IMG/VR virus record: IMGVR_UViG_3300010883_000002
Direction: 5' to 3' (one strand)
Origin: an uncultured virus (IMG/VR IMGVR_UViG_3300010883_000002)
Lineage: Duplodnaviria; Heunggongvirae; Uroviricota; Caudoviricetes
DNA length: 64,000 nucleotides
A program made the translations under genes and the position numbers. Of this stretch, positions 1 to 64,000 are shown piece by piece. How positions within the stretch are numbered: position 1 is the first letter of the stretch; every line of letters starts with the position of its first letter. The notes below the pieces were generated by a model. The model was given only the letters and a program-made list of their open reading frames with translations. It had not been told where the DNA came from and ran no database searches.

Positions 1-510
1 CACAAGGGTGATTTTGAGCCTAACAAGGTTTATCCCTCTCGTCGTTCGTGGGACCGCTTGAATGAGTGTCTGGCGGCTGCTGGGTTTCTCACTGATGAGG
101 GTCGCAAGGCTAACCTTCCTACCGTGTATGAACTCGGTTGTGCGTTCGTTGGGTTTGAGGCTGCTGTCTCTTTTCGTGACTTCGTTGAGAAGTACGAAAG
201 TCAGGTAACGTGGCAAGATGTGGTTGTTGATGGAAACATCGAAAAGACCGCTGCTTTTGGTATCAATGACCACTGCGCCTTGGTTGAGAAGTTTGAAGCT
301 GCTGAGGTCTTCAAGACCGAGCTTCCTACTGACCAGCTTGAGAATGTCGCTGCCTACTTCCTGACTCTTCCTAGTGAAGTGGCAATGAAGTTGTGGACGG
401 TTCTCGGAAACGGCGAGATCAAGAACACTGTTTCTCTTCACCAGTGTGAAGTTGATGGTGTTGGAGTGAGTGCGTTCCTTGTTGAACTGCTGACTGGTAA
501 CGCTTCGTGA
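1..510 (+). CDS. MoxR/AAA_5-type AAA+ ATPase, C-terminal part (5'-truncated by window)
   Basis: Frame 1 is open from base 1 (HKGDFEPNKVYPSRRSWDRL); PSRRSW resembles the sensor-II (S/T)PRSW motif; lies next to a metallopeptidase-vWA gene, the usual partner. Confidence 0.75.
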   Translation, partial: HKGDFEPNKVYPSRRSWDRLNECLAAAGFLTDEGRKANLPTVYELGCAFVGFEAAVSFRDFVEKYESQVTWQDVVVDGNIEKTAAFGINDHCALVEKFEAAEVFKTELPTDQLENVAAYFLTLPSEVAMKLWTVLGNGEIKNTVSLHQCEVDGVGVSAFLVELLTGNAS

Positions 511-542
511 TTAGTTTGTTCCTTGGGGAAGGAACGGGTGAC

Positions 543-573
543 GGGGAGCTTTGCTCCCCTGATCCCACTTTTC
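543..573 (+). terminator. Hairpin / possible intrinsic terminator
   Basis: ggggagc-ttt-gctcccc stem after the ATPase stop; weak U-tract. Confidence 0.45.
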
Positions 574-631
574 CTCAACGAATACAAAGGGTTGGCTTGA
601 CAATTAATTTACACAATATAGCAGAAAACAC

Positions 632-660
632 TTGACATTGGGTCCAATCTTTAGTATAAT
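632..660 (+). promoter_or_regulatory. sigma70 promoter (repeat cassette copy 1)
   Basis: TTGACA(632-637)-N17-TATAAT(655-660); second TTGACA 35 nt upstream at 597. Confidence 0.9.
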
Positions 661-689
661 GTATATGTAAGATGGTGATGAGGGAAGAA

Positions 690-2054
690 ATGATGACGGA
701 AGAAACTAAAAAGTTTGATTTGAATCGGCATACTGCTCGTTTGCTGATGCAAGAGCCTTTCTTCGCTGCGCTCTCACGACGTATCGACAAGAAGGCGTCT
801 ACTGCTATTCCTACTGCTGGTGTTCGGGTCAATCCTGATTCCGGTCAGTTTGAGATGGTTTATAATCCCAACTTCTTCGCTACCCTGAGTGATGCTCATC
901 GGGCTGGTGTTCTCAAGCATGAGTTCTACCACCTGATTTTCGAGCACGTTACAGGTCGATTGCCAGAAGAGGGTATGAGCAAGAAGTGGAACTTTGCCAC
1001 TGACTTGGCTATCAATTCCAATCTCCGCAATGAGCTTCCAGAGGGTGCTCTGATTCCCGGTGAGGGTCACTTTGCTGACCTTCCCGTTGGTAAGTCTGCT
1101 GAGTGGTACTTCGCTAACCTTCCTGATGCCGATGAAGGCGAGGGTGAAGGTGAGTCCGAGGGCGGACAAGGTGAAGGCGAAGAAGGTGAGGGTGAAGGCT
1201 CTGGCGCTGGCGAGGGTCAAGAAGAAAATAATGATCCTTCTGATGGTCAAGGTGAAGGCGAGGGTGAAGGAGAAGGAGAAGGCGAGGGTTCTGGTTCTGG
1301 TCAAGGTGAAGGCGAGCCGACTGAGGCTGAGGGCGAAGGCTCTGGTGCTGGTCAGGGTCAACCTAAAGAGTTCGATGATCACTCTGGTTGGGGTGAGACT
1401 GATAACACCACCAACGAGATTGCAAAGCAACGCTTGAAGGAAACTCTCAAGCAAGCTGCCAACGAAGCTAGCAAGGCTGGTTCGTGGGGTACGGTTGGTG
1501 CTGATACTCGACAGGACATTCTTGACCGACTGACCGCAAAGGTCGATTGGAAGAAGGTTCTTCGATACTTCATTAAGACTTCGCAACGGGCTAACAAGTC
1601 CAGCACGATCAAGCGGATCAACCGTCGTTACGCTTACATCCATCCCGGTCGCAAGGTCAACCGGACTGCTTCTATTGCAATCAGCATTGACCAGTCTGGA
1701 TCGGTTGATAACGGAATGCTCGCTGCATTCTTCACCGAGTTGAACAAGCTTTCTAAGCTCGCTGAATTCACCGTGATTCCCTTCGACACTGATGTGTCGG
1801 TAGATAACGTCTACGTCTGGAAGAAGGGTGAGACTAAGAAGTGGGAGCGTGTAACGTGCGGCGGGACTTGCTTTGAGGCTCCGACCGACTATGTTAATGA
1901 GCGTCAGTTCGATGGTCACATTATCCTGACCGACCTTTGTGCTCCAAAGCCAAAGGCTTCCAAGTGTCAACGGATGTGGATGACCACTGAGTATTACGCA
2001 AAGCATCCTTACTTCCAAACCAATGAGCGTATCGTTGCTATCGAAGATCAGTAA
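690..2054 (+). CDS. Metallopeptidase-like + vWA domain protein (DUF2201-like) with Gly/Glu-rich linker
   Basis: HEFYH (HExxH), DLAINS, long (GE)n linker, MIDAS DQSGS, GGT and LTD motifs; start probably ATG 690/693 rather than 672. Confidence 0.85.
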   Translation: MMTEETKKFDLNRHTARLLMQEPFFAALSRRIDKKASTAIPTAGVRVNPDSGQFEMVYNPNFFATLSDAHRAGVLKHEFYHLIFEHVTGRLPEEGMSKKWNFATDLAINSNLRNELPEGALIPGEGHFADLPVGKSAEWYFANLPDADEGEGEGESEGGQGEGEEGEGEGSGAGEGQEENNDPSDGQGEGEGEGEGEGEGSGSGQGEGEPTEAEGEGSGAGQGQPKEFDDHSGWGETDNTTNEIAKQRLKETLKQAANEASKAGSWGTVGADTRQDILDRLTAKVDWKKVLRYFIKTSQRANKSSTIKRINRRYAYIHPGRKVNRTASIAISIDQSGSVDNGMLAAFFTELNKLSKLAEFTVIPFDTDVSVDNVYVWKKGETKKWERVTCGGTCFEAPTDYVNERQFDGHIILTDLCAPKPKASKCQRMWMTTEYYAKHPYFQTNERIVAIEDQ

Positions 2055-2102
2055 AAGTTAAAGTTTAAGTTTACCATTAATAGACGGAGAGAATTAGGAG
2101 CA

Positions 2103-2245
2103 ACGCTTATGGCAATGTACCGACACCGTAAAGGGGTTGGCGTCAAAGCGTAGTGGTCAGGCTATTCAGCAAGGGTCGGTAACGCATCACAGTATGCTAG
2201 ACTCAGTTAGTCACGGGTGAGAGGTGGGACGCCCGTGCTTTTTTT
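2103..2245 (+). ncRNA. Candidate structured RNA ending in an intrinsic terminator
   Basis: acgctt(2103)/aagcgt(2146) hairpin; taccgac(2118)/gtcggta(2175) alternative pairing; cacgggtg(2212)/cgcccgtg(2230) plus T7. Confidence 0.45.
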
Positions 2246-2313
2246 ATCGAGAGTATATAAAATGTTGGCGAGACTAACAAAGAAAAAGATTGTGTTTAAA
2301 GACAATTTAATAC

Positions 2314-2342
2314 TTGACAGTTACACACCAGCATGTTACATT
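2314..2342 (+). promoter_or_regulatory. sigma70 promoter with extended -10
   Basis: TTGACA-N17-TACATT with TG at 2334-2335. Confidence 0.7.
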
Positions 2343-2364
2343 GTAGTATAGGAGTAAGAGAGAC

Positions 2365-2559
2365 ATGGCAATACTAGAAGAGTCAAGCAGGTATGATAGG
2401 TCAGGTAGGTATCGTAGTGATGCATGGCATGAGGATGGTGGAGCTAATGACGAGGGCTATACGCATGAGCAATGCCATGCCTGTGGTAGAGACACAGAGC
2501 ATGAGCGGGGTGACTGTATCCCATGCGATGACAGGCAGCGACGTGTCAGCCAGCGATAA
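2365..2559 (+). CDS. Small zinc-ribbon protein
   Basis: CHAC...CIPC; promoter and AGGAG upstream. Confidence 0.6.
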   Translation: MAILEESSRYDRSGRYRSDAWHEDGGANDEGYTHEQCHACGRDTEHERGDCIPCDDRQRRVSQR

Positions 2560-2802
2560 AGATAATACTTATAATACTTGACAACACACAGCCGATGTGT
2601 TAGGGGAAAGAAAAGGCTTGACAAGGCAATGCATATATGTTAGGGGGGGGTAGTAGTCCTACCTCACCTACGCCGGGGGTCGGGTACTAACACCCTACCC
2701 TCCTACTATTGGCACTGCCCAAGCCTAGTATGTGAATGAGCACACGGAAAAAAATGAGACTTTTTGAATTGTCGATTCTAGTTAAAAATAGGGGAAAAAA
2801 TA

Positions 2803-3156
2803 ATGAGCAGTAATGAAAAAGATCAGACACCTAGCCAACAAAACTTAGCAGAGGTTTTTAAAGATATTAAAGATGCTGCTAAACAATTTGATGGCATCAA
2901 TGCTATAATGGATAAGGTCTTGAAGATCGCATTGGAGAAAGAGCGGAATAAGGTTAAAGTACTTGAACATCGTGTAGCCGAGCTTGAAGCTGCATACGCA
3001 ATCATTGAGGACGAAAGCGAAAGTTTATGGTGGATGCTAGATGAAATCAAGCGAAGTGAAACGTGGACCGAAGAGCAAACAGAAGAACTTCAAAAGTCAA
3101 TCGATCAGCAGATGCTAACGACTCGGCTAATGCAATTAAGAAAAGGTGAAGCATGA
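2803..3156 (+). CDS. Hypothetical coiled-coil protein
   Basis: ORF with SD-like AGGGG; ATGA overlap with next gene. Confidence 0.65.
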   Translation: MSSNEKDQTPSQQNLAEVFKDIKDAAKQFDGINAIMDKVLKIALEKERNKVKVLEHRVAELEAAYAIIEDESESLWWMLDEIKRSETWTEEQTEELQKSIDQQMLTTRLMQLRKGEA

Positions 3157-3803
3157 ACAACAACAAACTTAATATTCTAACAATCGGGGAAAGCCACAGC
3201 CAAGCTGATGGCTTCGGTGAAGGCGACACAGTGCTAGCAGTGAATGCATTTGTGAAGAGACAGACTCCACAAAGCAGGTTCAGTTTTTATAGTGGTTCAA
3301 ACGATGAGCTACTAAGGCTTGTTGCCGAGGGTTGGAATAACGCCAAGCCGGGATACCGGACGGGTGTGCTTGTTGTGCCTGTTAGCCCGTCAGGATTTTT
3401 CTCAGGCGTAGTGCGCCTTGAGGCTGGCGATGCCCTAGAGGGTGTGTACGAGGCTCGCAGAGAGGGTGAGACACCACGCAAGGCATTGGTTGCAACAGGG
3501 CGTGAGAAGCTTCCTGCTAAGTCTGTAGACGTTGTTATGTACTCCAGCGAAGTCTTGGCAGAAGATAACGACAATGAGCTTCCACCAGAGGAAAACCATT
3601 GGGAAGTAATTTCTATTAATGCTTCACCAGACCGTCATGAGATGCCCATCGACCCCAACGTGCTTATGCATAATCATTTCGGATCGTCGGGCGGCACCAA
3701 GACAAACCTTAGTGACGAACAGTTTGTTGCTACGCTTGCACACAGTTTTAGATACTGGAACGATAAGGCTCTGGCTGGAGCCAAGGTAATAAATACTAAA
3801 TGA
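3153..3803 (+). CDS. Conserved hypothetical protein (DUF3228-like)
   Basis: PGYRTGV, VDVVMYS and WEVISINA...MPIDP...GGT motifs recalled for this family. Confidence 0.6.
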   Translation: MNNNKLNILTIGESHSQADGFGEGDTVLAVNAFVKRQTPQSRFSFYSGSNDELLRLVAEGWNNAKPGYRTGVLVVPVSPSGFFSGVVRLEAGDALEGVYEARREGETPRKALVATGREKLPAKSVDVVMYSSEVLAEDNDNELPPEENHWEVISINASPDRHEMPIDPNVLMHNHFGSSGGTKTNLSDEQFVATLAHSFRYWNDKALAGAKVINTK

Positions 3804-4096
3804 AAATGAAAGATAATAAACACACACCAACATCTACATTGCCGATAGGCACTGAGATACGAACAAGTGAGATCGGTTATTATGATTTCTGGTATCCTTC
3901 TGCTAAAGCAGGACCGATACTTAAGGAAGCGATTAAGGTAAGAGAGGCTACCAATTCTGAATTGCGACATTCTACTGGAACGGATTGGACTCCGTTTGTA
4001 GTCTCGCTAGAAGTAGCCAGTACCCTTGGTTTGCCGATTGCGATTGTGTGGGTTAGAAAAGAAGACATTAATATTCCTGAAAGGAGAAATCAATGA
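3800..4096 (+). CDS. Hypothetical protein
   Basis: ATGA-coupled in operon. Confidence 0.6.
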   Translation: MKMKDNKHTPTSTLPIGTEIRTSEIGYYDFWYPSAKAGPILKEAIKVREATNSELRHSTGTDWTPFVVSLEVASTLGLPIAIVWVRKEDINIPERRNQ

Positions 4097-4365
4097 TCTG
4101 GACCGTAATTCTTAAAGACGGAAACAGTTTTGTCGTTTATGGATCGTCACCTGACATTCATGAATGTTATAACGCAGTGGAGGCAAGAAGCTTTTCTTTG
4201 GAGGATGTTGCAGGAATTGTAACGGGGATGCACGAAGTTCGTGTCCCGTCACTTGCAATTAAACCAAAGGCTAAGCAACGAGCCAAAGCAAGACGTGCTT
4301 CAATTGAGGCACCGGAGATTTTGCTAGCAAATGCTAAGCTGGGAAATGATCCAATTGAGTGGTGA
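4093..4365 (+). CDS. Hypothetical protein
   Basis: AGGAG SD; ATGA overlap. Confidence 0.65.
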   Translation: MIWTVILKDGNSFVVYGSSPDIHECYNAVEARSFSLEDVAGIVTGMHEVRVPSLAIKPKAKQRAKARRASIEAPEILLANAKLGNDPIEW

Positions 4366-4420
4366 GTAGCTAAATAAGCCTAGCTATTCACCACTCGTTA
4401 ATATAAGGGAGGAAAAGGCA

Positions 4421-4684
4421 ATGACTATGAGCAAAGATAAGGGAAGTGGATACAATGTTCCAATTGATTTATGGAACAGTCGATTATCGGCGCACGAATA
4501 TGTGCGTAGTATTAATGAGGCTTCTTCAACAGAAGAAGTTAATCATTATTGGAACGAGGCAATAGCTTCGCTCTCGATGGAAGACCTTAATTTTATTAAG
4601 GGGCAGTGCAAACTGCGCCTTGCTGAGATTATGCATGAAACCACTAACCGCATTGTTGATGCACATAGGAGGCTTTTTTCATGA
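4421..4684 (+). CDS. Hypothetical protein
   Basis: GGAGG SD upstream. Confidence 0.65.
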   Translation: MTMSKDKGSGYNVPIDLWNSRLSAHEYVRSINEASSTEEVNHYWNEAIASLSMEDLNFIKGQCKLRLAEIMHETTNRIVDAHRRLFS

Positions 4685-4692
4685 ATGACAGT

Positions 4693-4932
4693 CCACCGGG
4701 CTAATATCGTCCGGTGGGTGTGGAGAAATGGTAGAGTAAGTATAGTGATTGCAATACCTGAACGGTTTGCAATCGTGGGACGCCACTAATCTATACAGGT
4801 AGCTACTCTTGAAAGCACTGCCGCTCAGGGTTACGGACGAGCGGGGCTTTGTCGCAAGACAAAGGAATAAATTGACGTGTAGCTGGCTTGGATTCCACTG
4901 CGAGAAACGAATCCCTCCCCCCACCGGACGGT
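4693..4932 (+). ncRNA. Candidate multi-helix structured ncRNA, family unknown
   Basis: 13-bp closing helix 4706-4718/4920-4932; internal helices agagta/tactct, gtatag/ctatac, gattgcaa/ttgcaatc, ccgctc/gagcgg, ctttgtc-GCAA-gacaaag, ggattc/gaatcc; no plausible + strand ORF. Confidence 0.7.
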
Positions 4933-4976
4933 AATCTTAAACCATAAACTGTTTGGTATTAACCAAACCCTTATCC

Positions 4977-5020
4977 AAAAAACCTTCATCGCTCACCATT
5001 GGGCTTTGAGGGTTTTTTGT
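4977..5020 (+). terminator. Intrinsic (possibly bidirectional) terminator
   Basis: aaaaaaccttca...tgagggtttttt stem with flanking A and T tracts. Confidence 0.7.
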
Positions 5021-5062
5021 TATTAGCCATTAGCATTAGCCATTAGCCTCTCTAATTACAAT

Positions 5063-5287
5063 ATGAAGGCGAACTATTATATTTATATTGTTGGTATCTC
5101 TCACCCAAGAGATAAGTTTCAAGCGGGTGATGTTGGAGTAGGTTTTACTTCTTTTGCTCCCGGCATTAAAGACTGCCGCTATGGAACTTTAATGATTGCT
5201 CCCAATTCTATTCTCGACCATCAAAGTCCAAACGAGTACATGATAAGACGTGCCGTACTACTGTACTTTGGATATAACGGTTGTTGA
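5063..5287 (+). CDS. Hypothetical protein
   Basis: ATG 4 nt after the CTAATTA motif; no SD. Confidence 0.5.
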   Translation: MKANYYIYIVGISHPRDKFQAGDVGVGFTSFAPGIKDCRYGTLMIAPNSILDHQSPNEYMIRRAVLLYFGYNGC

Positions 5288-5398
5288 TTCTGAGTTGGAA
5301 ACAGCAAAAAATTTTTATCATTCCGCTTTGTGACTTCGGGTTTTTTTGTAAAAGATTTAACATTCTCAATAATTCCCCTTTCTTGTCTCTAATTAAAA

Positions 5399-5929
5399 GT
5401 GAAGAGGGAGGACTGTACAAAGAAAGTGTTGAGCGCAATGTTAATGGTCGCCGTGGGATGGACAGCGGGGGCAATGATTTTTTATTCACTCCACCGCTGG
5501 GTTTTCCATAGCAAGAGAACTAGCTGGGTTTATAAATTTCTATTCCACCCGTGGAACCCTCTTCGTGCGCTTGCGCTAAAAGGTCGGGAAACACACATGG
5601 CTCACCACAAAGAATCTATTAAATACGGACCAGACGTTACGCAACACATGGCAATTTTTTTCCCTCTCTGGGCTAAGCTGTTTGTTGTGGGAGTGGTGAC
5701 GGCTTCCGCTTTTGTGTTCGGTGCTCTCCCTACAATTGGTCTTGTTTCTTTCTTTCCCTTCTATGCCTATCGTCACCACCTAGCCCACACCGTGTACAAA
5801 GACCCGTCCAACGAAAAGAAGAATTGGGTCAAACACCACATGCATCATCATTTTAAAAATCCCCAAGCAAACTTCTCTGGCACGGTCCCTATTATTGATC
5901 GAATCTTTAATACCTACGATAAATTATAA
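5399..5929 (+). CDS. Fatty-acid hydroxylase / sterol desaturase superfamily membrane protein
   Basis: His boxes HRWVFH, HMAHH, HHLAH, HHMHHH; NFSG..PIIDRIFNT tail; hydrophobic segments. Confidence 0.85.
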   Translation: MKREDCTKKVLSAMLMVAVGWTAGAMIFYSLHRWVFHSKRTSWVYKFLFHPWNPLRALALKGRETHMAHHKESIKYGPDVTQHMAIFFPLWAKLFVVGVVTASAFVFGALPTIGLVSFFPFYAYRHHLAHTVYKDPSNEKKNWVKHHMHHHFKNPQANFSGTVPIIDRIFNTYDKL

Positions 5930-5947
5930 TTCTTTTAAAGAAAACAC

Positions 5948-5976
5948 TTGACATAGTAATAGAGATATGCTATAAA
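5948..5976 (+). promoter_or_regulatory. sigma70 promoter
   Basis: TTGACA-N17-TATAAA with extended -10 TG. Confidence 0.75.
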
Positions 5977-6012
5977 ATACCTGCGGGGCGTTTCAGTCCT
6001 CGTTAAGAAAGG

Positions 6013-6219
6013 TTGCTTAATATGCATCCACAAGAAGTAGGCAATGTTGTCGTTCACAGTTACCGTCATCTCCAAGGTGCCTTCCACAATGCAGAAGGTG
6101 TGGTGTTGGGATCAGAGAATCAAGACTGGTTGTATCCGGTCTATTGGGATAATGGTGTACACCAGTGGGTGCAGCTTCACTCGATGGATATGTTGGTGAG
6201 TCAGGGTTCGGTCAATTAA
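6013..6219 (+). CDS. Small SH3/KOW-like hypothetical protein
   Basis: EVGNVV...GVV...VYW pattern like the MKVGDLV family. Confidence 0.5.
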   Translation: MLNMHPQEVGNVVVHSYRHLQGAFHNAEGVVLGSENQDWLYPVYWDNGVHQWVQLHSMDMLVSQGSVN

Positions 6220-6296
6220 TTATAATTCTTTTGACGCAGTGCATTAAGTCCTTGATTTTGCTTGACAATTATTTTACATAATAGAGCAGAAAAGAC

Positions 6297-6325
6297 TTGA
6301 CAATGACCCTCACTTTAGGTATAAT
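6297..6325 (+). promoter_or_regulatory. sigma70 promoter (repeat cassette copy 2)
   Basis: TTGACA-N17-TATAAT; upstream TTGACA at 6262; IHF-consensus match TAAGTCCTTGATT at 6245-6257. Confidence 0.9.
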
Positions 6326-6375
6326 GTATATGTAAGTTGGTCGTGAGGATCACTTCTTTTCCCCAAGGAGATAAA

Positions 6376-6831
6376 ATGAAATTTGAAACATACGTTAAAA
6401 AGGTCGAGAAATGGTTGGGCGTTACAGTCCATCAAGACGGCAACAGAGCTTGGTTCCAGCATGAAGGTCAGGTCGGCTCATTTCGCAGAGAAGAGCAATG
6501 GGATAAGCCGGGTAATTTTATAGCCCGTGGATTTCATTGTCGCAGTGAAAATGATCATACAGATATTCAGACAGATTATTTTGCTGGTACATATCTTGAT
6601 AATGGTACGCAGTTGCTCCATTGGTGCAAGCGTCCAGAACCCAAGTTCCCTGTAGGGGCTTTGGTTCGTGGAAAGCAGAACAAGCGAGCAATCCGGCAAA
6701 GGTACGCTGGTAAGACTGGTCTTGTTATTGATGCTGGAAGCTACATGCAAATTGATTGGTTGGGCGAAGAAAAGCCACAGTACACTATGACCTATCCTGA
6801 GCGTGACATTGAGTTGGTGAGTGCGGTATGA
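6376..6831 (+). CDS. Hypothetical protein with C-terminal KOW/SH3-like module
   Basis: AAGGAG SD before ATG 6376; FPVGALVRGK...GLVID...IELVS. Confidence 0.7.
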   Translation: MKFETYVKKVEKWLGVTVHQDGNRAWFQHEGQVGSFRREEQWDKPGNFIARGFHCRSENDHTDIQTDYFAGTYLDNGTQLLHWCKRPEPKFPVGALVRGKQNKRAIRQRYAGKTGLVIDAGSYMQIDWLGEEKPQYTMTYPERDIELVSAV

Positions 6832-7085
6832 CCCTTTGTCCTTATCACCCCAACGACAGACACGAAGAAACCGATCACGGTTGCTTTGCTGTCGTTGGTG
6901 ACATGGTGGAGTGCTTGAATCCAATGGGCAAGCGTCTTGGGATTTATGGACTGGTGCAATCAGAAGAACACCGTCCGTCAATTCGTGGTCCAAAGAGAAT
7001 TCTTAATATTTACATGAATTGGAATGATGGTCCAAGTCTTGAACCGTACCAAGATGCTTTTCTTCGCATCATTAGTCGAGGTTAA
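6828..7085 (+). CDS. Small KOW/SH3-like hypothetical protein
   Basis: VVGDMVE...LRIISRG; ATGA overlap. Confidence 0.55.
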   Translation: MTLCPYHPNDRHEETDHGCFAVVGDMVECLNPMGKRLGIYGLVQSEEHRPSIRGPKRILNIYMNWNDGPSLEPYQDAFLRIISRG

Positions 7086-7087
7086 TA

Positions 7088-7288
7088 ATGTTTCAGAGTG
7101 AAATTAAAACAGGTGAACTGTTAAAATATATGAGTCGAGTGATTCTAGTTCTTGATGATAAGAAGGGACAAATCGACGGTGTGCAGTTCGATGGGTTTGT
7201 TCTAGGACTAGAAGTGGGATGCACAATCCCAGCACAATACAATGTCAGTGCGCTGGAACCCCTTAATATCATTGAGAAAAATAAATAA
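7088..7288 (+). CDS. Small hypothetical protein
   Basis: GAGGT SD; IKTGELL pattern. Confidence 0.6.
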   Translation: MFQSEIKTGELLKYMSRVILVLDDKKGQIDGVQFDGFVLGLEVGCTIPAQYNVSALEPLNIIEKNK

Positions 7289-7297
7289 AGAAAAGAC

Positions 7298-7326
7298 TTG
7301 ACAATGACCCCAAAGTTATGTATAAT
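7298..7326 (+). promoter_or_regulatory. sigma70 promoter (repeat cassette copy 3)
   Basis: TTGACA-N17-TATAAT followed by a leader nearly identical to copy 2. Confidence 0.9.
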
Positions 7327-7373
7327 GTATATGTAAGATGGTGGTGAGGATCACTTTTCCCCAAGGAGATAAA

Positions 7374-7715
7374 ATGGACAGATTGGAACTACACGAAGTT
7401 GACGGTGCCTACCCGACCCCAGAAGAGGTTGCTATTGAGCTTCCCAAGTTTGTGGCGAGAATACAGGAAGTAGTTGACGAGCACTATGCCGCTAACCTAT
7501 CAAACCTGACGCCACCAGCTATTAAAATTCATGGTGGTCGAAAATATATTAAAATCGCTAAGGTCGATAATCAGACAAGCGTGTTCTGTTTTGTCCGTGC
7601 GGTAGATGGAGCAATCTTGAAGGCTGCTACATGGAAGGCACCTGCTTTGAATTTTACAAGAGGTAATATTTTTGATAGCGTGCTTGCCGTTAGTCCTTAC
7701 GGTGTGCGCTACTAA
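7374..7715 (+). CDS. Conserved phage early protein (GRKYIKI...KAATWKAPA...RGNI type)
   Basis: Motif set recurrent in phage hypothetical proteins; AAGGAG SD before ATG 7374. Confidence 0.7.
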   Translation: MDRLELHEVDGAYPTPEEVAIELPKFVARIQEVVDEHYAANLSNLTPPAIKIHGGRKYIKIAKVDNQTSVFCFVRAVDGAILKAATWKAPALNFTRGNIFDSVLAVSPYGVRY

Positions 7716-7723
7716 CAGGAGAG

Positions 7724-8008
7724 ATGAAAATGGGTTATAAAAAAAATCGTACATCAAGTAGAGGTCGCCAGCGTTTGACTGCTGAAGATCGAGCACAATT
7801 TGCCAGAGAGCGTCAAACGTTGGTTGGTAAACTAATTTCACAATCGGGTTGGGAAGGTGCTTTGGTTATTGAACATATCCGAGGCTCACAATATCTTATT
7901 CGTTTGCCCGATGGTCAAGAGGTTTTTGCTTCACACAAGAAGCCGAAGGTGTTGGCTAACGGTGCCTTGACTCAAGGTGGTTGGCAACTGTGGGAGGAAC
8001 GTTACTAA
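7724..8008 (+). CDS. Hypothetical basic protein
   Basis: AGGAG SD; TAATG overlap with next gene. Confidence 0.65.
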   Translation: MKMGYKKNRTSSRGRQRLTAEDRAQFARERQTLVGKLISQSGWEGALVIEHIRGSQYLIRLPDGQEVFASHKKPKVLANGALTQGGWQLWEERY

Positions 8009-8226
8009 TGAAAGTTGGAGACTTAATAAAGTTTGATCGTATTAACGGACACACAACAAACTTAAATAATAAGACTGCTCTCTATTTGGGAGAAGATTTT
8101 ATCCATCGTGATGATGGTGTTGTTGTTGAGAACCACAAGGTTTTGATTGTGGGTGATTCGTCACCAACGATTATTGATCGTGGCTTGGTCAGATGGATGA
8201 CGGTGGTGACCAATGCAGGTCGGTGA
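8008..8226 (+). CDS. MKVGDLV-family small protein
   Basis: MKVGDLIKF start at 8008 with GGAGG SD. Confidence 0.7.
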   Translation: MKVGDLIKFDRINGHTTNLNNKTALYLGEDFIHRDDGVVVENHKVLIVGDSSPTIIDRGLVRWMTVVTNAGR

Positions 8227-8401
8227 TTTAGTTTTGTGTCGCTCAAATGTAGCCATGCGACGAACGATGTACGGATTGATTATTGAGGAAGTTCGTGATC
8301 CGATGGCGATGAGCAATCAGGTATTCAAAGTGCTTTGGAAAGATGGCACGGTTGGAAACAACGTTTGGGATTATGATTTGAAGGTGATAAATGGAAATTA
8401 A
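8213..8401 (+). CDS. MKVGDLV-family small protein
   Basis: MQVGDLV...GLII...VLW...LKVIN. Confidence 0.7.
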   Translation: MQVGDLVLCRSNVAMRRTMYGLIIEEVRDPMAMSNQVFKVLWKDGTVGNNVWDYDLKVINGN

Positions 8402-8657
8402 AATGAGAGTTGGTGATTTGGTCAGAAACACAATGGAGGCTCGTTGCAATCCCGTTGTGAACGAGGGTCGAGGCTGGACCCCTATCCCCGCTGGACAGGT
8501 TGGCATCGTTGTGGGCGTCCGTCAGACAGACTTGAATGCATCTTATAGTAAAGATGGCAAGGGTGATGTTTACGTTGATGTGGTGCTTACTGATGGCGAT
8601 GGCGACAAACATCGCTGTGGAAACTATTTGCAAGGCTTCTTTGAGGTGATTGCATGA
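8391..8657 (+). CDS. MKVGDLV-family small protein
   Basis: MRVGDLV (ATG 8403)...GIVV...FEVIA. Confidence 0.7.
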   Translation: MEIKMRVGDLVRNTMEARCNPVVNEGRGWTPIPAGQVGIVVGVRQTDLNASYSKDGKGDVYVDVVLTDGDGDKHRCGNYLQGFFEVIA

Positions 8658-8896
8658 TTGGTTCGCTTGTCAAGTTTTCGGGTGATAGACGAGAAATACA
8701 TTTTCCATCTTCTCCACAATATCCGGCGTTCTGGGACAAGGTTGGCTTGGTTACATCATACACAAAGCAAGAAGCTTCTGGTGATGAGCATGTACGAGTC
8801 CAGTGGGTCAAGCCCTTCCATTGGCAGAGTCCTGAGTTCCCGGTAACTTATTCTGATTTTAATTTGTTGAATTTTGAGATTGTAGGTAGAGCATGA
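8654..8896 (+). CDS. MKVGDLV-family small protein
   Basis: MIGSLVKF...GLV...VQW...FEIVG. Confidence 0.7.
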   Translation: MIGSLVKFSGDRREIHFPSSPQYPAFWDKVGLVTSYTKQEASGDEHVRVQWVKPFHWQSPEFPVTYSDFNLLNFEIVGRA

Positions 8897-9189
8897 GAGT
8901 GGGAGATTTAGTAACGCTATCAGCGAGAGGTAAGAAGCTTGAGGCTTGTTGGCGATGGGATCGTTCCAACTGGCAAGTGCGTCCAGACAGGGCACCGAAG
9001 ACGGCGGTGAACAAGTTGGTTGGGCTGCTCCTGCGTATCGAAGAACCCATCCATGCTTTTGACGATCAACAAAAATATATTGTAAACTGGATCTCTGACG
9101 GTCCACCCCATCGGGAACCCCACAACTATAGTAGGAAAACTGGGTATTGGCATCGGTGTGACCTTAAGTTTGTGGCAAAGGCAAAGTAA
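8893..9189 (+). CDS. MKVGDLV-family small protein
   Basis: MRVGDLV...GLLL...VNW...LKFVA. Confidence 0.7.
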   Translation: MRVGDLVTLSARGKKLEACWRWDRSNWQVRPDRAPKTAVNKLVGLLLRIEEPIHAFDDQQKYIVNWISDGPPHREPHNYSRKTGYWHRCDLKFVAKAK

Positions 9190-9389
9190 TGAAAGTCGGT
9201 GATTTAATAAAGTTGCAGAGTGGTACTTGTACCCATTGGGGATTACCAACGGGCGTTGCACTCTTGGTTGAGAAGCTGCCACGCATCGACATATATGAAT
9301 ATGATTGGAGAGTTCTCGTTGATGGTAGATATGTTGAACTCGGTAGACAGATAGAACAATCTTCGGAGGTAATCAATGAAAGTCGGTGA
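9189..9389 (+). CDS. MKVGDLV-family small protein
   Basis: MKVGDLI...EVINESR. Confidence 0.7.
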   Translation: MKVGDLIKLQSGTCTHWGLPTGVALLVEKLPRIDIYEYDWRVLVDGRYVELGRQIEQSSEVINESR

Positions 9390-9570
9390 TTTAGTTAGGT
9401 TCGGAAAGGACTCAGGCGAGATAGGCGTCTATCTAGGTGAAAAAACCTTCGATGGTAATTACACATGCTCAATGGTCTTCTTTCCCCAGAGAGTCGCCCA
9501 GAAAAATGGTGGTCGGAATCCGGCTCCGGTTCAAACAGATATTCTAGAGGTGATTAGTGAAAGTCGGTGA
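9376..9570 (+). CDS. MKVGDLV-family small protein
   Basis: MKVGDLV...LEVISESR. Confidence 0.7.
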   Translation: MKVGDLVRFGKDSGEIGVYLGEKTFDGNYTCSMVFFPQRVAQKNGGRNPAPVQTDILEVISESR

Positions 9571-9751
9571 TTTGGTAAAGCTACATCCAAACGAGGCAAT
9601 GTTGCTTCCAGTGTGGCAGAGAGATCGACTCGGTATCATTGTTGAGGTTTATGAATCCATGAACGGCTGTGACCTTCACGTTCTGTGGTCAGGCGATACG
9701 CAGACCGATATTGAATATGAAGATGGTGTTGTCGTTGTGAGCAAAGCTTAA
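9557..9751 (+). CDS. MKVGDLV-family small protein
   Basis: GTG start KVGDLV...GIIVEV...VLW. Confidence 0.7.
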   Translation: MKVGDLVKLHPNEAMLLPVWQRDRLGIIVEVYESMNGCDLHVLWSGDTQTDIEYEDGVVVVSKA

Positions 9752-10008
9752 TGTGGTGGCTTTATGTTGTTCGTTGTAGCGATGGAACTCTTTACACCGG
9801 GGTCACTACCAGTGTTGAAAGGCGCATAAGAGAACACAACGGCTCTTCAAGGGGAGCGAAGTACACCAAGGCAAGGCGACCAGTTGAATTAGTATGGACG
9901 AAGGAATATAAGAATCGTTCAGAGGCACAGTCGGCTGAGTATAACTTTAAAAAGTTGTTTCACAAACAGAAATGGGAAATTATAAATGAAGACCGTAATC
10001 GTATTTGA
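9751..10008 (+). CDS. Stand-alone GIY-YIG nuclease (UPF0213/YhbQ-like)
   Basis: WLYVVRCSDGTLYTGVT..VERRIREHN...GAKYT...RPVELV...AQSAE. Confidence 0.9.
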   Translation: MWWLYVVRCSDGTLYTGVTTSVERRIREHNGSSRGAKYTKARRPVELVWTKEYKNRSEAQSAEYNFKKLFHKQKWEIINEDRNRI

Positions 10009-10258
10009 CACCGAAGACCAGAAGGGGATGATGGCAACCTATAAGATTGTTGATCACCTGTCGTCGGCATATCTTGAGAAACGTCTATCTCACAGCAGGT
10101 CTGTAACTTTTCAAAAGATTAGTTTCATTAAGATGCTACGAGAATATGGGAAAGCGGTTGAAGAAGGTAAGTCCACTTCTGGATTGAAGGATACTAAGAA
10201 TTTTGCAGATGAGATTTTTTTGCGTGAAGCAGACGCAAATTTTAAACACAAGTTCTAA
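9986..10258 (+). CDS. Hypothetical protein
   Basis: ORF in operon; KISFIKMLRE...GLKDTKNF is faintly L7/L12-CTD-like. Confidence 0.6.
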   Translation: MKTVIVFDTEDQKGMMATYKIVDHLSSAYLEKRLSHSRSVTFQKISFIKMLREYGKAVEEGKSTSGLKDTKNFADEIFLREADANFKHKF

Positions 10259-10287
10259 TTATAGACTAGAAAGGAAGATATAAACAT

Positions 10288-10506
10288 ATGTCAGAACAAC
10301 GAACACCACAAGAAATCATGGCTGAGATGGATGAGCTTATGCGTAAGCAGATGGAACTTCAAGGCGAACTACTCAAAGCGAATTGGGGAGCCTTTAAGGA
10401 GCCTCTAGAAGCCTTCATGGATATTTTCAAAGTTTCTAGTCAAGCTGAAAAAGCTAAGACCGAGAAGACCACTGAGGAATCTAAAACCAGTGAAGAAAGT
10501 TCTTAA
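10288..10506 (+). CDS. Hypothetical helical protein
   Basis: AAGGA SD; CTAATTA at 10255. Confidence 0.6.
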   Translation: MSEQRTPQEIMAEMDELMRKQMELQGELLKANWGAFKEPLEAFMDIFKVSSQAEKAKTEKTTEESKTSEESS

Positions 10507-11275
10507 AAAAGATACCGGGGTTGCTTTTTATGTGGCGGGAGATTATAATGAACATTGGTTCTCTCGCCATAACAGTAATATAATAAATATTTGGGAACAA
10601 GATACATTTAAAATATTAGAATATTACAAAAACAAAAGTAGCGGGGTGTATGTTGATATTGGAGCTTGGATTGGTCCAACCGTTCTTTATGCTGCAAATA
10701 TTTATAAAGAAGTGATAGCTGTGGAGCCAGATCCAATTGCTATAAAAAGATTAGAGGAAAATTTATCTGTTAACAAATTTACCAATGTGAAGTTGGTCAA
10801 AAAGGGACTAGCCGCTGTCAACGGAACTGCAAAATTTGGAGGGCATGGACCACTAGGAAATAGCGAGTCAACCCTGTTGGTTTCAGAACCGGATTATACT
10901 CAATGGGGGTATAAAAAAAGTTTGAAACGGTCCCAAGATGCCCTTGTGATTATTGATACCATAACAATTGAAAATCTTTTAACAGAACAGAGCGTAGATC
11001 CGGCACACATTAGTTTGATTAAGATGGATATTGAAGGTGGTGAATTATTTGTAGTTCCAGCCATACAAAGGTTTTTAAAAGAACATCAACCAGCATTTTA
11101 TATTAGTTTACATTATGGTTTTCTTAACATAGAACACATAGAATCAATATTGGATGTGCTTTTTTCAATTTATAACAATTGCTATGTTTTTTCAAGTGAT
11201 GGGAAGAGAGAAAAAGTATCTAGAGATAATATAATTAACAACAAAATAGAAGCATTGGTTTTTGAAACGAATTAA
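10490..11275 (+). CDS. FkbM-family SAM-dependent methyltransferase
   Basis: YVDIGAWIG, VIAVEPD, LIKMDIEGGE. Confidence 0.9.
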   Translation: MKKVLKKDTGVAFYVAGDYNEHWFSRHNSNIINIWEQDTFKILEYYKNKSSGVYVDIGAWIGPTVLYAANIYKEVIAVEPDPIAIKRLEENLSVNKFTNVKLVKKGLAAVNGTAKFGGHGPLGNSESTLLVSEPDYTQWGYKKSLKRSQDALVIIDTITIENLLTEQSVDPAHISLIKMDIEGGELFVVPAIQRFLKEHQPAFYISLHYGFLNIEHIESILDVLFSIYNNCYVFSSDGKREKVSRDNIINNKIEALVFETN

Positions 11276-11284
11276 AGAGAAAAA

Positions 11285-11587
11285 ATGAATCCAGTTGATT
11301 ACGCTAAAATTCTGAAGGACTACGAGAAGTCCAAGGAATCCCAAAAGGCAATCTACAGTTCTTATCCAGAAGTGTGGGAAGAACAGAATAAGTACAAGTA
11401 TGAAAAGGAGTTGCGTGACTCCTATCAGTATTATGGCGAACAGGATGATACGCCAAAAAAGTTTGCTGTTAGTTATTTCCGAAATGGAATTCCAAAAGAA
11501 AAGTTTTTTGCTTCTTATGATGATGCCATGCGTAAAATGAAAAACTTCCTATGCCGTGGCATTTGTGCCACTATGAAGAAGTTGTGA
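11285..11587 (+). CDS. Hypothetical protein
   Basis: ORF in operon. Confidence 0.6.
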   Translation: MNPVDYAKILKDYEKSKESQKAIYSSYPEVWEEQNKYKYEKELRDSYQYYGEQDDTPKKFAVSYFRNGIPKEKFFASYDDAMRKMKNFLCRGICATMKKL

Positions 11588-11778
11588 AGGTTGGCGATCT
11601 AGTAACAACAGCAGATAATTGTGGTATCAAGCTTAAGCTTGGAATTATTGTTGAGGAAACTGATCCCGTTGAGTGGGATCGGCATCCTCTTTTTTTTGTC
11701 TGGTGGGTTGATGACCCTGAGTTTAATACTTGCCCTTGGAAACCAGAACAGTTAAAGCTAATCTCATCTAGAGGCTAA
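11584..11778 (+). CDS. MKVGDLV-family small protein
   Basis: GTG at 11584 (GTGA overlap): KVGDLV...GIIVE...VWW...LKLISSRG. Confidence 0.7.
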   Translation: MKVGDLVTTADNCGIKLKLGIIVEETDPVEWDRHPLFFVWWVDDPEFNTCPWKPEQLKLISSRG

Positions 11779-11786
11779 TTAAAGAC

Positions 11787-13760
11787 ATGGCGAGAGAACA
11801 AAATACACGAATGACAGAAGCCCGAAGCAAGTTGAATGCTATTCGTCGTCATCAGCGCCTTAAAAAAATGGGCAAATCTCCGCATTGGAAAAAGGCTCTT
11901 GCTCAACGCCCCAAGAAAACAGAAGAAGTAGAAGAACCATATGTAAAAGTATCAAACGACAAAAAATTAAAAAACTTGCGCCTTCCAGCCTTATTAAAAG
12001 GTTATACGCTGAAAAAAATAAACGAGAAAGACCCTATTGATATGGTGATAACATGGGTTGATATGTCTGACCCGGTGTGGAGAAATAAATATAAAAAACA
12101 CACGGGCGGCACTCCAAGTTGGAAACGGTTTAGGGACATGGATGAATTAGAGCTTAGTCTCGCTTCCATAACAAAATATATGCCTTGGTTGAGAACAATT
12201 TATGTGATCACTGATAATCAAAGACCAGATTATATTTCTGATTTTCCTAATGTGAAGGTAGTTGACCACAGTGAAATCCTTAGTGAAAAGTGTATCAAAC
12301 CCACATTTAATTCCAATGTTATAGAGGCACACATGCATAAAATACCGGGATTATCAGAAGTGTTTTTGTGGGGTAACGATGACTGTATGGTTGGGAAGCC
12401 GATTAAAAAATCAGAATGGTTTAAGAAAGGTGTTCCATGTGTCGCTTTCAAGCGAAAAAAAATGCAAAATCCCGGCAAGGGATTTAATCGAAGTGTATAT
12501 AACTCAATTAAATTTGCAGGTGAGTTTGCTGGAGCGTATAGTGGCACCAATGGAAAGCTTTTGATGCAGACCCACCAGATCAACATTCTCACAAAATCGG
12601 CATGTAAAAAGGTTTGGGAAGTCCTTCCAAATAGAGTTCAAGATTTGATACAGTGTCGAACAAGAAGTCCTGTATATTCACAATTTCAATTTCAATTGAC
12701 AGCATCTATTCTTGGAATACATACTGGTACAATGTGTTTAGATACAAGCTGGGAAGAAAATTATAAAGGCATATACGGTGGTAACTTAAAGTTTGGAGGC
12801 TTGAGGCGGGGAAAGGTTCTTTCTGGTCAGAAAAGACAACAACTGACGAATACAAAAAATTGGTTTTCTTCTATTCAAAAAAATCCACCTGCTCTATATT
12901 GCGTTAACTGGATTCAGCCTGATAAGGATTGCGAGGAAGTGTGGTTCAAATTTAAATCTGACATGCTACAAAAGGTTCGTCCGAAGCCAAAAATTACTCT
13001 CTCTCCATCTTCTTTACATTTCAAGATTATCATACCATCTTATAATGTAGAAAAGTGGATTGACAAAACAATTAATAGTCTCTTGACACAGACCCACAAC
13101 AATTTTCAAGCTATTTTTATAGACGATTGTTCCTCTGACGACACTTATAGAACAGCACTCAACACAATTGGGGGTGACAAAAGGTTTATCACTGTAAAAA
13201 ATGAAAAAAATATAGGAGTGATGGCAAATGTGGTAGCTGGATTAAAAACTTTAAAGCCAAGCGATGAGGACGTTGTAATTACTCTTGACGGGGATGATTG
13301 GTTTAGTCACAACAAGGCATTGGAAACTATTCATAAAACCTATCATGTAAAAAAATGTTTAGTTACTTACGGAATGTGGGAAAGTATTCCTCCTGTTAAA
13401 TCTTATCCACAACGCTGGCGCAGACACTCAAGTGCTGTTATCGCACAAAACTCCTTTCGGGGGGATGTATATCGTGCCACCCAGATTAGAACTTGGAAGT
13501 ATAAATTGTGGAAAAAAATTAAAGACCAAGACCTTCGTAATAAAGTTGGCAACTATTATTCAATGGCATCCGACGTGGCAATAATGTTGCCAATTCTTGA
13601 AATGGCTGGAGATCGCCAAGAGTTCATTTCTGAAATCGGATATGTTTATAACCAACAAAATTCAAACAACGATGGGAAGTTGGACAGGGCAAAACAAAAA
13701 AGAATAGAAAATGAAATTCGCAAGAAGACAAAATACAAAAAAGTTATTTTTCCTGATTAA
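11787..13760 (+). CDS. Stealth-family hexose-1-phosphate transferase fused to a GT2 glycosyltransferase
   Basis: Stealth CR1 IDMVITWVD.SDPVW and CR2 ELELSLASI...FNSNVIE...IPGLSEVFLWGNDD; GT2 IIIPSYN...IFIDDCSSD...LDGDD. Confidence 0.88.
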   Translation: MAREQNTRMTEARSKLNAIRRHQRLKKMGKSPHWKKALAQRPKKTEEVEEPYVKVSNDKKLKNLRLPALLKGYTLKKINEKDPIDMVITWVDMSDPVWRNKYKKHTGGTPSWKRFRDMDELELSLASITKYMPWLRTIYVITDNQRPDYISDFPNVKVVDHSEILSEKCIKPTFNSNVIEAHMHKIPGLSEVFLWGNDDCMVGKPIKKSEWFKKGVPCVAFKRKKMQNPGKGFNRSVYNSIKFAGEFAGAYSGTNGKLLMQTHQINILTKSACKKVWEVLPNRVQDLIQCRTRSPVYSQFQFQLTASILGIHTGTMCLDTSWEENYKGIYGGNLKFGGLRRGKVLSGQKRQQLTNTKNWFSSIQKNPPALYCVNWIQPDKDCEEVWFKFKSDMLQKVRPKPKITLSPSSLHFKIIIPSYNVEKWIDKTINSLLTQTHNNFQAIFIDDCSSDDTYRTALNTIGGDKRFITVKNEKNIGVMANVVAGLKTLKPSDEDVVITLDGDDWFSHNKALETIHKTYHVKKCLVTYGMWESIPPVKSYPQRWRRHSSAVIAQNSFRGDVYRATQIRTWKYKLWKKIKDQDLRNKVGNYYSMASDVAIMLPILEMAGDRQEFISEIGYVYNQQNSNNDGKLDRAKQKRIENEIRKKTKYKKVIFPD

Positions 13761-13820
13761 GAGTTAAAATTAACTATACAACCTAATTACAGTGTGCTAT
13801 GATAGAGAAAAGGAGATACA

Positions 13821-14045
13821 ATGAATATTAATGAACAACAGCTTCCGAGAGGATATGATATTAACTCAGCCGAGGAAGTTAAGTGTGAACAGTGCGATTC
13901 AAATGTTTTTGAAACCATCGTAGCACTAAAGAAGATGCCAGCAAATCTTTCACCGACAGGGAAGGATGCTGTTATTCCTGTACCTGTTTTTCGGTGCGCC
14001 TCTTGCAAGTATCTTAATAAAGACTTTCTTAAAAATAACGCTTGA
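13821..14045 (+). CDS. Small zinc-ribbon protein
   Basis: CEQC...CASC; AAGGAG SD. Confidence 0.75.
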   Translation: MNINEQQLPRGYDINSAEEVKCEQCDSNVFETIVALKKMPANLSPTGKDAVIPVPVFRCASCKYLNKDFLKNNA

Positions 14046-14070
14046 CAATAAACCCAATTTGTACTATATT
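14042..14070 (+). promoter_or_regulatory. sigma70 promoter
   Basis: TTGACA-N17-TATATT. Confidence 0.75.
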
Positions 14071-14146
14071 TGAGACATAAAATGAGAACCAATAATCACC
14101 AAAGGAAGAGGTTGCCTATGAAACGATTATAAATATATTATTGTGC

Positions 14147-14332
14147 AGGGTAGAAGGTGATTATAGGGTTTTATTAATAGCGGTTCAACGCTGACAATGA
14201 ACCGTGCCCCACGGAGGTATGCGACGGTAGGTTACTTGCGTGTTTGAGTTGAGATTTTTAGAATAGTGCGGGGCAAATTGTGGACGGTCAGCTAGCATGG
14301 TGTGTAGCAAGAGAACACCAACCTTCTACCCT
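14147..14332 (+). ncRNA. Candidate pseudoknotted ncRNA, family unknown
   Basis: Perfect 12-bp closing helix agggtagaaggt/accttctaccct; gcggttca/tgaaccgt hairpin whose loop gctgac(14190) complements gtcagc(14287); tgcccc/ggggca; tggtgt/acacca. Confidence 0.65.
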
Positions 14333-14362
14333 ATTATAACAAGTTGAAGAGGACGTGACAAC

Positions 14363-14644
14363 ATGTGGAACAGAGGAATCCCGCCGTGGTATGGAAGCTA
14401 TGACAGAGTAACAATCTCGGAAGAAGCCAAACGAAGGTTTCAGAAGATGGTTGATGAAGAGTTAGAAAGCCGCAAGCCGCTCATTGGTGAAGAGATTAAC
14501 GTTAAAATAAAAGATAAAGAGATTGAACCAAATACGAAACCCACCTTAGAGTTATACATCGGGGTGGGTGTTTTTATTACGGCTCTTGGAGCAGGAGCAT
14601 TTTTCCTCATGTCCTCCATACTCCAATTGCTCCGTGGAATGTAA
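14363..14644 (+). CDS. Hypothetical membrane protein
   Basis: C-terminal hydrophobic helix. Confidence 0.65.
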   Translation: MWNRGIPPWYGSYDRVTISEEAKRRFQKMVDEELESRKPLIGEEINVKIKDKEIEPNTKPTLELYIGVGVFITALGAGAFFLMSSILQLLRGM

Positions 14645-14687
14645 TGTTTTAATTTACATTTTTTCTTATATATGATAGACTTAAGAC

Positions 14688-14924
14688 ATGAACAATATTA
14701 TTTACTTAAAAAGTCATCTTGAAAAACAAAAGTTAGCAGAGGAATGTATTCGTCAGCAAGAGGTGCTTGAAAGATACACCGACCAACAGATGAGCATTTT
14801 TTTAGAAGATATGCATATACTCGTTTCAAAACAATTAGAAGACCAGCATATCAACAAGCAAGATATTTCAAACACAATCGCAATGTTTATAGAACAATTT
14901 ATCAACGGAGTTAATATCAAATGA
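14688..14924 (+). CDS. Hypothetical protein
   Basis: ORF with ATGA overlap. Confidence 0.6.
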   Translation: MNNIIYLKSHLEKQKLAEECIRQQEVLERYTDQQMSIFLEDMHILVSKQLEDQHINKQDISNTIAMFIEQFINGVNIK

Positions 14925-15283
14925 CTAAGATTATAATCACCAGAGCGCAAAACGGATGGATTCTAGAAGAAGATAAGCCATTTCTCGATGACGAAGGAAC
15001 CTATTTATCTCAAGAGGTTTTTGAAGACGAAGAAGATGAGAATGAAGAATATTCTCAGGCTAACAGTCTAGGATCTTTATTGTGGGCAGCTTTTGAACAA
15101 CATTTTCAGTCGAAACGAAGTGGAGGAATTGTCTTGGATGTGAAAGAAAAGGGAAGAGAACAGGAATACACCGATGAACTTGAAGAGAAATATCACGATT
15201 TTGGTGAGCCTTTTTCTGTGTGCCCAACCGTGGATGAAGAGTGGTGCTCCCAAGTAGTTGATTTATCAGACGAAAAAAAGTAA
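14921..15283 (+). CDS. Hypothetical acidic protein
   Basis: IITRAQNGWIL N-terminus; GGAG SD. Confidence 0.65.
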   Translation: MTKIIITRAQNGWILEEDKPFLDDEGTYLSQEVFEDEEDENEEYSQANSLGSLLWAAFEQHFQSKRSGGIVLDVKEKGREQEYTDELEEKYHDFGEPFSVCPTVDEEWCSQVVDLSDEKK

Positions 15284-15291
15284 AAAAACAC

Positions 15292-15321
15292 TTGACAACC
15301 GACCCCAAATGATGCTATATT
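15292..15321 (+). promoter_or_regulatory. sigma70 promoter related to the repeat cassette
   Basis: TTGACA-N18-TATATT; spacer gaccccaaa shared with copy 3. Confidence 0.7.
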
Positions 15322-15340
15322 ATATATAGAGAATAGAGAG

Positions 15341-15955
15341 GTGTCTATGAGTTGGTCAGGAACAGTCAGGTGTAGTAAATGTTGGACGACAGGTCACAAC
15401 AAACGCTCATGCCCAGACCTAAAAAAAGCTATTGAAGTTGCACGAAAAGCCGATCCTGAGAATTGGCAAGTCAAGGAATTTGACGAATTGCGGCGACGAG
15501 GGCGACAACGAACATGTAAGTATTGTAAGGAATCGGGGCACAACCGAGCTACCTGTAAGGCGTTGGTAACAGACCAGATCAAGGCTCGTCAGGAGTGCTC
15601 AGAGTGGCGCACAGAGGCTCTTGAGGCTATTGAGGCTATGGGGCTAGGTGTTGGGGCGTTGGTTACTGTAGACGGCTCTCCTGCCCTTGTAATGGGTATC
15701 CAGTGGTGTCGTGGTTCTCAACGCTCTAGGGTCCGCCGAACCGCCGAGAGCATGATTGAGATCAAAGCTCATGGACCACAGCGGTATAACCGGGCTGTTC
15801 CATTCCCACAACACCCCAATGTATCACCAGACAGCAGCGTGATTCTCATGGCTCCAGCGCCGGGTGATACCTTTGCAAGAACCGTGCCAAGTGATTGGAT
15901 TACTGAGGAACCCCCCGAAAGGATTATGAGGCGTTTTGACCCAGAGACTTGGTAA
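15341..15955 (+). CDS. Double CCHC zinc-knuckle protein
   Basis: CSKCWTTGHNKRSC and CKYCKESGHNRATC. Confidence 0.8.
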   Translation: MSMSWSGTVRCSKCWTTGHNKRSCPDLKKAIEVARKADPENWQVKEFDELRRRGRQRTCKYCKESGHNRATCKALVTDQIKARQECSEWRTEALEAIEAMGLGVGALVTVDGSPALVMGIQWCRGSQRSRVRRTAESMIEIKAHGPQRYNRAVPFPQHPNVSPDSSVILMAPAPGDTFARTVPSDWITEEPPERIMRRFDPETW

Positions 15956-16010
15956 ACCCAAGTACTTGTTTTTGTTAAGAAAGAAAATTGTAAACTTATG
16001 TCGATTTTAC

Positions 16011-16039
16011 TTGACTTTCCCCTCCACCCATGTTACATT
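16011..16039 (+). promoter_or_regulatory. sigma70 promoter
   Basis: TTGACT-N17-TACATT with extended -10 TG. Confidence 0.65.
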
Positions 16040-16101
16040 ATATGTGTAGAATGAGAGCAGAGGGAATGTTTCCCTTCCTATTTCTACTGTTGGGAGTAAA
16101 A

Positions 16102-16563
16102 ATGAACAAAGCCGTTTGGAACGCTCAGTTCACAGAAGCCGAAAATTGGTTAACCTCAAAGGGCTATCAGGTTGTTCAAAAAACCGATGCCGAAGATTCA
16201 ATTGTGTGGGCAGATAAGACTGTTTATATTGATTCAAGGTGCCATCCAGAATCGAGGTTTTACACTTTGCTCCATGAGTGTGGTCATCTTCTAATTGCTC
16301 AAAGCTCAAAGCAGTGGGCGAAAGATGTTCCCATGTATGCCTCAGCAGTAGACCTTAGAATTGAGAAGAGTAAAGCCTACAAGGTATCCCTAGTAGCAGA
16401 AGAAATTGAAGCGTGGAAGCGTGGAAGGCGATTGGGCAACAAGCTTGATCTTTATATTGACGATGAGAAATACGATAAGATGATCACTGAATGTGTTTTC
16501 AGCTATATCGAAGATGCAGCAAGGACAGTTGTTCTTGCACATGCAGCAAGGACAAACCAATGA
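16102..16563 (+). CDS. Zincin-like metallopeptidase (ImmA/IrrE-like)
   Basis: TLLHECGH ... EEIEAW; GGAG SD before ATG 16102. Confidence 0.75.
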   Translation: MNKAVWNAQFTEAENWLTSKGYQVVQKTDAEDSIVWADKTVYIDSRCHPESRFYTLLHECGHLLIAQSSKQWAKDVPMYASAVDLRIEKSKAYKVSLVAEEIEAWKRGRRLGNKLDLYIDDEKYDKMITECVFSYIEDAARTVVLAHAARTNQ

Positions 16564-16745
16564 TGACCGAACAACAATTAAAAGAACTTAATTATCTTTT
16601 GAGTCTTGCAACCGAAGAAACTTCAAGTAAGGTTCTTAGGCGTATGCTAGATATTCTAAAAGAAGGGCTGCCAAATGAGAATTCAGGTCTTGAAGAACTT
16701 GGATATGTTGCCGCTAGCAAGTTAATGGAAAGGGGTGAACTGTGA
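16560..16745 (+). CDS. Hypothetical protein
   Basis: ATGA overlap start at 16560. Confidence 0.55.
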   Translation: MMTEQQLKELNYLLSLATEETSSKVLRRMLDILKEGLPNENSGLEELGYVAASKLMERGEL

Positions 16746-16942
16746 TTGTTGGTGATTTAGTAACATTCACCCCACCAGATGTTTTTTCTAGTGCAAAAAG
16801 AGACTATGCCGATCCCGGCATAGTTATCAAGGTAACGGTCATCAACATGGGTTCAACCCCAGAGCGTACTTCTTATATTGTTCGATGGAACGATGGAAGG
16901 GTGACTACTGAGCACCCGTGTTATTTAAAAAAGGCTTACTAA
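16742..16942 (+). CDS. MKVGDLV-family small protein
   Basis: MIVGDLV...GIVIKV...VRW. Confidence 0.7.
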   Translation: MIVGDLVTFTPPDVFSSAKRDYADPGIVIKVTVINMGSTPERTSYIVRWNDGRVTTEHPCYLKKAY

Positions 16943-17535
16943 TGATTCTTACAGTTTTAGATACCGAAACCACTGGACTAGATTCAGATACTCATGAGAT
17001 CATTGAAATCGCAATGATTAGTTATGTGATTGGTGAAGATGGTCAGCGGTATGTTGTTAGGAGGTTTGATTCAAAAGTTAAGCCTCTTCATATAGAAAAA
17101 GCCAACCCGAAAGCTTTGGAAATTAATCACTATTCAGAAGAAGAGTGGGCTAACGCTCCTACGTTTTCTGAGATTGCGCCAGCTATCAAGAGCTTTGTTG
17201 AAGGTTCTCAATTATTGATTGGTCAAAATCTCATATTTGATTTGAAGTTTCTTAATAATTCATTTGAAAAGCTCTCAACGGAATCAATTGAATTTCCTCC
17301 ATACATTGATACAAAGGCTATGGCTGATGTGTTGAAAGATGCTAACTGGATTAAGAGAAGTGGCATGGATTATTTATGTGAGCACTATCAAATTCAGTTT
17401 GAAGGTAAAGCTCACACTGCCATGACCGACTGTGAAAGAACAGTTATGGTATGGGACAAGCTTTTAAAAGACTGTGGAGGTGAATACGATATTTATTTGT
17501 ATGATTCTCCCTACGATCCGAGATTTGATCGGTGA
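16942..17535 (+). CDS. DEDDh 3'-5' exonuclease (DnaQ-like)
   Basis: LDTETTGLD, QNLIFD, AHTAMTD. Confidence 0.9.
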   Translation: MILTVLDTETTGLDSDTHEIIEIAMISYVIGEDGQRYVVRRFDSKVKPLHIEKANPKALEINHYSEEEWANAPTFSEIAPAIKSFVEGSQLLIGQNLIFDLKFLNNSFEKLSTESIEFPPYIDTKAMADVLKDANWIKRSGMDYLCEHYQIQFEGKAHTAMTDCERTVMVWDKLLKDCGGEYDIYLYDSPYDPRFDR

Positions 17536-17786
17536 AAACGCAAGAACAAAATAATTACTTTTGGATGAATGAACGATTTAAACATTTTAAGCTAAGAGTC
17601 GATAATGTGACGCTGAGTGGGCAAGAATTACAAAGTATATCTTTGGTGCTCAGCAGCATTTATTTAATGACCCAGAAGCGTGAACTGCTTGTAGAAATAA
17701 TGCTTCAAGTTGATGACGCTAGCTTTATTAGATTGTGTGAACTTATAGATAAAAAAGAGCTTGACAAAATTATGCCGTCATGCTAA
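17532..17786 (+). CDS. Hypothetical protein
   Basis: GTGA overlap. Confidence 0.55.
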   Translation: MKTQEQNNYFWMNERFKHFKLRVDNVTLSGQELQSISLVLSSIYLMTQKRELLVEIMLQVDDASFIRLCELIDKKELDKIMPSC

Positions 17787-18025
17787 CAAAGGAGAAGAGG
17801 ATGGATTTAGTTAATAACATTGTTCGATATGAGAATGATGAAATGTCTGATGAGGAAACAATTACGTTTTTTCAAGCGTTGGTTGACAACGGCATGGCAT
17901 GGAACTTGCAAGGTCATTATGGAAGAATGGCAACGCATCTAATCGAAGAAGGATTTATCTCGGAGGTTAATAATGAAAAAGGGTTCTCTAGTAAGACAAA
18001 AACTCTTCACACAGAAGAGAAATAA
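17780..18025 (+). CDS. Conserved phage hypothetical protein (AWxLQGxYGRxA type)
   Basis: FFQALVDNGMAWNLQGHYGRMA; start probably ATG 17801. Confidence 0.7.
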   Translation: MLTKEKRMDLVNNIVRYENDEMSDEETITFFQALVDNGMAWNLQGHYGRMATHLIEEGFISEVNNEKGFSSKTKTLHTEEK

Positions 18026-18221
18026 TAACAATGCGGTTTATAGATATGGAATATTTTTATCAAAACAAGATGCCACTGCGCTATGTGAAGTATATTGGCA
18101 CCCTTGCGAACAGTTCTTGGTTGGAGCCTCTTACACTGATTGGGTACATTGTACTAAGTTAGAAGAAGTCTCTGCCGCTGCATCTACATCTGTAGGGGGA
18201 AGTGGGGATGCAAAAGGGTGA
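17973..18221 (+). CDS. MKVGDLV-family small protein
   Basis: MKKGSLV...GIFL...VYW...LEEVS; GGAGG SD. Confidence 0.65.
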   Translation: MKKGSLVRQKLFTQKRNNNNAVYRYGIFLSKQDATALCEVYWHPCEQFLVGASYTDWVHCTKLEEVSAAASTSVGGSGDAKG

Positions 18222-19071
18222 TCTCGTCAGATGTAGAGTCCTAGCCGACCCCGAAGACCTTATGGGACCGTTCTGCGGCGAGATTAAGCAAACGTGGGGC
18301 AAGGTCGGTATAATTCTTGAGTATCATACTTGGGAAAAAGTAGCCACAGTATTAATTCAATCGAGCGGAGAAATTAAACGAATTTCTTCCCGTGATTTAG
18401 AGTTAATTAAACGTTCGCCAAAGAACAAGAAAAGACTTATGGAACAAGCTAATAAAATAAATTATCCGCACCAAATCTATTGCGATATGGATGGAGTCTT
18501 AGTTGACTTTGAAGCTCCCGCTATTGAAACTATTAACGCAGCATTGAATGATAGTGACCATCCTTTGTCAGAATTGACTGAGAAGGTTCGATCAGAGTTG
18601 GGTAAATCATTCATTACTATCGAAGAACTTAAAACAAAGGCGGCTCCTTCGGTTAGGGAACTCATGCAGTTGCTCTTAGAAGACAACGAAGAGTGGTGGG
18701 CTAGCCTCCCGTGGCTCCCAGAGGGGCGCAAGGTGTGGGACCATATCAAAAATCTCCGCCCGGTGCCACTAATTTTAACTTCTCCTATGGATCAAAACGG
18801 CAAACAAGGTTCGATCAAAGGTAAGAAGCTTTGGCTTAAAAGAAATTTGAGACTAGATACTAATAGGAGGGTGATATTTGCTCACGATAAGTTTAACTTC
18901 TCTTTTAAAAGAGGTGAGCCAGCGGTTCTCATTGATGATTATATGAAAAACGTTGCGCTGTTTAGTGATCATGGTGGATATGCCATTCGTCACGACAATG
19001 ACTCTGGAAACACCATTGCCGCACTGGAGGCTATAAAAAATGGGATTACAGGATTGGAAAGAAATACTTAG
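18208..19071 (+). CDS. HAD-family 5'(3')-deoxyribonucleotidase with N-terminal MKVGDLV-like module
   Basis: MQKGDLV...GIILE...LELI, then YCDMDGVLVDF, ILTSP, GKKLW, VLIDD. Confidence 0.85.
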   Translation: MQKGDLVRCRVLADPEDLMGPFCGEIKQTWGKVGIILEYHTWEKVATVLIQSSGEIKRISSRDLELIKRSPKNKKRLMEQANKINYPHQIYCDMDGVLVDFEAPAIETINAALNDSDHPLSELTEKVRSELGKSFITIEELKTKAAPSVRELMQLLLEDNEEWWASLPWLPEGRKVWDHIKNLRPVPLILTSPMDQNGKQGSIKGKKLWLKRNLRLDTNRRVIFAHDKFNFSFKRGEPAVLIDDYMKNVALFSDHGGYAIRHDNDSGNTIAALEAIKNGITGLERNT

Positions 19072-19267
19072 AAACCTTCGTGGAGGTTTATCTGATGAGG
19101 AAATAAACAACCTCATCATTTATGAAGAAGAAAAGGAACGGCAAAGGCACCGAGAAGAACAGCCTGAATTAAGATTGCCGTTACCAGAACCATATTATGA
19201 ACGACATGAAAAACCACAACCACCGCCAGAAGAATCAGAACGAGGCGTTATTATTATTGAACTATAG
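19040..19267 (+). CDS. Hypothetical protein
   Basis: GGAGG SD; LRLPLP...RGVIIIEL. Confidence 0.65.
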   Translation: MGLQDWKEILRNLRGGLSDEEINNLIIYEEEKERQRHREEQPELRLPLPEPYYERHEKPQPPPEESERGVIIIEL

Positions 19268-19287
19268 TCGTATGAAGGTCTGATACT

Positions 19288-19587
19288 ATGCGAGATAAGC
19301 TATTCAAATTTGCGCTCATTTCAATATTGATTATGAATGCGTTGGATGCTGGCTTATCGCTTTGGTTTATACGATTTACAAACATCCTCGTAGAAAACAA
19401 TCCCTTGGCAGAAATAATGTTGGGATACGGAGCCGTTGAGTTTGTAATAATTAAAACATTTATGGTCAGTGGTGGATGTTATTTGTTGTGGAAAAATCGT
19501 GATGAGCCAATTGCATGGTTTGGAGTATATGCTTGTTGGCTCTCCTACCTTTTATTATTGATCTCGTTCGGAATATTTATGTTCTAG
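19288..19587 (+). CDS. Small membrane protein (DUF5658-like)
   Basis: NALD...ENNPL...K pattern; three hydrophobic helices. Confidence 0.7.
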   Translation: MRDKLFKFALISILIMNALDAGLSLWFIRFTNILVENNPLAEIMLGYGAVEFVIIKTFMVSGGCYLLWKNRDEPIAWFGVYACWLSYLLLLISFGIFMF

Positions 19588-19590
19588 CAT

Positions 19591-19617
19591 GACCCGCTTC
19601 AAGGCGGGTTTTATTTT
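19591..19617 (+). terminator. Intrinsic terminator closing the early region
   Basis: gacccgc-ttcaag-gcgggtt plus T tract. Confidence 0.75.
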
Positions 19618-19689
19618 GCTCAAATTTTGGTTATATCATAGATTCACAACTATTTATTGTTGAATTAAGCCGGAACGGAGTTTATTAAT

Positions 19690-19989
19690 ATGAAAGTTAC
19701 GCTATCCTTAATAGAATCATTGACAGAAGATGCCGATAAACATTATAAAATATCCCAAAGGGTCGTTTCTTTCGTTGAAGATGGCTTGGATATTAGTCAG
19801 GCGGTTACTCGATACCTTGCCGAAGATGGGCAAGAATTTGGATATTCTGAAAAAGATGTTGCAGAGGCATTGGAGGCTTATCCAATTTCAAACACTGCCG
19901 GATCTGCAATGGTAAGTGAGCGCCATTTTCATAAAGTAATTAGAGAAGAGCTAAGTGCTGTTCGTGCATTAAAGGGGAATAAAGCATAA
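19690..19989 (+). CDS. Putative head-internal protein
   Basis: CTATTTA at 19650; FHKVIREEL motif. Confidence 0.6.
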   Translation: MKVTLSLIESLTEDADKHYKISQRVVSFVEDGLDISQAVTRYLAEDGQEFGYSEKDVAEALEAYPISNTAGSAMVSERHFHKVIREELSAVRALKGNKA

Positions 19990-20624
19990 TGAAGAATAAG
20001 AATACAAAAAAGCTATGGTCTGACCATAAGCAAATGAAAATTTTGTTTGAGGGGTTCAGAGATTTCACTGAGGGTGGACCACCCTCAGATCAAGAGAGAC
20101 ACTACGAGCGCAACAGTATGAGCGCAGACGAATTTGCAGAAAAGCACCAACTACAAATTGAGACAGACAATGACGGTCAAAAGATTATTTATATGGACGC
20201 TGATCAGGCAGAGCAGGTTGATTTTGGACCCGGCACCGAAGGATGGGATGTACAAGGTTTAGATGGCGGCGAGTTTGTTATCTATACTGGTGAGTATGAG
20301 GGTGGCGAACCCCCAATGGAAGAAGGGCTTCATGACGAAGGCTTGCGAGAGATGATAACAGATTTTCTCGCCCAAGAACTTTCAGGCTGGCACGATTCAG
20401 CGAAGGCATCACTACACAAAGAGATTGCAACCAACGGGTTTGACATTGGTGACATTATTATGCAGAACTTGGGTGGCGATACACAAGGCGACGATACACA
20501 AGGTGAAGAAGACCCGATGGATGATTTTAATTATGCTGGTTCTAAACACCACTATCAAGAATCCAAATCAGTTAAACGAGAGGCTTTTCTTAGTGCTCTT
20601 GTCAAGGAAATTACTAAAAAATGA
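19989..20624 (+). CDS. Putative head-internal acidic protein
   Basis: MKILFEGFRDFTE; acidic; many x-x-E junctions. Confidence 0.6.
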   Translation: MKNKNTKKLWSDHKQMKILFEGFRDFTEGGPPSDQERHYERNSMSADEFAEKHQLQIETDNDGQKIIYMDADQAEQVDFGPGTEGWDVQGLDGGEFVIYTGEYEGGEPPMEEGLHDEGLREMITDFLAQELSGWHDSAKASLHKEIATNGFDIGDIIMQNLGGDTQGDDTQGEEDPMDDFNYAGSKHHYQESKSVKREAFLSALVKEITKK

Positions 20625-21157
20625 AAGTTTCAAGAGAATTTTTATTCGACATGATTAAAGAAGAGCATGAGCAGTATCAAAAAGACGACGAGCTTAAGGA
20701 TATTGGCATGGATGTTGCAAATCTGCTAGAATTTGCAGAAGAACTTTACAATAAACTAGAGGGTATGGGTAGGCGATATGGTGAAATGGCTCATGTTGGC
20801 ACTTATGCCAGAATGGTATTGAACTCTTCTGGAACTCTATCCACAAAATATAATAAGGCTTTAGATAATATGTCAAGCTCTGGTTATTATAAAGAGGGTT
20901 TAGACGACCGTATAGCTAAATTTAATCAGGACCAAGGTTATGGTGCTAAAGGACCGGGGGGTTTTGACCCGTCACAGGAGTCTCCACTTGGAAGCCCTGC
21001 TCCCGACCCAGAACAGGTTTATGAAAAAGCCCAAGACCAAATCGAACGTATTTTAAATGACCTCTGGGACAAAACAGAGAGTAACGAAATTCTCAAGAAA
21101 CTTCTATCAAGGATGATCGAGGATCTTGATTCAGGATTCATAGGAGAACCAACATGA
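20621..21157 (+). CDS. Putative head-internal acidic protein
   Basis: MKVSREFLFDMIKEE N-terminus. Confidence 0.6.
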   Translation: MKVSREFLFDMIKEEHEQYQKDDELKDIGMDVANLLEFAEELYNKLEGMGRRYGEMAHVGTYARMVLNSSGTLSTKYNKALDNMSSSGYYKEGLDDRIAKFNQDQGYGAKGPGGFDPSQESPLGSPAPDPEQVYEKAQDQIERILNDLWDKTESNEILKKLLSRMIEDLDSGFIGEPT

Positions 21158-21669
21158 AAATTTCTAAATCACAATTAATGAAAACAATTCAAGAGGAATA
21201 TCTTGTAGTTGTTGGAGAGAGAGAAGTTACCGAAGGCGATATGGATAAGTTTGATCCAGAGCCGGGTGACGAAGACTATCAAGCCCCGGCACCACCGGAG
21301 TTAGTAAACAGTTGGGCACAAGAAGTTCATAAGTTTATTAAAAGTCAGTGGTCGGCAGACTCCGACTTTTCTTCTGTTAGAGAAGAACGACCCGCTATTG
21401 TGGCTGCACTGCAACAGGTTGCTGCTGAGCTAGGCAGTGAGGAAGCGCCAGAGCCTTATCTAGAAGGCGATATGGATAAGTTTGATCCAGAACCGGGTGA
21501 CGAAGACTATCAAGCTAAGGATGCCGATCCTGTAGCATTGGATATTAAAGACGCTATTCAAATGCTTGAGCATGAAGACGACCCGTCAGGAGGACTCTTT
21601 CATGTAATCAACCGACTACAGGAGGCTCTGGAAAAGTTAGAATCACAGGGCAGCAGGGGAAATTATTAA
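21154..21669 (+). CDS. Putative head-internal acidic protein with internal duplication
   Basis: MKISKSQLMKTIQEE; EGDMDKFDPEPGDEDYQA occurs twice. Confidence 0.65.
   Translation: MKISKSQLMKTIQEEYLVVVGEREVTEGDMDKFDPEPGDEDYQAPAPPELVNSWAQEVHKFIKSQWSADSDFSSVREERPAIVAALQQVAAELGSEEAPEPYLEGDMDKFDPEPGDEDYQAKDADPVALDIKDAIQMLEHEDDPSGGLFHVINRLQEALEKLESQGSRGNY
21232..21515 (+). repeat. 53-nt direct repeat (21232-21284, 21463-21515)
   Basis: Copies differ by one synonymous base (gag/gaa). Confidence 0.9.
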
Positions 21670-21670
21670 A

Positions 21671-24040
21671 ATGGGATTATTAAAGCCAGCAGAATTAAAA
21701 AAGTTAGAAGAACTGTTGACTGATTTCTTACCCTTCGCTCAAGAAAGAATGGGATATAAAGAAAAGCCAACCATTCGGTTTGCCAAAGATCCAGACAACG
21801 CACAAGACCCTCTTGGGAAGACGGCGTATTATGAAGCGGCTTCTTCACAGATTACTGTATACATCGACGGACGGCACCCCAAGGACATTGTGCGCTCCGT
21901 AGCACATGAGCTTGTACACCATACTCAGAACGGACGAGGCGACCTTGATGGACACGCTACGGCGGGTGAGCAAGGATATGCCCAGAAGGATTCGCACTTA
22001 AGGGAAATGGAGCGTGAAGCTTACGAACAAGGAAATTTATGTTTTAGAGATTGGGAAGATTCTGTTAAGGCTAGTAATTACAACTACAACGAGGGACTTG
22101 ATATGTGGGACAAGAGAAATATTAAATTAAACAAACGACTAATGGAAAGCTTTGGCTATGCTCCATTAAAAGAGGATCAAGGCAACGTTCCAGAATTTGT
22201 AGAACAACTTGTACAAATGGCGGCTGGTGATAATCACGAAGCATTCGCAACGAAAGAGGTCGAAGTTGAGTTTGAAAAATATACAAATGCACTACAACAT
22301 GCTTTAGATGAACTTGTTCCACAACTCTCTGATGAAATGATGAACGACGAGGCAGACTACGCAGTTTTAATGGGCTTGATGGGGCATGGTGTTGGAATTT
22401 GGGATGGTCGATGGGACCATTATGAACAGCAAGGCGTTGATTTAAAAGATTTAGAAGCTAAACTCGGTCAGTACCTTCAACATTATGCAGATGATACAGG
22501 CAGCGGCACATTAAATGATGCGATACAAAATGCTGCTTATGAAACTGGCAGCGATGAGCACCGACGAAGTTTTGACGAAGCTTATCAGGGCGCAAAAACA
22601 AAAGGTACAAAGCAAGCATGGGGCAAGCCGAGGAAATCAGAAAAGAAAGTGGAGCGAGAAAGGGATCGCAAGGCTGGTAAGAAGCAAACCCAAGACGAAA
22701 GCAGACTTAAAGAAGCAATCCGAAAGGTACTGATGAAAAACCCTCACCTTATTAAAATTCTGAAAGAATCTGGCATGGACAAAAAAGCTTTTGTGGCTCA
22801 AGCTTGGGAAAAAGCAGGGGCTACCAGCAGAACCGTATCAGACGAGGAAGCTGGCTCTGTTGAATCATTTAATAGTTGGCTTGAAGCCGAACCCTCTCGG
22901 CAACAAAATTGGGAACCTGCACAATCATATAGAGGTGGCAGGGTTCTTGCATATAATCGCAAGGATCAAAAGTATTATGATGTACAAGCAGATATGTATG
23001 TTGATGATGCGGAACTGGATGCAATTCTTCCAGAGGGGGCACATGCAGTTGGCACAGCGTTTGAACCCGGCGATCCCGTTAAGGTTGTTGCAAGCGCCTT
23101 AACGATTGACGGTGAGAAGACAGGTGTGGTTCAAAGCATGGAAGCGGGAGCCGTATATATTAAGCTTGATGATGACCAAGATGGCAAATATGTTCCTGCT
23201 GACAAAATTGTTAAAGTAAAATCAGATTATGTAGAGCCATTAGATGGTGTAGAAGGAGTAACTACAATGAAAGAAAAAGATGTTAGAAAGGAAAGCACCT
23301 ATGATGTAGGTTCTGGTTTAGAAGATGGACCTCAACAAAGCAAAGATCCTGTAGAAAATATTGCCAAGGTTGTGCAGAGTGTGGTTGATGCAGGTAGAGG
23401 ATTGTTTGATATGGCAGATGCACTTAATTCTGCTGGATTTAAAGCAAGTGCTATGACCTCGCCAATCTCAATGGTACAAGTTGAAACTGCCGAAGGAATG
23501 GTTGCAATTCTTAGCAGCAAGAACGCCGAAGACCCAGATACAACTGTCGGTCCTTATGCAATTGGAAGAATGAACGAAGCCAAAAAGCCAAATTCTAACA
23601 TCGTCAATACTATTATCGACACATTTCAGAAAAAACTTAATGAGTACGGATGGGATGATGATGACGACGACCCATATATCTCCGATTTAGAGAATGATTT
23701 TCCTTGGATGAAGGATAAGGCTAAAAAGAAAGGTAAGAAGAAAAAAGGTGGCACCAGTGGTGCAGAAGAGCAAGCCGCTCTTGATGCTGATGGTGAATTT
23801 GATGCTCCACCCGAAGAGGAAGAAGAAGACCTTTATGAAAAAGATGATTCCAAGGTCGAAGGCAAGTTGCCACCCGCATTACAAGCAGCTATAGATAAGA
23901 AGAAGGGTGACGATGGCGACGACAGCGACGATGACGAGGGTGAAGAAAAAGAAGACATTGAGGAAGGTGAAGAAGGCAATCTATACAGTAAAAGAGATGT
24001 AGCACTTCATGAGCGTTTGTCGAAGTGGGCAGTTAAATAA
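21671..24040 (+). CDS. Mosaic protein: N-terminal HExxH metallopeptidase-like domain plus multiple small modules
   Basis: GRHPKDIVRSVAHELVHHTQ...EMEREAY; KOW-like FEPGDPVKV; acidic tail. Confidence 0.75.
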   Translation: MGLLKPAELKKLEELLTDFLPFAQERMGYKEKPTIRFAKDPDNAQDPLGKTAYYEAASSQITVYIDGRHPKDIVRSVAHELVHHTQNGRGDLDGHATAGEQGYAQKDSHLREMEREAYEQGNLCFRDWEDSVKASNYNYNEGLDMWDKRNIKLNKRLMESFGYAPLKEDQGNVPEFVEQLVQMAAGDNHEAFATKEVEVEFEKYTNALQHALDELVPQLSDEMMNDEADYAVLMGLMGHGVGIWDGRWDHYEQQGVDLKDLEAKLGQYLQHYADDTGSGTLNDAIQNAAYETGSDEHRRSFDEAYQGAKTKGTKQAWGKPRKSEKKVERERDRKAGKKQTQDESRLKEAIRKVLMKNPHLIKILKESGMDKKAFVAQAWEKAGATSRTVSDEEAGSVESFNSWLEAEPSRQQNWEPAQSYRGGRVLAYNRKDQKYYDVQADMYVDDAELDAILPEGAHAVGTAFEPGDPVKVVASALTIDGEKTGVVQSMEAGAVYIKLDDDQDGKYVPADKIVKVKSDYVEPLDGVEGVTTMKEKDVRKESTYDVGSGLEDGPQQSKDPVENIAKVVQSVVDAGRGLFDMADALNSAGFKASAMTSPISMVQVETAEGMVAILSSKNAEDPDTTVGPYAIGRMNEAKKPNSNIVNTIIDTFQKKLNEYGWDDDDDDPYISDLENDFPWMKDKAKKKGKKKKGGTSGAEEQAALDADGEFDAPPEEEEEDLYEKDDSKVEGKLPPALQAAIDKKKGDDGDDSDDDEGEEKEDIEEGEEGNLYSKRDVALHERLSKWAVK

Positions 24041-24065
24041 GTCCAGTCTGTACGATTAACAAAAT

Positions 24066-24092
24066 AAAAAAGCTCCGAGAGGGGCTTTTTTT
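24066..24092 (+). terminator. Intrinsic terminator
   Basis: aaaaaagctcc-gaga-ggggctttttt. Confidence 0.8.
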
Positions 24093-24121
24093 ATATCTGT
24101 TCTCCTTGACTAATTACTATC

Positions 24122-24748
24122 ATGGAAAGCGTATATTTTCTCATCTCAATCTTGTCGTTTATGGGATACCTATCCTTTTTAGCGTTGTTAGCATTCAATA
24201 GCAGAAAGAACCTAGCAAATAACTATTTATTAACTGAAAGCAGAGCTTCGTGTGAAGAGTGCAAATGTTATAAAGAAAACTCTCAGCCAAAAGCGGAACA
24301 AGGTGTGGAAAGACCAAATATGCGACAAAAAACAGAATGTCCAGAACTAGACCCATTCAATATTAAATATCCCTCTGGAGCTTTATCTATTGACGGCAAA
24401 TTAAAAAATAGAAGACTACATGGTGTCCGACGTTCTTTTTATTCCGACGAATCTCCACGTTCTATAGATGTTTTTAATAGTGGGACAAGAGATGGAACAT
24501 GTGAAAGTTATTTTCCAAATGGAGACTTGAAATGCGATGGCGTATACAAAGCCAGCTTAGATTGTTCTGTTCGTGTAGGCGAGTGGCGCAAGTATTGGGA
24601 AGATTCTGGTGAAACTATAAGAGAAATAGAAAGATTTAATTCAAGTGGAAAGAAACATGGAGACTTTGAATTTTATAATCGACACGGAAATCTTGTCAAG
24701 AGAGTTACTTATAGTAACGACGAAGAAACAAGTCGTGAGGAATATTAA
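24122..24748 (+). CDS. Membrane-anchored MORN-variant (YwqK-like) repeat protein
   Basis: N-terminal TM helix; repeated G.....YY.NG.L units (HGVRRSFY, DGTCESYFPNG, VGEWRKYW, HGDFEFYNRHG). Confidence 0.75.
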   Translation: MESVYFLISILSFMGYLSFLALLAFNSRKNLANNYLLTESRASCEECKCYKENSQPKAEQGVERPNMRQKTECPELDPFNIKYPSGALSIDGKLKNRRLHGVRRSFYSDESPRSIDVFNSGTRDGTCESYFPNGDLKCDGVYKASLDCSVRVGEWRKYWEDSGETIREIERFNSSGKKHGDFEFYNRHGNLVKRVTYSNDEETSREEY

Positions 24749-27700
24749 TGGCTAATAATGTCGTCACAGTTGGACCAGACTTATACCCCAATCAGGGCAT
24801 CGGTGTACCTGATAGTGGAAATTATGCTCCGCAAGACCTTGCCCCCGGTTGGCGACTCGGTAGCGAAGAGTGGAATGTTGTATATTTTGACCTCGCTGTT
24901 AGTGTCGCTCTTGGTGGAAGCCAACCTGACGACTGGAAAATATTATTAGAACAAATTTTAGTCTCTGAGGAAGATTGCGACGTTGAAGACGTTGAGTGGG
25001 TTCCCGGTGATCGCCGTTTAATTGATCACCCAGAGTTAAATAATCTCCCAGTTGCGATTAGAGTTTTAATTTGCGATACTATGACCAAGGCTGATGTTGC
25101 GGTCCCGCCACCGACTCAAGATGCAGCGGGGCACTGGTATTATCCTGCTGGTACAGTTGGTGCTGGCGACTGGTATATTAGTGATGAATTAAAAGACATA
25201 CTTGAAGTTGTTTATGATTGGTCTTTTTCTCCAACAGATTGTTCTTATACGGGCGATACACGCTATCACGACCTCGCATTGTCGTTTGCCCCATCTCCAG
25301 CAGGCGGTTTTATTGATGGCGAGGGCGGTCAAGTTCTCTATGTGAGGGGATTTGGCTTAGGAGAATATGATTTACCAAGTATAGCAGATTTTAATGCCGC
25401 TCAAATTGGTGATTGTGCTGACCCGAATGGAATACAAGTTGTATTAACGTGGACTGTTCCTGATGATGGTCCGTTTGGTCCACCTATTGAGTATGAAATA
25501 TTTCGTAACGGGGTTTCCGTTGCCATAATACCTTCTCCTGCGACAACATGGACCGACCCTGACCCCGACGATGGCGTACAGAATTTTTATACAATCACAT
25601 GGATAGACGGAAACGGCATAACAAGCGTTCCCGCAACAACCCCAGCGGGATATATTGATGATTGTGATCCAAACAACGCACCAGAAATTACTGAAATAGA
25701 AACTGGTGAATGTTTTACGGACGGTAGAGATTATTTTCAAGGCGGTTCAATTGGACATGGGCTTGTAGCCATTGCGTTTTCATGGACTCCAGATCCCAAC
25801 CTTCCACTAATTGATGGATTCCACCTTAAAAGGTCTGATGATAATGGTCTAACGTGGGTTATTAAAGATACTCTTCTTTATAATCCTAACAATAGTCCGT
25901 TTTTCTATGATAATGCTCTGGATAACGAAGCTCCAGATTGGTATCTTACATGCGATAGCCCTAAACAACCTCAATATCAAGTTGTTCCTTATCGCATATT
26001 GTTTAATGGCAATGAGCTTGAGGGTGTTCCATCTTCAATAGAAATCATCGAGATTCCATGTTGCTCTTGCGACGATTATGATGGAAGCGACGATATAGAT
26101 TGTCCCATTGACGAGTGTTGGTATGACCCAGATAAAGACGTTACGTTATGGTTCTCAGATTATAATCCAGACATAGCAGAGAGCCTTGCCGAAGGTGAAC
26201 CTTATGTTTCTTTCGATATAAATTATTGCCTTCCAGATAATTGTGCTCTTGGGCTGTCAACAGCAACTATAAAGTTGGATCTTCCAGACGGTAGAAGAAT
26301 TATTAGCGTAGATGTTCCCGAAGGACCATCCATTCCCAATGCAAGCGTTGAAATATTTGATTCGCAAACATATGACCCTTTGAACCCGATACCATTGACG
26401 GCAGGAGATATAATTAAGATTACTGCGACCACAGATCCAGTAACCAACCTTACATCTTATCCCCCAGTGTCTAGTATCCTCTGTACCGTCTGGATTGATG
26501 AGCTTATCGGAACGAACAGGATTTGTTTCGACACCAAATTTGATGAACTGGAATTAACATGGGTAGATGCCAACAGCAACACCCAAACATATACTCCTGA
26601 AACGGTTAAATTAGGACCGTGCCTGTCTCAATGTACTGGCGAAGTCAACATGGGATACGGTGACTTTTATTTTGAACCCGTCGCTGTTGATAACGATACT
26701 TTTGATATTAAATATTGTTTGACGAGAGATGAGATTGACACGTTTATTATTCCTGTCCTTGTCGGTGATTTCACCAGCAACATTGCTCAAATAGAAAATT
26801 ATGGTGATTGGTATGACCACGGATGGGAAGTAAAAGTAATAAATCCTGTTCCCGGTCTTTCTATTATTGTTGGACACGGAAAAGACCCCACAATTAAAGC
26901 CGATCAGGGATTTAGTACCCTATTGAGAGCAACACTAAACAACCAGCTTGTTGGCGATGATTGTATTTGTATCCTTCCCTTCTTTTTAAAGCTTGGAGAT
27001 TTGTTTAAAAATACATTTGGAAGTCTTGACAAATTAGCAAATTTGTCGGACAAGTCTTTTATTAATATGTCTCGGCAAATGTCTGGAGGTGATCAAACAG
27101 GAACTCCCGGCACAGTGGATGATGGTCCTAACGTATTAAGTTTCAATAATACTGCGACCACCAATCTTGTTTCGGTATATGAAAACTTAATTGATCAAGA
27201 AAAAATTGACCCACGATTTAGAGAACTTTATAATTGTATTTTTGAGGCACTAAAAGAAGCATACAAAGAGCAGCGTATCCGTGGTCCTCAATATTTACAA
27301 CGAGTTATTATTGTTGCATTTCTGTTTTTGCTTATTTGGAAAGCATGGCTTATTTTTGCAGACCTGTTTGAGCACGTTAAAGATGCCTTGGATGTGGCAC
27401 AAGAAGATATAGACAAGGCTTGCACTAACGAAATTACTTTACCAGTTGCAATTGATACTACTGGTGACGGGGTGCCCGATGACGTACCCGACATATGTTG
27501 TTGGGATGACAACGGCGAAACAATTTTTGCAGTACCAATTTATTATGAATCTTCTTGTTCGATTGCTGGCGCTCAGTTTGAATTGAAAATTCCGTCAAGT
27601 TGGGCACAGCCAGTTGAACTTCTTACGGAGCTTCCAAGTGGTGTTACAGGCGGGACAGTGTTGTGTCCCGATAACGACCCTTGGTTCCTAGAGGGTGACG

Positions 27701-30700
27701 CAAAAAACAAGGGCTATATACAGGCGTTTTCTACGGAAAGCGGAAAATATTTGTGCGTCTATGATAAGCCAAGTAAAGAATTAATTCCTGAGAAAGATTT
27801 TATATTGGCGAATGCTGGTAATTCACAATCCGATATTTTAACTACAATTCTTATTAAAGTACCCGGTATGGCATGTATGCCTAGTGATAAAATGCTATTG
27901 GTTGCCGAATTAGAGCTTGACAAAATTAAAATTGTTACTCTAGATGGCGGCGAGATTGGGATGAAAGAACCTGTCTCATCGTGGACGGGCAATATTTATA
28001 CCTCTGATGAAGGCGATGGTGTAGCCAAGTTTACTCCTGATGACTTAACGGCAACCATTGCCGTGGCAATCGGAGCCTGTTCTCCCTCAGAGTTAAACGA
28101 TCCTTCGCTCTTTATGTTTAGTGACCAAGTTGGTTCCTCATGGGACAGCCTCAATCCTTTGGTGGATTTTGATTGCTCTTATTCTGTTGTAGCTGACGCA
28201 GAGGGAAATAGCGAAATTGATATTGTAGATGTTGTTACTTTGCGTAATGGGTTTGCTTGGTATGGATTTAGTGCTATTGGTGATCAAGATAATAATACTC
28301 AAGCCTCATATGTTGAAAACATTGTAGCATATTCACTTGGGAAGAAGCTTGTTCCACGAACTTGTTGTCCAGATTTTAATTTAGATTTTGATGTATTTGT
28401 TCCAGACGAATGTTCAGACTTTTGTGTTCCGCTAGATTGTTATGGAAAGATTTGGATTGAGAGAGTAACAAAGCTACAAAACGGCGTCCATGCAATTGAT
28501 GTTTATTATAGTACAAGCTGTGAGAAGAATTCTGGATTTCAGTTTGCAATTCGTGGGCTTAATCCGAAAGAAGGAATTTATAAAATTGATACTTCTGTAT
28601 CTCAAGCTGCGGGTAACAAATATAATCTTGTTCAAGGGTTGTTTTCTGGCGATGGGACTTCTTCAAATAAAATTTATATCGCATATGCTGGAAATGAAGA
28701 AAGTTATGTGCCAGAATCAAAAGGTCTTCTTGTACGATTATTGATTAGTTCAAAAGCCCTGCTTTCAAGTGCGGAGATGCTGCGTATTAAATCCAGCAGG
28801 ATGTTGGCAGAATATCAGGGTTCACGCAATGTAACTTCAAGGGCACGAATAGGCTTCACTTCTGAAAATATGGTTCGTAAACTTTATGGTATGCAGGCAG
28901 TCAAGTGGAGAATATTATCTAATAGTGATACAATAATACCTGCCTCGTCATGGGATTCAAATAATATTCAAGAAGAAGACTTGAATTATATTAAAAAACT
29001 TATTGAAGCTGGCGAGTATGACCCCTTATATGATGCAGAAGGGGATGAAGTTCTGGATGTTGCAGATATTCAAACTGTATATCACGCTATTATGACAGAT
29101 AGTTTTGGAAATGATTTAGATAGTGGTACTCTGCTGCCTTCAAATTGTTGTCCCTGTGTGGTTCCAGAGCAGCCTGATTTAGAAGTCCTACACTATGCGT
29201 CTAAAGACGAAGATGTACCGGAGAAACTTAGCGCACGATGGCGTGAATTATTTGACTGTCGAGGCGGAAGGCTTCGTGGTGGTATAATTTTAGTTTGGGA
29301 TAACCAACCAGATGCAAATTATTATGAAATTTGGAGACAGAGAGTAACAAACGATCCAGAAGCATCAAAGCCGATGATGGTGACTGATACTAATGCCATT
29401 CTTCGTAGTTATCAGAACTTCTTAGAGGTTGCAATAAGTGCTGAAACTCAAAACGACCAGAAATCTTCCATGTACATGGAGGTCGGCTCACCAAAAACTT
29501 ATTCTTATGTAGATTTTCCAGCTACAGCTAAACAGGTTTGTTGTGATCCTTGCGATCCCACAGATTCAAGCGGAAGTGATTCGGGGTCTGATGACGAAGA
29601 TTGTGAGAATGATGTACACAGTATGTACAGATATTGGATTGTCGCATATAATGATTGCGGAGAAGCTTCTTCTAAACCAAAGACAGGTGTTATACCTTGT
29701 TGTTTTTACAACCCAATTGCATATAATGACACTTATTCAACAACTATGAATCAGGGTATAATGGGACAATTTAAAGCATATCACCCATATGCTCACCAAC
29801 AGTTTAATTACCCGTTGGGTGCAGATTCTTGTGAGGGGGAAAGTTCAGATTGTGTTGCGCTTGTTTATAAAGCACCACTTGGTGATTCAAACTTCACAGC
29901 CAAGGGCGGCAAGGTATCGGTTGGATCTGGGGGAGATCGTGAATTCAAATATGGTCCAGCAGAAAATTATATCGGAGTTGATGGATTTAGGTTTATGGTT
30001 TGTGCCATACCAAGCAAACTTAGAACGATTCAAAACAGTTCTTCGCTCAGGGCAAAATATGATATTGATGGAACAACTAAAAGTGACGAAAAAGGCTCTT
30101 ATAATAAAAATCAAAAAGCTCTCAAAAACGCCTCTTTAAATGTTGCGACGAGAATGACCAACCCGCTGGTCCGACTGCCAGCAAGAAACAATAAGCCGTG
30201 TTGTGATATTGGCTTCATCAGAATTAATGTGTTGCCTCCCTGTCCTTTGAAGATCAGTGCGAAGTCTGGGGCGTGTGCAGAGAATGATTATTCTGAAACT
30301 GTTGAGATAGCGTGGTCTGGATACCCGATTGCCTCTATAAGTTCTTATAATGTATACAGGTTAGACCAGACTGGCGAGGACTGGACTCTATTAGAAAATG
30401 TGCCGAACGTTTCTTCTGTCGTTTATTATACATACACAGATACCGAAGTTCCCGCACCCCCACAAGAACCTTGTGAACCGGGTGATAGCTACAATGTAGC
30501 CTATGCCGTAACTTCTGTTACCACAAGCGGCTTGGAATCGCCTAATGGCTGTATAGAAGCGTGTGCGGGCGTTCCTTGTGAAGAGAAGTCTCAAAGCAGG
30601 CTAAGGTGTTGTGTTCTCGCCCGTGTTTTATGCTGCCCAGATATACCAAATCCAGATATTGAGATCACAAACCTTACTTCCTGTCCAGACGAGGAAACAG

Positions 30701-32001
30701 AGGGAAGCAATAAAGTTATATTGTCGTGGACTGATCTGCCAAGCGTGGATGAATATAGTATTTGGAGAAGTGGTCCGTATCAAGTTGGGAATGAGCCAAC
30801 TTCTATAAGCGATTATTCAAATATTGGAATGCAAAGCAACCCTCCTGAAAATGGAAAACACGCCTTTGTTGATTTGGTGATGCCGTGCAAGGGGTGTGAT
30901 ACTGTTAAATATAGCTATGTGGTAATGTCACATATTGATGCTAATCAAAGTACGTTTGGAGAAAATGTTCAAACTGTTTTTGTACAGTGTTGTAACAAGC
31001 CACCCACCGCTTATGACCAAACGTTTACTACAAAATATGACACCAACATTACTAAAAGTTTATTAGCAATTGATGCAGATTCAAATATTGCATCGTATGA
31101 ATTGGTGGACGAGCCTTGGAGCGGCGCAGGAGAGATTATTTCTTTTGACAACGGGTCTGGCTCCTTTACTTTTGATCCTGCGACTTATTTTGTTGGAAAC
31201 ACAACTTTTGTTTGGAAGGTTATTGATGAGTGTGGAGAATATGACGAAGCAACTGTTACAATCATAGTCGAAGATCCAGATATTTGTGACGAGGATGATT
31301 ATGTAATTTGTAATGCGGTTATTCCGTGGTTAACGGACCAACAAGACGTTCCAGAAATCAGAATCAGAATTGAAGAGCTTCCACAAGTTCCATTCCTGTT
31401 AAATACAAAGGGTGTGCCATCGCTAAGGAAGCGTTGTATGTCCTATGCTGTAACATGCGGCATTGATCCAATGATTTTTGGTCGGTCTAAAGATGGGTGC
31501 GTAATGTTCATCGACACAGACACACCGACACGCATTGTTGCAATGTTCTGTGATGAAACAATTCCATTCAGTGCTCAATGTTTGCCGACATTCATTGGAG
31601 TCCCAGAGAGCATTTCTCTTGATTGCGATGACGAAGCTCCATTCTCAGATGGTTGTAAGCCAACTAATGTCGGAATTTCATCTGTGCAACTATTTTGTGA
31701 TTTTGTAATTCCTCTTTCACATGGATGTTTGCCAGTTGGGTTCTCCGTTCCAAATATTACACTTGAATGTGATCCCGCAATTGAATTTATTGACGTTTGC
31801 AAAATTTTAAAACTGGGGATTCCAGAAGAGCCTCTATTTATTTGTGAAGATGGGATCACTTTCACAGATAACGAGTGTGCAACAAACGCTGGAATAACAG
31901 AAGGATTATTTTTCGCTTGTGGACCCGCAATGAATTTCACCGATGAAGGGTGTGAAGAAACAGATTGTGACAGCAGTGATGAAAGTAACGGGGAAGAATA
32001 A
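24748..32001 (+). CDS. Giant Cys-rich protein with FN3-like, cohesin/dockerin-like and Ig/cadherin-like domains; probably structural or surface
   Basis: VVLTW...YEIFRNG...TWTD (FN3-like); IAGAQFEL and SGFQFAI (cohesin-like); SEIDIVDVV and EVLDVADIQ (dockerin-like); PTAYDQTFTT...FTFDP..YFVGNTTF.W (Big_9-like). Confidence 0.75.
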   Translation: MANNVVTVGPDLYPNQGIGVPDSGNYAPQDLAPGWRLGSEEWNVVYFDLAVSVALGGSQPDDWKILLEQILVSEEDCDVEDVEWVPGDRRLIDHPELNNLPVAIRVLICDTMTKADVAVPPPTQDAAGHWYYPAGTVGAGDWYISDELKDILEVVYDWSFSPTDCSYTGDTRYHDLALSFAPSPAGGFIDGEGGQVLYVRGFGLGEYDLPSIADFNAAQIGDCADPNGIQVVLTWTVPDDGPFGPPIEYEIFRNGVSVAIIPSPATTWTDPDPDDGVQNFYTITWIDGNGITSVPATTPAGYIDDCDPNNAPEITEIETGECFTDGRDYFQGGSIGHGLVAIAFSWTPDPNLPLIDGFHLKRSDDNGLTWVIKDTLLYNPNNSPFFYDNALDNEAPDWYLTCDSPKQPQYQVVPYRILFNGNELEGVPSSIEIIEIPCCSCDDYDGSDDIDCPIDECWYDPDKDVTLWFSDYNPDIAESLAEGEPYVSFDINYCLPDNCALGLSTATIKLDLPDGRRIISVDVPEGPSIPNASVEIFDSQTYDPLNPIPLTAGDIIKITATTDPVTNLTSYPPVSSILCTVWIDELIGTNRICFDTKFDELELTWVDANSNTQTYTPETVKLGPCLSQCTGEVNMGYGDFYFEPVAVDNDTFDIKYCLTRDEIDTFIIPVLVGDFTSNIAQIENYGDWYDHGWEVKVINPVPGLSIIVGHGKDPTIKADQGFSTLLRATLNNQLVGDDCICILPFFLKLGDLFKNTFGSLDKLANLSDKSFINMSRQMSGGDQTGTPGTVDDGPNVLSFNNTATTNLVSVYENLIDQEKIDPRFRELYNCIFEALKEAYKEQRIRGPQYLQRVIIVAFLFLLIWKAWLIFADLFEHVKDALDVAQEDIDKACTNEITLPVAIDTTGDGVPDDVPDICCWDDNGETIFAVPIYYESSCSIAGAQFELKIPSSWAQPVELLTELPSGVTGGTVLCPDNDPWFLEGDAKNKGYIQAFSTESGKYLCVYDKPSKELIPEKDFILANAGNSQSDILTTILIKVPGMACMPSDKMLLVAELELDKIKIVTLDGGEIGMKEPVSSWTGNIYTSDEGDGVAKFTPDDLTATIAVAIGACSPSELNDPSLFMFSDQVGSSWDSLNPLVDFDCSYSVVADAEGNSEIDIVDVVTLRNGFAWYGFSAIGDQDNNTQASYVENIVAYSLGKKLVPRTCCPDFNLDFDVFVPDECSDFCVPLDCYGKIWIERVTKLQNGVHAIDVYYSTSCEKNSGFQFAIRGLNPKEGIYKIDTSVSQAAGNKYNLVQGLFSGDGTSSNKIYIAYAGNEESYVPESKGLLVRLLISSKALLSSAEMLRIKSSRMLAEYQGSRNVTSRARIGFTSENMVRKLYGMQAVKWRILSNSDTIIPASSWDSNNIQEEDLNYIKKLIEAGEYDPLYDAEGDEVLDVADIQTVYHAIMTDSFGNDLDSGTLLPSNCCPCVVPEQPDLEVLHYASKDEDVPEKLSARWRELFDCRGGRLRGGIILVWDNQPDANYYEIWRQRVTNDPEASKPMMVTDTNAILRSYQNFLEVAISAETQNDQKSSMYMEVGSPKTYSYVDFPATAKQVCCDPCDPTDSSGSDSGSDDEDCENDVHSMYRYWIVAYNDCGEASSKPKTGVIPCCFYNPIAYNDTYSTTMNQGIMGQFKAYHPYAHQQFNYPLGADSCEGESSDCVALVYKAPLGDSNFTAKGGKVSVGSGGDREFKYGPAENYIGVDGFRFMVCAIPSKLRTIQNSSSLRAKYDIDGTTKSDEKGSYNKNQKALKNASLNVATRMTNPLVRLPARNNKPCCDIGFIRINVLPPCPLKISAKSGACAENDYSETVEIAWSGYPIASISSYNVYRLDQTGEDWTLLENVPNVSSVVYYTYTDTEVPAPPQEPCEPGDSYNVAYAVTSVTTSGLESPNGCIEACAGVPCEEKSQSRLRCCVLARVLCCPDIPNPDIEITNLTSCPDEETEGSNKVILSWTDLPSVDEYSIWRSGPYQVGNEPTSISDYSNIGMQSNPPENGKHAFVDLVMPCKGCDTVKYSYVVMSHIDANQSTFGENVQTVFVQCCNKPPTAYDQTFTTKYDTNITKSLLAIDADSNIASYELVDEPWSGAGEIISFDNGSGSFTFDPATYFVGNTTFVWKVIDECGEYDEATVTIIVEDPDICDEDDYVICNAVIPWLTDQQDVPEIRIRIEELPQVPFLLNTKGVPSLRKRCMSYAVTCGIDPMIFGRSKDGCVMFIDTDTPTRIVAMFCDETIPFSAQCLPTFIGVPESISLDCDDEAPFSDGCKPTNVGISSVQLFCDFVIPLSHGCLPVGFSVPNITLECDPAIEFIDVCKILKLGIPEEPLFICEDGITFTDNECATNAGITEGLFFACGPAMNFTDEGCEETDCDSSDESNGEE
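31540..31960 (+). repeat. About six copies of a ~24-aa two-cysteine protein repeat
   Basis: CDETIPFSAQC, CDDEAPFSDGC, CDFVIPLSHGC, CDPAIEFIDVC, CEDGITFTDNEC, CGPAMNFTDEGC. Confidence 0.75.
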
Positions 32002-32092
32002 ATGATACTTAACGATTCTATTTCGCTTTGTAAAAATAGCATTTATATCCTGCAACGACTATTTATAGATAGATTAAAACGCTGGTCCCGGC

Positions 32093-35000
32093 TTGGCTGG
32101 AATTTGTTCAAAAAGAGGGAAACGAAAACTTATGTATATTGAAGGATTAGTTGAAGATTTAAACGGGCTACAAGGCGACTTAGACAATTCACTTCCCTCT
32201 TTACACCCATGCCAAAGAGAAATTGTTAGGGCTGTTCTAGAGATTTTAAAATATTCTTTCGGAAAAGTCTCGGAAACAAACTTTGGTTGTTGTCAAGATA
32301 TTTGTTTAGCGACTACATGTTGGGATCTTCCAGAGGGTTATGATACGGCGAAGCTTCAAGATGACGTAGCGTTTATTATCTCTCTTTCAAATATTGGGTT
32401 CACTAAAGGTGGAGCCAAGCCAAGCGGAAATTTAGCAGAGTGGTGGGACAGCAATGACCAGCAACTAACAAAAGGAATTCTAGATTGCATTTCTGATGCC
32501 GTTTTGGGTCTTTTGGGTAGCGAAGGATTAGATATTCTTGATGAAACTGATCCTGCGGCAGCAAAAACGGCTCAAGCACTGCTTGCCGCTGTTCTCTTTT
32601 TAGTATTTGGCGACCCTGTTATAATTCTTCATAATTCACAAGGATTACTCTCAGACGATAATCTTGAAGTGCTTCTAAATGATGCAATTAAAAATCTAGC
32701 TGAGTCTCTTGGTGGTACACCAGTTGCATACCAAGAACTGTTGATGGATTTGGATCTTTATAATGACGACCCGACAGACCTTTCTGCTACAAATTTTACA
32801 CCCGAAAGATTTCGTGATGTTATAAGATGGTTATTGCAAGATTTTCAGTATTCAATAAATCAAGTTCATGATCTTAAATTAGAAGAAGAAGGTGATGGCA
32901 GCGGCGAAGACCCATGCCCAGATAATCAATTCGGAATCAGGTTCCCAAGTTGGCCTGGTTTTTTGTGGATGCTTGCAAACGTTACAGTTGGTGTTTTTGG
33001 TGGAGCGGCTTGGGGTATTTTAGTTAAGAAGCGTTGGTCAGAAGAGCAGTCACAGTCAGAAACTAATGAATGTGGCGGTGGAGCTTTCCCTCCAATTGGA
33101 ATAAATGATATAAACCATCCTGCTTGGATGGATAATTTTTCTGCACCATCTCACCCATTCGCAGATCAAGCCTTTAGGGTTAGTGAAATACACGCCCATC
33201 ACATTACGGGAAGTCCCACTGCCCTAGAATCTTTAACAATACAATTTAATCAACCTGTTCATTATAATGCGCCGAATACTGTTGTAGAATATTCTTACGA
33301 TAATGGTGCAACATGGAATGGGGCGATTGTGACGAACGCCTACAATTTACCAACAGATTTCTTCAATGTCACTCTTTCAGACGCCAACGGCAACCCGATT
33401 GCTCAAGGTCCGAATGGATGGCACTTAAGAATTAATATCTTTGGTGCAACAAGTGCTGATGGAACTGAAATGATTCCTTGGACAGACACATGGACTTCTG
33501 TTGGTGTAGGGCGAGAAGATTACTTTATCGGCTTATCTGGTGATGAAGGCATGAGGGTGGCACACCCCTACAATGATGAACTTTCAGAGTGGTTGTTGGG
33601 AACATGTAGATGTTCAGAAAAGACTTTTAATTTAGGAATCGACCAATTTACTGGTCTTGATGACCCTGATTGGATTGCTCAAGGTAACGACCCCGAAGGT
33701 GAACTAACTACATCTTATTTTGTGGTTGAATATGATAATCAAATATATTATACAACAGTCGGTGATTTTGTCTTAGGACAAGACGGGCATGTTTATTGGA
33801 ATGGCGAGGACGCATACACCGGACTGGGACTTGAAATCAGACTCCAAGGATTCAATGACGGAAATCCGTCCAATTGTGAAGACGAGCTTAGCGGCACACT
33901 TGAGGCTATTCAACTGACGGATCTTTGTTGTGAGTTGGAAATTGATGAGTGTGGAAAGATTTATTGTTGCAAGGATAACAAACCATGTTTGCAAGGACAA
34001 ATTGCATTGGCATGTTTTATTGGTGATCTCGATTGCGGATTAGACTTGCATTGCGGAGTCCTTTTTGAAGACCTTTGTATTCCAAATGAAAACAGTGGTG
34101 AAGCCAACATTGGCACTCCATGCGCTCAATGCCATCCCGCTTTGAATCCTCATGAGGTAATCGAAGGTGAAACCTATTCAAATGTTATGCTCCTTACTGA
34201 GTATTTTATTGGCGCATATGAACAATACTTTGGCGACGATTTTAAAGTTATTTTTGCTGCAATCGGAGCAACCGGATTATTAAATAAAAAGACTGCTGAC
34301 TTCTGTGGGTTCTTACACCCCGATGCAATGTGTACTCCATTCTTAGAGAAGTTTGTTTGTCAAATTATTATGTCTCAGTGTGAGACTGAATGTATTGAAG
34401 TCGAGGCACACGGCAAGATAGACGACCAGCCTCACCCACGATGGGTTGACAAACACGCAGCACTGGTTGTTGCTGGCGAACTAGCGTCCTTTAGCAATCC
34501 ATTCCAAGCTGTCTTTGATGGAGTTATTTATTCTGGCAATGGACCTCCAAGCATAAATTTCATTCAACAGAATCCCGAAAACGAGATGGCTGCGTTTACT
34601 GTAAACGGAGATCATCTTGTTGCGGCAATTAATAATACTGGTGGTCCACCAACCCCAAACTCAATAATTTTAAACATTAATGAAAGACCTATCGGGGCTA
34701 CACTTCCAACCATTAATGGCGAAGAAGTTTATTATATGTTCTACGATGCTCAGCTTGGAAGAGCATTTACAGTTTCCGATCAGCAACACGCTTCGCCAAA
34801 CGATATATCTTCACAACCATTCTTCCCACTTACAAATGTTGTGAACATTTCAGGGAGTTCGTTCAACGGTTTGATGTTTAGTCCATTTTTGCCAGATTAT
34901 TATTATGCACTCCAGCCGATTTCTTTCACAGGCGGCGGCGGCGGGATTGTCGAACTTAACCGTATCTTGCTCAGAGCAGATGGCGAAAACGTAAGACGAG

Positions 35001-38000
35001 GGTTCCAGATTTATAATGATGGCGAGCAACGCTGTTTAGTATGGAATCCCGACTTTGGTGATCCCAACAATTGCCAAGACTGTGCGGGACTTCCAAATCC
35101 CGGCGATACAGCCACTATTTTGTATGTATTAGATGCTGATTCTGCACCCTCTTCCCTTCCAGACGATGAATGTGGACAAGACGCTAATAATAGTAGCCCC
35201 TTTCTTGGTTCAGAACCCTGTGCAAATCAAAAGATTTGTGTAGGTGATGCTTGTTGTATCTGGATTAAAGAAGATGGTACTGTTATGGCTGACGGCACCA
35301 AAGTTGGTACAGTAGGAATCGTTACAGACTATGGTTCTGCATTCGATGACAGCACCACTCCCGCTGGGATGAAAATTGGTGGTCATCCGAACTGGGAAAA
35401 TCATAATAATTTTCCATGTCTTTGGGCATCCCTAAATTATGGAAATGGTACTCAAGCCGGACCAGTCTATTGGGATGTTTATGACTTTTTAATTAAAGAA
35501 CCAAAAGATACAGACGTTATTTTACATCATGATCCCGATGGACAGCCGTTTCTTGATTGTCAAGAGCCTAACGCTCTTAGAAATTGGTTTGCTGGACCCG
35601 ATGGGTGGCAGTTACCACTAGCTATTTTTGATGCAGACCCCGACAATCCAACAGGTCATAACTGTTGCCCAAAAACTTTTACTATTTGTGATTGCACATA
35701 TCCCATCCCTGAATGGTTGAATGAGTGGTTTGACAAATATTGTTGTTATCTATATCTAAAACTACCTTATGATCCTTGTAATCCAAACGACTGTATGAGA
35801 TATACAAGAGAAGAGCAGATTATGCTCGTTACTGCGTTGTGGGATCTAGTTGAAGCCTTCTTAAACAGTACGCCATTCGGGATTGCATTTGGTTTTAAAG
35901 ATTGGCCAAATTCAATGACAAGATATTTAAATGTTATTCCATTCGGCAAGCAATTAATTCCGAATCTCAACGACACCTTTGGTGGTTGGGAAGTCGGATG
36001 TGTTCCAGAACCAATCGAGCTTGTGCTTCCATGTACAGGAGAAGTGTGCGTTGATTGTTGTGAGTGGATGTGCGAGTGTTGTGATCCATGTGCCGACGAA
36101 GAAGAGGGTTCAGGTTCAGGCTCAGGCGAAGAGCCTTGCGGTGATAACAATAATTGTGATTGCTGTGATTGTGCAGTTGGCGTTTGGAAACAACCTGTCA
36201 GCGGCGGCGATTGCGGTGATGGCGACTGTGCCGGGTATCCTCTTGGGGCTGTTGTACACTATCCAGACGAGGATAGCGACTGTTATGTTTCTCTCATTGG
36301 GTGTGAGCCTAATGGTGGAAACTATGAGCCTATTTTCATAACGGTAAGTGGTGAGCAAGTCTTGAACGCTGAGGCTTGGGAACCTTGCCCATCGACATAC
36401 CCAGAATGTCCAGCTAATATCGAACTCGATGCCGGATGTTGTTGTGTCTTTGGCGAAGGAAGCACAGAGTTGGTAGGAGATATTTATTATCTTACAACGG
36501 GCTGTAGTAGTGAAATCGTGGACGGCGAGCAATATATTGATGGGCAGTGCCTTGAGATTTGTACTGATGCCGAAGCTCCTTGTCCAAATGACTGGAGATA
36601 TAAGATTTGTCACGAATATGAGGATATGGATGGCAACGGACAACAACAGCAACAAAACCGAATGGCGATGGATGTTATTGGTCCAATTACGAGAGACACA
36701 GCGACAGGATTAATGGACGTTAATGACTTCCTTTCTTTGGAGTCTCTGATGGAACTCAACAATGCGTTCATAACGGGTATGCAAAGCCAGCAGAGAGATG
36801 CACTGTATGCGCTGAACGATTTTTCATACGGACCAATAGATAGAAAACTAGATAGCGGATTAAAAGCTTCTACGATTAATGCAATGAGAAGAGTTGCTGG
36901 AGATATGCATCTCCGTGAGCAACTTGTCAAAGCTGGACTTGAAGGAAACAGATCGGCTAACATGCATGTGGACCCAGAAGAAATTTGTGTATATGTAAAT
37001 GCGGGTGAGCAGCAGAAGAAGCCAGACTCTTGTATTAGTGTTTGTCTGCCAACCTCTGCCCCTAGCTTTGGAACTACGACAGAGTGGGAAGTTACGCTAC
37101 AATTCCTTAACAAGCAAGGCGAGTGGGAAGACTGTGGCACTGACTTGGTTTGCCTATGTTGTGTGAACATCTGTGACGAAGTAGACTTTGAAGTTTCATT
37201 AAACGGACCTCAAGGTGAAGCTCTTGTTGAAAAGTGTTGCGTAATCGGCGCAGCAGGACAGATGGGACTCAGCGGAGCGTGGGCTACAAGCCAGTCAGCG
37301 GCGGTTAATTGGAACTTGATAGTCAAAGATGATAACGGGATGCTCTGTCTTGTTAATAAACTCCCAGCAGACTCAAACCCCCCAACGTTCCTGAATGGAG
37401 CAATGAAGGTTACTTTAGAGCCAAGCACCCTTGGAAATTCTAAGCTTATGTGGAACAACACCAATGACCTTGGTGGTGCTTATAATAATGGCGACAAATA
37501 TGCACTACAGGGATTCGACTTAGATCCTATTACTGGTCTGGTTGTTGGCGGCTTAAAGGCACTTGAAGTTAATCTATTGGAGACAGGTGGAACAGATTTT
37601 GTAGATGATTGTGGAGAATTTAGGCGACTAACTTTTGATCAGCAGGGATTCCCGACTGGTGACGTGCCATACCAACAAGTAGCTTTTTGGGATACTCTAG
37701 GAAATACGCCGCTGTGCGGAACAGTAAATGGTATAACCACCAACTATATGTACGCTGATATTTGCGTCCCTCAAGGGGGTAGTGCAACTGGAGATTCAAG
37801 CATTTGTGCCAGCGTCGGCAACGTCTTTGAGATGCTAGTTCCAGAGTATAATGAATGCCCAGAGAACGAAGAAGGTAATGGTAAATGTCTTACTATCTCC
37901 GGTCCCATAGACCGTGACCTATTGCCGCTGTGTGCTGAATACCGATGGAGCGTTAATGATAGCCTTTATTATGGATACTCATGGGAAGCTCTTGAATTTG

Positions 38001-41000
38001 GTTATCAGACAATCTGTGTTCCTTACGGACAAACGACACTTAAACTTGAATATCGAGCGTGTGAGGGCGATTGGAAAGAGTGCTGGTCATCTGGCGAGCT
38101 AGAAATCGAAGATTGTTGTGAGATTGATTGTGACACGGTTAACGGTCCAATTGCGTGGACGGTAACTGCACCAACGAATGCAGAAGAGGCTTGTTGTGAT
38201 GTTAACGACGGACAGATTCTTAAAACAACGTTCTTCGACAAGCACCTACAGGATGGCGTACTTAATTGTGGCGATAAGATTGATGGGGATACATCAGGAT
38301 CAGACCTCAACAGCCCATCCAACTGGTATAATTGTACAGGCGGCACAGCAGAAGACGGTCAGTGCTATACAATCCAAGCCGATGATACATTGGGTTGGTG
38401 GTGGACAGCGCCCGGTCTTGATTGTGCTTGCTGGAAGTTTGTTCTAGAAGATCAAAACGGTAATCCACTTGCAGAGTGGCTATTGGCTAATACTATGCCA
38501 AGCTCTCCCTCAGCGGAACCACCGTTCCTTAATCTTTGTCTACCAACAGATCAAGAAAATATGGTGCTGTCATATCAGTACAGCGAAGACGGTGGAGCAA
38601 CTTGGCAATCTTGTTGGTCGGAAACAATTTCGACTGGAGATTGCTGTGAAATTGACTGCGGCGATTATTTCGTCACGGGGGCGGCGACCAATCTTGACAT
38701 TGTATGGACAGCCGATGGATGTTGTGATGATACAAACATTGCAGACTGTAGCGGAACGGCAAATGAAGATGGTGAGTGTGCCACAGTTGACTTCTCCGTA
38801 AAAAGTGGAATGGAATTGTGTGAGGCAGTAACTTGGCATGTTGAACTCTGGAACGACTGGACTGGTACACCCCAACTCGTGGATGTTCTTTATACAAGTT
38901 TAACTCCAGAAGACTCTATTAGTTTCAATGAAACACGATGTTTGGCTCAAGGTCAGTACGGGCTGGTGGTTACTTTAACAGATTCGACAGGAGTAGTTAT
39001 TTGTAATCAAGTGGCGATTCCTAGTTCCACTCACAACACAGCACAATGTTGTAATTGCGAACTATCGCTTGAAATCTTGGGATCAAAATATATTGTTAAC
39101 GACCCGAATCAGTCAAATTGGGTTGCGAACTGCACCAACGCCGAAGCAGAGTGTTGTTGTCTCGTTCTTGCAGATATTAAACATTATGGAACTGAGTACG
39201 ATCCTCTCGGTGGCTCAACGGTTAGTCTTCAAGACCCATGTGATGAATTCACCGACGCACCTGTCGCACTGCTTCCCGGCAGATGTGTCAAAGTAGCTCA
39301 CGGTACAGATTGTTCCAATGACCCAGCCACTCCCGGTGGATTGTATTGGAAGATCGAAATGAACCGACGTTACTTCGGCTTGCAGGGCGCTCCTGAACAG
39401 TTCCAATGGAAATACGATCCTGCTGCTGGTTTTGGCACAGACCATACCTGTCAAGGACCGTGTGGTGACAATACTTTTCCAAATGGACAAGGCAACGACG
39501 ATCAGCTTGCATTCATTGATGGCTTGAAGCCTCCCACATGGATTTTGACTGGTGTTTCGGGAACTCCATTATGGAAGCCAGAAAATGATATTGCTTATGC
39601 TCCGAACCCAGTGCAAGTTGGTAATGCTCCCGATTGGAATCATTGCCTAGTTCCACCACAGGTTATAACAATTAATGGACAACCTGTCTGGTATCAGTGG
39701 GAAATTACGCTAGTTGGATATACCGACGTGACCATGAACAACATTTTCTGTTGTGAAAAGGTTATCTGGACTGCTGACGGTGTTGCAGGAAGTAACTACC
39801 CCAACGACCCCGGTTGTGTTCCCGGTGACAATGTTTATGCCGACCTCCCTAACAATGGTAGTGGTGAGTGCATACCCAATAATAACTTCGCTTTCGCATT
39901 CTCTGACAACGTACAGATGGATGAGCTTACAGAAGTCTTCATTGATGTTCTAGGTGATCCCACCACAGGCTATTCTCAATTCTCGACAGATAACATGGCG
40001 AATTGGAATCCAGCAGGTGTTGCTGACCTAATGGACAGTAGTGGCACTGGATATAATTTCATTAACATCGCAGATGTAACAGCGCCGACTGATGGTAATG
40101 TATATATTGTTGCAGCCAATGGTTCATCATTGAGTGGATACTCAAACCCACTTAACAGACCAGTGTTTAGTTATACTAATACTGGCGGTGCCGCAAACGG
40201 ACCCGATACATTCAATTATAAAATTAATAATGGTGTGACGACGGGCGACAGCTTAGAAAGTAATGAAGCTTGTATAACAATTAATCTTATGGTTAATACA
40301 GCATTATATGGTGATTGTTGGACCAACGTTGTTGTCTTCCACAGAGATGACGGCTCATTCGGTGGACAAGGTACGGCGCAGGTTCTTGGTGGTGCTGGTA
40401 GTCAATTAGTAATTGAATACTCGGCTTCACTCGGTGGCTCCGGTGGCGGCAACGCTCCCGTCCTTCATCAAATTGTATGCAAGGGTGGTGCTGACTTCAT
40501 CGACACCGATCCAAACGCATTGGGTTTCCAATGGACCGATGATAGCTTTGTAGAGTTTGATGGACGAGACAATTTACAGAATCCGTGGACATTCAAACTT
40601 GCAAATTATGAATATGAAAACAATGCTTGGGATAACAACGTAACACCGGGCGGTCCACCGCCTGCGGCATGGGTCGATTCTGCTCACGGAAATCCCGATC
40701 ACACGAACTATGACGGCAAAAAGACCTATGCAAGAGTTTATAGTTTCAAGATAGATACTTATTTGGGCACAGCTTCCAATGAAGTTACGTTTAGATGGGA
40801 ACCAGATCCGGCTTGGTGTTGCTTGCCAATCTCTTCGGGTGGTATGTCAGATATGCCTCACGGTGGACACAAGTGTGCTCCCGGTAATGCTGAGGTTGAT
40901 ACACTCTCCAACGAAGGCTTTGGCTCTTACTTTATGACAAGCGTTCCACCAGAAGGCGGGGTGAATATCTTTGGAAATTATAGAACTTCTGGACCGGATT

Positions 41001-41842
41001 GTTGTGAGGGTGACGGTGGATGGGGTCAATTCCCAAGCGGCACTGAGATGGGAACATCCATTCTAGCAATGCCCAACATGGGAGTTATGGTAGTTAATTC
41101 AATTGGACAGATCGAAACAGGGCTGGCACATGGTTACAGCGTAACGGCTGGCGAGACTGTACCTAATTATGGCACCAATCCCACACCCAATGGATGCAAC
41201 GGCATTCCCGGTACGGGATACTGCAACGGCGTAATGAGTGCCATGTGGAGTGCGAACCCCTTCCGCTATCTATCAGGACGTGGTAGTGACGGATACATGT
41301 TTGGTACTCCCAATGGTGTAGCAATGATAGAAACTAAATATATCAGCGACCGTTGTGACCAAATAGGTGATTGTAGCACCGAACCTTGTCCAGATGGCAC
41401 CCTGACGGGACTATACCAAGAGCCGTGGATGCTGCCTCTTTATGTGCAAGATGCACCAGAGGCAGGACAGGTGGCGTTTATTAACTGTCCAGCACCACAG
41501 AACGGGGCTAGTGATGATACATATACAGTTGACGCACCGGGTGGTGTATCAGGTAACTCAACTGATCTGATGGTTCTTCAGAATGATTTCATTGCCAACT
41601 ATGGAACTAACCCGAACGACGGAAGTTCAGTACAAATTTATATCCAGAATGCACCCACTTTGGGCGGTGTCCTGACCGTTAACGGCAATGACCCAAATGG
41701 ATATGATAATTATATTACATACACAAGTGCTGCGGGGTCGGGCGGTCTGCAAGACACTTTCACATATATGGTGATAAGGTCTAATGGTCCAAACCCACAG
41801 AACAGTAATGTTGCAACTGTAACTGTTAATATATCGACATAA
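32093..41842 (+). CDS. Giant Cys/Asp/Gly-rich protein with C-terminal Ig-like (Big_9-like) domains; probably structural or surface
   Basis: 3249-aa open frame; many CC and CxxC; ASDDTYTV...VLQND...ITYT...DTFTY...ATVTVNI; start uncertain (TTG 32093 or ATG 32132). Confidence 0.75.
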   Translation: MAGICSKRGKRKLMYIEGLVEDLNGLQGDLDNSLPSLHPCQREIVRAVLEILKYSFGKVSETNFGCCQDICLATTCWDLPEGYDTAKLQDDVAFIISLSNIGFTKGGAKPSGNLAEWWDSNDQQLTKGILDCISDAVLGLLGSEGLDILDETDPAAAKTAQALLAAVLFLVFGDPVIILHNSQGLLSDDNLEVLLNDAIKNLAESLGGTPVAYQELLMDLDLYNDDPTDLSATNFTPERFRDVIRWLLQDFQYSINQVHDLKLEEEGDGSGEDPCPDNQFGIRFPSWPGFLWMLANVTVGVFGGAAWGILVKKRWSEEQSQSETNECGGGAFPPIGINDINHPAWMDNFSAPSHPFADQAFRVSEIHAHHITGSPTALESLTIQFNQPVHYNAPNTVVEYSYDNGATWNGAIVTNAYNLPTDFFNVTLSDANGNPIAQGPNGWHLRINIFGATSADGTEMIPWTDTWTSVGVGREDYFIGLSGDEGMRVAHPYNDELSEWLLGTCRCSEKTFNLGIDQFTGLDDPDWIAQGNDPEGELTTSYFVVEYDNQIYYTTVGDFVLGQDGHVYWNGEDAYTGLGLEIRLQGFNDGNPSNCEDELSGTLEAIQLTDLCCELEIDECGKIYCCKDNKPCLQGQIALACFIGDLDCGLDLHCGVLFEDLCIPNENSGEANIGTPCAQCHPALNPHEVIEGETYSNVMLLTEYFIGAYEQYFGDDFKVIFAAIGATGLLNKKTADFCGFLHPDAMCTPFLEKFVCQIIMSQCETECIEVEAHGKIDDQPHPRWVDKHAALVVAGELASFSNPFQAVFDGVIYSGNGPPSINFIQQNPENEMAAFTVNGDHLVAAINNTGGPPTPNSIILNINERPIGATLPTINGEEVYYMFYDAQLGRAFTVSDQQHASPNDISSQPFFPLTNVVNISGSSFNGLMFSPFLPDYYYALQPISFTGGGGGIVELNRILLRADGENVRRGFQIYNDGEQRCLVWNPDFGDPNNCQDCAGLPNPGDTATILYVLDADSAPSSLPDDECGQDANNSSPFLGSEPCANQKICVGDACCIWIKEDGTVMADGTKVGTVGIVTDYGSAFDDSTTPAGMKIGGHPNWENHNNFPCLWASLNYGNGTQAGPVYWDVYDFLIKEPKDTDVILHHDPDGQPFLDCQEPNALRNWFAGPDGWQLPLAIFDADPDNPTGHNCCPKTFTICDCTYPIPEWLNEWFDKYCCYLYLKLPYDPCNPNDCMRYTREEQIMLVTALWDLVEAFLNSTPFGIAFGFKDWPNSMTRYLNVIPFGKQLIPNLNDTFGGWEVGCVPEPIELVLPCTGEVCVDCCEWMCECCDPCADEEEGSGSGSGEEPCGDNNNCDCCDCAVGVWKQPVSGGDCGDGDCAGYPLGAVVHYPDEDSDCYVSLIGCEPNGGNYEPIFITVSGEQVLNAEAWEPCPSTYPECPANIELDAGCCCVFGEGSTELVGDIYYLTTGCSSEIVDGEQYIDGQCLEICTDAEAPCPNDWRYKICHEYEDMDGNGQQQQQNRMAMDVIGPITRDTATGLMDVNDFLSLESLMELNNAFITGMQSQQRDALYALNDFSYGPIDRKLDSGLKASTINAMRRVAGDMHLREQLVKAGLEGNRSANMHVDPEEICVYVNAGEQQKKPDSCISVCLPTSAPSFGTTTEWEVTLQFLNKQGEWEDCGTDLVCLCCVNICDEVDFEVSLNGPQGEALVEKCCVIGAAGQMGLSGAWATSQSAAVNWNLIVKDDNGMLCLVNKLPADSNPPTFLNGAMKVTLEPSTLGNSKLMWNNTNDLGGAYNNGDKYALQGFDLDPITGLVVGGLKALEVNLLETGGTDFVDDCGEFRRLTFDQQGFPTGDVPYQQVAFWDTLGNTPLCGTVNGITTNYMYADICVPQGGSATGDSSICASVGNVFEMLVPEYNECPENEEGNGKCLTISGPIDRDLLPLCAEYRWSVNDSLYYGYSWEALEFGYQTICVPYGQTTLKLEYRACEGDWKECWSSGELEIEDCCEIDCDTVNGPIAWTVTAPTNAEEACCDVNDGQILKTTFFDKHLQDGVLNCGDKIDGDTSGSDLNSPSNWYNCTGGTAEDGQCYTIQADDTLGWWWTAPGLDCACWKFVLEDQNGNPLAEWLLANTMPSSPSAEPPFLNLCLPTDQENMVLSYQYSEDGGATWQSCWSETISTGDCCEIDCGDYFVTGAATNLDIVWTADGCCDDTNIADCSGTANEDGECATVDFSVKSGMELCEAVTWHVELWNDWTGTPQLVDVLYTSLTPEDSISFNETRCLAQGQYGLVVTLTDSTGVVICNQVAIPSSTHNTAQCCNCELSLEILGSKYIVNDPNQSNWVANCTNAEAECCCLVLADIKHYGTEYDPLGGSTVSLQDPCDEFTDAPVALLPGRCVKVAHGTDCSNDPATPGGLYWKIEMNRRYFGLQGAPEQFQWKYDPAAGFGTDHTCQGPCGDNTFPNGQGNDDQLAFIDGLKPPTWILTGVSGTPLWKPENDIAYAPNPVQVGNAPDWNHCLVPPQVITINGQPVWYQWEITLVGYTDVTMNNIFCCEKVIWTADGVAGSNYPNDPGCVPGDNVYADLPNNGSGECIPNNNFAFAFSDNVQMDELTEVFIDVLGDPTTGYSQFSTDNMANWNPAGVADLMDSSGTGYNFINIADVTAPTDGNVYIVAANGSSLSGYSNPLNRPVFSYTNTGGAANGPDTFNYKINNGVTTGDSLESNEACITINLMVNTALYGDCWTNVVVFHRDDGSFGGQGTAQVLGGAGSQLVIEYSASLGGSGGGNAPVLHQIVCKGGADFIDTDPNALGFQWTDDSFVEFDGRDNLQNPWTFKLANYEYENNAWDNNVTPGGPPPAAWVDSAHGNPDHTNYDGKKTYARVYSFKIDTYLGTASNEVTFRWEPDPAWCCLPISSGGMSDMPHGGHKCAPGNAEVDTLSNEGFGSYFMTSVPPEGGVNIFGNYRTSGPDCCEGDGGWGQFPSGTEMGTSILAMPNMGVMVVNSIGQIETGLAHGYSVTAGETVPNYGTNPTPNGCNGIPGTGYCNGVMSAMWSANPFRYLSGRGSDGYMFGTPNGVAMIETKYISDRCDQIGDCSTEPCPDGTLTGLYQEPWMLPLYVQDAPEAGQVAFINCPAPQNGASDDTYTVDAPGGVSGNSTDLMVLQNDFIANYGTNPNDGSSVQIYIQNAPTLGGVLTVNGNDPNGYDNYITYTSAAGSGGLQDTFTYMVIRSNGPNPQNSNVATVTVNIST

Positions 41843-41851
41843 GGAGCTAAC

Positions 41852-42112
41852 ATGATTGATTTAGATTCGATGACCAGAAGATTTCTTTTAGATGAAAGCA
41901 AGTCTGCTCCTTCGCTCAGAAGTTACGTCCAAGCATTGGGGGAAATTATAAATAACCTCAATCCACGGAGTCAAACTGAGTCACGAAGAATTGAAATTGC
42001 GAAGAGTCATTTGAAAGAAATCAAAAGACATTCTAGAAAATTAGAAGAAAAACTCCAAACACTTGAGGAAAAACTTGCTATACTAGAGGAACATAAAGAG
42101 GATGCACAATAA
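41852..42112 (+). CDS. Small coiled-coil protein
   Basis: AAGGAG SD; heptad-rich C-terminus. Confidence 0.65.
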   Translation: MIDLDSMTRRFLLDESKSAPSLRSYVQALGEIINNLNPRSQTESRRIEIAKSHLKEIKRHSRKLEEKLQTLEEKLAILEEHKEDAQ

Positions 42113-45054
42113 TGGCAACACGATTATTCTTATTGACCGAAGGTGGTGTGGCTGGTCACATGTCTCATCTCTACGAACAGGGAGAAATGACATTTGCAAA
42201 GCTCAAGGAAATCTTTACGGCTGCTTCTAACGGAGAGTTAGAAGGCACAGAAAAAACAGACGGTCAGAATCTCTTCATTTCTTATTCAGTGCAACGTGGC
42301 GTTGCTGTCGCAGCTAGGGGCAAGGGAAATATTAAAGCTGGTGGTTTGAACGCAGAAGAGCTTGCTTCAAAGTTTGAAGGGCGAGGAAATCTCGCAGATG
42401 CCTTCAACGACTCCTTTGCTACGTTTGAAAAGGCTGTACGAAGCCTAGATCCCAAAACACAGCTTCAGATTTTTGGCGAGGACGCTGAGGTTTATTATAA
42501 TGCTGAGGTGATGGACCCACGTTCTCCAAACGTTGTTAATTACGATACAAAATCTTTAGTAATTCATCAAGTTGGTCATGGCGAGTTTGATAAAGCTACG
42601 GGGAACAAAACCGAGAAGGATGTTTCTAAACATGCGAAGGTTCTCTCCGGTGCTTTAGAAAGAATGCAAGAAGTAACCGCAGATGATGAATATACGGTAC
42701 ACATCAATGCTATCAGACAGCTTGAAGCTCTTGAAGACGACGTGGCGCTTCACGACGCTCTAGAAGCCATTGATAAGGTCGCTGGAAGCGTCGGTTTATC
42801 GGATAGTGCGACTGTCAGTGAATATTTGGTCGGTCGTTTGGCACCAGTGGTTGAACAAGCTGTACCAGAAGCCGAGGAAGAGACACACAAACTAATTTTA
42901 CAAAGATTATTAGGCGCTGGAGTCACCTTAACAGATATTGTCAAGGGGATGAAAGATAAAGAATTAAAAAACAAGATTCGTGCGGTTGTTAAGAAAGAAA
43001 AACAACTTTTAACGCAAGCAGTGGCACCATTGGAATTAATTGTCCATGAGTTTGGCGTTGAGATGCTAAAATCAATGGAAAGCGCCTTTATCCTTGACAA
43101 CAATAAAGAATCAGAACGCTTAAGGGCAGAAACCAGACAGGCTATCAATGGTATCAAGAAATTAGCTGATTCTGGTAATGAATCTGCGATTAATCTATTA
43201 AAGAAGCACCTTGAAAAACTAAAAGACATTGAATCTGCTCCAATCTCAACCTCAGAAGGTTTTGTTTTTGATTATGATGGACAAACATTCAAATTTACAG
43301 GGAACTTTGCTCCGATTAATCAACTTCTAGGAGTTTTTAAATATGGAAGGGGTGACATTCCAGCATCAATACAAGAAGAGGGTGAAAATGTAGAAACTGC
43401 CGATCAGTTATTTGAAGGCTCTTCACAATTCGATGTTGCTGTAGTGCCGGGGGCTTTCAAGCCTCCACACCGAGGACACCTTGCCATGATTGGCGAGTAT
43501 GCTAAAATTTCAGAAAGAGTTATTGTTTTTATGTCGCCTTTGGCAAGGGATTTACCGGATGGGCGACAGATGACCTTTGATATGGCTTTCCAATTGTGGG
43601 ATGCATATTTAGGATCTGCTGGGCTTGATAATGTTAAGGTTTTAGAGTCTCCTGTTAATTCTCCGGTTGGTGCATCATTTAAATTTGTTGCAAACGAAGA
43701 GGAAAACCCTGATTGGGCACAACCCGGTGAAAAAGTTGTCCTTGCTTCAAGCACAAAGGGTGGAGATGACTCTAGATTTGGAGACAAGGTTCAGAAGTAT
43801 GCCAGAGAGGGCGTCACAGTGGTCGCTAAGGCTGTGGAAGTCAAGGGTGATGCATTTGTTGATACCAGAACAGGTGAGCCTCTAAGCGCCTCTACGATGC
43901 GTCAGGCTATAGCCAACAGAGATATGGAAACATTCATTGAGTACATTCCTGATGGTCTTAGAAACAATGCCGAAGAGCTTATGAACAAACTAACTCCAGA
44001 AGAAGCCGAGGCAGTATCAGAAATGATTATCAGGCTTATTAATGAAGGTTTAGAAGAGTGTGGTACAATGGCTGCGGGTGGAATTTCACTATCTGTTGGA
44101 ACTGGTTCTACAAACACTACTAATGTGTGGGACGATGATGAGGACGAGGACGAATATGAAGACTTACAAGAATTTATGGGTGGAGACGACAGTTCAGTAA
44201 TAAAGATTAAATCTTTAAACATACCCAGAAGTGAGATGCCACAAATCAAGTCTACTGATATGCAAGACTTTAGAGATTGGTTAGAATCTCAAGGAGTCGA
44301 TTCTAATGAACGTGAGGTTCCTTGCACAAAGTTAATGGCAATTCAAAGCGAAATTAATACAGATAAAATTAATGGTATGCTCAAAGCCAAAACAATTGAA
44401 GAATTGTCTCACTCTAAGCCCGTTTTATCTTCAAGTGATGGTTATCTTATCGACGGACACCACAGGTGGTTTGCTTTAAGGGTAGACGATCAGTCAAACA
44501 CTATTTCAACCATACAAGTTAATCTAAATATTAATGAGCTACTTAAGTTAGCACATGAATATCCAAAGGTTAGTTACAAGTCAACTGTTGAAGAAATGAT
44601 TATGAAAGAAGTTTTAAAAAATATATTTGAAGCACCTTATGAAAATTTCAAAGGCAACCAGCAGGTAATTAAAGTTGGAAGCGTTATTTTAGATATTGAA
44701 GATTTATCTCTGGAACCTACAAAGCATGGGGAAGAACGTAGATTTAGACACCAGCAACAAAGCGGTAAAGGACATAAAATATCAAAAGAAGCAATTGTTT
44801 CGGCTGTTGATCGTGCAATGGGACTAATTATGAATGACTACGCAAACGGAGAGATCGCAAACGGAGAAGCATTCCACATTAGAATGAAAGGGAAGTCGAG
44901 AGATGTACCAGCACTTAATGTTATCGCTGCTCTAGAAATGAAAAAAGGTCCAGACACCATGAAAGTAATTACAGTAATGAGAAAAGACGAATTTAAGACC
45001 GATAATTTCGGTAGCGGCGGTCAAAAAACATATAACGTCGGCATGGGAGCTTAA
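42112..45054 (+). CDS. Multi-domain enzyme: ligase-like KxDG nucleotidyltransferase + HxGH cytidylyltransferase-like + ParB/Srx-like + C-terminal RNase-like domain
   Basis: GHMSHLYE/EKTDGQN/EGFVF/FKFTG; PGAFKPPHRGH...SASTMR; IDGHHRW; C-terminal HGEERR...KVITVMRK (weakest call). Confidence 0.75.
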   Translation: MATRLFLLTEGGVAGHMSHLYEQGEMTFAKLKEIFTAASNGELEGTEKTDGQNLFISYSVQRGVAVAARGKGNIKAGGLNAEELASKFEGRGNLADAFNDSFATFEKAVRSLDPKTQLQIFGEDAEVYYNAEVMDPRSPNVVNYDTKSLVIHQVGHGEFDKATGNKTEKDVSKHAKVLSGALERMQEVTADDEYTVHINAIRQLEALEDDVALHDALEAIDKVAGSVGLSDSATVSEYLVGRLAPVVEQAVPEAEEETHKLILQRLLGAGVTLTDIVKGMKDKELKNKIRAVVKKEKQLLTQAVAPLELIVHEFGVEMLKSMESAFILDNNKESERLRAETRQAINGIKKLADSGNESAINLLKKHLEKLKDIESAPISTSEGFVFDYDGQTFKFTGNFAPINQLLGVFKYGRGDIPASIQEEGENVETADQLFEGSSQFDVAVVPGAFKPPHRGHLAMIGEYAKISERVIVFMSPLARDLPDGRQMTFDMAFQLWDAYLGSAGLDNVKVLESPVNSPVGASFKFVANEEENPDWAQPGEKVVLASSTKGGDDSRFGDKVQKYAREGVTVVAKAVEVKGDAFVDTRTGEPLSASTMRQAIANRDMETFIEYIPDGLRNNAEELMNKLTPEEAEAVSEMIIRLINEGLEECGTMAAGGISLSVGTGSTNTTNVWDDDEDEDEYEDLQEFMGGDDSSVIKIKSLNIPRSEMPQIKSTDMQDFRDWLESQGVDSNEREVPCTKLMAIQSEINTDKINGMLKAKTIEELSHSKPVLSSSDGYLIDGHHRWFALRVDDQSNTISTIQVNLNINELLKLAHEYPKVSYKSTVEEMIMKEVLKNIFEAPYENFKGNQQVIKVGSVILDIEDLSLEPTKHGEERRFRHQQQSGKGHKISKEAIVSAVDRAMGLIMNDYANGEIANGEAFHIRMKGKSRDVPALNVIAALEMKKGPDTMKVITVMRKDEFKTDNFGSGGQKTYNVGMGA

Positions 45055-45058
45055 ACAA

Positions 45059-46087
45059 GTGTTAATTAATAGAAGTAATTTGATTCAAGAAGAGAGATTG
45101 CGTATTTTTATCAGAAAAGCCATTGGTGTAGTTTCAGAAGGTAGAACTCAAGAGCTTTCGGAAAATGAAAGCAAGCTCAGGAAATATATTAGAATTTTAA
45201 TTGAAGCTGAGGATAAAATACCGCATCGTTCCACTGGAATCAACGTACTGGAGGATTTACTTAAAAAGATCATTCCTCAACTAGAACAAGACTTCAAAAA
45301 GCTAACAACTGACCCACAACAAAGAGATTCTTTCAGAACTCATATTATCAACGCAGTTCAGAATACTTTAGCACCTACAAAGGTGTCACAAGACGCTGGA
45401 GCAGGAGCAGAAGATAAAAAAATTGATATTGCGCTTGAAGAGGCTGAAATTGAAATGGATGTTGGTTCAGAAGCAGACAGTGTAGGAGATGAAGAAGCTT
45501 TTATTGATATTGAGAAAGATGGAGCAGGGTCAGAAGAAGAAGCCCCACCAGAAGAAGAATTTGGTCTTTCTGGGGAAGATGAGACAGGTAGGAACATGGC
45601 ATTCCAAGCTTTTGAGAAAGTGGAGAAGGCAATTATTGATTCTTACGGTCTTTTGTCTAACGACGAGGATCGAGAACTGTTTTATGATTATCTCGTAACG
45701 AACCTTAAGCTTTATTTTGATAAATTTGAGACTGAGCTTCAAAGTGCTATTCCAGAACCAGCAGCGCCAGAAGGTACAGGCTATGAAGACGCTAAGGCTG
45801 ATATGGAAGCTGGTATCGAGGGTGGTGAAGAAGGTGAAGACCTTGGAGATGAAGAAGAAGAGGGTGGTTTAGATGATTTAGCACTACAAGAGGGCTTCGG
45901 TCTTACTAAACAACATATGGTAAATTTAGGACTCGACTTTGATATGGTGAAGGGTGGCTTTTTCGATCAACTCCAGATTGCTGCTGAAAGCAAGGGTCCA
46001 TCCAGTGTCGCACAAAAAATTGCGAATGCCATACAGAAAGATCCAAGTTTGGCAAAAGACCCAAGTGGTCTTCTAGGAATGGTCTAG
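45059..46087 (+). CDS. Acidic putative head/scaffold-associated protein
   Basis: LIQEERLRIFIRKAI, LRKYIRILIE motifs; acidic. Confidence 0.6.
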   Translation: MLINRSNLIQEERLRIFIRKAIGVVSEGRTQELSENESKLRKYIRILIEAEDKIPHRSTGINVLEDLLKKIIPQLEQDFKKLTTDPQQRDSFRTHIINAVQNTLAPTKVSQDAGAGAEDKKIDIALEEAEIEMDVGSEADSVGDEEAFIDIEKDGAGSEEEAPPEEEFGLSGEDETGRNMAFQAFEKVEKAIIDSYGLLSNDEDRELFYDYLVTNLKLYFDKFETELQSAIPEPAAPEGTGYEDAKADMEAGIEGGEEGEDLGDEEEEGGLDDLALQEGFGLTKQHMVNLGLDFDMVKGGFFDQLQIAAESKGPSSVAQKIANAIQKDPSLAKDPSGLLGMV

Positions 46088-46228
46088 CGATGGGTAATAG
46101 ATTTTTACTAGAAGATGGAATTTAAACTTTTTTGAAACTATTTATAAAAAGAATCGTAAAAGCTTAACATTTGGTATAAAAGTATGCTACAATGATATTA
46201 TAAGCAATTGCTTAGGAGGAACGACAAA

Positions 46229-46459
46229 ATGCCAGTACGAAGTACAAGAAACCGAAAACGAAGAGCACTAGCAGAAAGGCTAGAAGCCTTGACAGGACGA
46301 AGTTCTAAAGGCACTGTTAAATCAGAGCCTAAAGAAGAAGTAGAAACAAGTCAGGTTGAAGTTGAAGAAGAGGTTTCACCCAAGAAGGAAACTAAAAAGA
46401 AGTCTTCTAAAAAGAAGAGGTCAGAAGAGTTGTCAGAAGAAAGTTCTTCTGAAGAGTAA
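46229..46459 (+). CDS. Small charged low-complexity protein
   Basis: AGGAGG SD before ATG 46229; CTATTTA at 46138. Confidence 0.6.
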   Translation: MPVRSTRNRKRRALAERLEALTGRSSKGTVKSEPKEEVETSQVEVEEEVSPKKETKKKSSKKKRSEELSEESSSEE

Positions 46460-46477
46460 AATAAATTAATTTATTAC

Positions 46478-46506
46478 TTGACAAACTGACCAAAATAGGC
46501 TATATT
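46478..46506 (+). promoter_or_regulatory. sigma70 promoter of the tmRNA operon
   Basis: TTGACA-N17-TATATT. Confidence 0.75.
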
Positions 46507-46535
46507 GTAGTTATTGAATCTTAACTTAAACAAAG

Positions 46536-46859
46536 GTGAGTAAAATGGCAATTAAGCCGGAATTATATCAAAAAATCGGTGAGGATCTAGGTCAACTTGT
46601 TAGCGAAAAAAACAGAGCCTATGGCGATAGTTTTAACAAAGCACAAGAAGTCATTAAGGTACTCTATCCTGACGGCATTAAGCCGGAACAATATCGAGAC
46701 ATGCTAGCAATTGTGAGAGTTATAGACAAGCTCTTTCGTATTGCTAATAATAAAGATGCCTTTGGTGAGTCTCCGTGGGGAGATATTGCCGGGTATTCTA
46801 TTTTGGGTATAGCTAATGACATGGATCAAACGAAAGAAAAGTTACAAGGGAAAGAATAA
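46536..46859 (+). CDS. Nucleotide-modification-associated (Nmad1/DUF1599-like) protein
   Basis: EKNRAYGDSF...RVIDKLFRI...DIAGYSIL. Confidence 0.7.
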   Translation: MSKMAIKPELYQKIGEDLGQLVSEKNRAYGDSFNKAQEVIKVLYPDGIKPEQYRDMLAIVRVIDKLFRIANNKDAFGESPWGDIAGYSILGIANDMDQTKEKLQGKE

Positions 46860-47196
46860 AAATTATTCTATCGCTCGGAAACTACAAAAAGAAAAACGAT
46901 CTAATAATGAATTTGAAGTGATGCTCAACCGTCTAACATTAGAAGAAGTAATTGGACTCAAGTTGGAGTTAGCTTCTAAAGCTGCTGGTAGTTCTTTATA
47001 CGGACTACCACTATGGCATTCAATGAAAGAGATTATTCAAGAAGCTGTATTTAAATATGCTGTTTCTGCAACACAGACAAAAGGTGAAGCTATTAGATTT
47101 TTGGGCGTGACTCCTAGTTATTTCAGGAGCCTATATAAGAAGTTTGAGATAGATAATTATTTTATTAATGGGGGTGAAATGGATTCGACAGAGTAA
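46816..47196 (+). CDS. Basic protein with Fis-like C-terminal HTH; 3' end overlaps tmRNA
   Basis: TQTKGEAIRFLGVTPSYFRSLYKKFEI; stop at 47194-47196 lies inside tmRNA. Confidence 0.7.
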   Translation: MTWIKRKKSYKGKNKNYSIARKLQKEKRSNNEFEVMLNRLTLEEVIGLKLELASKAAGSSLYGLPLWHSMKEIIQEAVFKYAVSATQTKGEAIRFLGVTPSYFRSLYKKFEIDNYFINGGEMDSTE

Positions 47197-47541
47197 GGAA
47201 GGTTGAGAGTGCAAGCAGCCAACGGTAACAAATGGCTTGACAGTGTTACATCGTTTTTAACTGACAACGATAACGTTCAGTACGCTCTAGCTGCTTAAGC
47301 AGTATTAGAGCCGGGGTTTCTGATGACCTTGTGATCCAACATCAGATAAGTGGTTGGTCCCACCGAAATAAACTAGACCAAAATGGATACCCTGTTTGTA
47401 ACAGGTGGACTTCCGAGGCTACATGGGAAGTGGGAAAATATGCAGCTATTTTATTGATTTGGAAATAAATCAAACAAGCTTGTGGATGACTTGATATTAG
47501 ATTTATTTTGGACGGGAGTTCGACTCTCCCCACCTCCACCA
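47170..47541 (+). ncRNA. ssrA: tmRNA, tag (A)DNDNVQYALAA*
   Basis: 5' GGGGGTGAAATGGATTCGAC; 3' GGGAGTTCGACTCTCCCCACCTCCACCA with G3:U70; tag frame 47263-47298. Confidence 0.95.
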
Positions 47542-47568
47542 TTTTCACACAACAAAAGGAGAAAGAAT

Positions 47569-47730
47569 ATGTTAACAACAGTAATAGTAGGTCTAGTGGC
47601 ATTAGTAGCTGGAGCAATTATAGAGACAACACCATTGCGTCCGATTAATCGGTTGGTTGTCGCTGTGCTTGGTCTAGTTGGCGATGCTGGTGACAAAGCT
47701 GATCAAACAAAAGAAAAACTTAAAAAGTAA
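47569..47730 (+). CDS. Small membrane protein
   Basis: AAGGAG SD; MLTTVIVGLVALVAGAII. Confidence 0.6.
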   Translation: MLTTVIVGLVALVAGAIIETTPLRPINRLVVAVLGLVGDAGDKADQTKEKLKK

Positions 47731-47739
47731 GGAGAGAAT

Positions 47740-48030
47740 ATGTTAGAGCCAGAACTTAAAAATGAGAAGGTTAAGCACACACAAGGAAAGCCTTGGACAA
47801 CTGTGGCTATCTTTAACTCATACAAGGAAGCGGATATGAAACGCAGTTTTTTGATTGCGGAAGAACCCACTTTCTCTACGAAGATTAAAAGATGTGGAGA
47901 TGGCGGTAGCCAGTTCAAAGTAACCAAGCGAGTTGATGAAGAATTAGCGAAGGTTGCAGAGGAAATGGAAAAGATCACAAAGGAATCTAAACTAAAAAAG
48001 GTTCGTTCTAAGAAGAAGTCTAAAAAGTAA
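47740..48030 (+). CDS. Hypothetical basic protein
   Basis: AAGGAG SD; terminator follows. Confidence 0.65.
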   Translation: MLEPELKNEKVKHTQGKPWTTVAIFNSYKEADMKRSFLIAEEPTFSTKIKRCGDGGSQFKVTKRVDEELAKVAEEMEKITKESKLKKVRSKKKSKK

Positions 48031-48058
48031 AACAATGAATTACAATTAGTATAATCCC

Positions 48059-48089
48059 AGAACCACCTTAATCGGTGGTTTTGTTTTTT
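48059..48089 (+). terminator. Intrinsic terminator
   Basis: agaaccacc-ttaatc-ggtggtttt plus T tract. Confidence 0.75.
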
Positions 48090-48093
48090 GAGC

Positions 48094-48122
48094 TTGACAT
48101 TAATTACAAGCTGTGCTATACT
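48094..48122 (+). promoter_or_regulatory. sigma70 promoter
   Basis: TTGACA-N17-TATACT. Confidence 0.8.
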
Positions 48123-48143
48123 GGTGTCTAGGATCAAGTTTAT

Positions 48144-48220
<77 letters not shown>

Positions 48221-48253
48221 TTAATTTAACTAAACTACGGAGTAATAAAAAAA

Positions 48254-48862
48254 ATGGAAAAAGAAATATACTGGCTTAGTGACTCTCCAGAACCCAAGAA
48301 GGGAGAGGTTTCCGAGTCATCAGATGATAATAGAGTTGAAACAGAACAGAATAGAATATATTTTTATTCAGAAGTAGAAAGACACAAAAACTTAGAATTA
48401 AACAAAAGTATTCAGAGTCTATCAACCACATTAGTTAATCGTGGTAAAGAACTTGATACAGATCCCGGCAAAATCTTTTTGCATATTAATTCTTACGGAG
48501 GAAGTGTCTTTGCTGGGCTTTCTTCTGTAGATTATATTATGAACTCCCCAGTTCCAATTACAACTATTATTGATGGCTGTGCTGCAAGTGCTGCAACTCT
48601 CATGAGTGTGGTAGGAAGCAGACGGATGATGCATAAACATTCTTACATGTTAATCCACCAGCTTTCTTCGGGAACGTGGGGAAAATATGAAGAGATTAAA
48701 GATGAGATGAAAAATTGTGACAATCTGATGAAAGTCATTAAAAATATTTATGCCAAACATACAAAGATCCCCAGTAAAGAACTAACCAAGCTCTTGAAGA
48801 GAGATTTGTGGTGGGACGCAGAGACGTGTCTCAAGTACGGATTGATTGACGAGATTATTTGA
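48254..48862 (+). CDS. clpP: ClpP-family serine protease
   Basis: INSYGGSV, GCAASAAT (catalytic Ser), LIHQ, RDLWW...YGLIDEI. Confidence 0.88.
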   Translation: MEKEIYWLSDSPEPKKGEVSESSDDNRVETEQNRIYFYSEVERHKNLELNKSIQSLSTTLVNRGKELDTDPGKIFLHINSYGGSVFAGLSSVDYIMNSPVPITTIIDGCAASAATLMSVVGSRRMMHKHSYMLIHQLSSGTWGKYEEIKDEMKNCDNLMKVIKNIYAKHTKIPSKELTKLLKRDLWWDAETCLKYGLIDEII

Positions 48863-48868
48863 TGTGCT

Positions 48869-48941
48869 TGGGGTGTAGTTCAATTGGCAGAGCATCGGGT
48901 TGTTACCCCGAAGGTTGGTGGTTCGACTCCACCCGCCCCAG
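48869..48941 (+). tRNA. tRNA-Asn(GTT)
   Basis: U1-A72; tcggg-TTGTTAC-cccga; G73; CCA not encoded. Confidence 0.9.
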
Positions 48942-48961
48942 CATTTTCTTAAAAATACTTC

Positions 48962-48990
48962 TTGACACCAGCTTAATTTAAGGTTATATT
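48962..48990 (+). promoter_or_regulatory. sigma70 promoter of the tRNA cluster
   Basis: TTGACA-N17-TATATT. Confidence 0.8.
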
Positions 48991-49002
48991 AGTAATATGA
49001 AT

Positions 49003-49087
49003 GGGGTTGTGGTGGAACTGGTAGACACGCTAGACTCAAAATCTGGTGCCTTTTGGCGTGGGGGTTCGATTCCCCCCAACCCTACCA
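49003..49087 (+). tRNA. tRNA-Leu(CAA)
   Basis: ctaga-CTCAAAA-tctgg; long variable arm; CCA. Confidence 0.93.
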
Positions 49088-49090
49088 TAT

Positions 49091-49167
49091 CGGGATGTGG
49101 CGCAGTCTGGCAGCGCATCTGCTTTGGGAGCAGAGGGTCGCAGGTTCAAATCCTGCTATCCCGACCA
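49091..49167 (+). tRNA. tRNA-Pro(TGG)
   Basis: C1-G72; tctgc-TTTGGGA-gcaga; CCA. Confidence 0.95.
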
Positions 49168-49170
49168 TTT

Positions 49171-49267
49171 GGGGACGTAGCTCAGTTGGTTAGAGCAGCG
49201 AGCTTATACCTCGTATTAGCGCCTGATAAGCGCAAGGTCGTGGGTTCAAGTCCCACCGTCCCTACCA
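49171..49267 (+). tRNA. tRNA-Ile(TAT) with an extra arm carrying a GAT anticodon-like loop
   Basis: gcgag-CTTATAC-ctcgt, then atta-gcgc-CTGATAA-gcgc-aaggtc; normal D and T arms; A73; CCA. Confidence 0.88.
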
Positions 49268-49288
49268 TTTTTAGAAAGAGAAAAATAA

Positions 49289-49588
49289 ATGTATAAACCA
49301 CTACCGAACTCACTAACCTTAAAAAATTCCGAGATACATGGTGTTGGTATATTTGCCACCGAGGATATTCCTTCTGATACGATATTAGGAATCACTCACA
49401 TAATTGACGACAGGTTTGAACAAGAACATATTAGAACTCCACTAGGGGGTTTTTATAATCATTCTACAGATCCAAACTGTGAAACGTATTATATTGATGA
49501 TATAATGATTCTAAGAACAATTAGAAATATAACATCAGGTGAAGAGATAACCAGTAAATATAAACTATATTTCCCGTCGCCGCTGTAG
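49289..49588 (+). CDS. SET-domain protein-lysine methyltransferase
   Basis: SEIHGVGIFATEDI, GFYNHSTDPNC, RNITSGEEITSKY; GTG start; stop inside tRNA-Thr. Confidence 0.88.
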   Translation: MYKPLPNSLTLKNSEIHGVGIFATEDIPSDTILGITHIIDDRFEQEHIRTPLGGFYNHSTDPNCETYYIDDIMILRTIRNITSGEEITSKYKLYFPSPL

Positions 49589-49654
49589 CTCAATTGGTAG
49601 AGCAACGCATTTGTAATGCGTAGGTTGTAGGTTCAAGTCCTATCAGCGGCTCCA
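49579..49654 (+). tRNA. tRNA-Thr(TGT)
   Basis: acgca-TTTGTAA-tgcgt; CCA. Confidence 0.95.
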
Positions 49655-49665
49655 CACTTATATGG

Positions 49666-49803
49666 TTATTTTATTGCTGCAAGAAGAAAGTAAGCTGTTA
49701 CTGTTGCGACAACGGAACCATAACAGACACCGAGAAACATTCCTGTTGAGAATGCACCTAGTTTCTTAACTGCCTGTATCGCCCGTGTCAGAGCTTTCTT
49801 CAT
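49666..49803 (-). CDS. 45-aa membrane peptide (below ORF-track cutoff)
   Basis: MKKALTRAIQAVKKLGAFSTGMFLGVCYGSVVATVTAYFLLAAIK; overlaps the end of the vWA gene. Confidence 0.5.
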   Translation of the reverse strand: MKKALTRAIQAVKKLGAFSTGMFLGVCYGSVVATVTAYFLLAAIK

Positions 49804-50809
49804 TATATTTTTCGATGACATATCCAACCTCTACTAATGTGTTTGGTGGAGGACCAGTCAGTTCCCCCGAAGTAGCATCTGTTTCAGTAAAAATTACTGT
49901 GTTGATGCTGGGTTCATAATACCAATTTGCTGAATCATAAAGTGCTCCGTCAGTGAACACCCTAATTGTTTCTTCGATTGGTAAATGAGTTAATTCAATT
50001 TCTGTTTTTGGCTCCATCTCAACTGCTGCTTCTGCAACACCGGGAGTCCAATCTTCCGAACAAATATCTACAACGGTTCCAGAAAGTAGATTTGTTGCTT
50101 CCATATATCTGTCTCCAACATTTATGCTGGAACCATTGCATGTTGAAACAGCGGGATCAAAATTTACAATACTTGCCAAGAAAACATAATCTCTTACAAG
50201 TGAATACCAGTGTACAAAGTCTATAGCTGATGAAAAATTGGTCCCTTGTTCTTCTTCATCAGAAACAAAAACAACTAATAACGCTGCATCATTTCTCATC
50301 CACGTCGCTGCATATGAATTGTTGGTAATATATTCATATGCTGCATCAAACCCCTCTTCTCTCTGACCATTCCCGATGGCATTATACATTGTTTCAGCAT
50401 CGGCAAGGGTATCGCCGGGAAGCAATGGAAATAATGTTTCTGTGGAAGCGTAGCTTCCGTCTGCTGAAAGCATAGCCAGTCTCCAGTTTGTTGCTGGGAG
50501 TGCCGTCATCATGGCGGCAATACCATCTAATAATCGTGTTTGATGTGTGTTCATTGATCCTGAGCGATCAATGACCCATAAAATATCAATTCCATCCATA
50601 ACGGACGATTGATAAAAGTGATCTACCCAAACTTCGCCGGGTTCAGGGTCAACTGGCGGGGCAGTGTCTTCGACAAGAACTTCTACTTCTACATAAATAT
50701 ATTCGGTTTCGCCACCGTAAATGGCATAATCGGTTGTACAAGACGTTATTACAAGTGCAAAGCTCGCCACACATACTGCGGTTGCGAACTTGGCAAAATT
50801 TAACATCAC
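49766..50809 (-). CDS. vWA-domain lipoprotein
   Basis: Signal ending ITSC; DILWVIDRSGSM MIDAS; FVSDEEEQ; ends DTGDTGS. Confidence 0.8.
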   Translation of the reverse strand: MMLNFAKFATAVCVASFALVITSCTTDYAIYGGETEYIYVEVEVLVEDTAPPVDPEPGEVWVDHFYQSSVMDGIDILWVIDRSGSMNTHQTRLLDGIAAMMTALPATNWRLAMLSADGSYASTETLFPLLPGDTLADAETMYNAIGNGQREEGFDAAYEYITNNSYAATWMRNDAALLVVFVSDEEEQGTNFSSAIDFVHWYSLVRDYVFLASIVNFDPAVSTCNGSSINVGDRYMEATNLLSGTVVDICSEDWTPGVAEAAVEMEPKTEIELTHLPIEETIRVFTDGALYDSANWYYEPSINTVIFTETDATSGELTGPPPNTLVEVGYVIEKYNEESSDTGDTGS

Positions 50810-50829
50810 TTACATTATTTACTCCTGTT

Positions 50830-51681
50830 TTATTCTTGGGCAGCGGTTGCTGCTCTTCTTCTCCTTTCAATATAACTATTGAAATTAATTGTTAGAAAAT
50901 CTCTCATCTGTTGAAGGGTAGCTGAGTACGGTGCTGATGGAAATCCACTGTGAACCGAATGAATCATTCCGACCAACATCCATTTGTCTCCAATACTAAT
51001 AAATATTGGCGAACCCGAACTGCCGGGAGCAGCATTAATATCTGAATACCATGCTGAAATTTCTGTGGGACACCGGGGCGCTCGGCATTCACCAACGTAA
51101 AAACCTTCTTCTATTAAAACAGCCGGGGGGTGTATAATTCCTAATGGAGCCGCAATGTTTAAAACACGCTCTCCGTTCTCTGGCGGTCTTGGCGATAATT
51201 TTATTGGGATAGAATATGGCATCCTTTCGGATTCCATTAAACATAGATCGCCTCCCATATCATAAATTATAATATTTACATCATCATAAATATTCCCGGC
51301 GTAATCCATTAATACAATTTTGCGAGAGAATGTAGTTGTTGTGAGGGAGTCTTTTGTGGGATCGTACCCGAACATTGCTGGGTTAACAGGGACACAAACA
51401 TGACCAGCGGTCAATATTAGGGATCTCTCTGATTTGCTTAGTGGATCTCTGTAGTGCCTGACAACAACGGCTGATGCCTTACCGTGAGCTAACGTCGCAG
51501 AAGAACAACTTTGTGGACTAGCTTGTTCACAGGTTTCTATTAATATGTGTGAGGATATTTGAGCAAAAGCTTTTGTCGGCGGGCTTATTTTATTACTTCG
51601 TGAGGTGGCACAGCCGCCTCCGATTATTACAAAACTTATCAACGCCGACAAGATCAAAGATTTTAACTCCAGTATTTTCAC
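50830..51681 (-). CDS. Trypsin-like serine protease, probable lipoprotein
   Basis: LTAGHVC, DLCL, PGSSGSP; N-terminal hydrophobic segment ending GGGC. Confidence 0.88.
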   Translation of the reverse strand: MKILELKSLILSALISFVIIGGGCATSRSNKISPPTKAFAQISSHILIETCEQASPQSCSSATLAHGKASAVVVRHYRDPLSKSERSLILTAGHVCVPVNPAMFGYDPTKDSLTTTTFSRKIVLMDYAGNIYDDVNIIIYDMGGDLCLMESERMPYSIPIKLSPRPPENGERVLNIAAPLGIIHPPAVLIEEGFYVGECRAPRCPTEISAWYSDINAAPGSSGSPIFISIGDKWMLVGMIHSVHSGFPSAPYSATLQQMRDFLTINFNSYIERRRRAATAAQE

Positions 51682-51725
51682 ACCCCTCTGTCTCCATCTA
51701 AAAGAAGAACCCTCTTTTCTATAAG

Positions 51726-51789
51726 TAACTAGGAGACAGAAGACAAATATTCCTCAGAGACGGATTTTTCTTAAAGGTAGGTCTAATTA
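51726..51789. promoter_or_regulatory. Divergent putative late promoters
   Basis: CTAGTTA on - strand (51726-51732) and CTAATTA on + strand (51783-51789) facing the two operons. Confidence 0.55.
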
Positions 51790-51826
51790 TAGTGAAAGGG
51801 CATATTGCTCGCAGGGAGAAAATAAT

Positions 51827-52225
51827 ATGGCACATGGAAATAAATCTTGGTATCCTACCGGGTCAGACAGTGAGGCTCATGTTGAGCCGGGAGTTGGTAT
51901 TGGAAATACAGCCTCGTATCAATCCTCTGGCGTTCCTATTGTTGGTGTATTAGACAACGTGTCTGGCTTAACAGTGGCGACAAATTTTGTGACTAGGGCA
52001 ATTACAGTATGGAGTCCTAATGTCGCAGATCAAATTTCTTTTGATGGTGGAGATACGTTTCTCCCTTTAGCTCAAAATAGAGTACATCGCTTTGAAATCA
52101 AAACAACTAACATACAAACCCAAGCGGGCGATACAATAAATTTTTGTGCAGAACTTACAGGGATTAAAGCAAAGCATTGCCCAGACTGGGATAACTCTGC
52201 AAACGCTTTTTTTACTCAATCATAA
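51827..52225 (+). CDS. Putative small virion structural protein, paralog A
   Basis: MAHGNKSWYPT...GIGNTASYQSSG.P...FVTRAIT...ISFDGG...AELTGI. Confidence 0.65.
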   Translation: MAHGNKSWYPTGSDSEAHVEPGVGIGNTASYQSSGVPIVGVLDNVSGLTVATNFVTRAITVWSPNVADQISFDGGDTFLPLAQNRVHRFEIKTTNIQTQAGDTINFCAELTGIKAKHCPDWDNSANAFFTQS

Positions 52226-52237
52226 AGGAAAAATAAT

Positions 52238-52651
52238 ATGGCACACGGAAATAAAACTTGGTATCCTACAGCGGCAGATGTTACGGGCGAGTTTGGAACC
52301 ACACACTCCGAAGGACTCGGAAACACAGCCTCATATCAATCATCGGGAATCCCGGTGACGGCAATGATGCGGGATTTTGCGGGATTTAGAACAATAGAAT
52401 TTAGTTTTGTTACAAGAGCTATTACACTAACGCCTATTGGTGCAAACGCAACGAGCGTTTCTTTCGACGGTGGTGCAACTTCATTGTTGCTTACACCGGG
52501 AGTACCAACTAGGCTTGAAATAAAATGCACAAGAATAGATTGTTTATCAAACAGGCTCACCATCGTGGCTGAGTTAACTGGTATTCCGGCAGGGCGCTGC
52601 CCTTCAACTTGGAGCAATGCAGGCAATGTATTGTTTACGCAATCACCATAA
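52238..52651 (+). CDS. Putative small virion structural protein, paralog B
   Basis: Same motifs as paralog A. Confidence 0.65.
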   Translation: MAHGNKTWYPTAADVTGEFGTTHSEGLGNTASYQSSGIPVTAMMRDFAGFRTIEFSFVTRAITLTPIGANATSVSFDGGATSLLLTPGVPTRLEIKCTRIDCLSNRLTIVAELTGIPAGRCPSTWSNAGNVLFTQSP

Positions 52652-52677
52652 TGAGGAAAGTAGGGCAAGGCGACTAA

Positions 52678-54045
52678 ATGGCTAGAAAAAAAACTTATGT
52701 ACTTGATACAAGTGTTTATCTAACCGACTTTAATTCTATTTATGCTTTCAGAAACAATGATATTATCGTTCCTTTCAAAGTATTAGAAGAAGTTGATAAA
52801 CATAAAAAGCGGCAGGATACTGTCGGAGTAAATGCTCGTCGAATAATTAGAATATTTGACGATCTTAGAAGAAGGGGCAGCTTAAATAAGGGAGTCCGCC
52901 TTAAACGAGGACAGGGCATTGTCCGTGTCAGGGGGTATGATAAAAACATGCTTCCTGAAGAATATTCAATAGTAGATCCAGATAATCAAATTATCGCCAC
53001 TGCTGTTTCTGAGGCAGCGGGAAATGAAAGAAAAGTTATTGTTGTTTCCCGTGACATTAACATGCGTGTCAAATGTGATGCAATCGGATTAACCTCTGAA
53101 GATTATCATGTTGGTAAAGTAATCAGGACTGCTGATGAAATTTTTACTGGCTTTGCCACACATTTGATTGATGACCAGATTATTGATAGATTTTATGACG
53201 GCGCAAAAATTCTGCTAGAGAAGCAAGATATTTATTTACAACCAAATCAATTCTTGATGTTGGTTTCAAACTCTAATGAAAAGAAGACTTGTTTGGCCAG
53301 ATTTATAAATTATGCAACTCCGCTTCTCAGAATTAATGGCGAGTTTAATACTACGGGAATTTGGGGAGTCAAACCAAGGAATAAAGAACAGAGCTTTGCT
53401 TTGAATTTATTGTTAGATCCTAAAGTTGAAATTGTTTCTCTGGTTGGAAAAGCTGGTTCAGGAAAAACACTGTGTGCTCTTGCTGCTGGGTTGGAACAAT
53501 TATTAGAACCAATGTCACGAAAAAGAAAAAACACTCCCAAAAATCCCCCACCAGACGGACAAACAAGATACAATAGATTAATTGTTACTCGTCCGGTTCA
53601 ACCTCTTGGAAAGGATATTGGGTTTTTGCCCGGTACTATGGAAGAAAAAATGGCACCGTGGTTGATGCCCATTCAAGATAATTTACAATTTCTTCTTGGA
53701 GATGATAAAACTACTTTACAAATGTACATGGATAATGGTACAATAGAGATAGAAGCACTCACATATATTCGTGGGCGTTCAATTTCAAATGCTTTTATTA
53801 TAGTAGATGAGGCTCAAAACTTAACAAAACATGAATTAAAGACTATAATAACAAGAGTAGGTGAAGGATCAAAAATTGTTTTGACAGGAGACATTGAGCA
53901 AATTGACAACACTTATATTGACGAAACGTCAAACGGATTAACCTATGCTGTGGAAAAATTGAAGCGGTATGAATTATCCGGTCATGTAACATTAACAAAA
54001 GGTGAGCGTTCCAAGGTGGCAACGCTCGGCGCTAAAGTTTTATAA
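52678..54045 (+). CDS. phoH: PIN-PhoH (PhoH2/YlaK-type) protein
   Basis: YVLDTSV, SRDINMRVK (PIN); GKAGSGKT, GFLPG, YIRGRS, DEAQN, TGDIEQID. Confidence 0.93.
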   Translation: MARKKTYVLDTSVYLTDFNSIYAFRNNDIIVPFKVLEEVDKHKKRQDTVGVNARRIIRIFDDLRRRGSLNKGVRLKRGQGIVRVRGYDKNMLPEEYSIVDPDNQIIATAVSEAAGNERKVIVVSRDINMRVKCDAIGLTSEDYHVGKVIRTADEIFTGFATHLIDDQIIDRFYDGAKILLEKQDIYLQPNQFLMLVSNSNEKKTCLARFINYATPLLRINGEFNTTGIWGVKPRNKEQSFALNLLLDPKVEIVSLVGKAGSGKTLCALAAGLEQLLEPMSRKRKNTPKNPPPDGQTRYNRLIVTRPVQPLGKDIGFLPGTMEEKMAPWLMPIQDNLQFLLGDDKTTLQMYMDNGTIEIEALTYIRGRSISNAFIIVDEAQNLTKHELKTIITRVGEGSKIVLTGDIEQIDNTYIDETSNGLTYAVEKLKRYELSGHVTLTKGERSKVATLGAKVL

Positions 54046-54064
54046 ACAAACAAGGAGAAAGACG

Positions 54065-54457
54065 ATGAGTACACCAAAGACAGGAGATCCTGATTTTCCA
54101 ACTATTGATTCAAAAGAATACGAGGAAACAGAAACATTGAAAGAAGTGGTAGAACGAATTACACCAATCAAAGAATGGTTGGTCAACTACGTTGGAAGCC
54201 AGCACAATCCAGATGACGGTGAAGTGACCGTAGAAATGGTTGTAGAAACAATGGCGGCAGAATTTCCAGAATTTCTATTGGCTCTCGCTGAAGAAAATTG
54301 GATTCGTGGTTATCGGCAGGGAATTTCTGATGTTGATCATGGAATGAAGTTGGCAGCAGAGGAAGAGGCAAAGACAACTGTAAAAGGTAAGTATGACGGC
54401 AGCGGAGCTTGTGTTGCCGAGGTAGAGGAAGATCAAAGCGGGGGAGAAAATGAATGA
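54065..54457 (+). CDS. Conserved phage hypothetical protein
   Basis: AAGGAG SD; AEENWIRGY. Confidence 0.7.
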   Translation: MSTPKTGDPDFPTIDSKEYEETETLKEVVERITPIKEWLVNYVGSQHNPDDGEVTVEMVVETMAAEFPEFLLALAEENWIRGYRQGISDVDHGMKLAAEEEAKTTVKGKYDGSGACVAEVEEDQSGGENE

Positions 54458-55139
54458 CCCTCTGTTTGATGCCATCGCCCATTCAAATGAGAAGTTCTTA
54501 AAAGAAAGAAAAGAATATAATCTATTCAACAGCATCTATGTTTATGTTAAAGACCCATTACCCGATGGTATAGATGTAACTTCTGTTCTGCAACAGGTAG
54601 AGGATGCCCTACCTTCTTATTTGTCGTCTGGCGTTGAGTCGATATTTGTCGGAGAGTTTGAAGAGTTAGAATCTCGTGAGGTTTCTGCTGTCTTCGACGG
54701 CGGCACTGTATATCTTACAAATAAGCAATCCAGTGACCGAGATATGTTCGATGACATAGTTCATGAGATTGCACACTCAGTTGAAACGTGGGCAGGTTTA
54801 GAAATCTACGGCGATGGAGCCTTAGAACAAGAATATTTGAAAAAAAGTAAAATATTACTTGACATTCTTGCCAAAGAAGGTTATAATGTAACTACAATAA
54901 AGGCTTTGTTCTACGATGTAGAATATTCAAGGGAATTTGATTTTTTCCTATACAAAACTGTAGGATATGATATACTAAACATGTTAACAATGAATGTATT
55001 CCCAACTCCGTATTCGGTAACTTCTTTAAGGGAGTATTTTGCCGTAGGGTTTGAAGAATATTTCATTGGAGATAAAAGTTATTTAGAGGAAGTTAGTCCC
55101 GTCCTTTACAATAAGATTGATAAAATTGCGGGGCAATAA
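54450..55139 (+). CDS. Zincin-like metallopeptidase
   Basis: IVHEIAH...SLREYFA. Confidence 0.75.
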   Translation: MNDPLFDAIAHSNEKFLKERKEYNLFNSIYVYVKDPLPDGIDVTSVLQQVEDALPSYLSSGVESIFVGEFEELESREVSAVFDGGTVYLTNKQSSDRDMFDDIVHEIAHSVETWAGLEIYGDGALEQEYLKKSKILLDILAKEGYNVTTIKALFYDVEYSREFDFFLYKTVGYDILNMLTMNVFPTPYSVTSLREYFAVGFEEYFIGDKSYLEEVSPVLYNKIDKIAGQ

Positions 55140-55152
55140 CTTGGAGAGAAAA

Positions 55153-55476
55153 ATGGCTAGTAAACCACATAAATTAGAAAAACTCGATATTTGTGTTGAT
55201 GACGAAGAGGGCGTTGTTTGTGCAACAGTTGTGCTTAAGCCCCTTCTTAGAAATGAGAAGAGGGTCAAATATACGTCAGCACAGATACAAGACTGGCTAC
55301 TACAGCGTGGCATTGCGACATTAGGGTTGGTCACAGGCGGCGTGGTGTCTAATAAGGACGCCAAGAGCCGAACAAAAACTTTTGTTTTTGAAATTAGTAA
55401 GAGGGTGACTGAACAGACAACCACGGCTATCTTAGAGCGTGAAGCTAAGAAGAAAACTAAAAAGAAAAAGAGTTAA
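55153..55476 (+). CDS. Hypothetical protein
   Basis: GGAG SD before ATG 55153. Confidence 0.6.
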   Translation: MASKPHKLEKLDICVDDEEGVVCATVVLKPLLRNEKRVKYTSAQIQDWLLQRGIATLGLVTGGVVSNKDAKSRTKTFVFEISKRVTEQTTTAILEREAKKKTKKKKS

Positions 55477-55486
55477 GAGGTTACTG

Positions 55487-56272
55487 GTGCATATATCATT
55501 TTCTGAATTAAAAAATTGGGATTTTTGTCCTCATTATCACAAGCTGGTCAACCTTGACAAGCTTAAGTCTTTTGAGGGAAATCATTATACAGCTTTTGGA
55601 ACTGCCATGCACACTGTTTGTGAGCGTGGGCTTTTGGAGGAAAATCTTAACTTAGCTGAAACTTTTGAAGAGGCTTTTCTTGATGAGCTTCGCAACCTTC
55701 CGAAGAATATTATTGAGGGCTTGAAAAGAAAAGATATTGAAGATATGCGTGTGCAAGGCAAAACACTTGCGCCGCTCGCAATACCAGCCCTTAAAGCCTA
55801 CTTCGGAGAAGGATATGAAGTTCTTTCGACAGAAGAAAATTTGATGGAGTTAATAAAAAGTTACCCAGAATACAACTTCAAAGGCTTCATTGATTTGGTT
55901 GTAAAAGATTCTGATGGTATGACTCACATCATTGATTGGAAAACTTGTTCGTGGGGTTGGGATGCTAAGAAAAGGTCTGAACCAATGATAACATATCAGC
56001 TAACATTGTATAAGCATTTTTATGCACAAAAGCATAATGTTGATCCTTCTAAAGTTGAAACACACTTTGCACTCTTGAAAAGAACAGCAAAGAAAAACAA
56101 TGTAGAATTTTTTAGAGTAACCAGCGGTAAGAAAAAGACAAACAATGCTTTAACTTTAATGGATACTGCATTGTCTAATATTACTAAAGGGAATCACCCG
56201 AAGAACCGACTTTCATGCCGTGGGCGTTATGGAAACTGTGAATTTCTTAATACGTCCCACTGCCCCAGATAG
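55487..56272 (+). CDS. PD-(D/E)XK Cas4/RecB-like exonuclease
   Basis: SFSEL...CP, FGTAMH, KGFIDL, IIDWKT, QLTLY, three C-terminal Cys; start uncertain. Confidence 0.88.
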   Translation: MHISFSELKNWDFCPHYHKLVNLDKLKSFEGNHYTAFGTAMHTVCERGLLEENLNLAETFEEAFLDELRNLPKNIIEGLKRKDIEDMRVQGKTLAPLAIPALKAYFGEGYEVLSTEENLMELIKSYPEYNFKGFIDLVVKDSDGMTHIIDWKTCSWGWDAKKRSEPMITYQLTLYKHFYAQKHNVDPSKVETHFALLKRTAKKNNVEFFRVTSGKKKTNNALTLMDTALSNITKGNHPKNRLSCRGRYGNCEFLNTSHCPR

Positions 56273-56281
56273 GAGAATATT

Positions 56282-57565
56282 TTGAGCGATAAAAAAATTA
56301 AATTATTGACACTAGGTGATCATCCGTTTTCACCATCCGGTGTCGGTGGACAGACGAAGTTAATGATTGAGGGACTGTTAGAAACTGGAAAATACAGTGT
56401 AATCAGTTTGGGAGGTGCGCTTAAGCACCCAGACCCTCAGCCCGTTAATGTAGAGAAGTGGGGTGGCGACTGGAAAATCTTTCCGGTAGGTGGGAAAAAC
56501 AACACTGATATTTTTGGAACACCAGAGATTGTTCGGTCGATTCTGAGAACGGAAAGAATAGATGTTGTGTGGATTATGACTGATCCCCGTTGGTGGAAAT
56601 GGCTTTGGCAAATTGAAGACGAGATCAGAGCACACGCTCCAATAGTTTATTATCACGTTTGGGATAATTATCCATATCCACAATACAATAAGGTTTTTTA
56701 CAATTCAAACGACACAATTGTAACCATTTCAAAACTAACAAGTGATATTGTTAAGAACGTGGCACCAGATGTGCCGGAAGTATATCTTCCTCACACTGTC
56801 GATACGAACGTGTTCAAGAAATTTGACGAAGAGGAAGTTGAGAAGTTCAGAGCTTCGTCGCTTGGCGAAGAATACAAAGACAAGATGTTGTTCTTCTGGA
56901 ATAATCGCAACGCCCGACGTAAAATGAGCGCAAGCGTTCTGTGGTGGTTCAAAGAATTTCTGGACGAGGTGGGGGAAGATAATGCTGCAATGATTATGCA
57001 TACAGACCCCACAGACCCGCACGGGACTGACCTTCCAGCAGTCTTAGAAGACTTGGGGCTAACCAATGGACAAATCATGTTGTCTACTATGAAATACTCC
57101 CCAGAACACTTAGCTATGCTTTATAACATGGTTGATTGTACAATTAATATTGCAGACGCAGAAGGCTTCGGTCTTTCTACGTTGGAATCTCTTGCATGTG
57201 AAACTCCAATTATAGTTAATTTAACTGGTGGCTTGCAAGAGCAAGTAACTGATGGTGAAGCTTGGTTCGGAATTGGGATTGAACCTTCTTCTAAGGCAAT
57301 CATTGGTTCACAGCAGGTTCCATATATTTATGAAGATCGGGTGAGCCGAGAAGACGTATTGTCAGCATTTCACCAAATCTATAATATGGAAAAAAGCGAA
57401 CGACGTAAGTTGGGGATGTTTGGAAGACAGCATGTCTTAAACAACTATGGATATGAAAACTTTTGCAAGCAGTGGGATACTATCATATCCGAAGTGCATG
57501 AAAAGTTTGGTTCATGGGAAACTCGCCAAGGTTATAGCCGTTGGGAATTAAGAGAGGTATCATGA
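56282..57565 (+). CDS. GT4 (GT-B) glycosyltransferase
   Basis: SGVG, NRNARRK, EGFGLSTLESLACETPII. Confidence 0.9.
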   Translation: MSDKKIKLLTLGDHPFSPSGVGGQTKLMIEGLLETGKYSVISLGGALKHPDPQPVNVEKWGGDWKIFPVGGKNNTDIFGTPEIVRSILRTERIDVVWIMTDPRWWKWLWQIEDEIRAHAPIVYYHVWDNYPYPQYNKVFYNSNDTIVTISKLTSDIVKNVAPDVPEVYLPHTVDTNVFKKFDEEEVEKFRASSLGEEYKDKMLFFWNNRNARRKMSASVLWWFKEFLDEVGEDNAAMIMHTDPTDPHGTDLPAVLEDLGLTNGQIMLSTMKYSPEHLAMLYNMVDCTINIADAEGFGLSTLESLACETPIIVNLTGGLQEQVTDGEAWFGIGIEPSSKAIIGSQQVPYIYEDRVSREDVLSAFHQIYNMEKSERRKLGMFGRQHVLNNYGYENFCKQWDTIISEVHEKFGSWETRQGYSRWELREVS

Positions 57566-58755
57566 AAAAGGTTTTAGTAAGAGGACCAGCACTTTCACGT
57601 TCTGGTTATGGGGAACATACAAGATATGTTTTGAGAGCTTTGCGTACAAGCAAAGACGTAGATTTATATTTTGTTAATACAAATTGGGGCGAAACCAGTT
57701 GGTTGTTTGAAGACAACGAGGAACGAAAGTGGATTGATTCACTCTTGTTAAAAACAATTGAGAAGCTTCAAGTTGAAAAAACGTTTGATATATCTGTACA
57801 GGTTACTATCCCAAATGAATGGGAAAAGATTGCTACTGTTAATATTGGCGTCACCGCTGGCATAGAAACAACAAAGATTTCTGATGCGTGGGCACAACGA
57901 AGCTATGTCGTTGATAAAATTATTGTTCCTTCTGAACATGCAAAGAACGGCTTTACAAGTTATAAAAAGGAATTTCCCGTACCGAACTCAGAAGAGGTAA
58001 GGGAAGTAAGATGTGTTACTCCTGTTGAAGTTGTTCCATATCCTTTCAGAGATATTAGTGGAGCAGAGGTCGAATTGAATCTCCCGACAGAATTTAATTT
58101 TTTGTCGGTGGCTCAAATCAGCCCACGAAAAAATATCGAAGCAACAGTGGTGGGCTTTGTAGAAGAGTTTTATAATGAGAACGTTGGGCTGGTGTTGAAG
58201 GTCAACATTAAAAACAACTCACTCATTGATAGATTCCATACTGACGGCGCAATTAAAACATTGCTTGAACAGTACAAGGATCGAGTGTGCAAGGTTTATT
58301 TGTTGCACGGAAATATGACCGACGAAGAAATGGTTGGTCTTTACAGACATTCTAATATAAAGGCAATGGTGTCGATGACTCATGGGGAAGGATTTGGTTT
58401 ACCTATTTTTGAAGCTGGCTGCAATGAGCTTCCTATTATCGCTCCTGTGTGGAGTGGGCATAGCGACTTTGTTAATGCTCCTGTAGGAAAGAAAGGCAAG
58501 GTTAAGACATTAATTTCAGAAGTAAAATATACTCTGGACAAGGTTCAGCCTACCCAAGTTTGGGAAGGTGTGATCGAGGCTGACGCTGACTGGTGTTATC
58601 CAGATATAAGCGATTATAAGAAAGTCCTTAGAGGTGTTTATAACAATTATGAACAGCATTTAACTAAGGCAAAGAAGCTTAGCAAACATCTTGCGGAAAA
58701 CTACAAGCAAGATGAGCTATACGATAAGTTAATAACAAACATTTTGGAGGTGTAA
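57562..58755 (+). CDS. GT4 (GT-B) glycosyltransferase
   Basis: SRSGYG, PRKN, GEGFGLPIFEA. Confidence 0.9.
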   Translation: MKKVLVRGPALSRSGYGEHTRYVLRALRTSKDVDLYFVNTNWGETSWLFEDNEERKWIDSLLLKTIEKLQVEKTFDISVQVTIPNEWEKIATVNIGVTAGIETTKISDAWAQRSYVVDKIIVPSEHAKNGFTSYKKEFPVPNSEEVREVRCVTPVEVVPYPFRDISGAEVELNLPTEFNFLSVAQISPRKNIEATVVGFVEEFYNENVGLVLKVNIKNNSLIDRFHTDGAIKTLLEQYKDRVCKVYLLHGNMTDEEMVGLYRHSNIKAMVSMTHGEGFGLPIFEAGCNELPIIAPVWSGHSDFVNAPVGKKGKVKTLISEVKYTLDKVQPTQVWEGVIEADADWCYPDISDYKKVLRGVYNNYEQHLTKAKKLSKHLAENYKQDELYDKLITNILEV

Positions 58756-58756
58756 A

Positions 58757-59023
58757 ATGAAACTTAGTAATCAAGCAATGAGTTGTATTATGTTCGCTCT
58801 ACAGAAGAGCTTATTTGAACAGACGGATATTGTTCCTGTATTGGAAGGATTTGAATTTCAAAAGGGTCAAGAAACAAAGAAGTGGGGAAGTAAGAACGGT
58901 GAATTAGATGTAATAAACCCGCCTAATTTCACGTTTTCTGAGGGCGCTCTAGAGACTTTGGCTGGTGAGGAAAGTCCTGTTCTGGCTGACGATTACGGTC
59001 GTGAAGATCGCAATAAGGGTTAG
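58757..59023 (+). CDS. Conserved phage hypothetical protein
   Basis: GGAGG SD; MKLSNQA...ALQKSL...NPP. Confidence 0.65.
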   Translation: MKLSNQAMSCIMFALQKSLFEQTDIVPVLEGFEFQKGQETKKWGSKNGELDVINPPNFTFSEGALETLAGEESPVLADDYGREDRNKG

Positions 59024-59028
59024 AACAC

Positions 59029-59280
59029 ATGCCCAAATATGCCTACTGCTGTAGCGAGTGTAAGGATTCTTTTGAAGTCTGGCATTCGATAAAAGAGGAA
59101 TACAAAACGTGTCCAGAGTGTCATAGGGATACTCTGGAGCGTATTCCTTCGCTCGCTAGATTAACATCTAGAGAACAAAAAGAAGAGCAGGTTGGAACTG
59201 TTGTAAAGCAGTTTATCGAAGAGGCAAAAAGGGAAATTGATTCTGATAAGGAAGCTTCCAGAGAGGAATATAAAACATGA
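59029..59280 (+). CDS. FmdB-family zinc-ribbon protein
   Basis: MPKYAYCCSEC...FE...CPEC...LERI. Confidence 0.8.
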   Translation: MPKYAYCCSECKDSFEVWHSIKEEYKTCPECHRDTLERIPSLARLTSREQKEEQVGTVVKQFIEEAKREIDSDKEASREEYKT

Positions 59281-59633
59281 TGGGCGTAGGATTAGAAATA
59301 ATATTAATTGTGAGTCTTGTAGCAACAGCCAGCTTTTCGGCTGTAATGATTTGGTACACAAAAAGAATAATTCAGCGACTCTGGCACGTCAAGACGATGG
59401 CAGAGGATGCACAGGATGCGGTGTCTTTTTACAACGAAAAGCTAGAAGAGCTTTGTGGCTATACTTTATATCAAGACGAGCCTATTATTAAGGATTTGAT
59501 TAAAAGGACTGGCGACCTAAAAGAATACTTAGAAGAGTGGCGCACAATGGCTGAGGATGTTTTCCCCCTCTCTGATGATGACGAACAACAAAAATTAGAT
59601 GAAGGAGAATCTGAATATGAGCGAGCAGAATAA
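59277..59633 (+). CDS. Membrane-anchored hypothetical protein
   Basis: N-terminal TM helix; acidic tail. Confidence 0.65.
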   Translation: MMGVGLEIILIVSLVATASFSAVMIWYTKRIIQRLWHVKTMAEDAQDAVSFYNEKLEELCGYTLYQDEPIIKDLIKRTGDLKEYLEEWRTMAEDVFPLSDDDEQQKLDEGESEYERAE

Positions 59634-60450
59634 TGAACCCAAAACGGATTTAATTCCAGAGGGCGTGACAACCAAAGCAGAAGTCAAGGTAGTGAAAAAG
59701 CGTAGAACCTTTAGGAGAAGTAAAACCAAGGGAACGAAAAATCATTACTTCACAAAAGTACATGAACAGGCAATTCTAGATTATTGTGCCAGCACCGACC
59801 AACGTGAGCGTGAAAGATTATATAGAGATTTGATCGGTCCAGCTTTAAGTGAATTGGTTGATAAAATTGTTTTTACATATAAATTTACAACGCTGCCAAA
59901 TTGTGATGAGTTGAGACAAGAATGTAAAATATGGCTCACGACAATTCTCCCCAAATTTGATCCATCCAAAGGTTCAAAAGCATTTTCTTATTTTAGCGTC
60001 ATTACAAAAAATTGGTTTATTCATAAGGTAAAAAAGAACCAGTACGCTAGGAGGAAGGAAATCCACTTTGACCAAATCCCAAAATTGGTGGAGCAAAAAC
60101 ATCTTTCTGTAGTTAACGCATACATCCCTGCAAGAGAAAAAGCTGAATTCTGGGCTTCTCTAGAGTGTGAAATGAATGAGTGGGCAAAAATGCCCATGAA
60201 GGCAAATGAGGAACGGGTTTATAAAGCTTGTAGAATCTTGCTCCAGAATCCAGATGAGATAGAAATTTTCAATAAGAAAGCTATTTATCTATACATTCGG
60301 GAGATGACTGGGTTAAACACTAAGCAAGTTGTTAATAATCTCAATAAGCTCAGAACGAAGTATAAAAGCTTCAAGGAAGACTGGGACACAGGGAAAATTA
60401 ATTACGATCTTAGCGACATGGAGAAAAAGGGCGATGGCGAAGAAGGGTGA
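59617..60450 (+). CDS. Phage late sigma factor (T4 gp55-like)
   Basis: HYFT..., KFDPSKGSKAFSYFSVITKNWF resembles sigma region 2 of the gp55 family; AAGGAG SD before ATG 59617. Confidence 0.75.
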   Translation: MSEQNNEPKTDLIPEGVTTKAEVKVVKKRRTFRRSKTKGTKNHYFTKVHEQAILDYCASTDQRERERLYRDLIGPALSELVDKIVFTYKFTTLPNCDELRQECKIWLTTILPKFDPSKGSKAFSYFSVITKNWFIHKVKKNQYARRKEIHFDQIPKLVEQKHLSVVNAYIPAREKAEFWASLECEMNEWAKMPMKANEERVYKACRILLQNPDEIEIFNKKAIYLYIREMTGLNTKQVVNNLNKLRTKYKSFKEDWDTGKINYDLSDMEKKGDGEEG

Positions 60451-60757
60451 TAAAAATTATTTAGAAGAGGCGATTCAAAATATTAGGACGGATCGTGCCG
60501 CTGCTTCTTCCCTTCTTACCGAGTTGATGCGTCACATGCAGCAACAAGGAAAACATAGCCACCAAGAATACGGAACAATATGTGCGAAGTATCTTGAAAC
60601 TCTTCAACGTTCTAATGAGCAATTGGTAAAAATAACCTCGATTCTTAGTAAAGAAACGTCTACCAAAGTCGGTCTTTCTTCTGAAATGAAAGAAGAAATA
60701 TTCGACATTATCCAAGATGGTGGTAGCGTCGAGGGAGACACCGAGGACGATGGATGA
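60434..60757 (+). CDS. Hypothetical helical protein
   Basis: KYLETLQRSNEQLVK; start ATG 60434. Confidence 0.65.
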   Translation: MAKKGDKNYLEEAIQNIRTDRAAASSLLTELMRHMQQQGKHSHQEYGTICAKYLETLQRSNEQLVKITSILSKETSTKVGLSSEMKEEIFDIIQDGGSVEGDTEDDG

Positions 60758-63700
60758 TACCAAACGAACTTATGCCTTTGGCGACCTAAATCCATTTGAG
60801 ATCAAAAAATCACAACGGTTTTTTGATCCTCACAACAGTGACCCATTACATGCGATGCGTGAAGCAGCCCTTGAAAATATGGCTGGTGACGCTCTTGCGA
60901 ACACAGGTCCATATGTGGGTGTAGTCCTTCGTGTTGAAAACGAGATGAACACTACGGCACCACCAGCAGAGTCATGGCTGGCGGCTTTCTTCGGTGAGGG
61001 CGCACGTTTAAATGAAGGCGAAGAACCACTAGAGGCTATGCCATCTCCGCTCGCTCAGTATAAAGTAAGAATTCCAGAAATTCATTCTATGCTTCCAGAC
61101 CCAGACGAATATGTTCCTGCTTCACAGAAGAGTCCGTGGCATAAGTTAATCAACATGTATCCAACATTCATTTCGATGGATTCGGAAGCCTTGCCTGCAA
61201 AGGAGGGTGATTTAGTTTGGGTTGACTATAAAGATAAAGTTAACTTTGAAGATCCATATTATATTAAACCTGTTTTCGCAGAACCTCAACCGGGGTCCAC
61301 GGGTGCTGGCAACGCCGCAGCCGATGCCTTTAATTGTAATAGTAAAAGTGGCAGTCGGCGCACGGGCAAAGGCGGTCCCGGTGGTGGTGGAACCACAGGT
61401 CCATCTGGCGGCGGCTTAGAATATTTATCAGAGAACGCAAAAGAGGCGTTGAAAAAATCAGGCGAAACTTATCAAAAGTTTCCAAATTCAATGTATGCCG
61501 CACTTTCAGTTCAGAAAAAAAATTGCAAGGCAGACCCAATGCACATGAGGCTGGAGGGCGTTGATAAAATTTCAGAACTGGATGGCTATGGAGACGCCAG
61601 ATGTGTAAACTGTTGGGGGTCATCGCCGTTCCCGGTTGTTGGCTCAAGATGGACTCCTGACCAAGCTCACGCATATAGAGAGGGTTTCGTTGCGTATGTT
61701 GCAAACGGCGGTCGTGGGGCAGCTAAGTCTGGGAAGCTCGGTCTTAATTGTACGGCACATCTAAATTCTAGGCTGTCAAAAATGATGCTAGGGCACCGCT
61801 TGGCGTGCGAGGATCAGGCGGCAAGAGGGTACAGTTGGGGCGGCAAAACTTATGATTGGAACAAATGTGGTATTGATTGTTCTGGCTTTTCCTTCATGGT
61901 TCGTGTTCTCACAGAAGTAATGATTAGTACAGATGGCAACTTTGATGGATTTGGAAATCAGAGGTTTAAGGGAGATACCAGAATGGGGATGGGCACCGAC
62001 AAAGCCACTGCAAAAACATCTAATACGTTTCCCGGCATTGAAGATTCAAATTTAGAAATTCCTTGGTCAATGGCTGAATATGGTAGTGGACCCCGCAAAG
62101 CTTGGCGCAAGGATATTAAAAAGCGTAAAAGAAAAGGTCAGCTTTATTGCAAGAGCAAGTATTCATGTTATGGAAATTATACATCTGCGACAGTTCAAAA
62201 ATGGAGGGCGGGTCTTTATCACAACGTTCACGGATTGGAAGATGCAAATGAACCATATAAGCACGGCACGCACGCACCACTGATGCCCGGTGATCAATTG
62301 TTGTGCTGCGGCGGCAGTTCGCACCGAGCTACAAATAAAAAAGGATTTGGTACAAGACACAGCGGCAAAATGGATTTTAGACATGATAATGGAATTAGCC
62401 ATGTTGTAACAGCGTTCTGCGGTGCTGATGGTCAATTATATATTGGTGAGTCAGGCGGCAGCTTTTCTGGAGTCGGTGCAACCCCCGTGGATGTTTATTT
62501 TGAAAAGAAGCACAGAATGGTCCATTGGGCGTGGGAGATGGAAGAGTGGCACCGTGCATGGACAGAACACCCTGATGGCAGACCAACTGAAAAATGGACT
62601 CCAGAAATGGCAAAAAAGTATTGCCCAGATGTTTTTGGAGATCCACCAGCAAATCTAGACGAACAAGCCACCGGAGATAAAGAAAAAACCGAGGGTGAAA
62701 ATAACCCCGGCACAGATGCAGTTGACGCTGAAACACAAAAAGCCAACCCACCAGAGGAAGGTACAAAACCAGCCGAGGGGGAAACTCAGATAGAGCCGAA
62801 GCCAGAAGGAGACAAGGAAGAAGAAACAGATTCAACGGACACAAAAAAGGCAGCAGAAGAAAAAGAAAAAGCAGAAAAATGTGCCGCAGAAAATAAACAA
62901 AAGTTGGAGACTGAGAGAGAACACCTTGTTAAGATTCAACGGGGTCTGGGAAAAATTGTAGACGCTCCCGGTCTTTTCACCGGAGATAAGGTCGCACCGT
63001 TTGATGATACCACAGAGGCAAAGGGTGAGATGTTTGAGCTTAGAAAAGGGTTTCAGGCACCTGACCCCATCGACTCCGAACAAACAAAAGATACATGGCT
63101 GATGCCAACGGAAGAAGATGGAGATAATTTTGAAACTGGTGAAACAAAACTTCCCATTACTAAAGAAGATGTGATTCGTGTCGGTGAAGAAGAGGGCTGG
63201 TTTACTGATACTCCAATGTATCTTGCCTCTCCAAAATATCTTGGAGAAAACACTCAGGATGAAAAAGAAAAAATTGGCGAAACTACACAGATTAGAAAAG
63301 CACTTATAGATCAATATGCAACTAGAATAAAAAATATTGACGACAAATTAAAAGAAATAGAGAAGGAATGTAAAGACGAAGAAAAGGACGACAAAGATAA
63401 AGACCAAGAGGCGTCATCAGGAGCACCCGCCAGTGCCCCTTGTAAGCCCGGTGGCGGCGGCGGAAACTCTTCTAGGGGCGGTGGCGGCGGCGCTGACGCT
63501 TCTCCAAATAACAACCGAAGAAAACCGGACCCAAACACAACGGCTGATGCTTCAACAGGCTCAGCTACAATGGATTATAGTCAGGTTCAATATTTGGGCG
63601 AAGACATAGCAACTTCAGAACCAAGAGCCAAGTTGGTAAGAATTGATTTTGATGAGATCAGATATGACTTCCCCACGGGCAAAGGTGGCACATCGGCAAA

Positions 63701-64000
63701 GCTTAGAGAAGATGCAGCACACAATATGCTCAAGGCAAAAGAGGTGGTAAATAATCTTGGAGGAATAATTTGTCACATCGGCACGTTGAGAAATGTAAGT
63801 AAGCCATGTACCTCCCAGAACTGTAGTTCAACCTCTTTTCACTACACTGGGATGGCACTCGATCTTTATACTCACGCAGGAAGTATTTATTCTAAGGCTG
63901 ATGTTGACAAATGTGAGTACATCATTGAATATGATAACAACGAGGTCAGCAGTAAAGGTGATCCGTATTTCATTGTGTGGGCACGTTCAGATAAGCCGGG
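60750..64000 (+). CDS. Virion-associated multi-domain peptidoglycan hydrolase (gp5-like OB N-terminus + NlpC/P60 + M15 peptidase), 3'-truncated
   Basis: Frame open in all stretches read by hand to the window end; YKVRIPEIH/EGDLVWVDY; YSWGG...GIDCSGF...LMPGD...ISHVV; SFHYTGMALD. Confidence 0.82.
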   Translation, partial: MDDTKRTYAFGDLNPFEIKKSQRFFDPHNSDPLHAMREAALENMAGDALANTGPYVGVVLRVENEMNTTAPPAESWLAAFFGEGARLNEGEEPLEAMPSPLAQYKVRIPEIHSMLPDPDEYVPASQKSPWHKLINMYPTFISMDSEALPAKEGDLVWVDYKDKVNFEDPYYIKPVFAEPQPGSTGAGNAAADAFNCNSKSGSRRTGKGGPGGGGTTGPSGGGLEYLSENAKEALKKSGETYQKFPNSMYAALSVQKKNCKADPMHMRLEGVDKISELDGYGDARCVNCWGSSPFPVVGSRWTPDQAHAYREGFVAYVANGGRGAAKSGKLGLNCTAHLNSRLSKMMLGHRLACEDQAARGYSWGGKTYDWNKCGIDCSGFSFMVRVLTEVMISTDGNFDGFGNQRFKGDTRMGMGTDKATAKTSNTFPGIEDSNLEIPWSMAEYGSGPRKAWRKDIKKRKRKGQLYCKSKYSCYGNYTSATVQKWRAGLYHNVHGLEDANEPYKHGTHAPLMPGDQLLCCGGSSHRATNKKGFGTRHSGKMDFRHDNGISHVVTAFCGADGQLYIGESGGSFSGVGATPVDVYFEKKHRMVHWAWEMEEWHRAWTEHPDGRPTEKWTPEMAKKYCPDVFGDPPANLDEQATGDKEKTEGENNPGTDAVDAETQKANPPEEGTKPAEGETQIEPKPEGDKEEETDSTDTKKAAEEKEKAEKCAAENKQKLETEREHLVKIQRGLGKIVDAPGLFTGDKVAPFDDTTEAKGEMFELRKGFQAPDPIDSEQTKDTWLMPTEEDGDNFETGETKLPITKEDVIRVGEEEGWFTDTPMYLASPKYLGENTQDEKEKIGETTQIRKALIDQYATRIKNIDDKLKEIEKECKDEEKDDKDKDQEASSGAPASAPCKPGGGGGNSSRGGGGGADASPNNNRRKPDPNTTADASTGSATMDYSQVQYLGEDIATSEPRAKLVRIDFDEIRYDFPTGKGGTSAKLREDAAHNMLKAKEVVNNLGGIICHIGTLRNVSKPCTSQNCSSTSFHYTGMALDLYTHAGSIYSKADVDKCEYIIEYDNNEVSSKGDPYFIVWARSDKP

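What the first reader, a model, noticed from the sequence alone, without database searches (positions are those of the whole stretch)
49171..49267. tRNA-Ile with two anticodon arms: UAU in the canonical arm and a GAU anticodon loop in the variable arm
Seen: GGGGACG UA GCUC-AGUUGGUUA-GAGC A GCGAG-CUUAUAC-CUCGU AUUA GCGC-CUGAUAA-GCGC AAGGUC GUGGG-UUCAAGU-CCCAC CGUCCCU ACCA. The first loop has UAU (49205-07). The extra arm's 7-nt loop CUGAUAA (49223-29) equals the canonical bacterial tRNA-Ile(GAU) anticodon loop and is followed by the usual AGGUC. Both anticodons specify Ile. Known: most bacteria read AUA with TilS-modified lysidine-CAU tRNA, and IleRS uses the GAU/LAU anticodon as an identity element. 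Inference: the GAU arm may recruit host IleRS while UAU decodes AUA, giving a TilS-independent AUA reader. Alternatives: conformational switching or processing yields two isoacceptors, or the second loop is a decoy for anticodon nucleases. Long-variable-arm UAU tRNAs may be described already, so novelty needs a literature check.
Basis: partly seen in the sequence, partly recalled or inferred. Interest (0 to 1): 0.9.

Follow-up and report, generated by a model that had tools for sequence, protein, structure and literature searches.

The report
Phage isoleucine tRNA with two anticodon-type arms
This marine phage gene is a real transfer RNA for the rare isoleucine codon AUA that carries, beside its working anticodon arm, a second small arm displaying the anticodon of the common isoleucine tRNA, a design shared by many phages and apparently undescribed.

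Summary
Window 49171-49267 (+) is a 97-nt tRNA with a 7/5 cloverleaf, UAU in a canonical anticodon arm, and a second hairpin with the loop CUGAUAA followed by AGGUC.

It is not an assembly chimera. I collected 105 distinct sequences of this design from uncultured viral contigs, cultured Vibrio and Acinetobacter phages, and tRNA arrays in bacterial assemblies.

- **GAU is conserved without being imposed.** In scans that did not constrain the extra arm, 48 of 59 long-variable-region tRNA(UAU) genes have GAU centred in a 7-nt loop on a covarying 3-4 bp stem. None of 26 Leu/Ser/Tyr controls do.
- **UAU is the partner.** When the first arm was left free, 69 of 72 long tRNAs found had UAU.
- **The hairpin sits before a complete variable loop.** It aligns with the anticodon arm of ordinary phage tRNA-Ile(GAU), so the UAU arm looks like an insertion.
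- **AUA means isoleucine in this phage.**

Best reading (about 0.5, inferred, no biochemistry): the UAU arm decodes AUA, and the retained GAU arm supplies the anticodon determinant that E. coli-type IleRS needs and UAU lacks, without TilS.

Six full-text searches found no description.

The parts
49171..49267 (+). whole gene: tRNA-Ile(UAU) with five helices, 97 nt, CCA encoded
   Evidence: ARAGORN; Rfam RF00005 64.8 bits; sequence
49171..49177 (+). acceptor stem 5' strand (7 bp with 49257-49263; first pair G-U)
   Evidence: covariation in all 7 pairs across 105 sequences
49180..49196 (+). D arm (4-bp stem GCTC/GAGC, 9-nt loop with GG)
49198..49214 (+). first arm: 5-bp stem, loop CUUAUAC, anticodon UAU at 49205-49207; the decoding arm
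   Evidence: Across the family, loop position 33 is U in 105/105 and position 37 is a purine in 105/105; part of this was imposed by the search patterns, not
49215..49218 (+). linker AUUA between the two arms (family: 1-4 nt in 102 of 105, mode 2; three longer, up to 8 nt)
49219..49233 (+). second arm: 4-bp stem GCGC/GCGC, 7-nt loop CUGAUAA with GAU at 49225-49227; flanked by an A.A mismatch
   Evidence: (hairpin present in MFE and centroid folds)
49234..49239 (+). tail AAGGUC: looks like a complete class I variable loop (AGGUC); last base pairs by rule with base 15
   Evidence: tail 5-6 nt in 101/105; base 15 / last tail base A:U 61 and G:C 15 of 105
49240..49256 (+). T arm (5-bp stem, loop UUCAAGU)
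49257..49267 (+). acceptor 3' strand, discriminator A (49264) and CCA
   Evidence: discriminator A in 104/105, CCA encoded in 78/105
48144..49654 (+). surrounding phage tRNA cluster: Arg(UCU) 48144-48220, Asn(GUU) 48869-48942, Leu(CAA) 49003-49087, Pro(UGG) 49091-49167, Ile(UAU), Thr(UGU) 49579-49654
   Evidence: all on the + strand; tRNA-Pro ends 3 nt before the gene

Best explanation
The gene encodes a working phage tRNA that reads the codon AUA as isoleucine through the UAU anticodon of its first, fully canonical arm.

The second arm is the former anticodon arm of a tRNA-Ile(GAU). The UAU arm was inserted 5' of it, or arose by duplication of it. The old arm has since been kept only for its loop. 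It presents G-A-U in a 7-nt anticodon-type loop to the host isoleucyl-tRNA synthetase. That supplies the anticodon determinant, above all G34, that E. coli-type IleRS requires and a UAU anticodon lacks.

The phage thereby delivers an AUA reader that needs no lysidine (TilS) modification and is still charged with isoleucine.

Shown:
- the anatomy
- the family and the conservation of UAU and GAU
- the stem covariation
- the likeness of the second arm to the tRNA-Ile(GAU) anticodon arm
- AUA = Ile in the phage's genes

Inferred: The arms could lie side by side, or exchange places on the D-stem stack.
For: 1. Real tRNA.

2. Family: there are 105 distinct sequences. All have U33 and a purine at 37 in the UAU arm, and 104/105 have discriminator A. 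Some of this was imposed by the search patterns.

3. GAU is conserved where it was not imposed: 41/41 and 7/18, with loops CAGATAA, CTGATAA, CAGATTA, CTGATAT, CTGATTA and TAGATTG. There are 18 different inner 3-bp stems and 4-5 pair types per pair. Class II controls: 0 of 26.

4. The link to UAU is specific. With the first arm unconstrained, 69 of 72 long non-Leu/Ser/Tyr tRNAs at the matches have UAU, and one more is a UAU variant with C33.

5. Origin:
- MAFFT aligns the GAU arm with the anticodon arm of class I phage tRNA-Ile(GAU) and leaves the UAU arm as an insertion of about 20 nt.
- Window bases 50-95 of the gene are 93.5% identical to a Streptomyces phage tRNA-Ile(gat).
- In Vibrio phage Achelous the two-arm gene lies 5 nt after a tRNA-Ile(GAU) gene.
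- The hairpin is followed by a 5-6 nt tail whose last base covaries with base 15.

6. The need:
- Trp905 stacks on the wobble base, and W905R raises the specificity for UAU about 20-fold (PMC3575796).
- That Trp is present in 3 of 3 E. coli-type IleRS of assemblies carrying the tRNA.
- Cultured hosts are Vibrio and Acinetobacter.

7. Amino acid: at 21 AUA codons of two conserved window genes, homologues have I 55%, L 12%, V 7%. AUU/AUC columns give I 68%; Leu columns give L 73%. Several AUA columns are invariant Ile.

8. Demand: 243 AUA codons, 21.5% of Ile codons in the window. The commonest neighbour of the family is tRNA-Arg(UCU), another reader of a rare A/U-rich codon.

9. Precedent: the C-terminal domain of the related class Ia LeuRS reads bases at the tip of a variable arm (PMC3333845 passage; PMC3561953 abstract in the search listing).

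10. No conserved internal partner (AUC) for the GAU loop exists in the tRNA.
Against: - There are no aminoacylation, binding or structure data.
- Class I synthetases approach tRNA from the side away from the variable region (recalled textbook knowledge). A 3-4 bp hairpin is shorter than a 5-bp anticodon stem, so the loop cannot simply occupy the normal anticodon site without rearrangement.
- The loop departs from a true tRNA-Ile anticodon loop. Position 2 is A in 87/105. Position 6 is U in 41/105, although t6A37 is reported as a strong determinant for bacterial IleRS (PMC9976931).
- In the set, 11 of 18 long-variable-region tRNA(UAU) genes carry other inserts without GAU.
- One contig (L051) also holds an ordinary class I tRNA(UAU). 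UAU tRNAs without the mimic therefore exist in viral contigs.
- Two of the five assemblies examined (Bacillota MAGs) have a long IleRS with no detectable match to the E. coli C-terminal segment, so the Trp argument cannot be made for them. Binning of phage contigs into MAGs is also uncertain.
- All 5 assemblies have TilS, so the tRNA is a supplement, not a necessity.
Confidence: 0.5

Rival explanations
1. The hairpin is read by something other than IleRS, or is a structural add-on. Candidates are a phage or host factor, a modification enzyme, or a shield against host tRNA-cutting defence nucleases. In this reading GAU is conserved for that unknown partner. The tRNA still reads AUA as Ile and is charged through its body and A35-U36.
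For: - Extra small hairpins also occur in other phage tRNAs without any anticodon likeness: tRNA-Asn and tRNA-Trp of Erwinia phage pEa_SNUABM_55, and tRNA-Arg(CCU) in L067.
- 11 of 18 long tRNA(UAU) genes in the set have non-GAU inserts.
- The loop often has A at position 2 and U at position 6.
- Phage tRNA-Ile(GAU) genes with C33 hint at pressure on Ile anticodon loops.
Against: No protein other than IleRS is known (to my knowledge) to read GAU in an anticodon-type loop. The association with UAU is nearly exclusive. The hairpin derives from a tRNA-Ile(GAU) anticodon arm.
Confidence: 0.22
2. It is a two-headed decoder. Either arm can take the anticodon position, so one tRNA reads AUA (UAU arm) and AUC/AUU (GAU arm).
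For: In the window's own subfamily the second loop is a perfect anticodon loop (C-U-GAU-A-A) on a 4-bp stem plus an A.A layer, and it is followed by AGGUC. The junction is symmetrical: the first arm is continuous with base 26 and the second with the variable loop. The window holds no separate tRNA-Ile(GAU).
Against: - U33, near-universal in decoding tRNAs, is replaced by A in 87/105 second loops.
- Position 37 is U in 41/105.
- Stems are 3-4 bp.
- Vibrio phage Achelous and several arrays carry a separate tRNA-Ile(GAU) next to it.
- Only 64 kb of a contig of 128.7 kb was seen.
Confidence: 0.07
3. The GAU arm is the true anticodon arm (an AUY reader), and the UAU arm is the accessory insert.
For: The GAU arm is the homologue of the original anticodon arm and keeps its normal 3' continuity with the variable loop.
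Against: The UAU arm keeps every hallmark of a decoding arm in all 105 sequences, whereas the GAU arm has lost them in most. UAU would then be conserved for no known reason. The Rfam tRNA model places the UAU arm as the anticodon arm.
Confidence: 0.05
4. It is a class II-like tRNA charged by LeuRS or SerRS. It would put Leu or Ser at AUA, as nematode nev-tRNA(UAU) or allo-tRNA(UAU) do.
For: It has a long variable region and discriminator A. Precedents are PMC3333845 and PMC5389517.
Against: - AUA columns are Ile-like, with invariant Ile sites.
- The branch is 7/5, not 8/4.
- The hairpin is not at the class II position and the D stem has 4 bp.
- SerRS and bacterial LeuRS do not read variable-loop sequence (recalled), so GAU conservation would be unexplained.
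Confidence: 0.03
5. It is an assembly chimera or a decaying pseudogene of two tRNA-Ile genes.
For: None beyond the odd look.
Against: - There are 105 distinct sequences with compensatory changes in every stem.
- The design is present in complete genomes of cultured phages.
- An independent DNA run holds a close variant of this stretch: a contig on 49188-49267 with 6 differing letters (record 23).
Confidence: 0.01

Closest known systems
Class I bacterial tRNA-Ile2(UAU) of tilS-lacking bacteria (Mycoplasma mobile; PMC3575796)
   Same: UAU anticodon reading AUA without lysidine; 7/5 cloverleaf; discriminator A.
   Different: There the synthetase adapted (Arg865 in place of Trp). Here the tRNA appears to adapt, by carrying an extra GAU-loop arm. 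The M. mobile tRNA has an ordinary short variable loop.
Class II tRNAs (Leu, Ser, Tyr) whose long variable arm is an identity element; archaeal LeuRS reads the tip bases (PMC3333845 passage; PMC3561953 abstract in the search listing)
   Same: A fifth helix in the variable region that a synthetase can use for recognition.
   Different: - The hairpin lies between base 43 and a complete 5-6 nt variable loop, not inside that loop.
- The D stem has 4 bp.
- The loop is a 7-nt copy of another isoacceptor's anticodon loop.
- The amino acid is Ile.
allo-tRNA(UAU) (8/4, Ser-type; PMC5389517) and nematode nev-tRNA-Ile(UAU) (Leu-charged; PMC3333845)
   Same: UAU anticodon combined with a long extra arm; allo-tRNAs also occur in phages and Acidobacteria.
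   Different: Those have Ser- or Leu-type bodies and mistranslate AUA. This family has a tRNA-Ile(GAU)-type body with a 7/5 branch, and AUA is Ile in the phage's genes.
Anticodon-arm mimics outside tRNAs that bind their synthetase (mRNA operators such as the yeast case in PMC6542539, seen as abstract in a listing; viral tRNA-like structures)
   Same: A hairpin copying an anticodon loop serves as a handle for the cognate synthetase.
   Different: Those mimics are regulatory or replicative elements in mRNAs and genomes. Here the mimic would sit inside a decoding tRNA and serve its own charging.
Earlier notes of this scan: e1-5752543 (phage AUA tRNA with extra arm), e1-5148201 (tRNA-Trp with a fifth arm)
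   Same: e1-5752543 describes the same type on other DNA: an Ile-type body with a conserved short hairpin, and no paper found.
   Different: That note left the function open. The GAU invariance, the link to UAU, the homology to the tRNA-Ile(GAU) anticodon arm and the size of the family are worked out here.

Membership tests
tRNA (Rfam RF00005) | Score over the curated gathering threshold with full-length cloverleaf match | tested here: met
   64.8 bits vs 29, model positions 1-71; ARAGORN call
tRNA-Ile reading AUA (UAU type) | UAU anticodon in a 7-nt loop with U33 and purine 37 on a 5-bp stem | tested here: met
tRNA-Ile reading AUA (UAU type) | Charged with isoleucine | not testable with these tools
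   Indirect only: AUA columns are Ile-like; the body is 93.5% identical over 46 nt to a phage tRNA-Ile(gat); discriminator A
Class I tRNA | Variable region of 4-5 nt | tested here: not met
   25-nt region between the anticodon stem and the T stem
Class II tRNA (Leu/Ser/Tyr type) | Extra arm inserted within the variable loop (after 44-45), leaving only 1-2 nt before the T stem (feature recalled, not from a call) | tested here: not met
   3' tail of 5-6 nt in 101/105, 6 nt in the window
allo-tRNA | 8/4 or 9/3 acceptor/T-stem branch (PMC5389517) | tested here: not met
   7-bp acceptor and 5-bp T stem, all pairs covarying
Intron-bearing tRNA | Insert in or next to the anticodon loop with splice motifs | tested here: not met
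   The insert is a separate helix outside the anticodon loop. Intron-bearing tRNA(UAU) genes seen in the set look different. Splice motifs were not searched formally.
Synthetase-binding anticodon mimic | Binds the cognate synthetase through the copied anticodon | not testable with these tools
   Only sequence likeness and conservation of GAU

The most novel reading that the evidence does not exclude
This would be a natural tRNA in which identity and decoding are split between two anticodon-type arms. The host IleRS reads a vestigial GAU arm and the ribosome reads an inserted UAU arm, possibly with the arms exchanging places on the D-stem stack. It would be the first natural tRNA carrying an anticodon mimic for its own synthetase, and a ready-made way to uncouple the anticodon from synthetase recognition.
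Probability: 0.45. Interest if true: 0.9.

Novelty: new variant of a known kind. Interest (0 to 1): 0.78.

Why it matters
Reading AUA is a long-standing puzzle of the bacterial code. It normally requires the essential enzyme TilS, and the few bacteria that use UAU had to change their IleRS.

If the GAU arm is an identity handle, phages have found a third solution that changes only the tRNA. That solution works in hosts with an unaltered synthetase.

It would also show that an anticodon determinant can be read away from the decoding anticodon. This bears on how synthetases dock tRNAs. It would give genetic-code engineers a natural template for tRNAs whose anticodon can be changed without losing their charging.

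The claim is directly testable with a transcript, a loop mutant and purified IleRS. Cultured Vibrio and Acinetobacter phages that carry the gene are available.

Tried and rejected
1. Whole-genome search of the window's own assembly: none is held.

2. Near-identity search of the cluster in cultured phages: only conserved tRNA pieces were found. The Aeromonas phage hits were a tRNA-Asn.

3. Cultured-phage searches with three other subfamilies: no match for L083, L090 or L084.

4. Expression:
- Seven RNA runs held small shares of the cluster.
- The three RNA runs that were laid cover the tmRNA exactly.
- They give no exact contig over the tRNA-Ile gene.
- This gives no verdict on expression or processing.

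5. Single-sequence folding gives the acceptor, T and GAU hairpins but not the D and UAU arms in the MFE (z = -2.33). This is usual for unmodified tRNA sequences and is not used for or against the reading.

6. Kissing of the two loops: the second loop of the window holds AUA, the codon for UAU. I judged this sterically unlikely for two short hairpins joined at their bases. It is also not general, because 41/105 have U at that place.

7. An internal pairing partner for GAU: there is no conserved AUC.

8. Literature: searches found no description of a GAU-loop arm in tRNA(UAU). The PNAS 2026 paper on anticodon-like triplets (PMC13715818, passages) concerns acceptor stems. No supplements of any paper were opened.

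9. A count of ordinary class I tRNA(UAU) genes in viral contigs, to give the share of the two-arm type, was not attempted, because scans stop at 120 rows.

Full report
**What is there**

ARAGORN calls a 97-nt tRNA-Ile with anticodon TAT at position 35. The Rfam tRNA model scores it at 64.8 bits against a threshold of 29, and treats the second hairpin as an insertion in the variable region.

The gene lies in a + strand cluster with tRNA-Arg(UCU), Asn(GUU), Leu(CAA), Pro(UGG) and Thr(UGU), downstream of a tmRNA gene.

No whole genome is held for the window. The gene content fits a large tailed phage:
- PhoH-like ATPase
- a protease of the head-maturation/ATP-dependent (ClpP-like) type
- HNH endonuclease
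- glycosyltransferases
- a late sigma-like factor

ORFs of 2417 and 3249 residues also lie in the window. The runs that hold the stretch are marine or seawater metagenomes.

**Anatomy**

The parts in order are:
- a 7-bp acceptor stem
- a 4-bp D stem
- a first arm with a 5-bp stem and loop CUUAUAC
- a 4-nt linker
- a second hairpin with a 4-bp stem and loop CUGAUAA
- a 6-nt tail AAGGUC
- a 5-bp T stem
- discriminator A and an encoded CCA

**It is a family, not an accident**

A scan of viral contigs that forced both loops gave 32 loci, of which 8 hold a 93-97 nt tRNA(tat) of the same build.

Two further scans fixed only the D-arm end, the UAU loop and the T arm, and left the region between free.
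- In the set with C at loop position 38 (46 loci), all 41 ARAGORN-called long-variable-region tRNA(tat) genes have GAT at the centre of a 7-nt loop closed by at least 3 pairs. Four more loci that ARAGORN did not call show the same by eye.
- In the set with another base at position 38 (62 loci, many of them chance matches or intron-bearing giant-virus genes), 7 of 18 do. The other 11 carry shorter, different inserts, such as a CC-GAAA-GG mini-hairpin.

The reverse scan fixed the GAU-type loop and left the first arm free. Of the 116 new loci, 82 hold a tRNA and 69 hold a long tRNA with UAU. The exceptions were one UAU variant with C33 and two odd long tRNAs.

Of 27 distinct Leu/Ser/Tyr-called class II tRNAs in the same loci, the only one with a GAU-centred loop is a mis-called member of the family.

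In all I have 105 distinct sequences. Loci of different scans overlap, so I count sequences, not loci.

RNAalifold recovers five helices on their alignment, with compensatory changes in 22 of 24 pairs. The extra stem shows 18 different inner 3-bp versions.

**Where the family occurs**

- Cultured phages: Acinetobacter phage vB_AbaS_qsb1, Vibrio phage henriette 12B8, and about forty Vibrio harveyi/campbellii phages of the Thalassavirus group. It is annotated there simply as tRNA-Ile.
- Bacterial assemblies: 27 loci, inside tRNA arrays, in Pyrinomonadaceae, Pseudoxanthomonas, Rudaea, Verrucomicrobiota and Bacillota MAGs.
- The window's own subfamily has no close match among cultured phages.

**Which arm decodes**

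The UAU arm has everything a decoding arm needs in all 105 sequences: a pyrimidine at 32, U33, a purine at 37 and a stem of about 5 bp. Part of this was imposed by my patterns, but not.

The GAU arm does not. Position 33 is A in 87 and U in 18. Position 37 is A in 64 and U in 41. The stem has 3 bp in 55, 4 bp in 48 and 5 bp in 2. The patterns allowed only A or U at loop positions 33 and 37. The two unconstrained sets show the same alphabet.

The second arm is therefore, as a rule, a displayed GAU and not a second decoder. The window's subfamily is the exception. Its second loop is a perfect tRNA-Ile(GAU) anticodon loop.

**Where the second arm comes from**

The hairpin does not sit where class II tRNAs carry their arm. 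After it comes a tail of 5-6 nt in 101 of 105 sequences. In the window this tail is the classical AGGUC preceded by one A. The last base of the tail follows the base-15 rule: A15 with U in 61 and G15 with C in 15 of 105.

The layout is therefore: base 26, UAU arm, a short linker (mode 2 nt), GAU arm, then a full variable loop.

Other evidence on origin:
- Aligned with ordinary phage tRNA-Ile(GAU) genes, the GAU arm falls on their anticodon arm and the UAU arm is left as an insertion of about 20 nt.
- Bases 50-95 of the window's gene are 93.5% identical to the tRNA-Ile(gat) of a Streptomyces phage.
- In phage Achelous the two-arm gene follows a tRNA-Ile(GAU) gene after 5 nt.

The simplest history is a tRNA-Ile(GAU) that gained a new arm 5' of its old anticodon arm. 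The old arm was then kept but trimmed.

**What amino acid**

The window uses AUA 243 times, which is 21.5% of its Ile codons.

I examined 21 AUA codons of the PhoH-like gene and an FkbM-type methyltransferase gene. At these codons, the 119 best homologues of each have Ile 55%, Leu 12% and Val 7%. The comparison columns are:
- AUU/AUC columns: Ile 68%
- Leu-codon columns: Leu 73%
- Ser-codon columns: Ser 48%

Ile is the majority residue at 13 of the 21 positions and Leu at 4. Several columns are invariant Ile. A Leu- or Ser-inserting tRNA at AUA would damage these proteins.

The discriminator is A in 104 of 105.

**How it most likely works**

Published kinetics (PMC3575796; abstract and several passages read) show the following:
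- E. coli IleRS charges a UAU tRNA poorly.
- Trp905 of the C-terminal zinc-binding domain stacks on the wobble base.
- This Trp is conserved in tilS-bearing bacteria.
- W905R raises the specificity for UAU about 20-fold.

A phage that wants to supply an AUA reader has two options. It can send a CAU tRNA that depends on host TilS, or a UAU tRNA that the host IleRS dislikes.

The family described here looks like a way round the second problem. It keeps the GAU anticodon loop of the parent tRNA as a handle for IleRS and adds a UAU arm for the ribosome.

Consistent with this:
- The three E. coli-type IleRS that I could read in assemblies carrying the tRNA all have the C-x-R-C-W motif.
- The cultured hosts are Vibrio and Acinetobacter; an Aeromonas phage record also gave a hit that I did not inspect.
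- All five assemblies have TilS.

The tRNA is thus a TilS-independent supplement and not a replacement.

A related class Ia enzyme, archaeal LeuRS, reads bases at the tip of a variable arm with its protruding C-terminal domain (passage in PMC3333845). Reading a side arm is therefore not without precedent.

How the arms are placed is open. Either the GAU hairpin lies beside the anticodon stem within reach of the flexible C-terminal domain, or the two arms exchange places on the D-stem stack. The symmetrical junction would allow the exchange. All of this paragraph is inference.

**What speaks against it**

- The loop is not a faithful copy: A33 in most, U37 in many. t6A37 is reported as a strong determinant for bacterial IleRS (PMC9976931, passage).
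- The stem is shorter than an anticodon stem.
- Class I synthetases bind the face of the tRNA away from the variable region (recalled).
- tRNA(UAU) genes without the GAU hairpin exist in viral contigs.
- Two Bacillota MAGs with the tRNA have a long IleRS that does not match the E. coli C-terminal segment.
- Other phage tRNAs carry extra hairpins with no anticodon likeness. A fifth arm as such may serve other ends.

**Rivals**

- An unknown reader, or a structural or protective role: 0.22.
- A two-headed decoder: 0.07, and only for the window's subfamily.
- The GAU arm as the real anticodon arm: 0.05.
- Leu/Ser mischarging: 0.03.
- An artefact: 0.01.

**Novelty**

Six full-text searches and passages of the two reviews most likely to mention it (PMC7609411; PMC9976931) gave no description of a GAU-loop arm in tRNA(UAU). 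The nearest items are:
- allo-tRNA(UAU) (PMC5389517)
- nematode nev-tRNA(UAU) (PMC3333845)
- class I tRNA(UAU) (PMC3575796)

Subscription journals are largely outside the library, and I opened no supplements.

The scan itself met this type before on other DNA (note e1-5752543) and left its function open. My calls agree with that note and add three things: the invariance of GAU, its exclusive link with UAU, and its descent from the tRNA-Ile(GAU) anticodon arm.

**Verdict**

- This is a new variant of a known kind.
- Interest is high, because the central claim can be settled with one enzyme and a few transcripts.

Noticed in passing
window 47170-47541 (+): Phage-borne tmRNA gene, tag peptide DNDNVQYALAA (Rfam 109.2 bits). 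Contigs of three RNA libraries match 47179-47533 without a difference, so it is probably expressed in the sea. DNA carry-over in those libraries is not excluded.
   Followed up: partly
L197:1419-1494, L299:1008-1083 (-), L201, L205, L218, L220: Ordinary tRNA-Ile(GAU) genes of Vibrio phage Achelous, Erwinia phage pEa_SNUABM_55 and Pyrinomonadaceae tRNA arrays have C instead of the near-universal U at position 33 of the anticodon loop. Other phage tRNA-Ile(GAU) genes in my loci keep U33.
   Followed up: no
L299:1372-1457, 2445-2531, 1520-1605 (all -): Erwinia phage pEa_SNUABM_55 has tRNA-Asn(GUU) of 86 nt and tRNA-Trp(CCA) of 87 nt with small extra hairpins in the variable region. It also has a tRNA-Lys(UUU) of 86 nt with an insert before the anticodon arm, which ARAGORN cannot type. 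Fifth arms in phage tRNAs of class I isotypes seem to be a wider phenomenon.
   Followed up: no
L067 (contig of 398 kb), tRNA-Arg(cct) of 91 nt: A tRNA-Arg(CCU) with a long variable region holding a short hairpin with a 7-nt loop, in the same contig as a two-arm tRNA-Ile.
   Followed up: no
L228, L260, L262, L278, L283, L256, L267, L235 and others of the set: A second kind of long tRNA(UAU): 16-19 nt variable regions with a mini-hairpin (for example CC-GAAA-GG) and no centred GAU, mostly with A at loop position 38 and often without encoded CCA.
   Followed up: partly
L051: One 105-kb viral contig holds both an ordinary class I tRNA-Ile(UAU) and, close by, a long two-arm version that ARAGORN does not call.
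   Followed up: no
L126 versus L084: A member of the family in which U33 of the UAU arm is C. ARAGORN then misreads it as tRNA-Tyr(ata).
   Followed up: no
window 49289-49588 (+) and 50830-51681 (-): The 99-codon ORF right after the tRNA (PHROG 28741, unknown function) has 7 AUA codons, and the 283-codon ORF nearby has 13. Both are far above the window's mean of 12.9 per 1000.
   Followed up: no
window 24748-32001 and 32093-41842 (+): Two giant ORFs of 2417 and 3249 residues. The first has no PHROG match at E <= 1e-5; the second was not scanned.
   Followed up: no
L201, L205, L207, L210, L218, L220 (Pyrinomonadaceae assemblies): The two-arm tRNA sits in dense arrays of unusual tRNA genes (Gln, Lys, Met, Asn, Val, Ile-GAU), some on contigs of 0.5-3.1 Mb. 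These elements therefore appear to be integrated in chromosomes.
   Followed up: no
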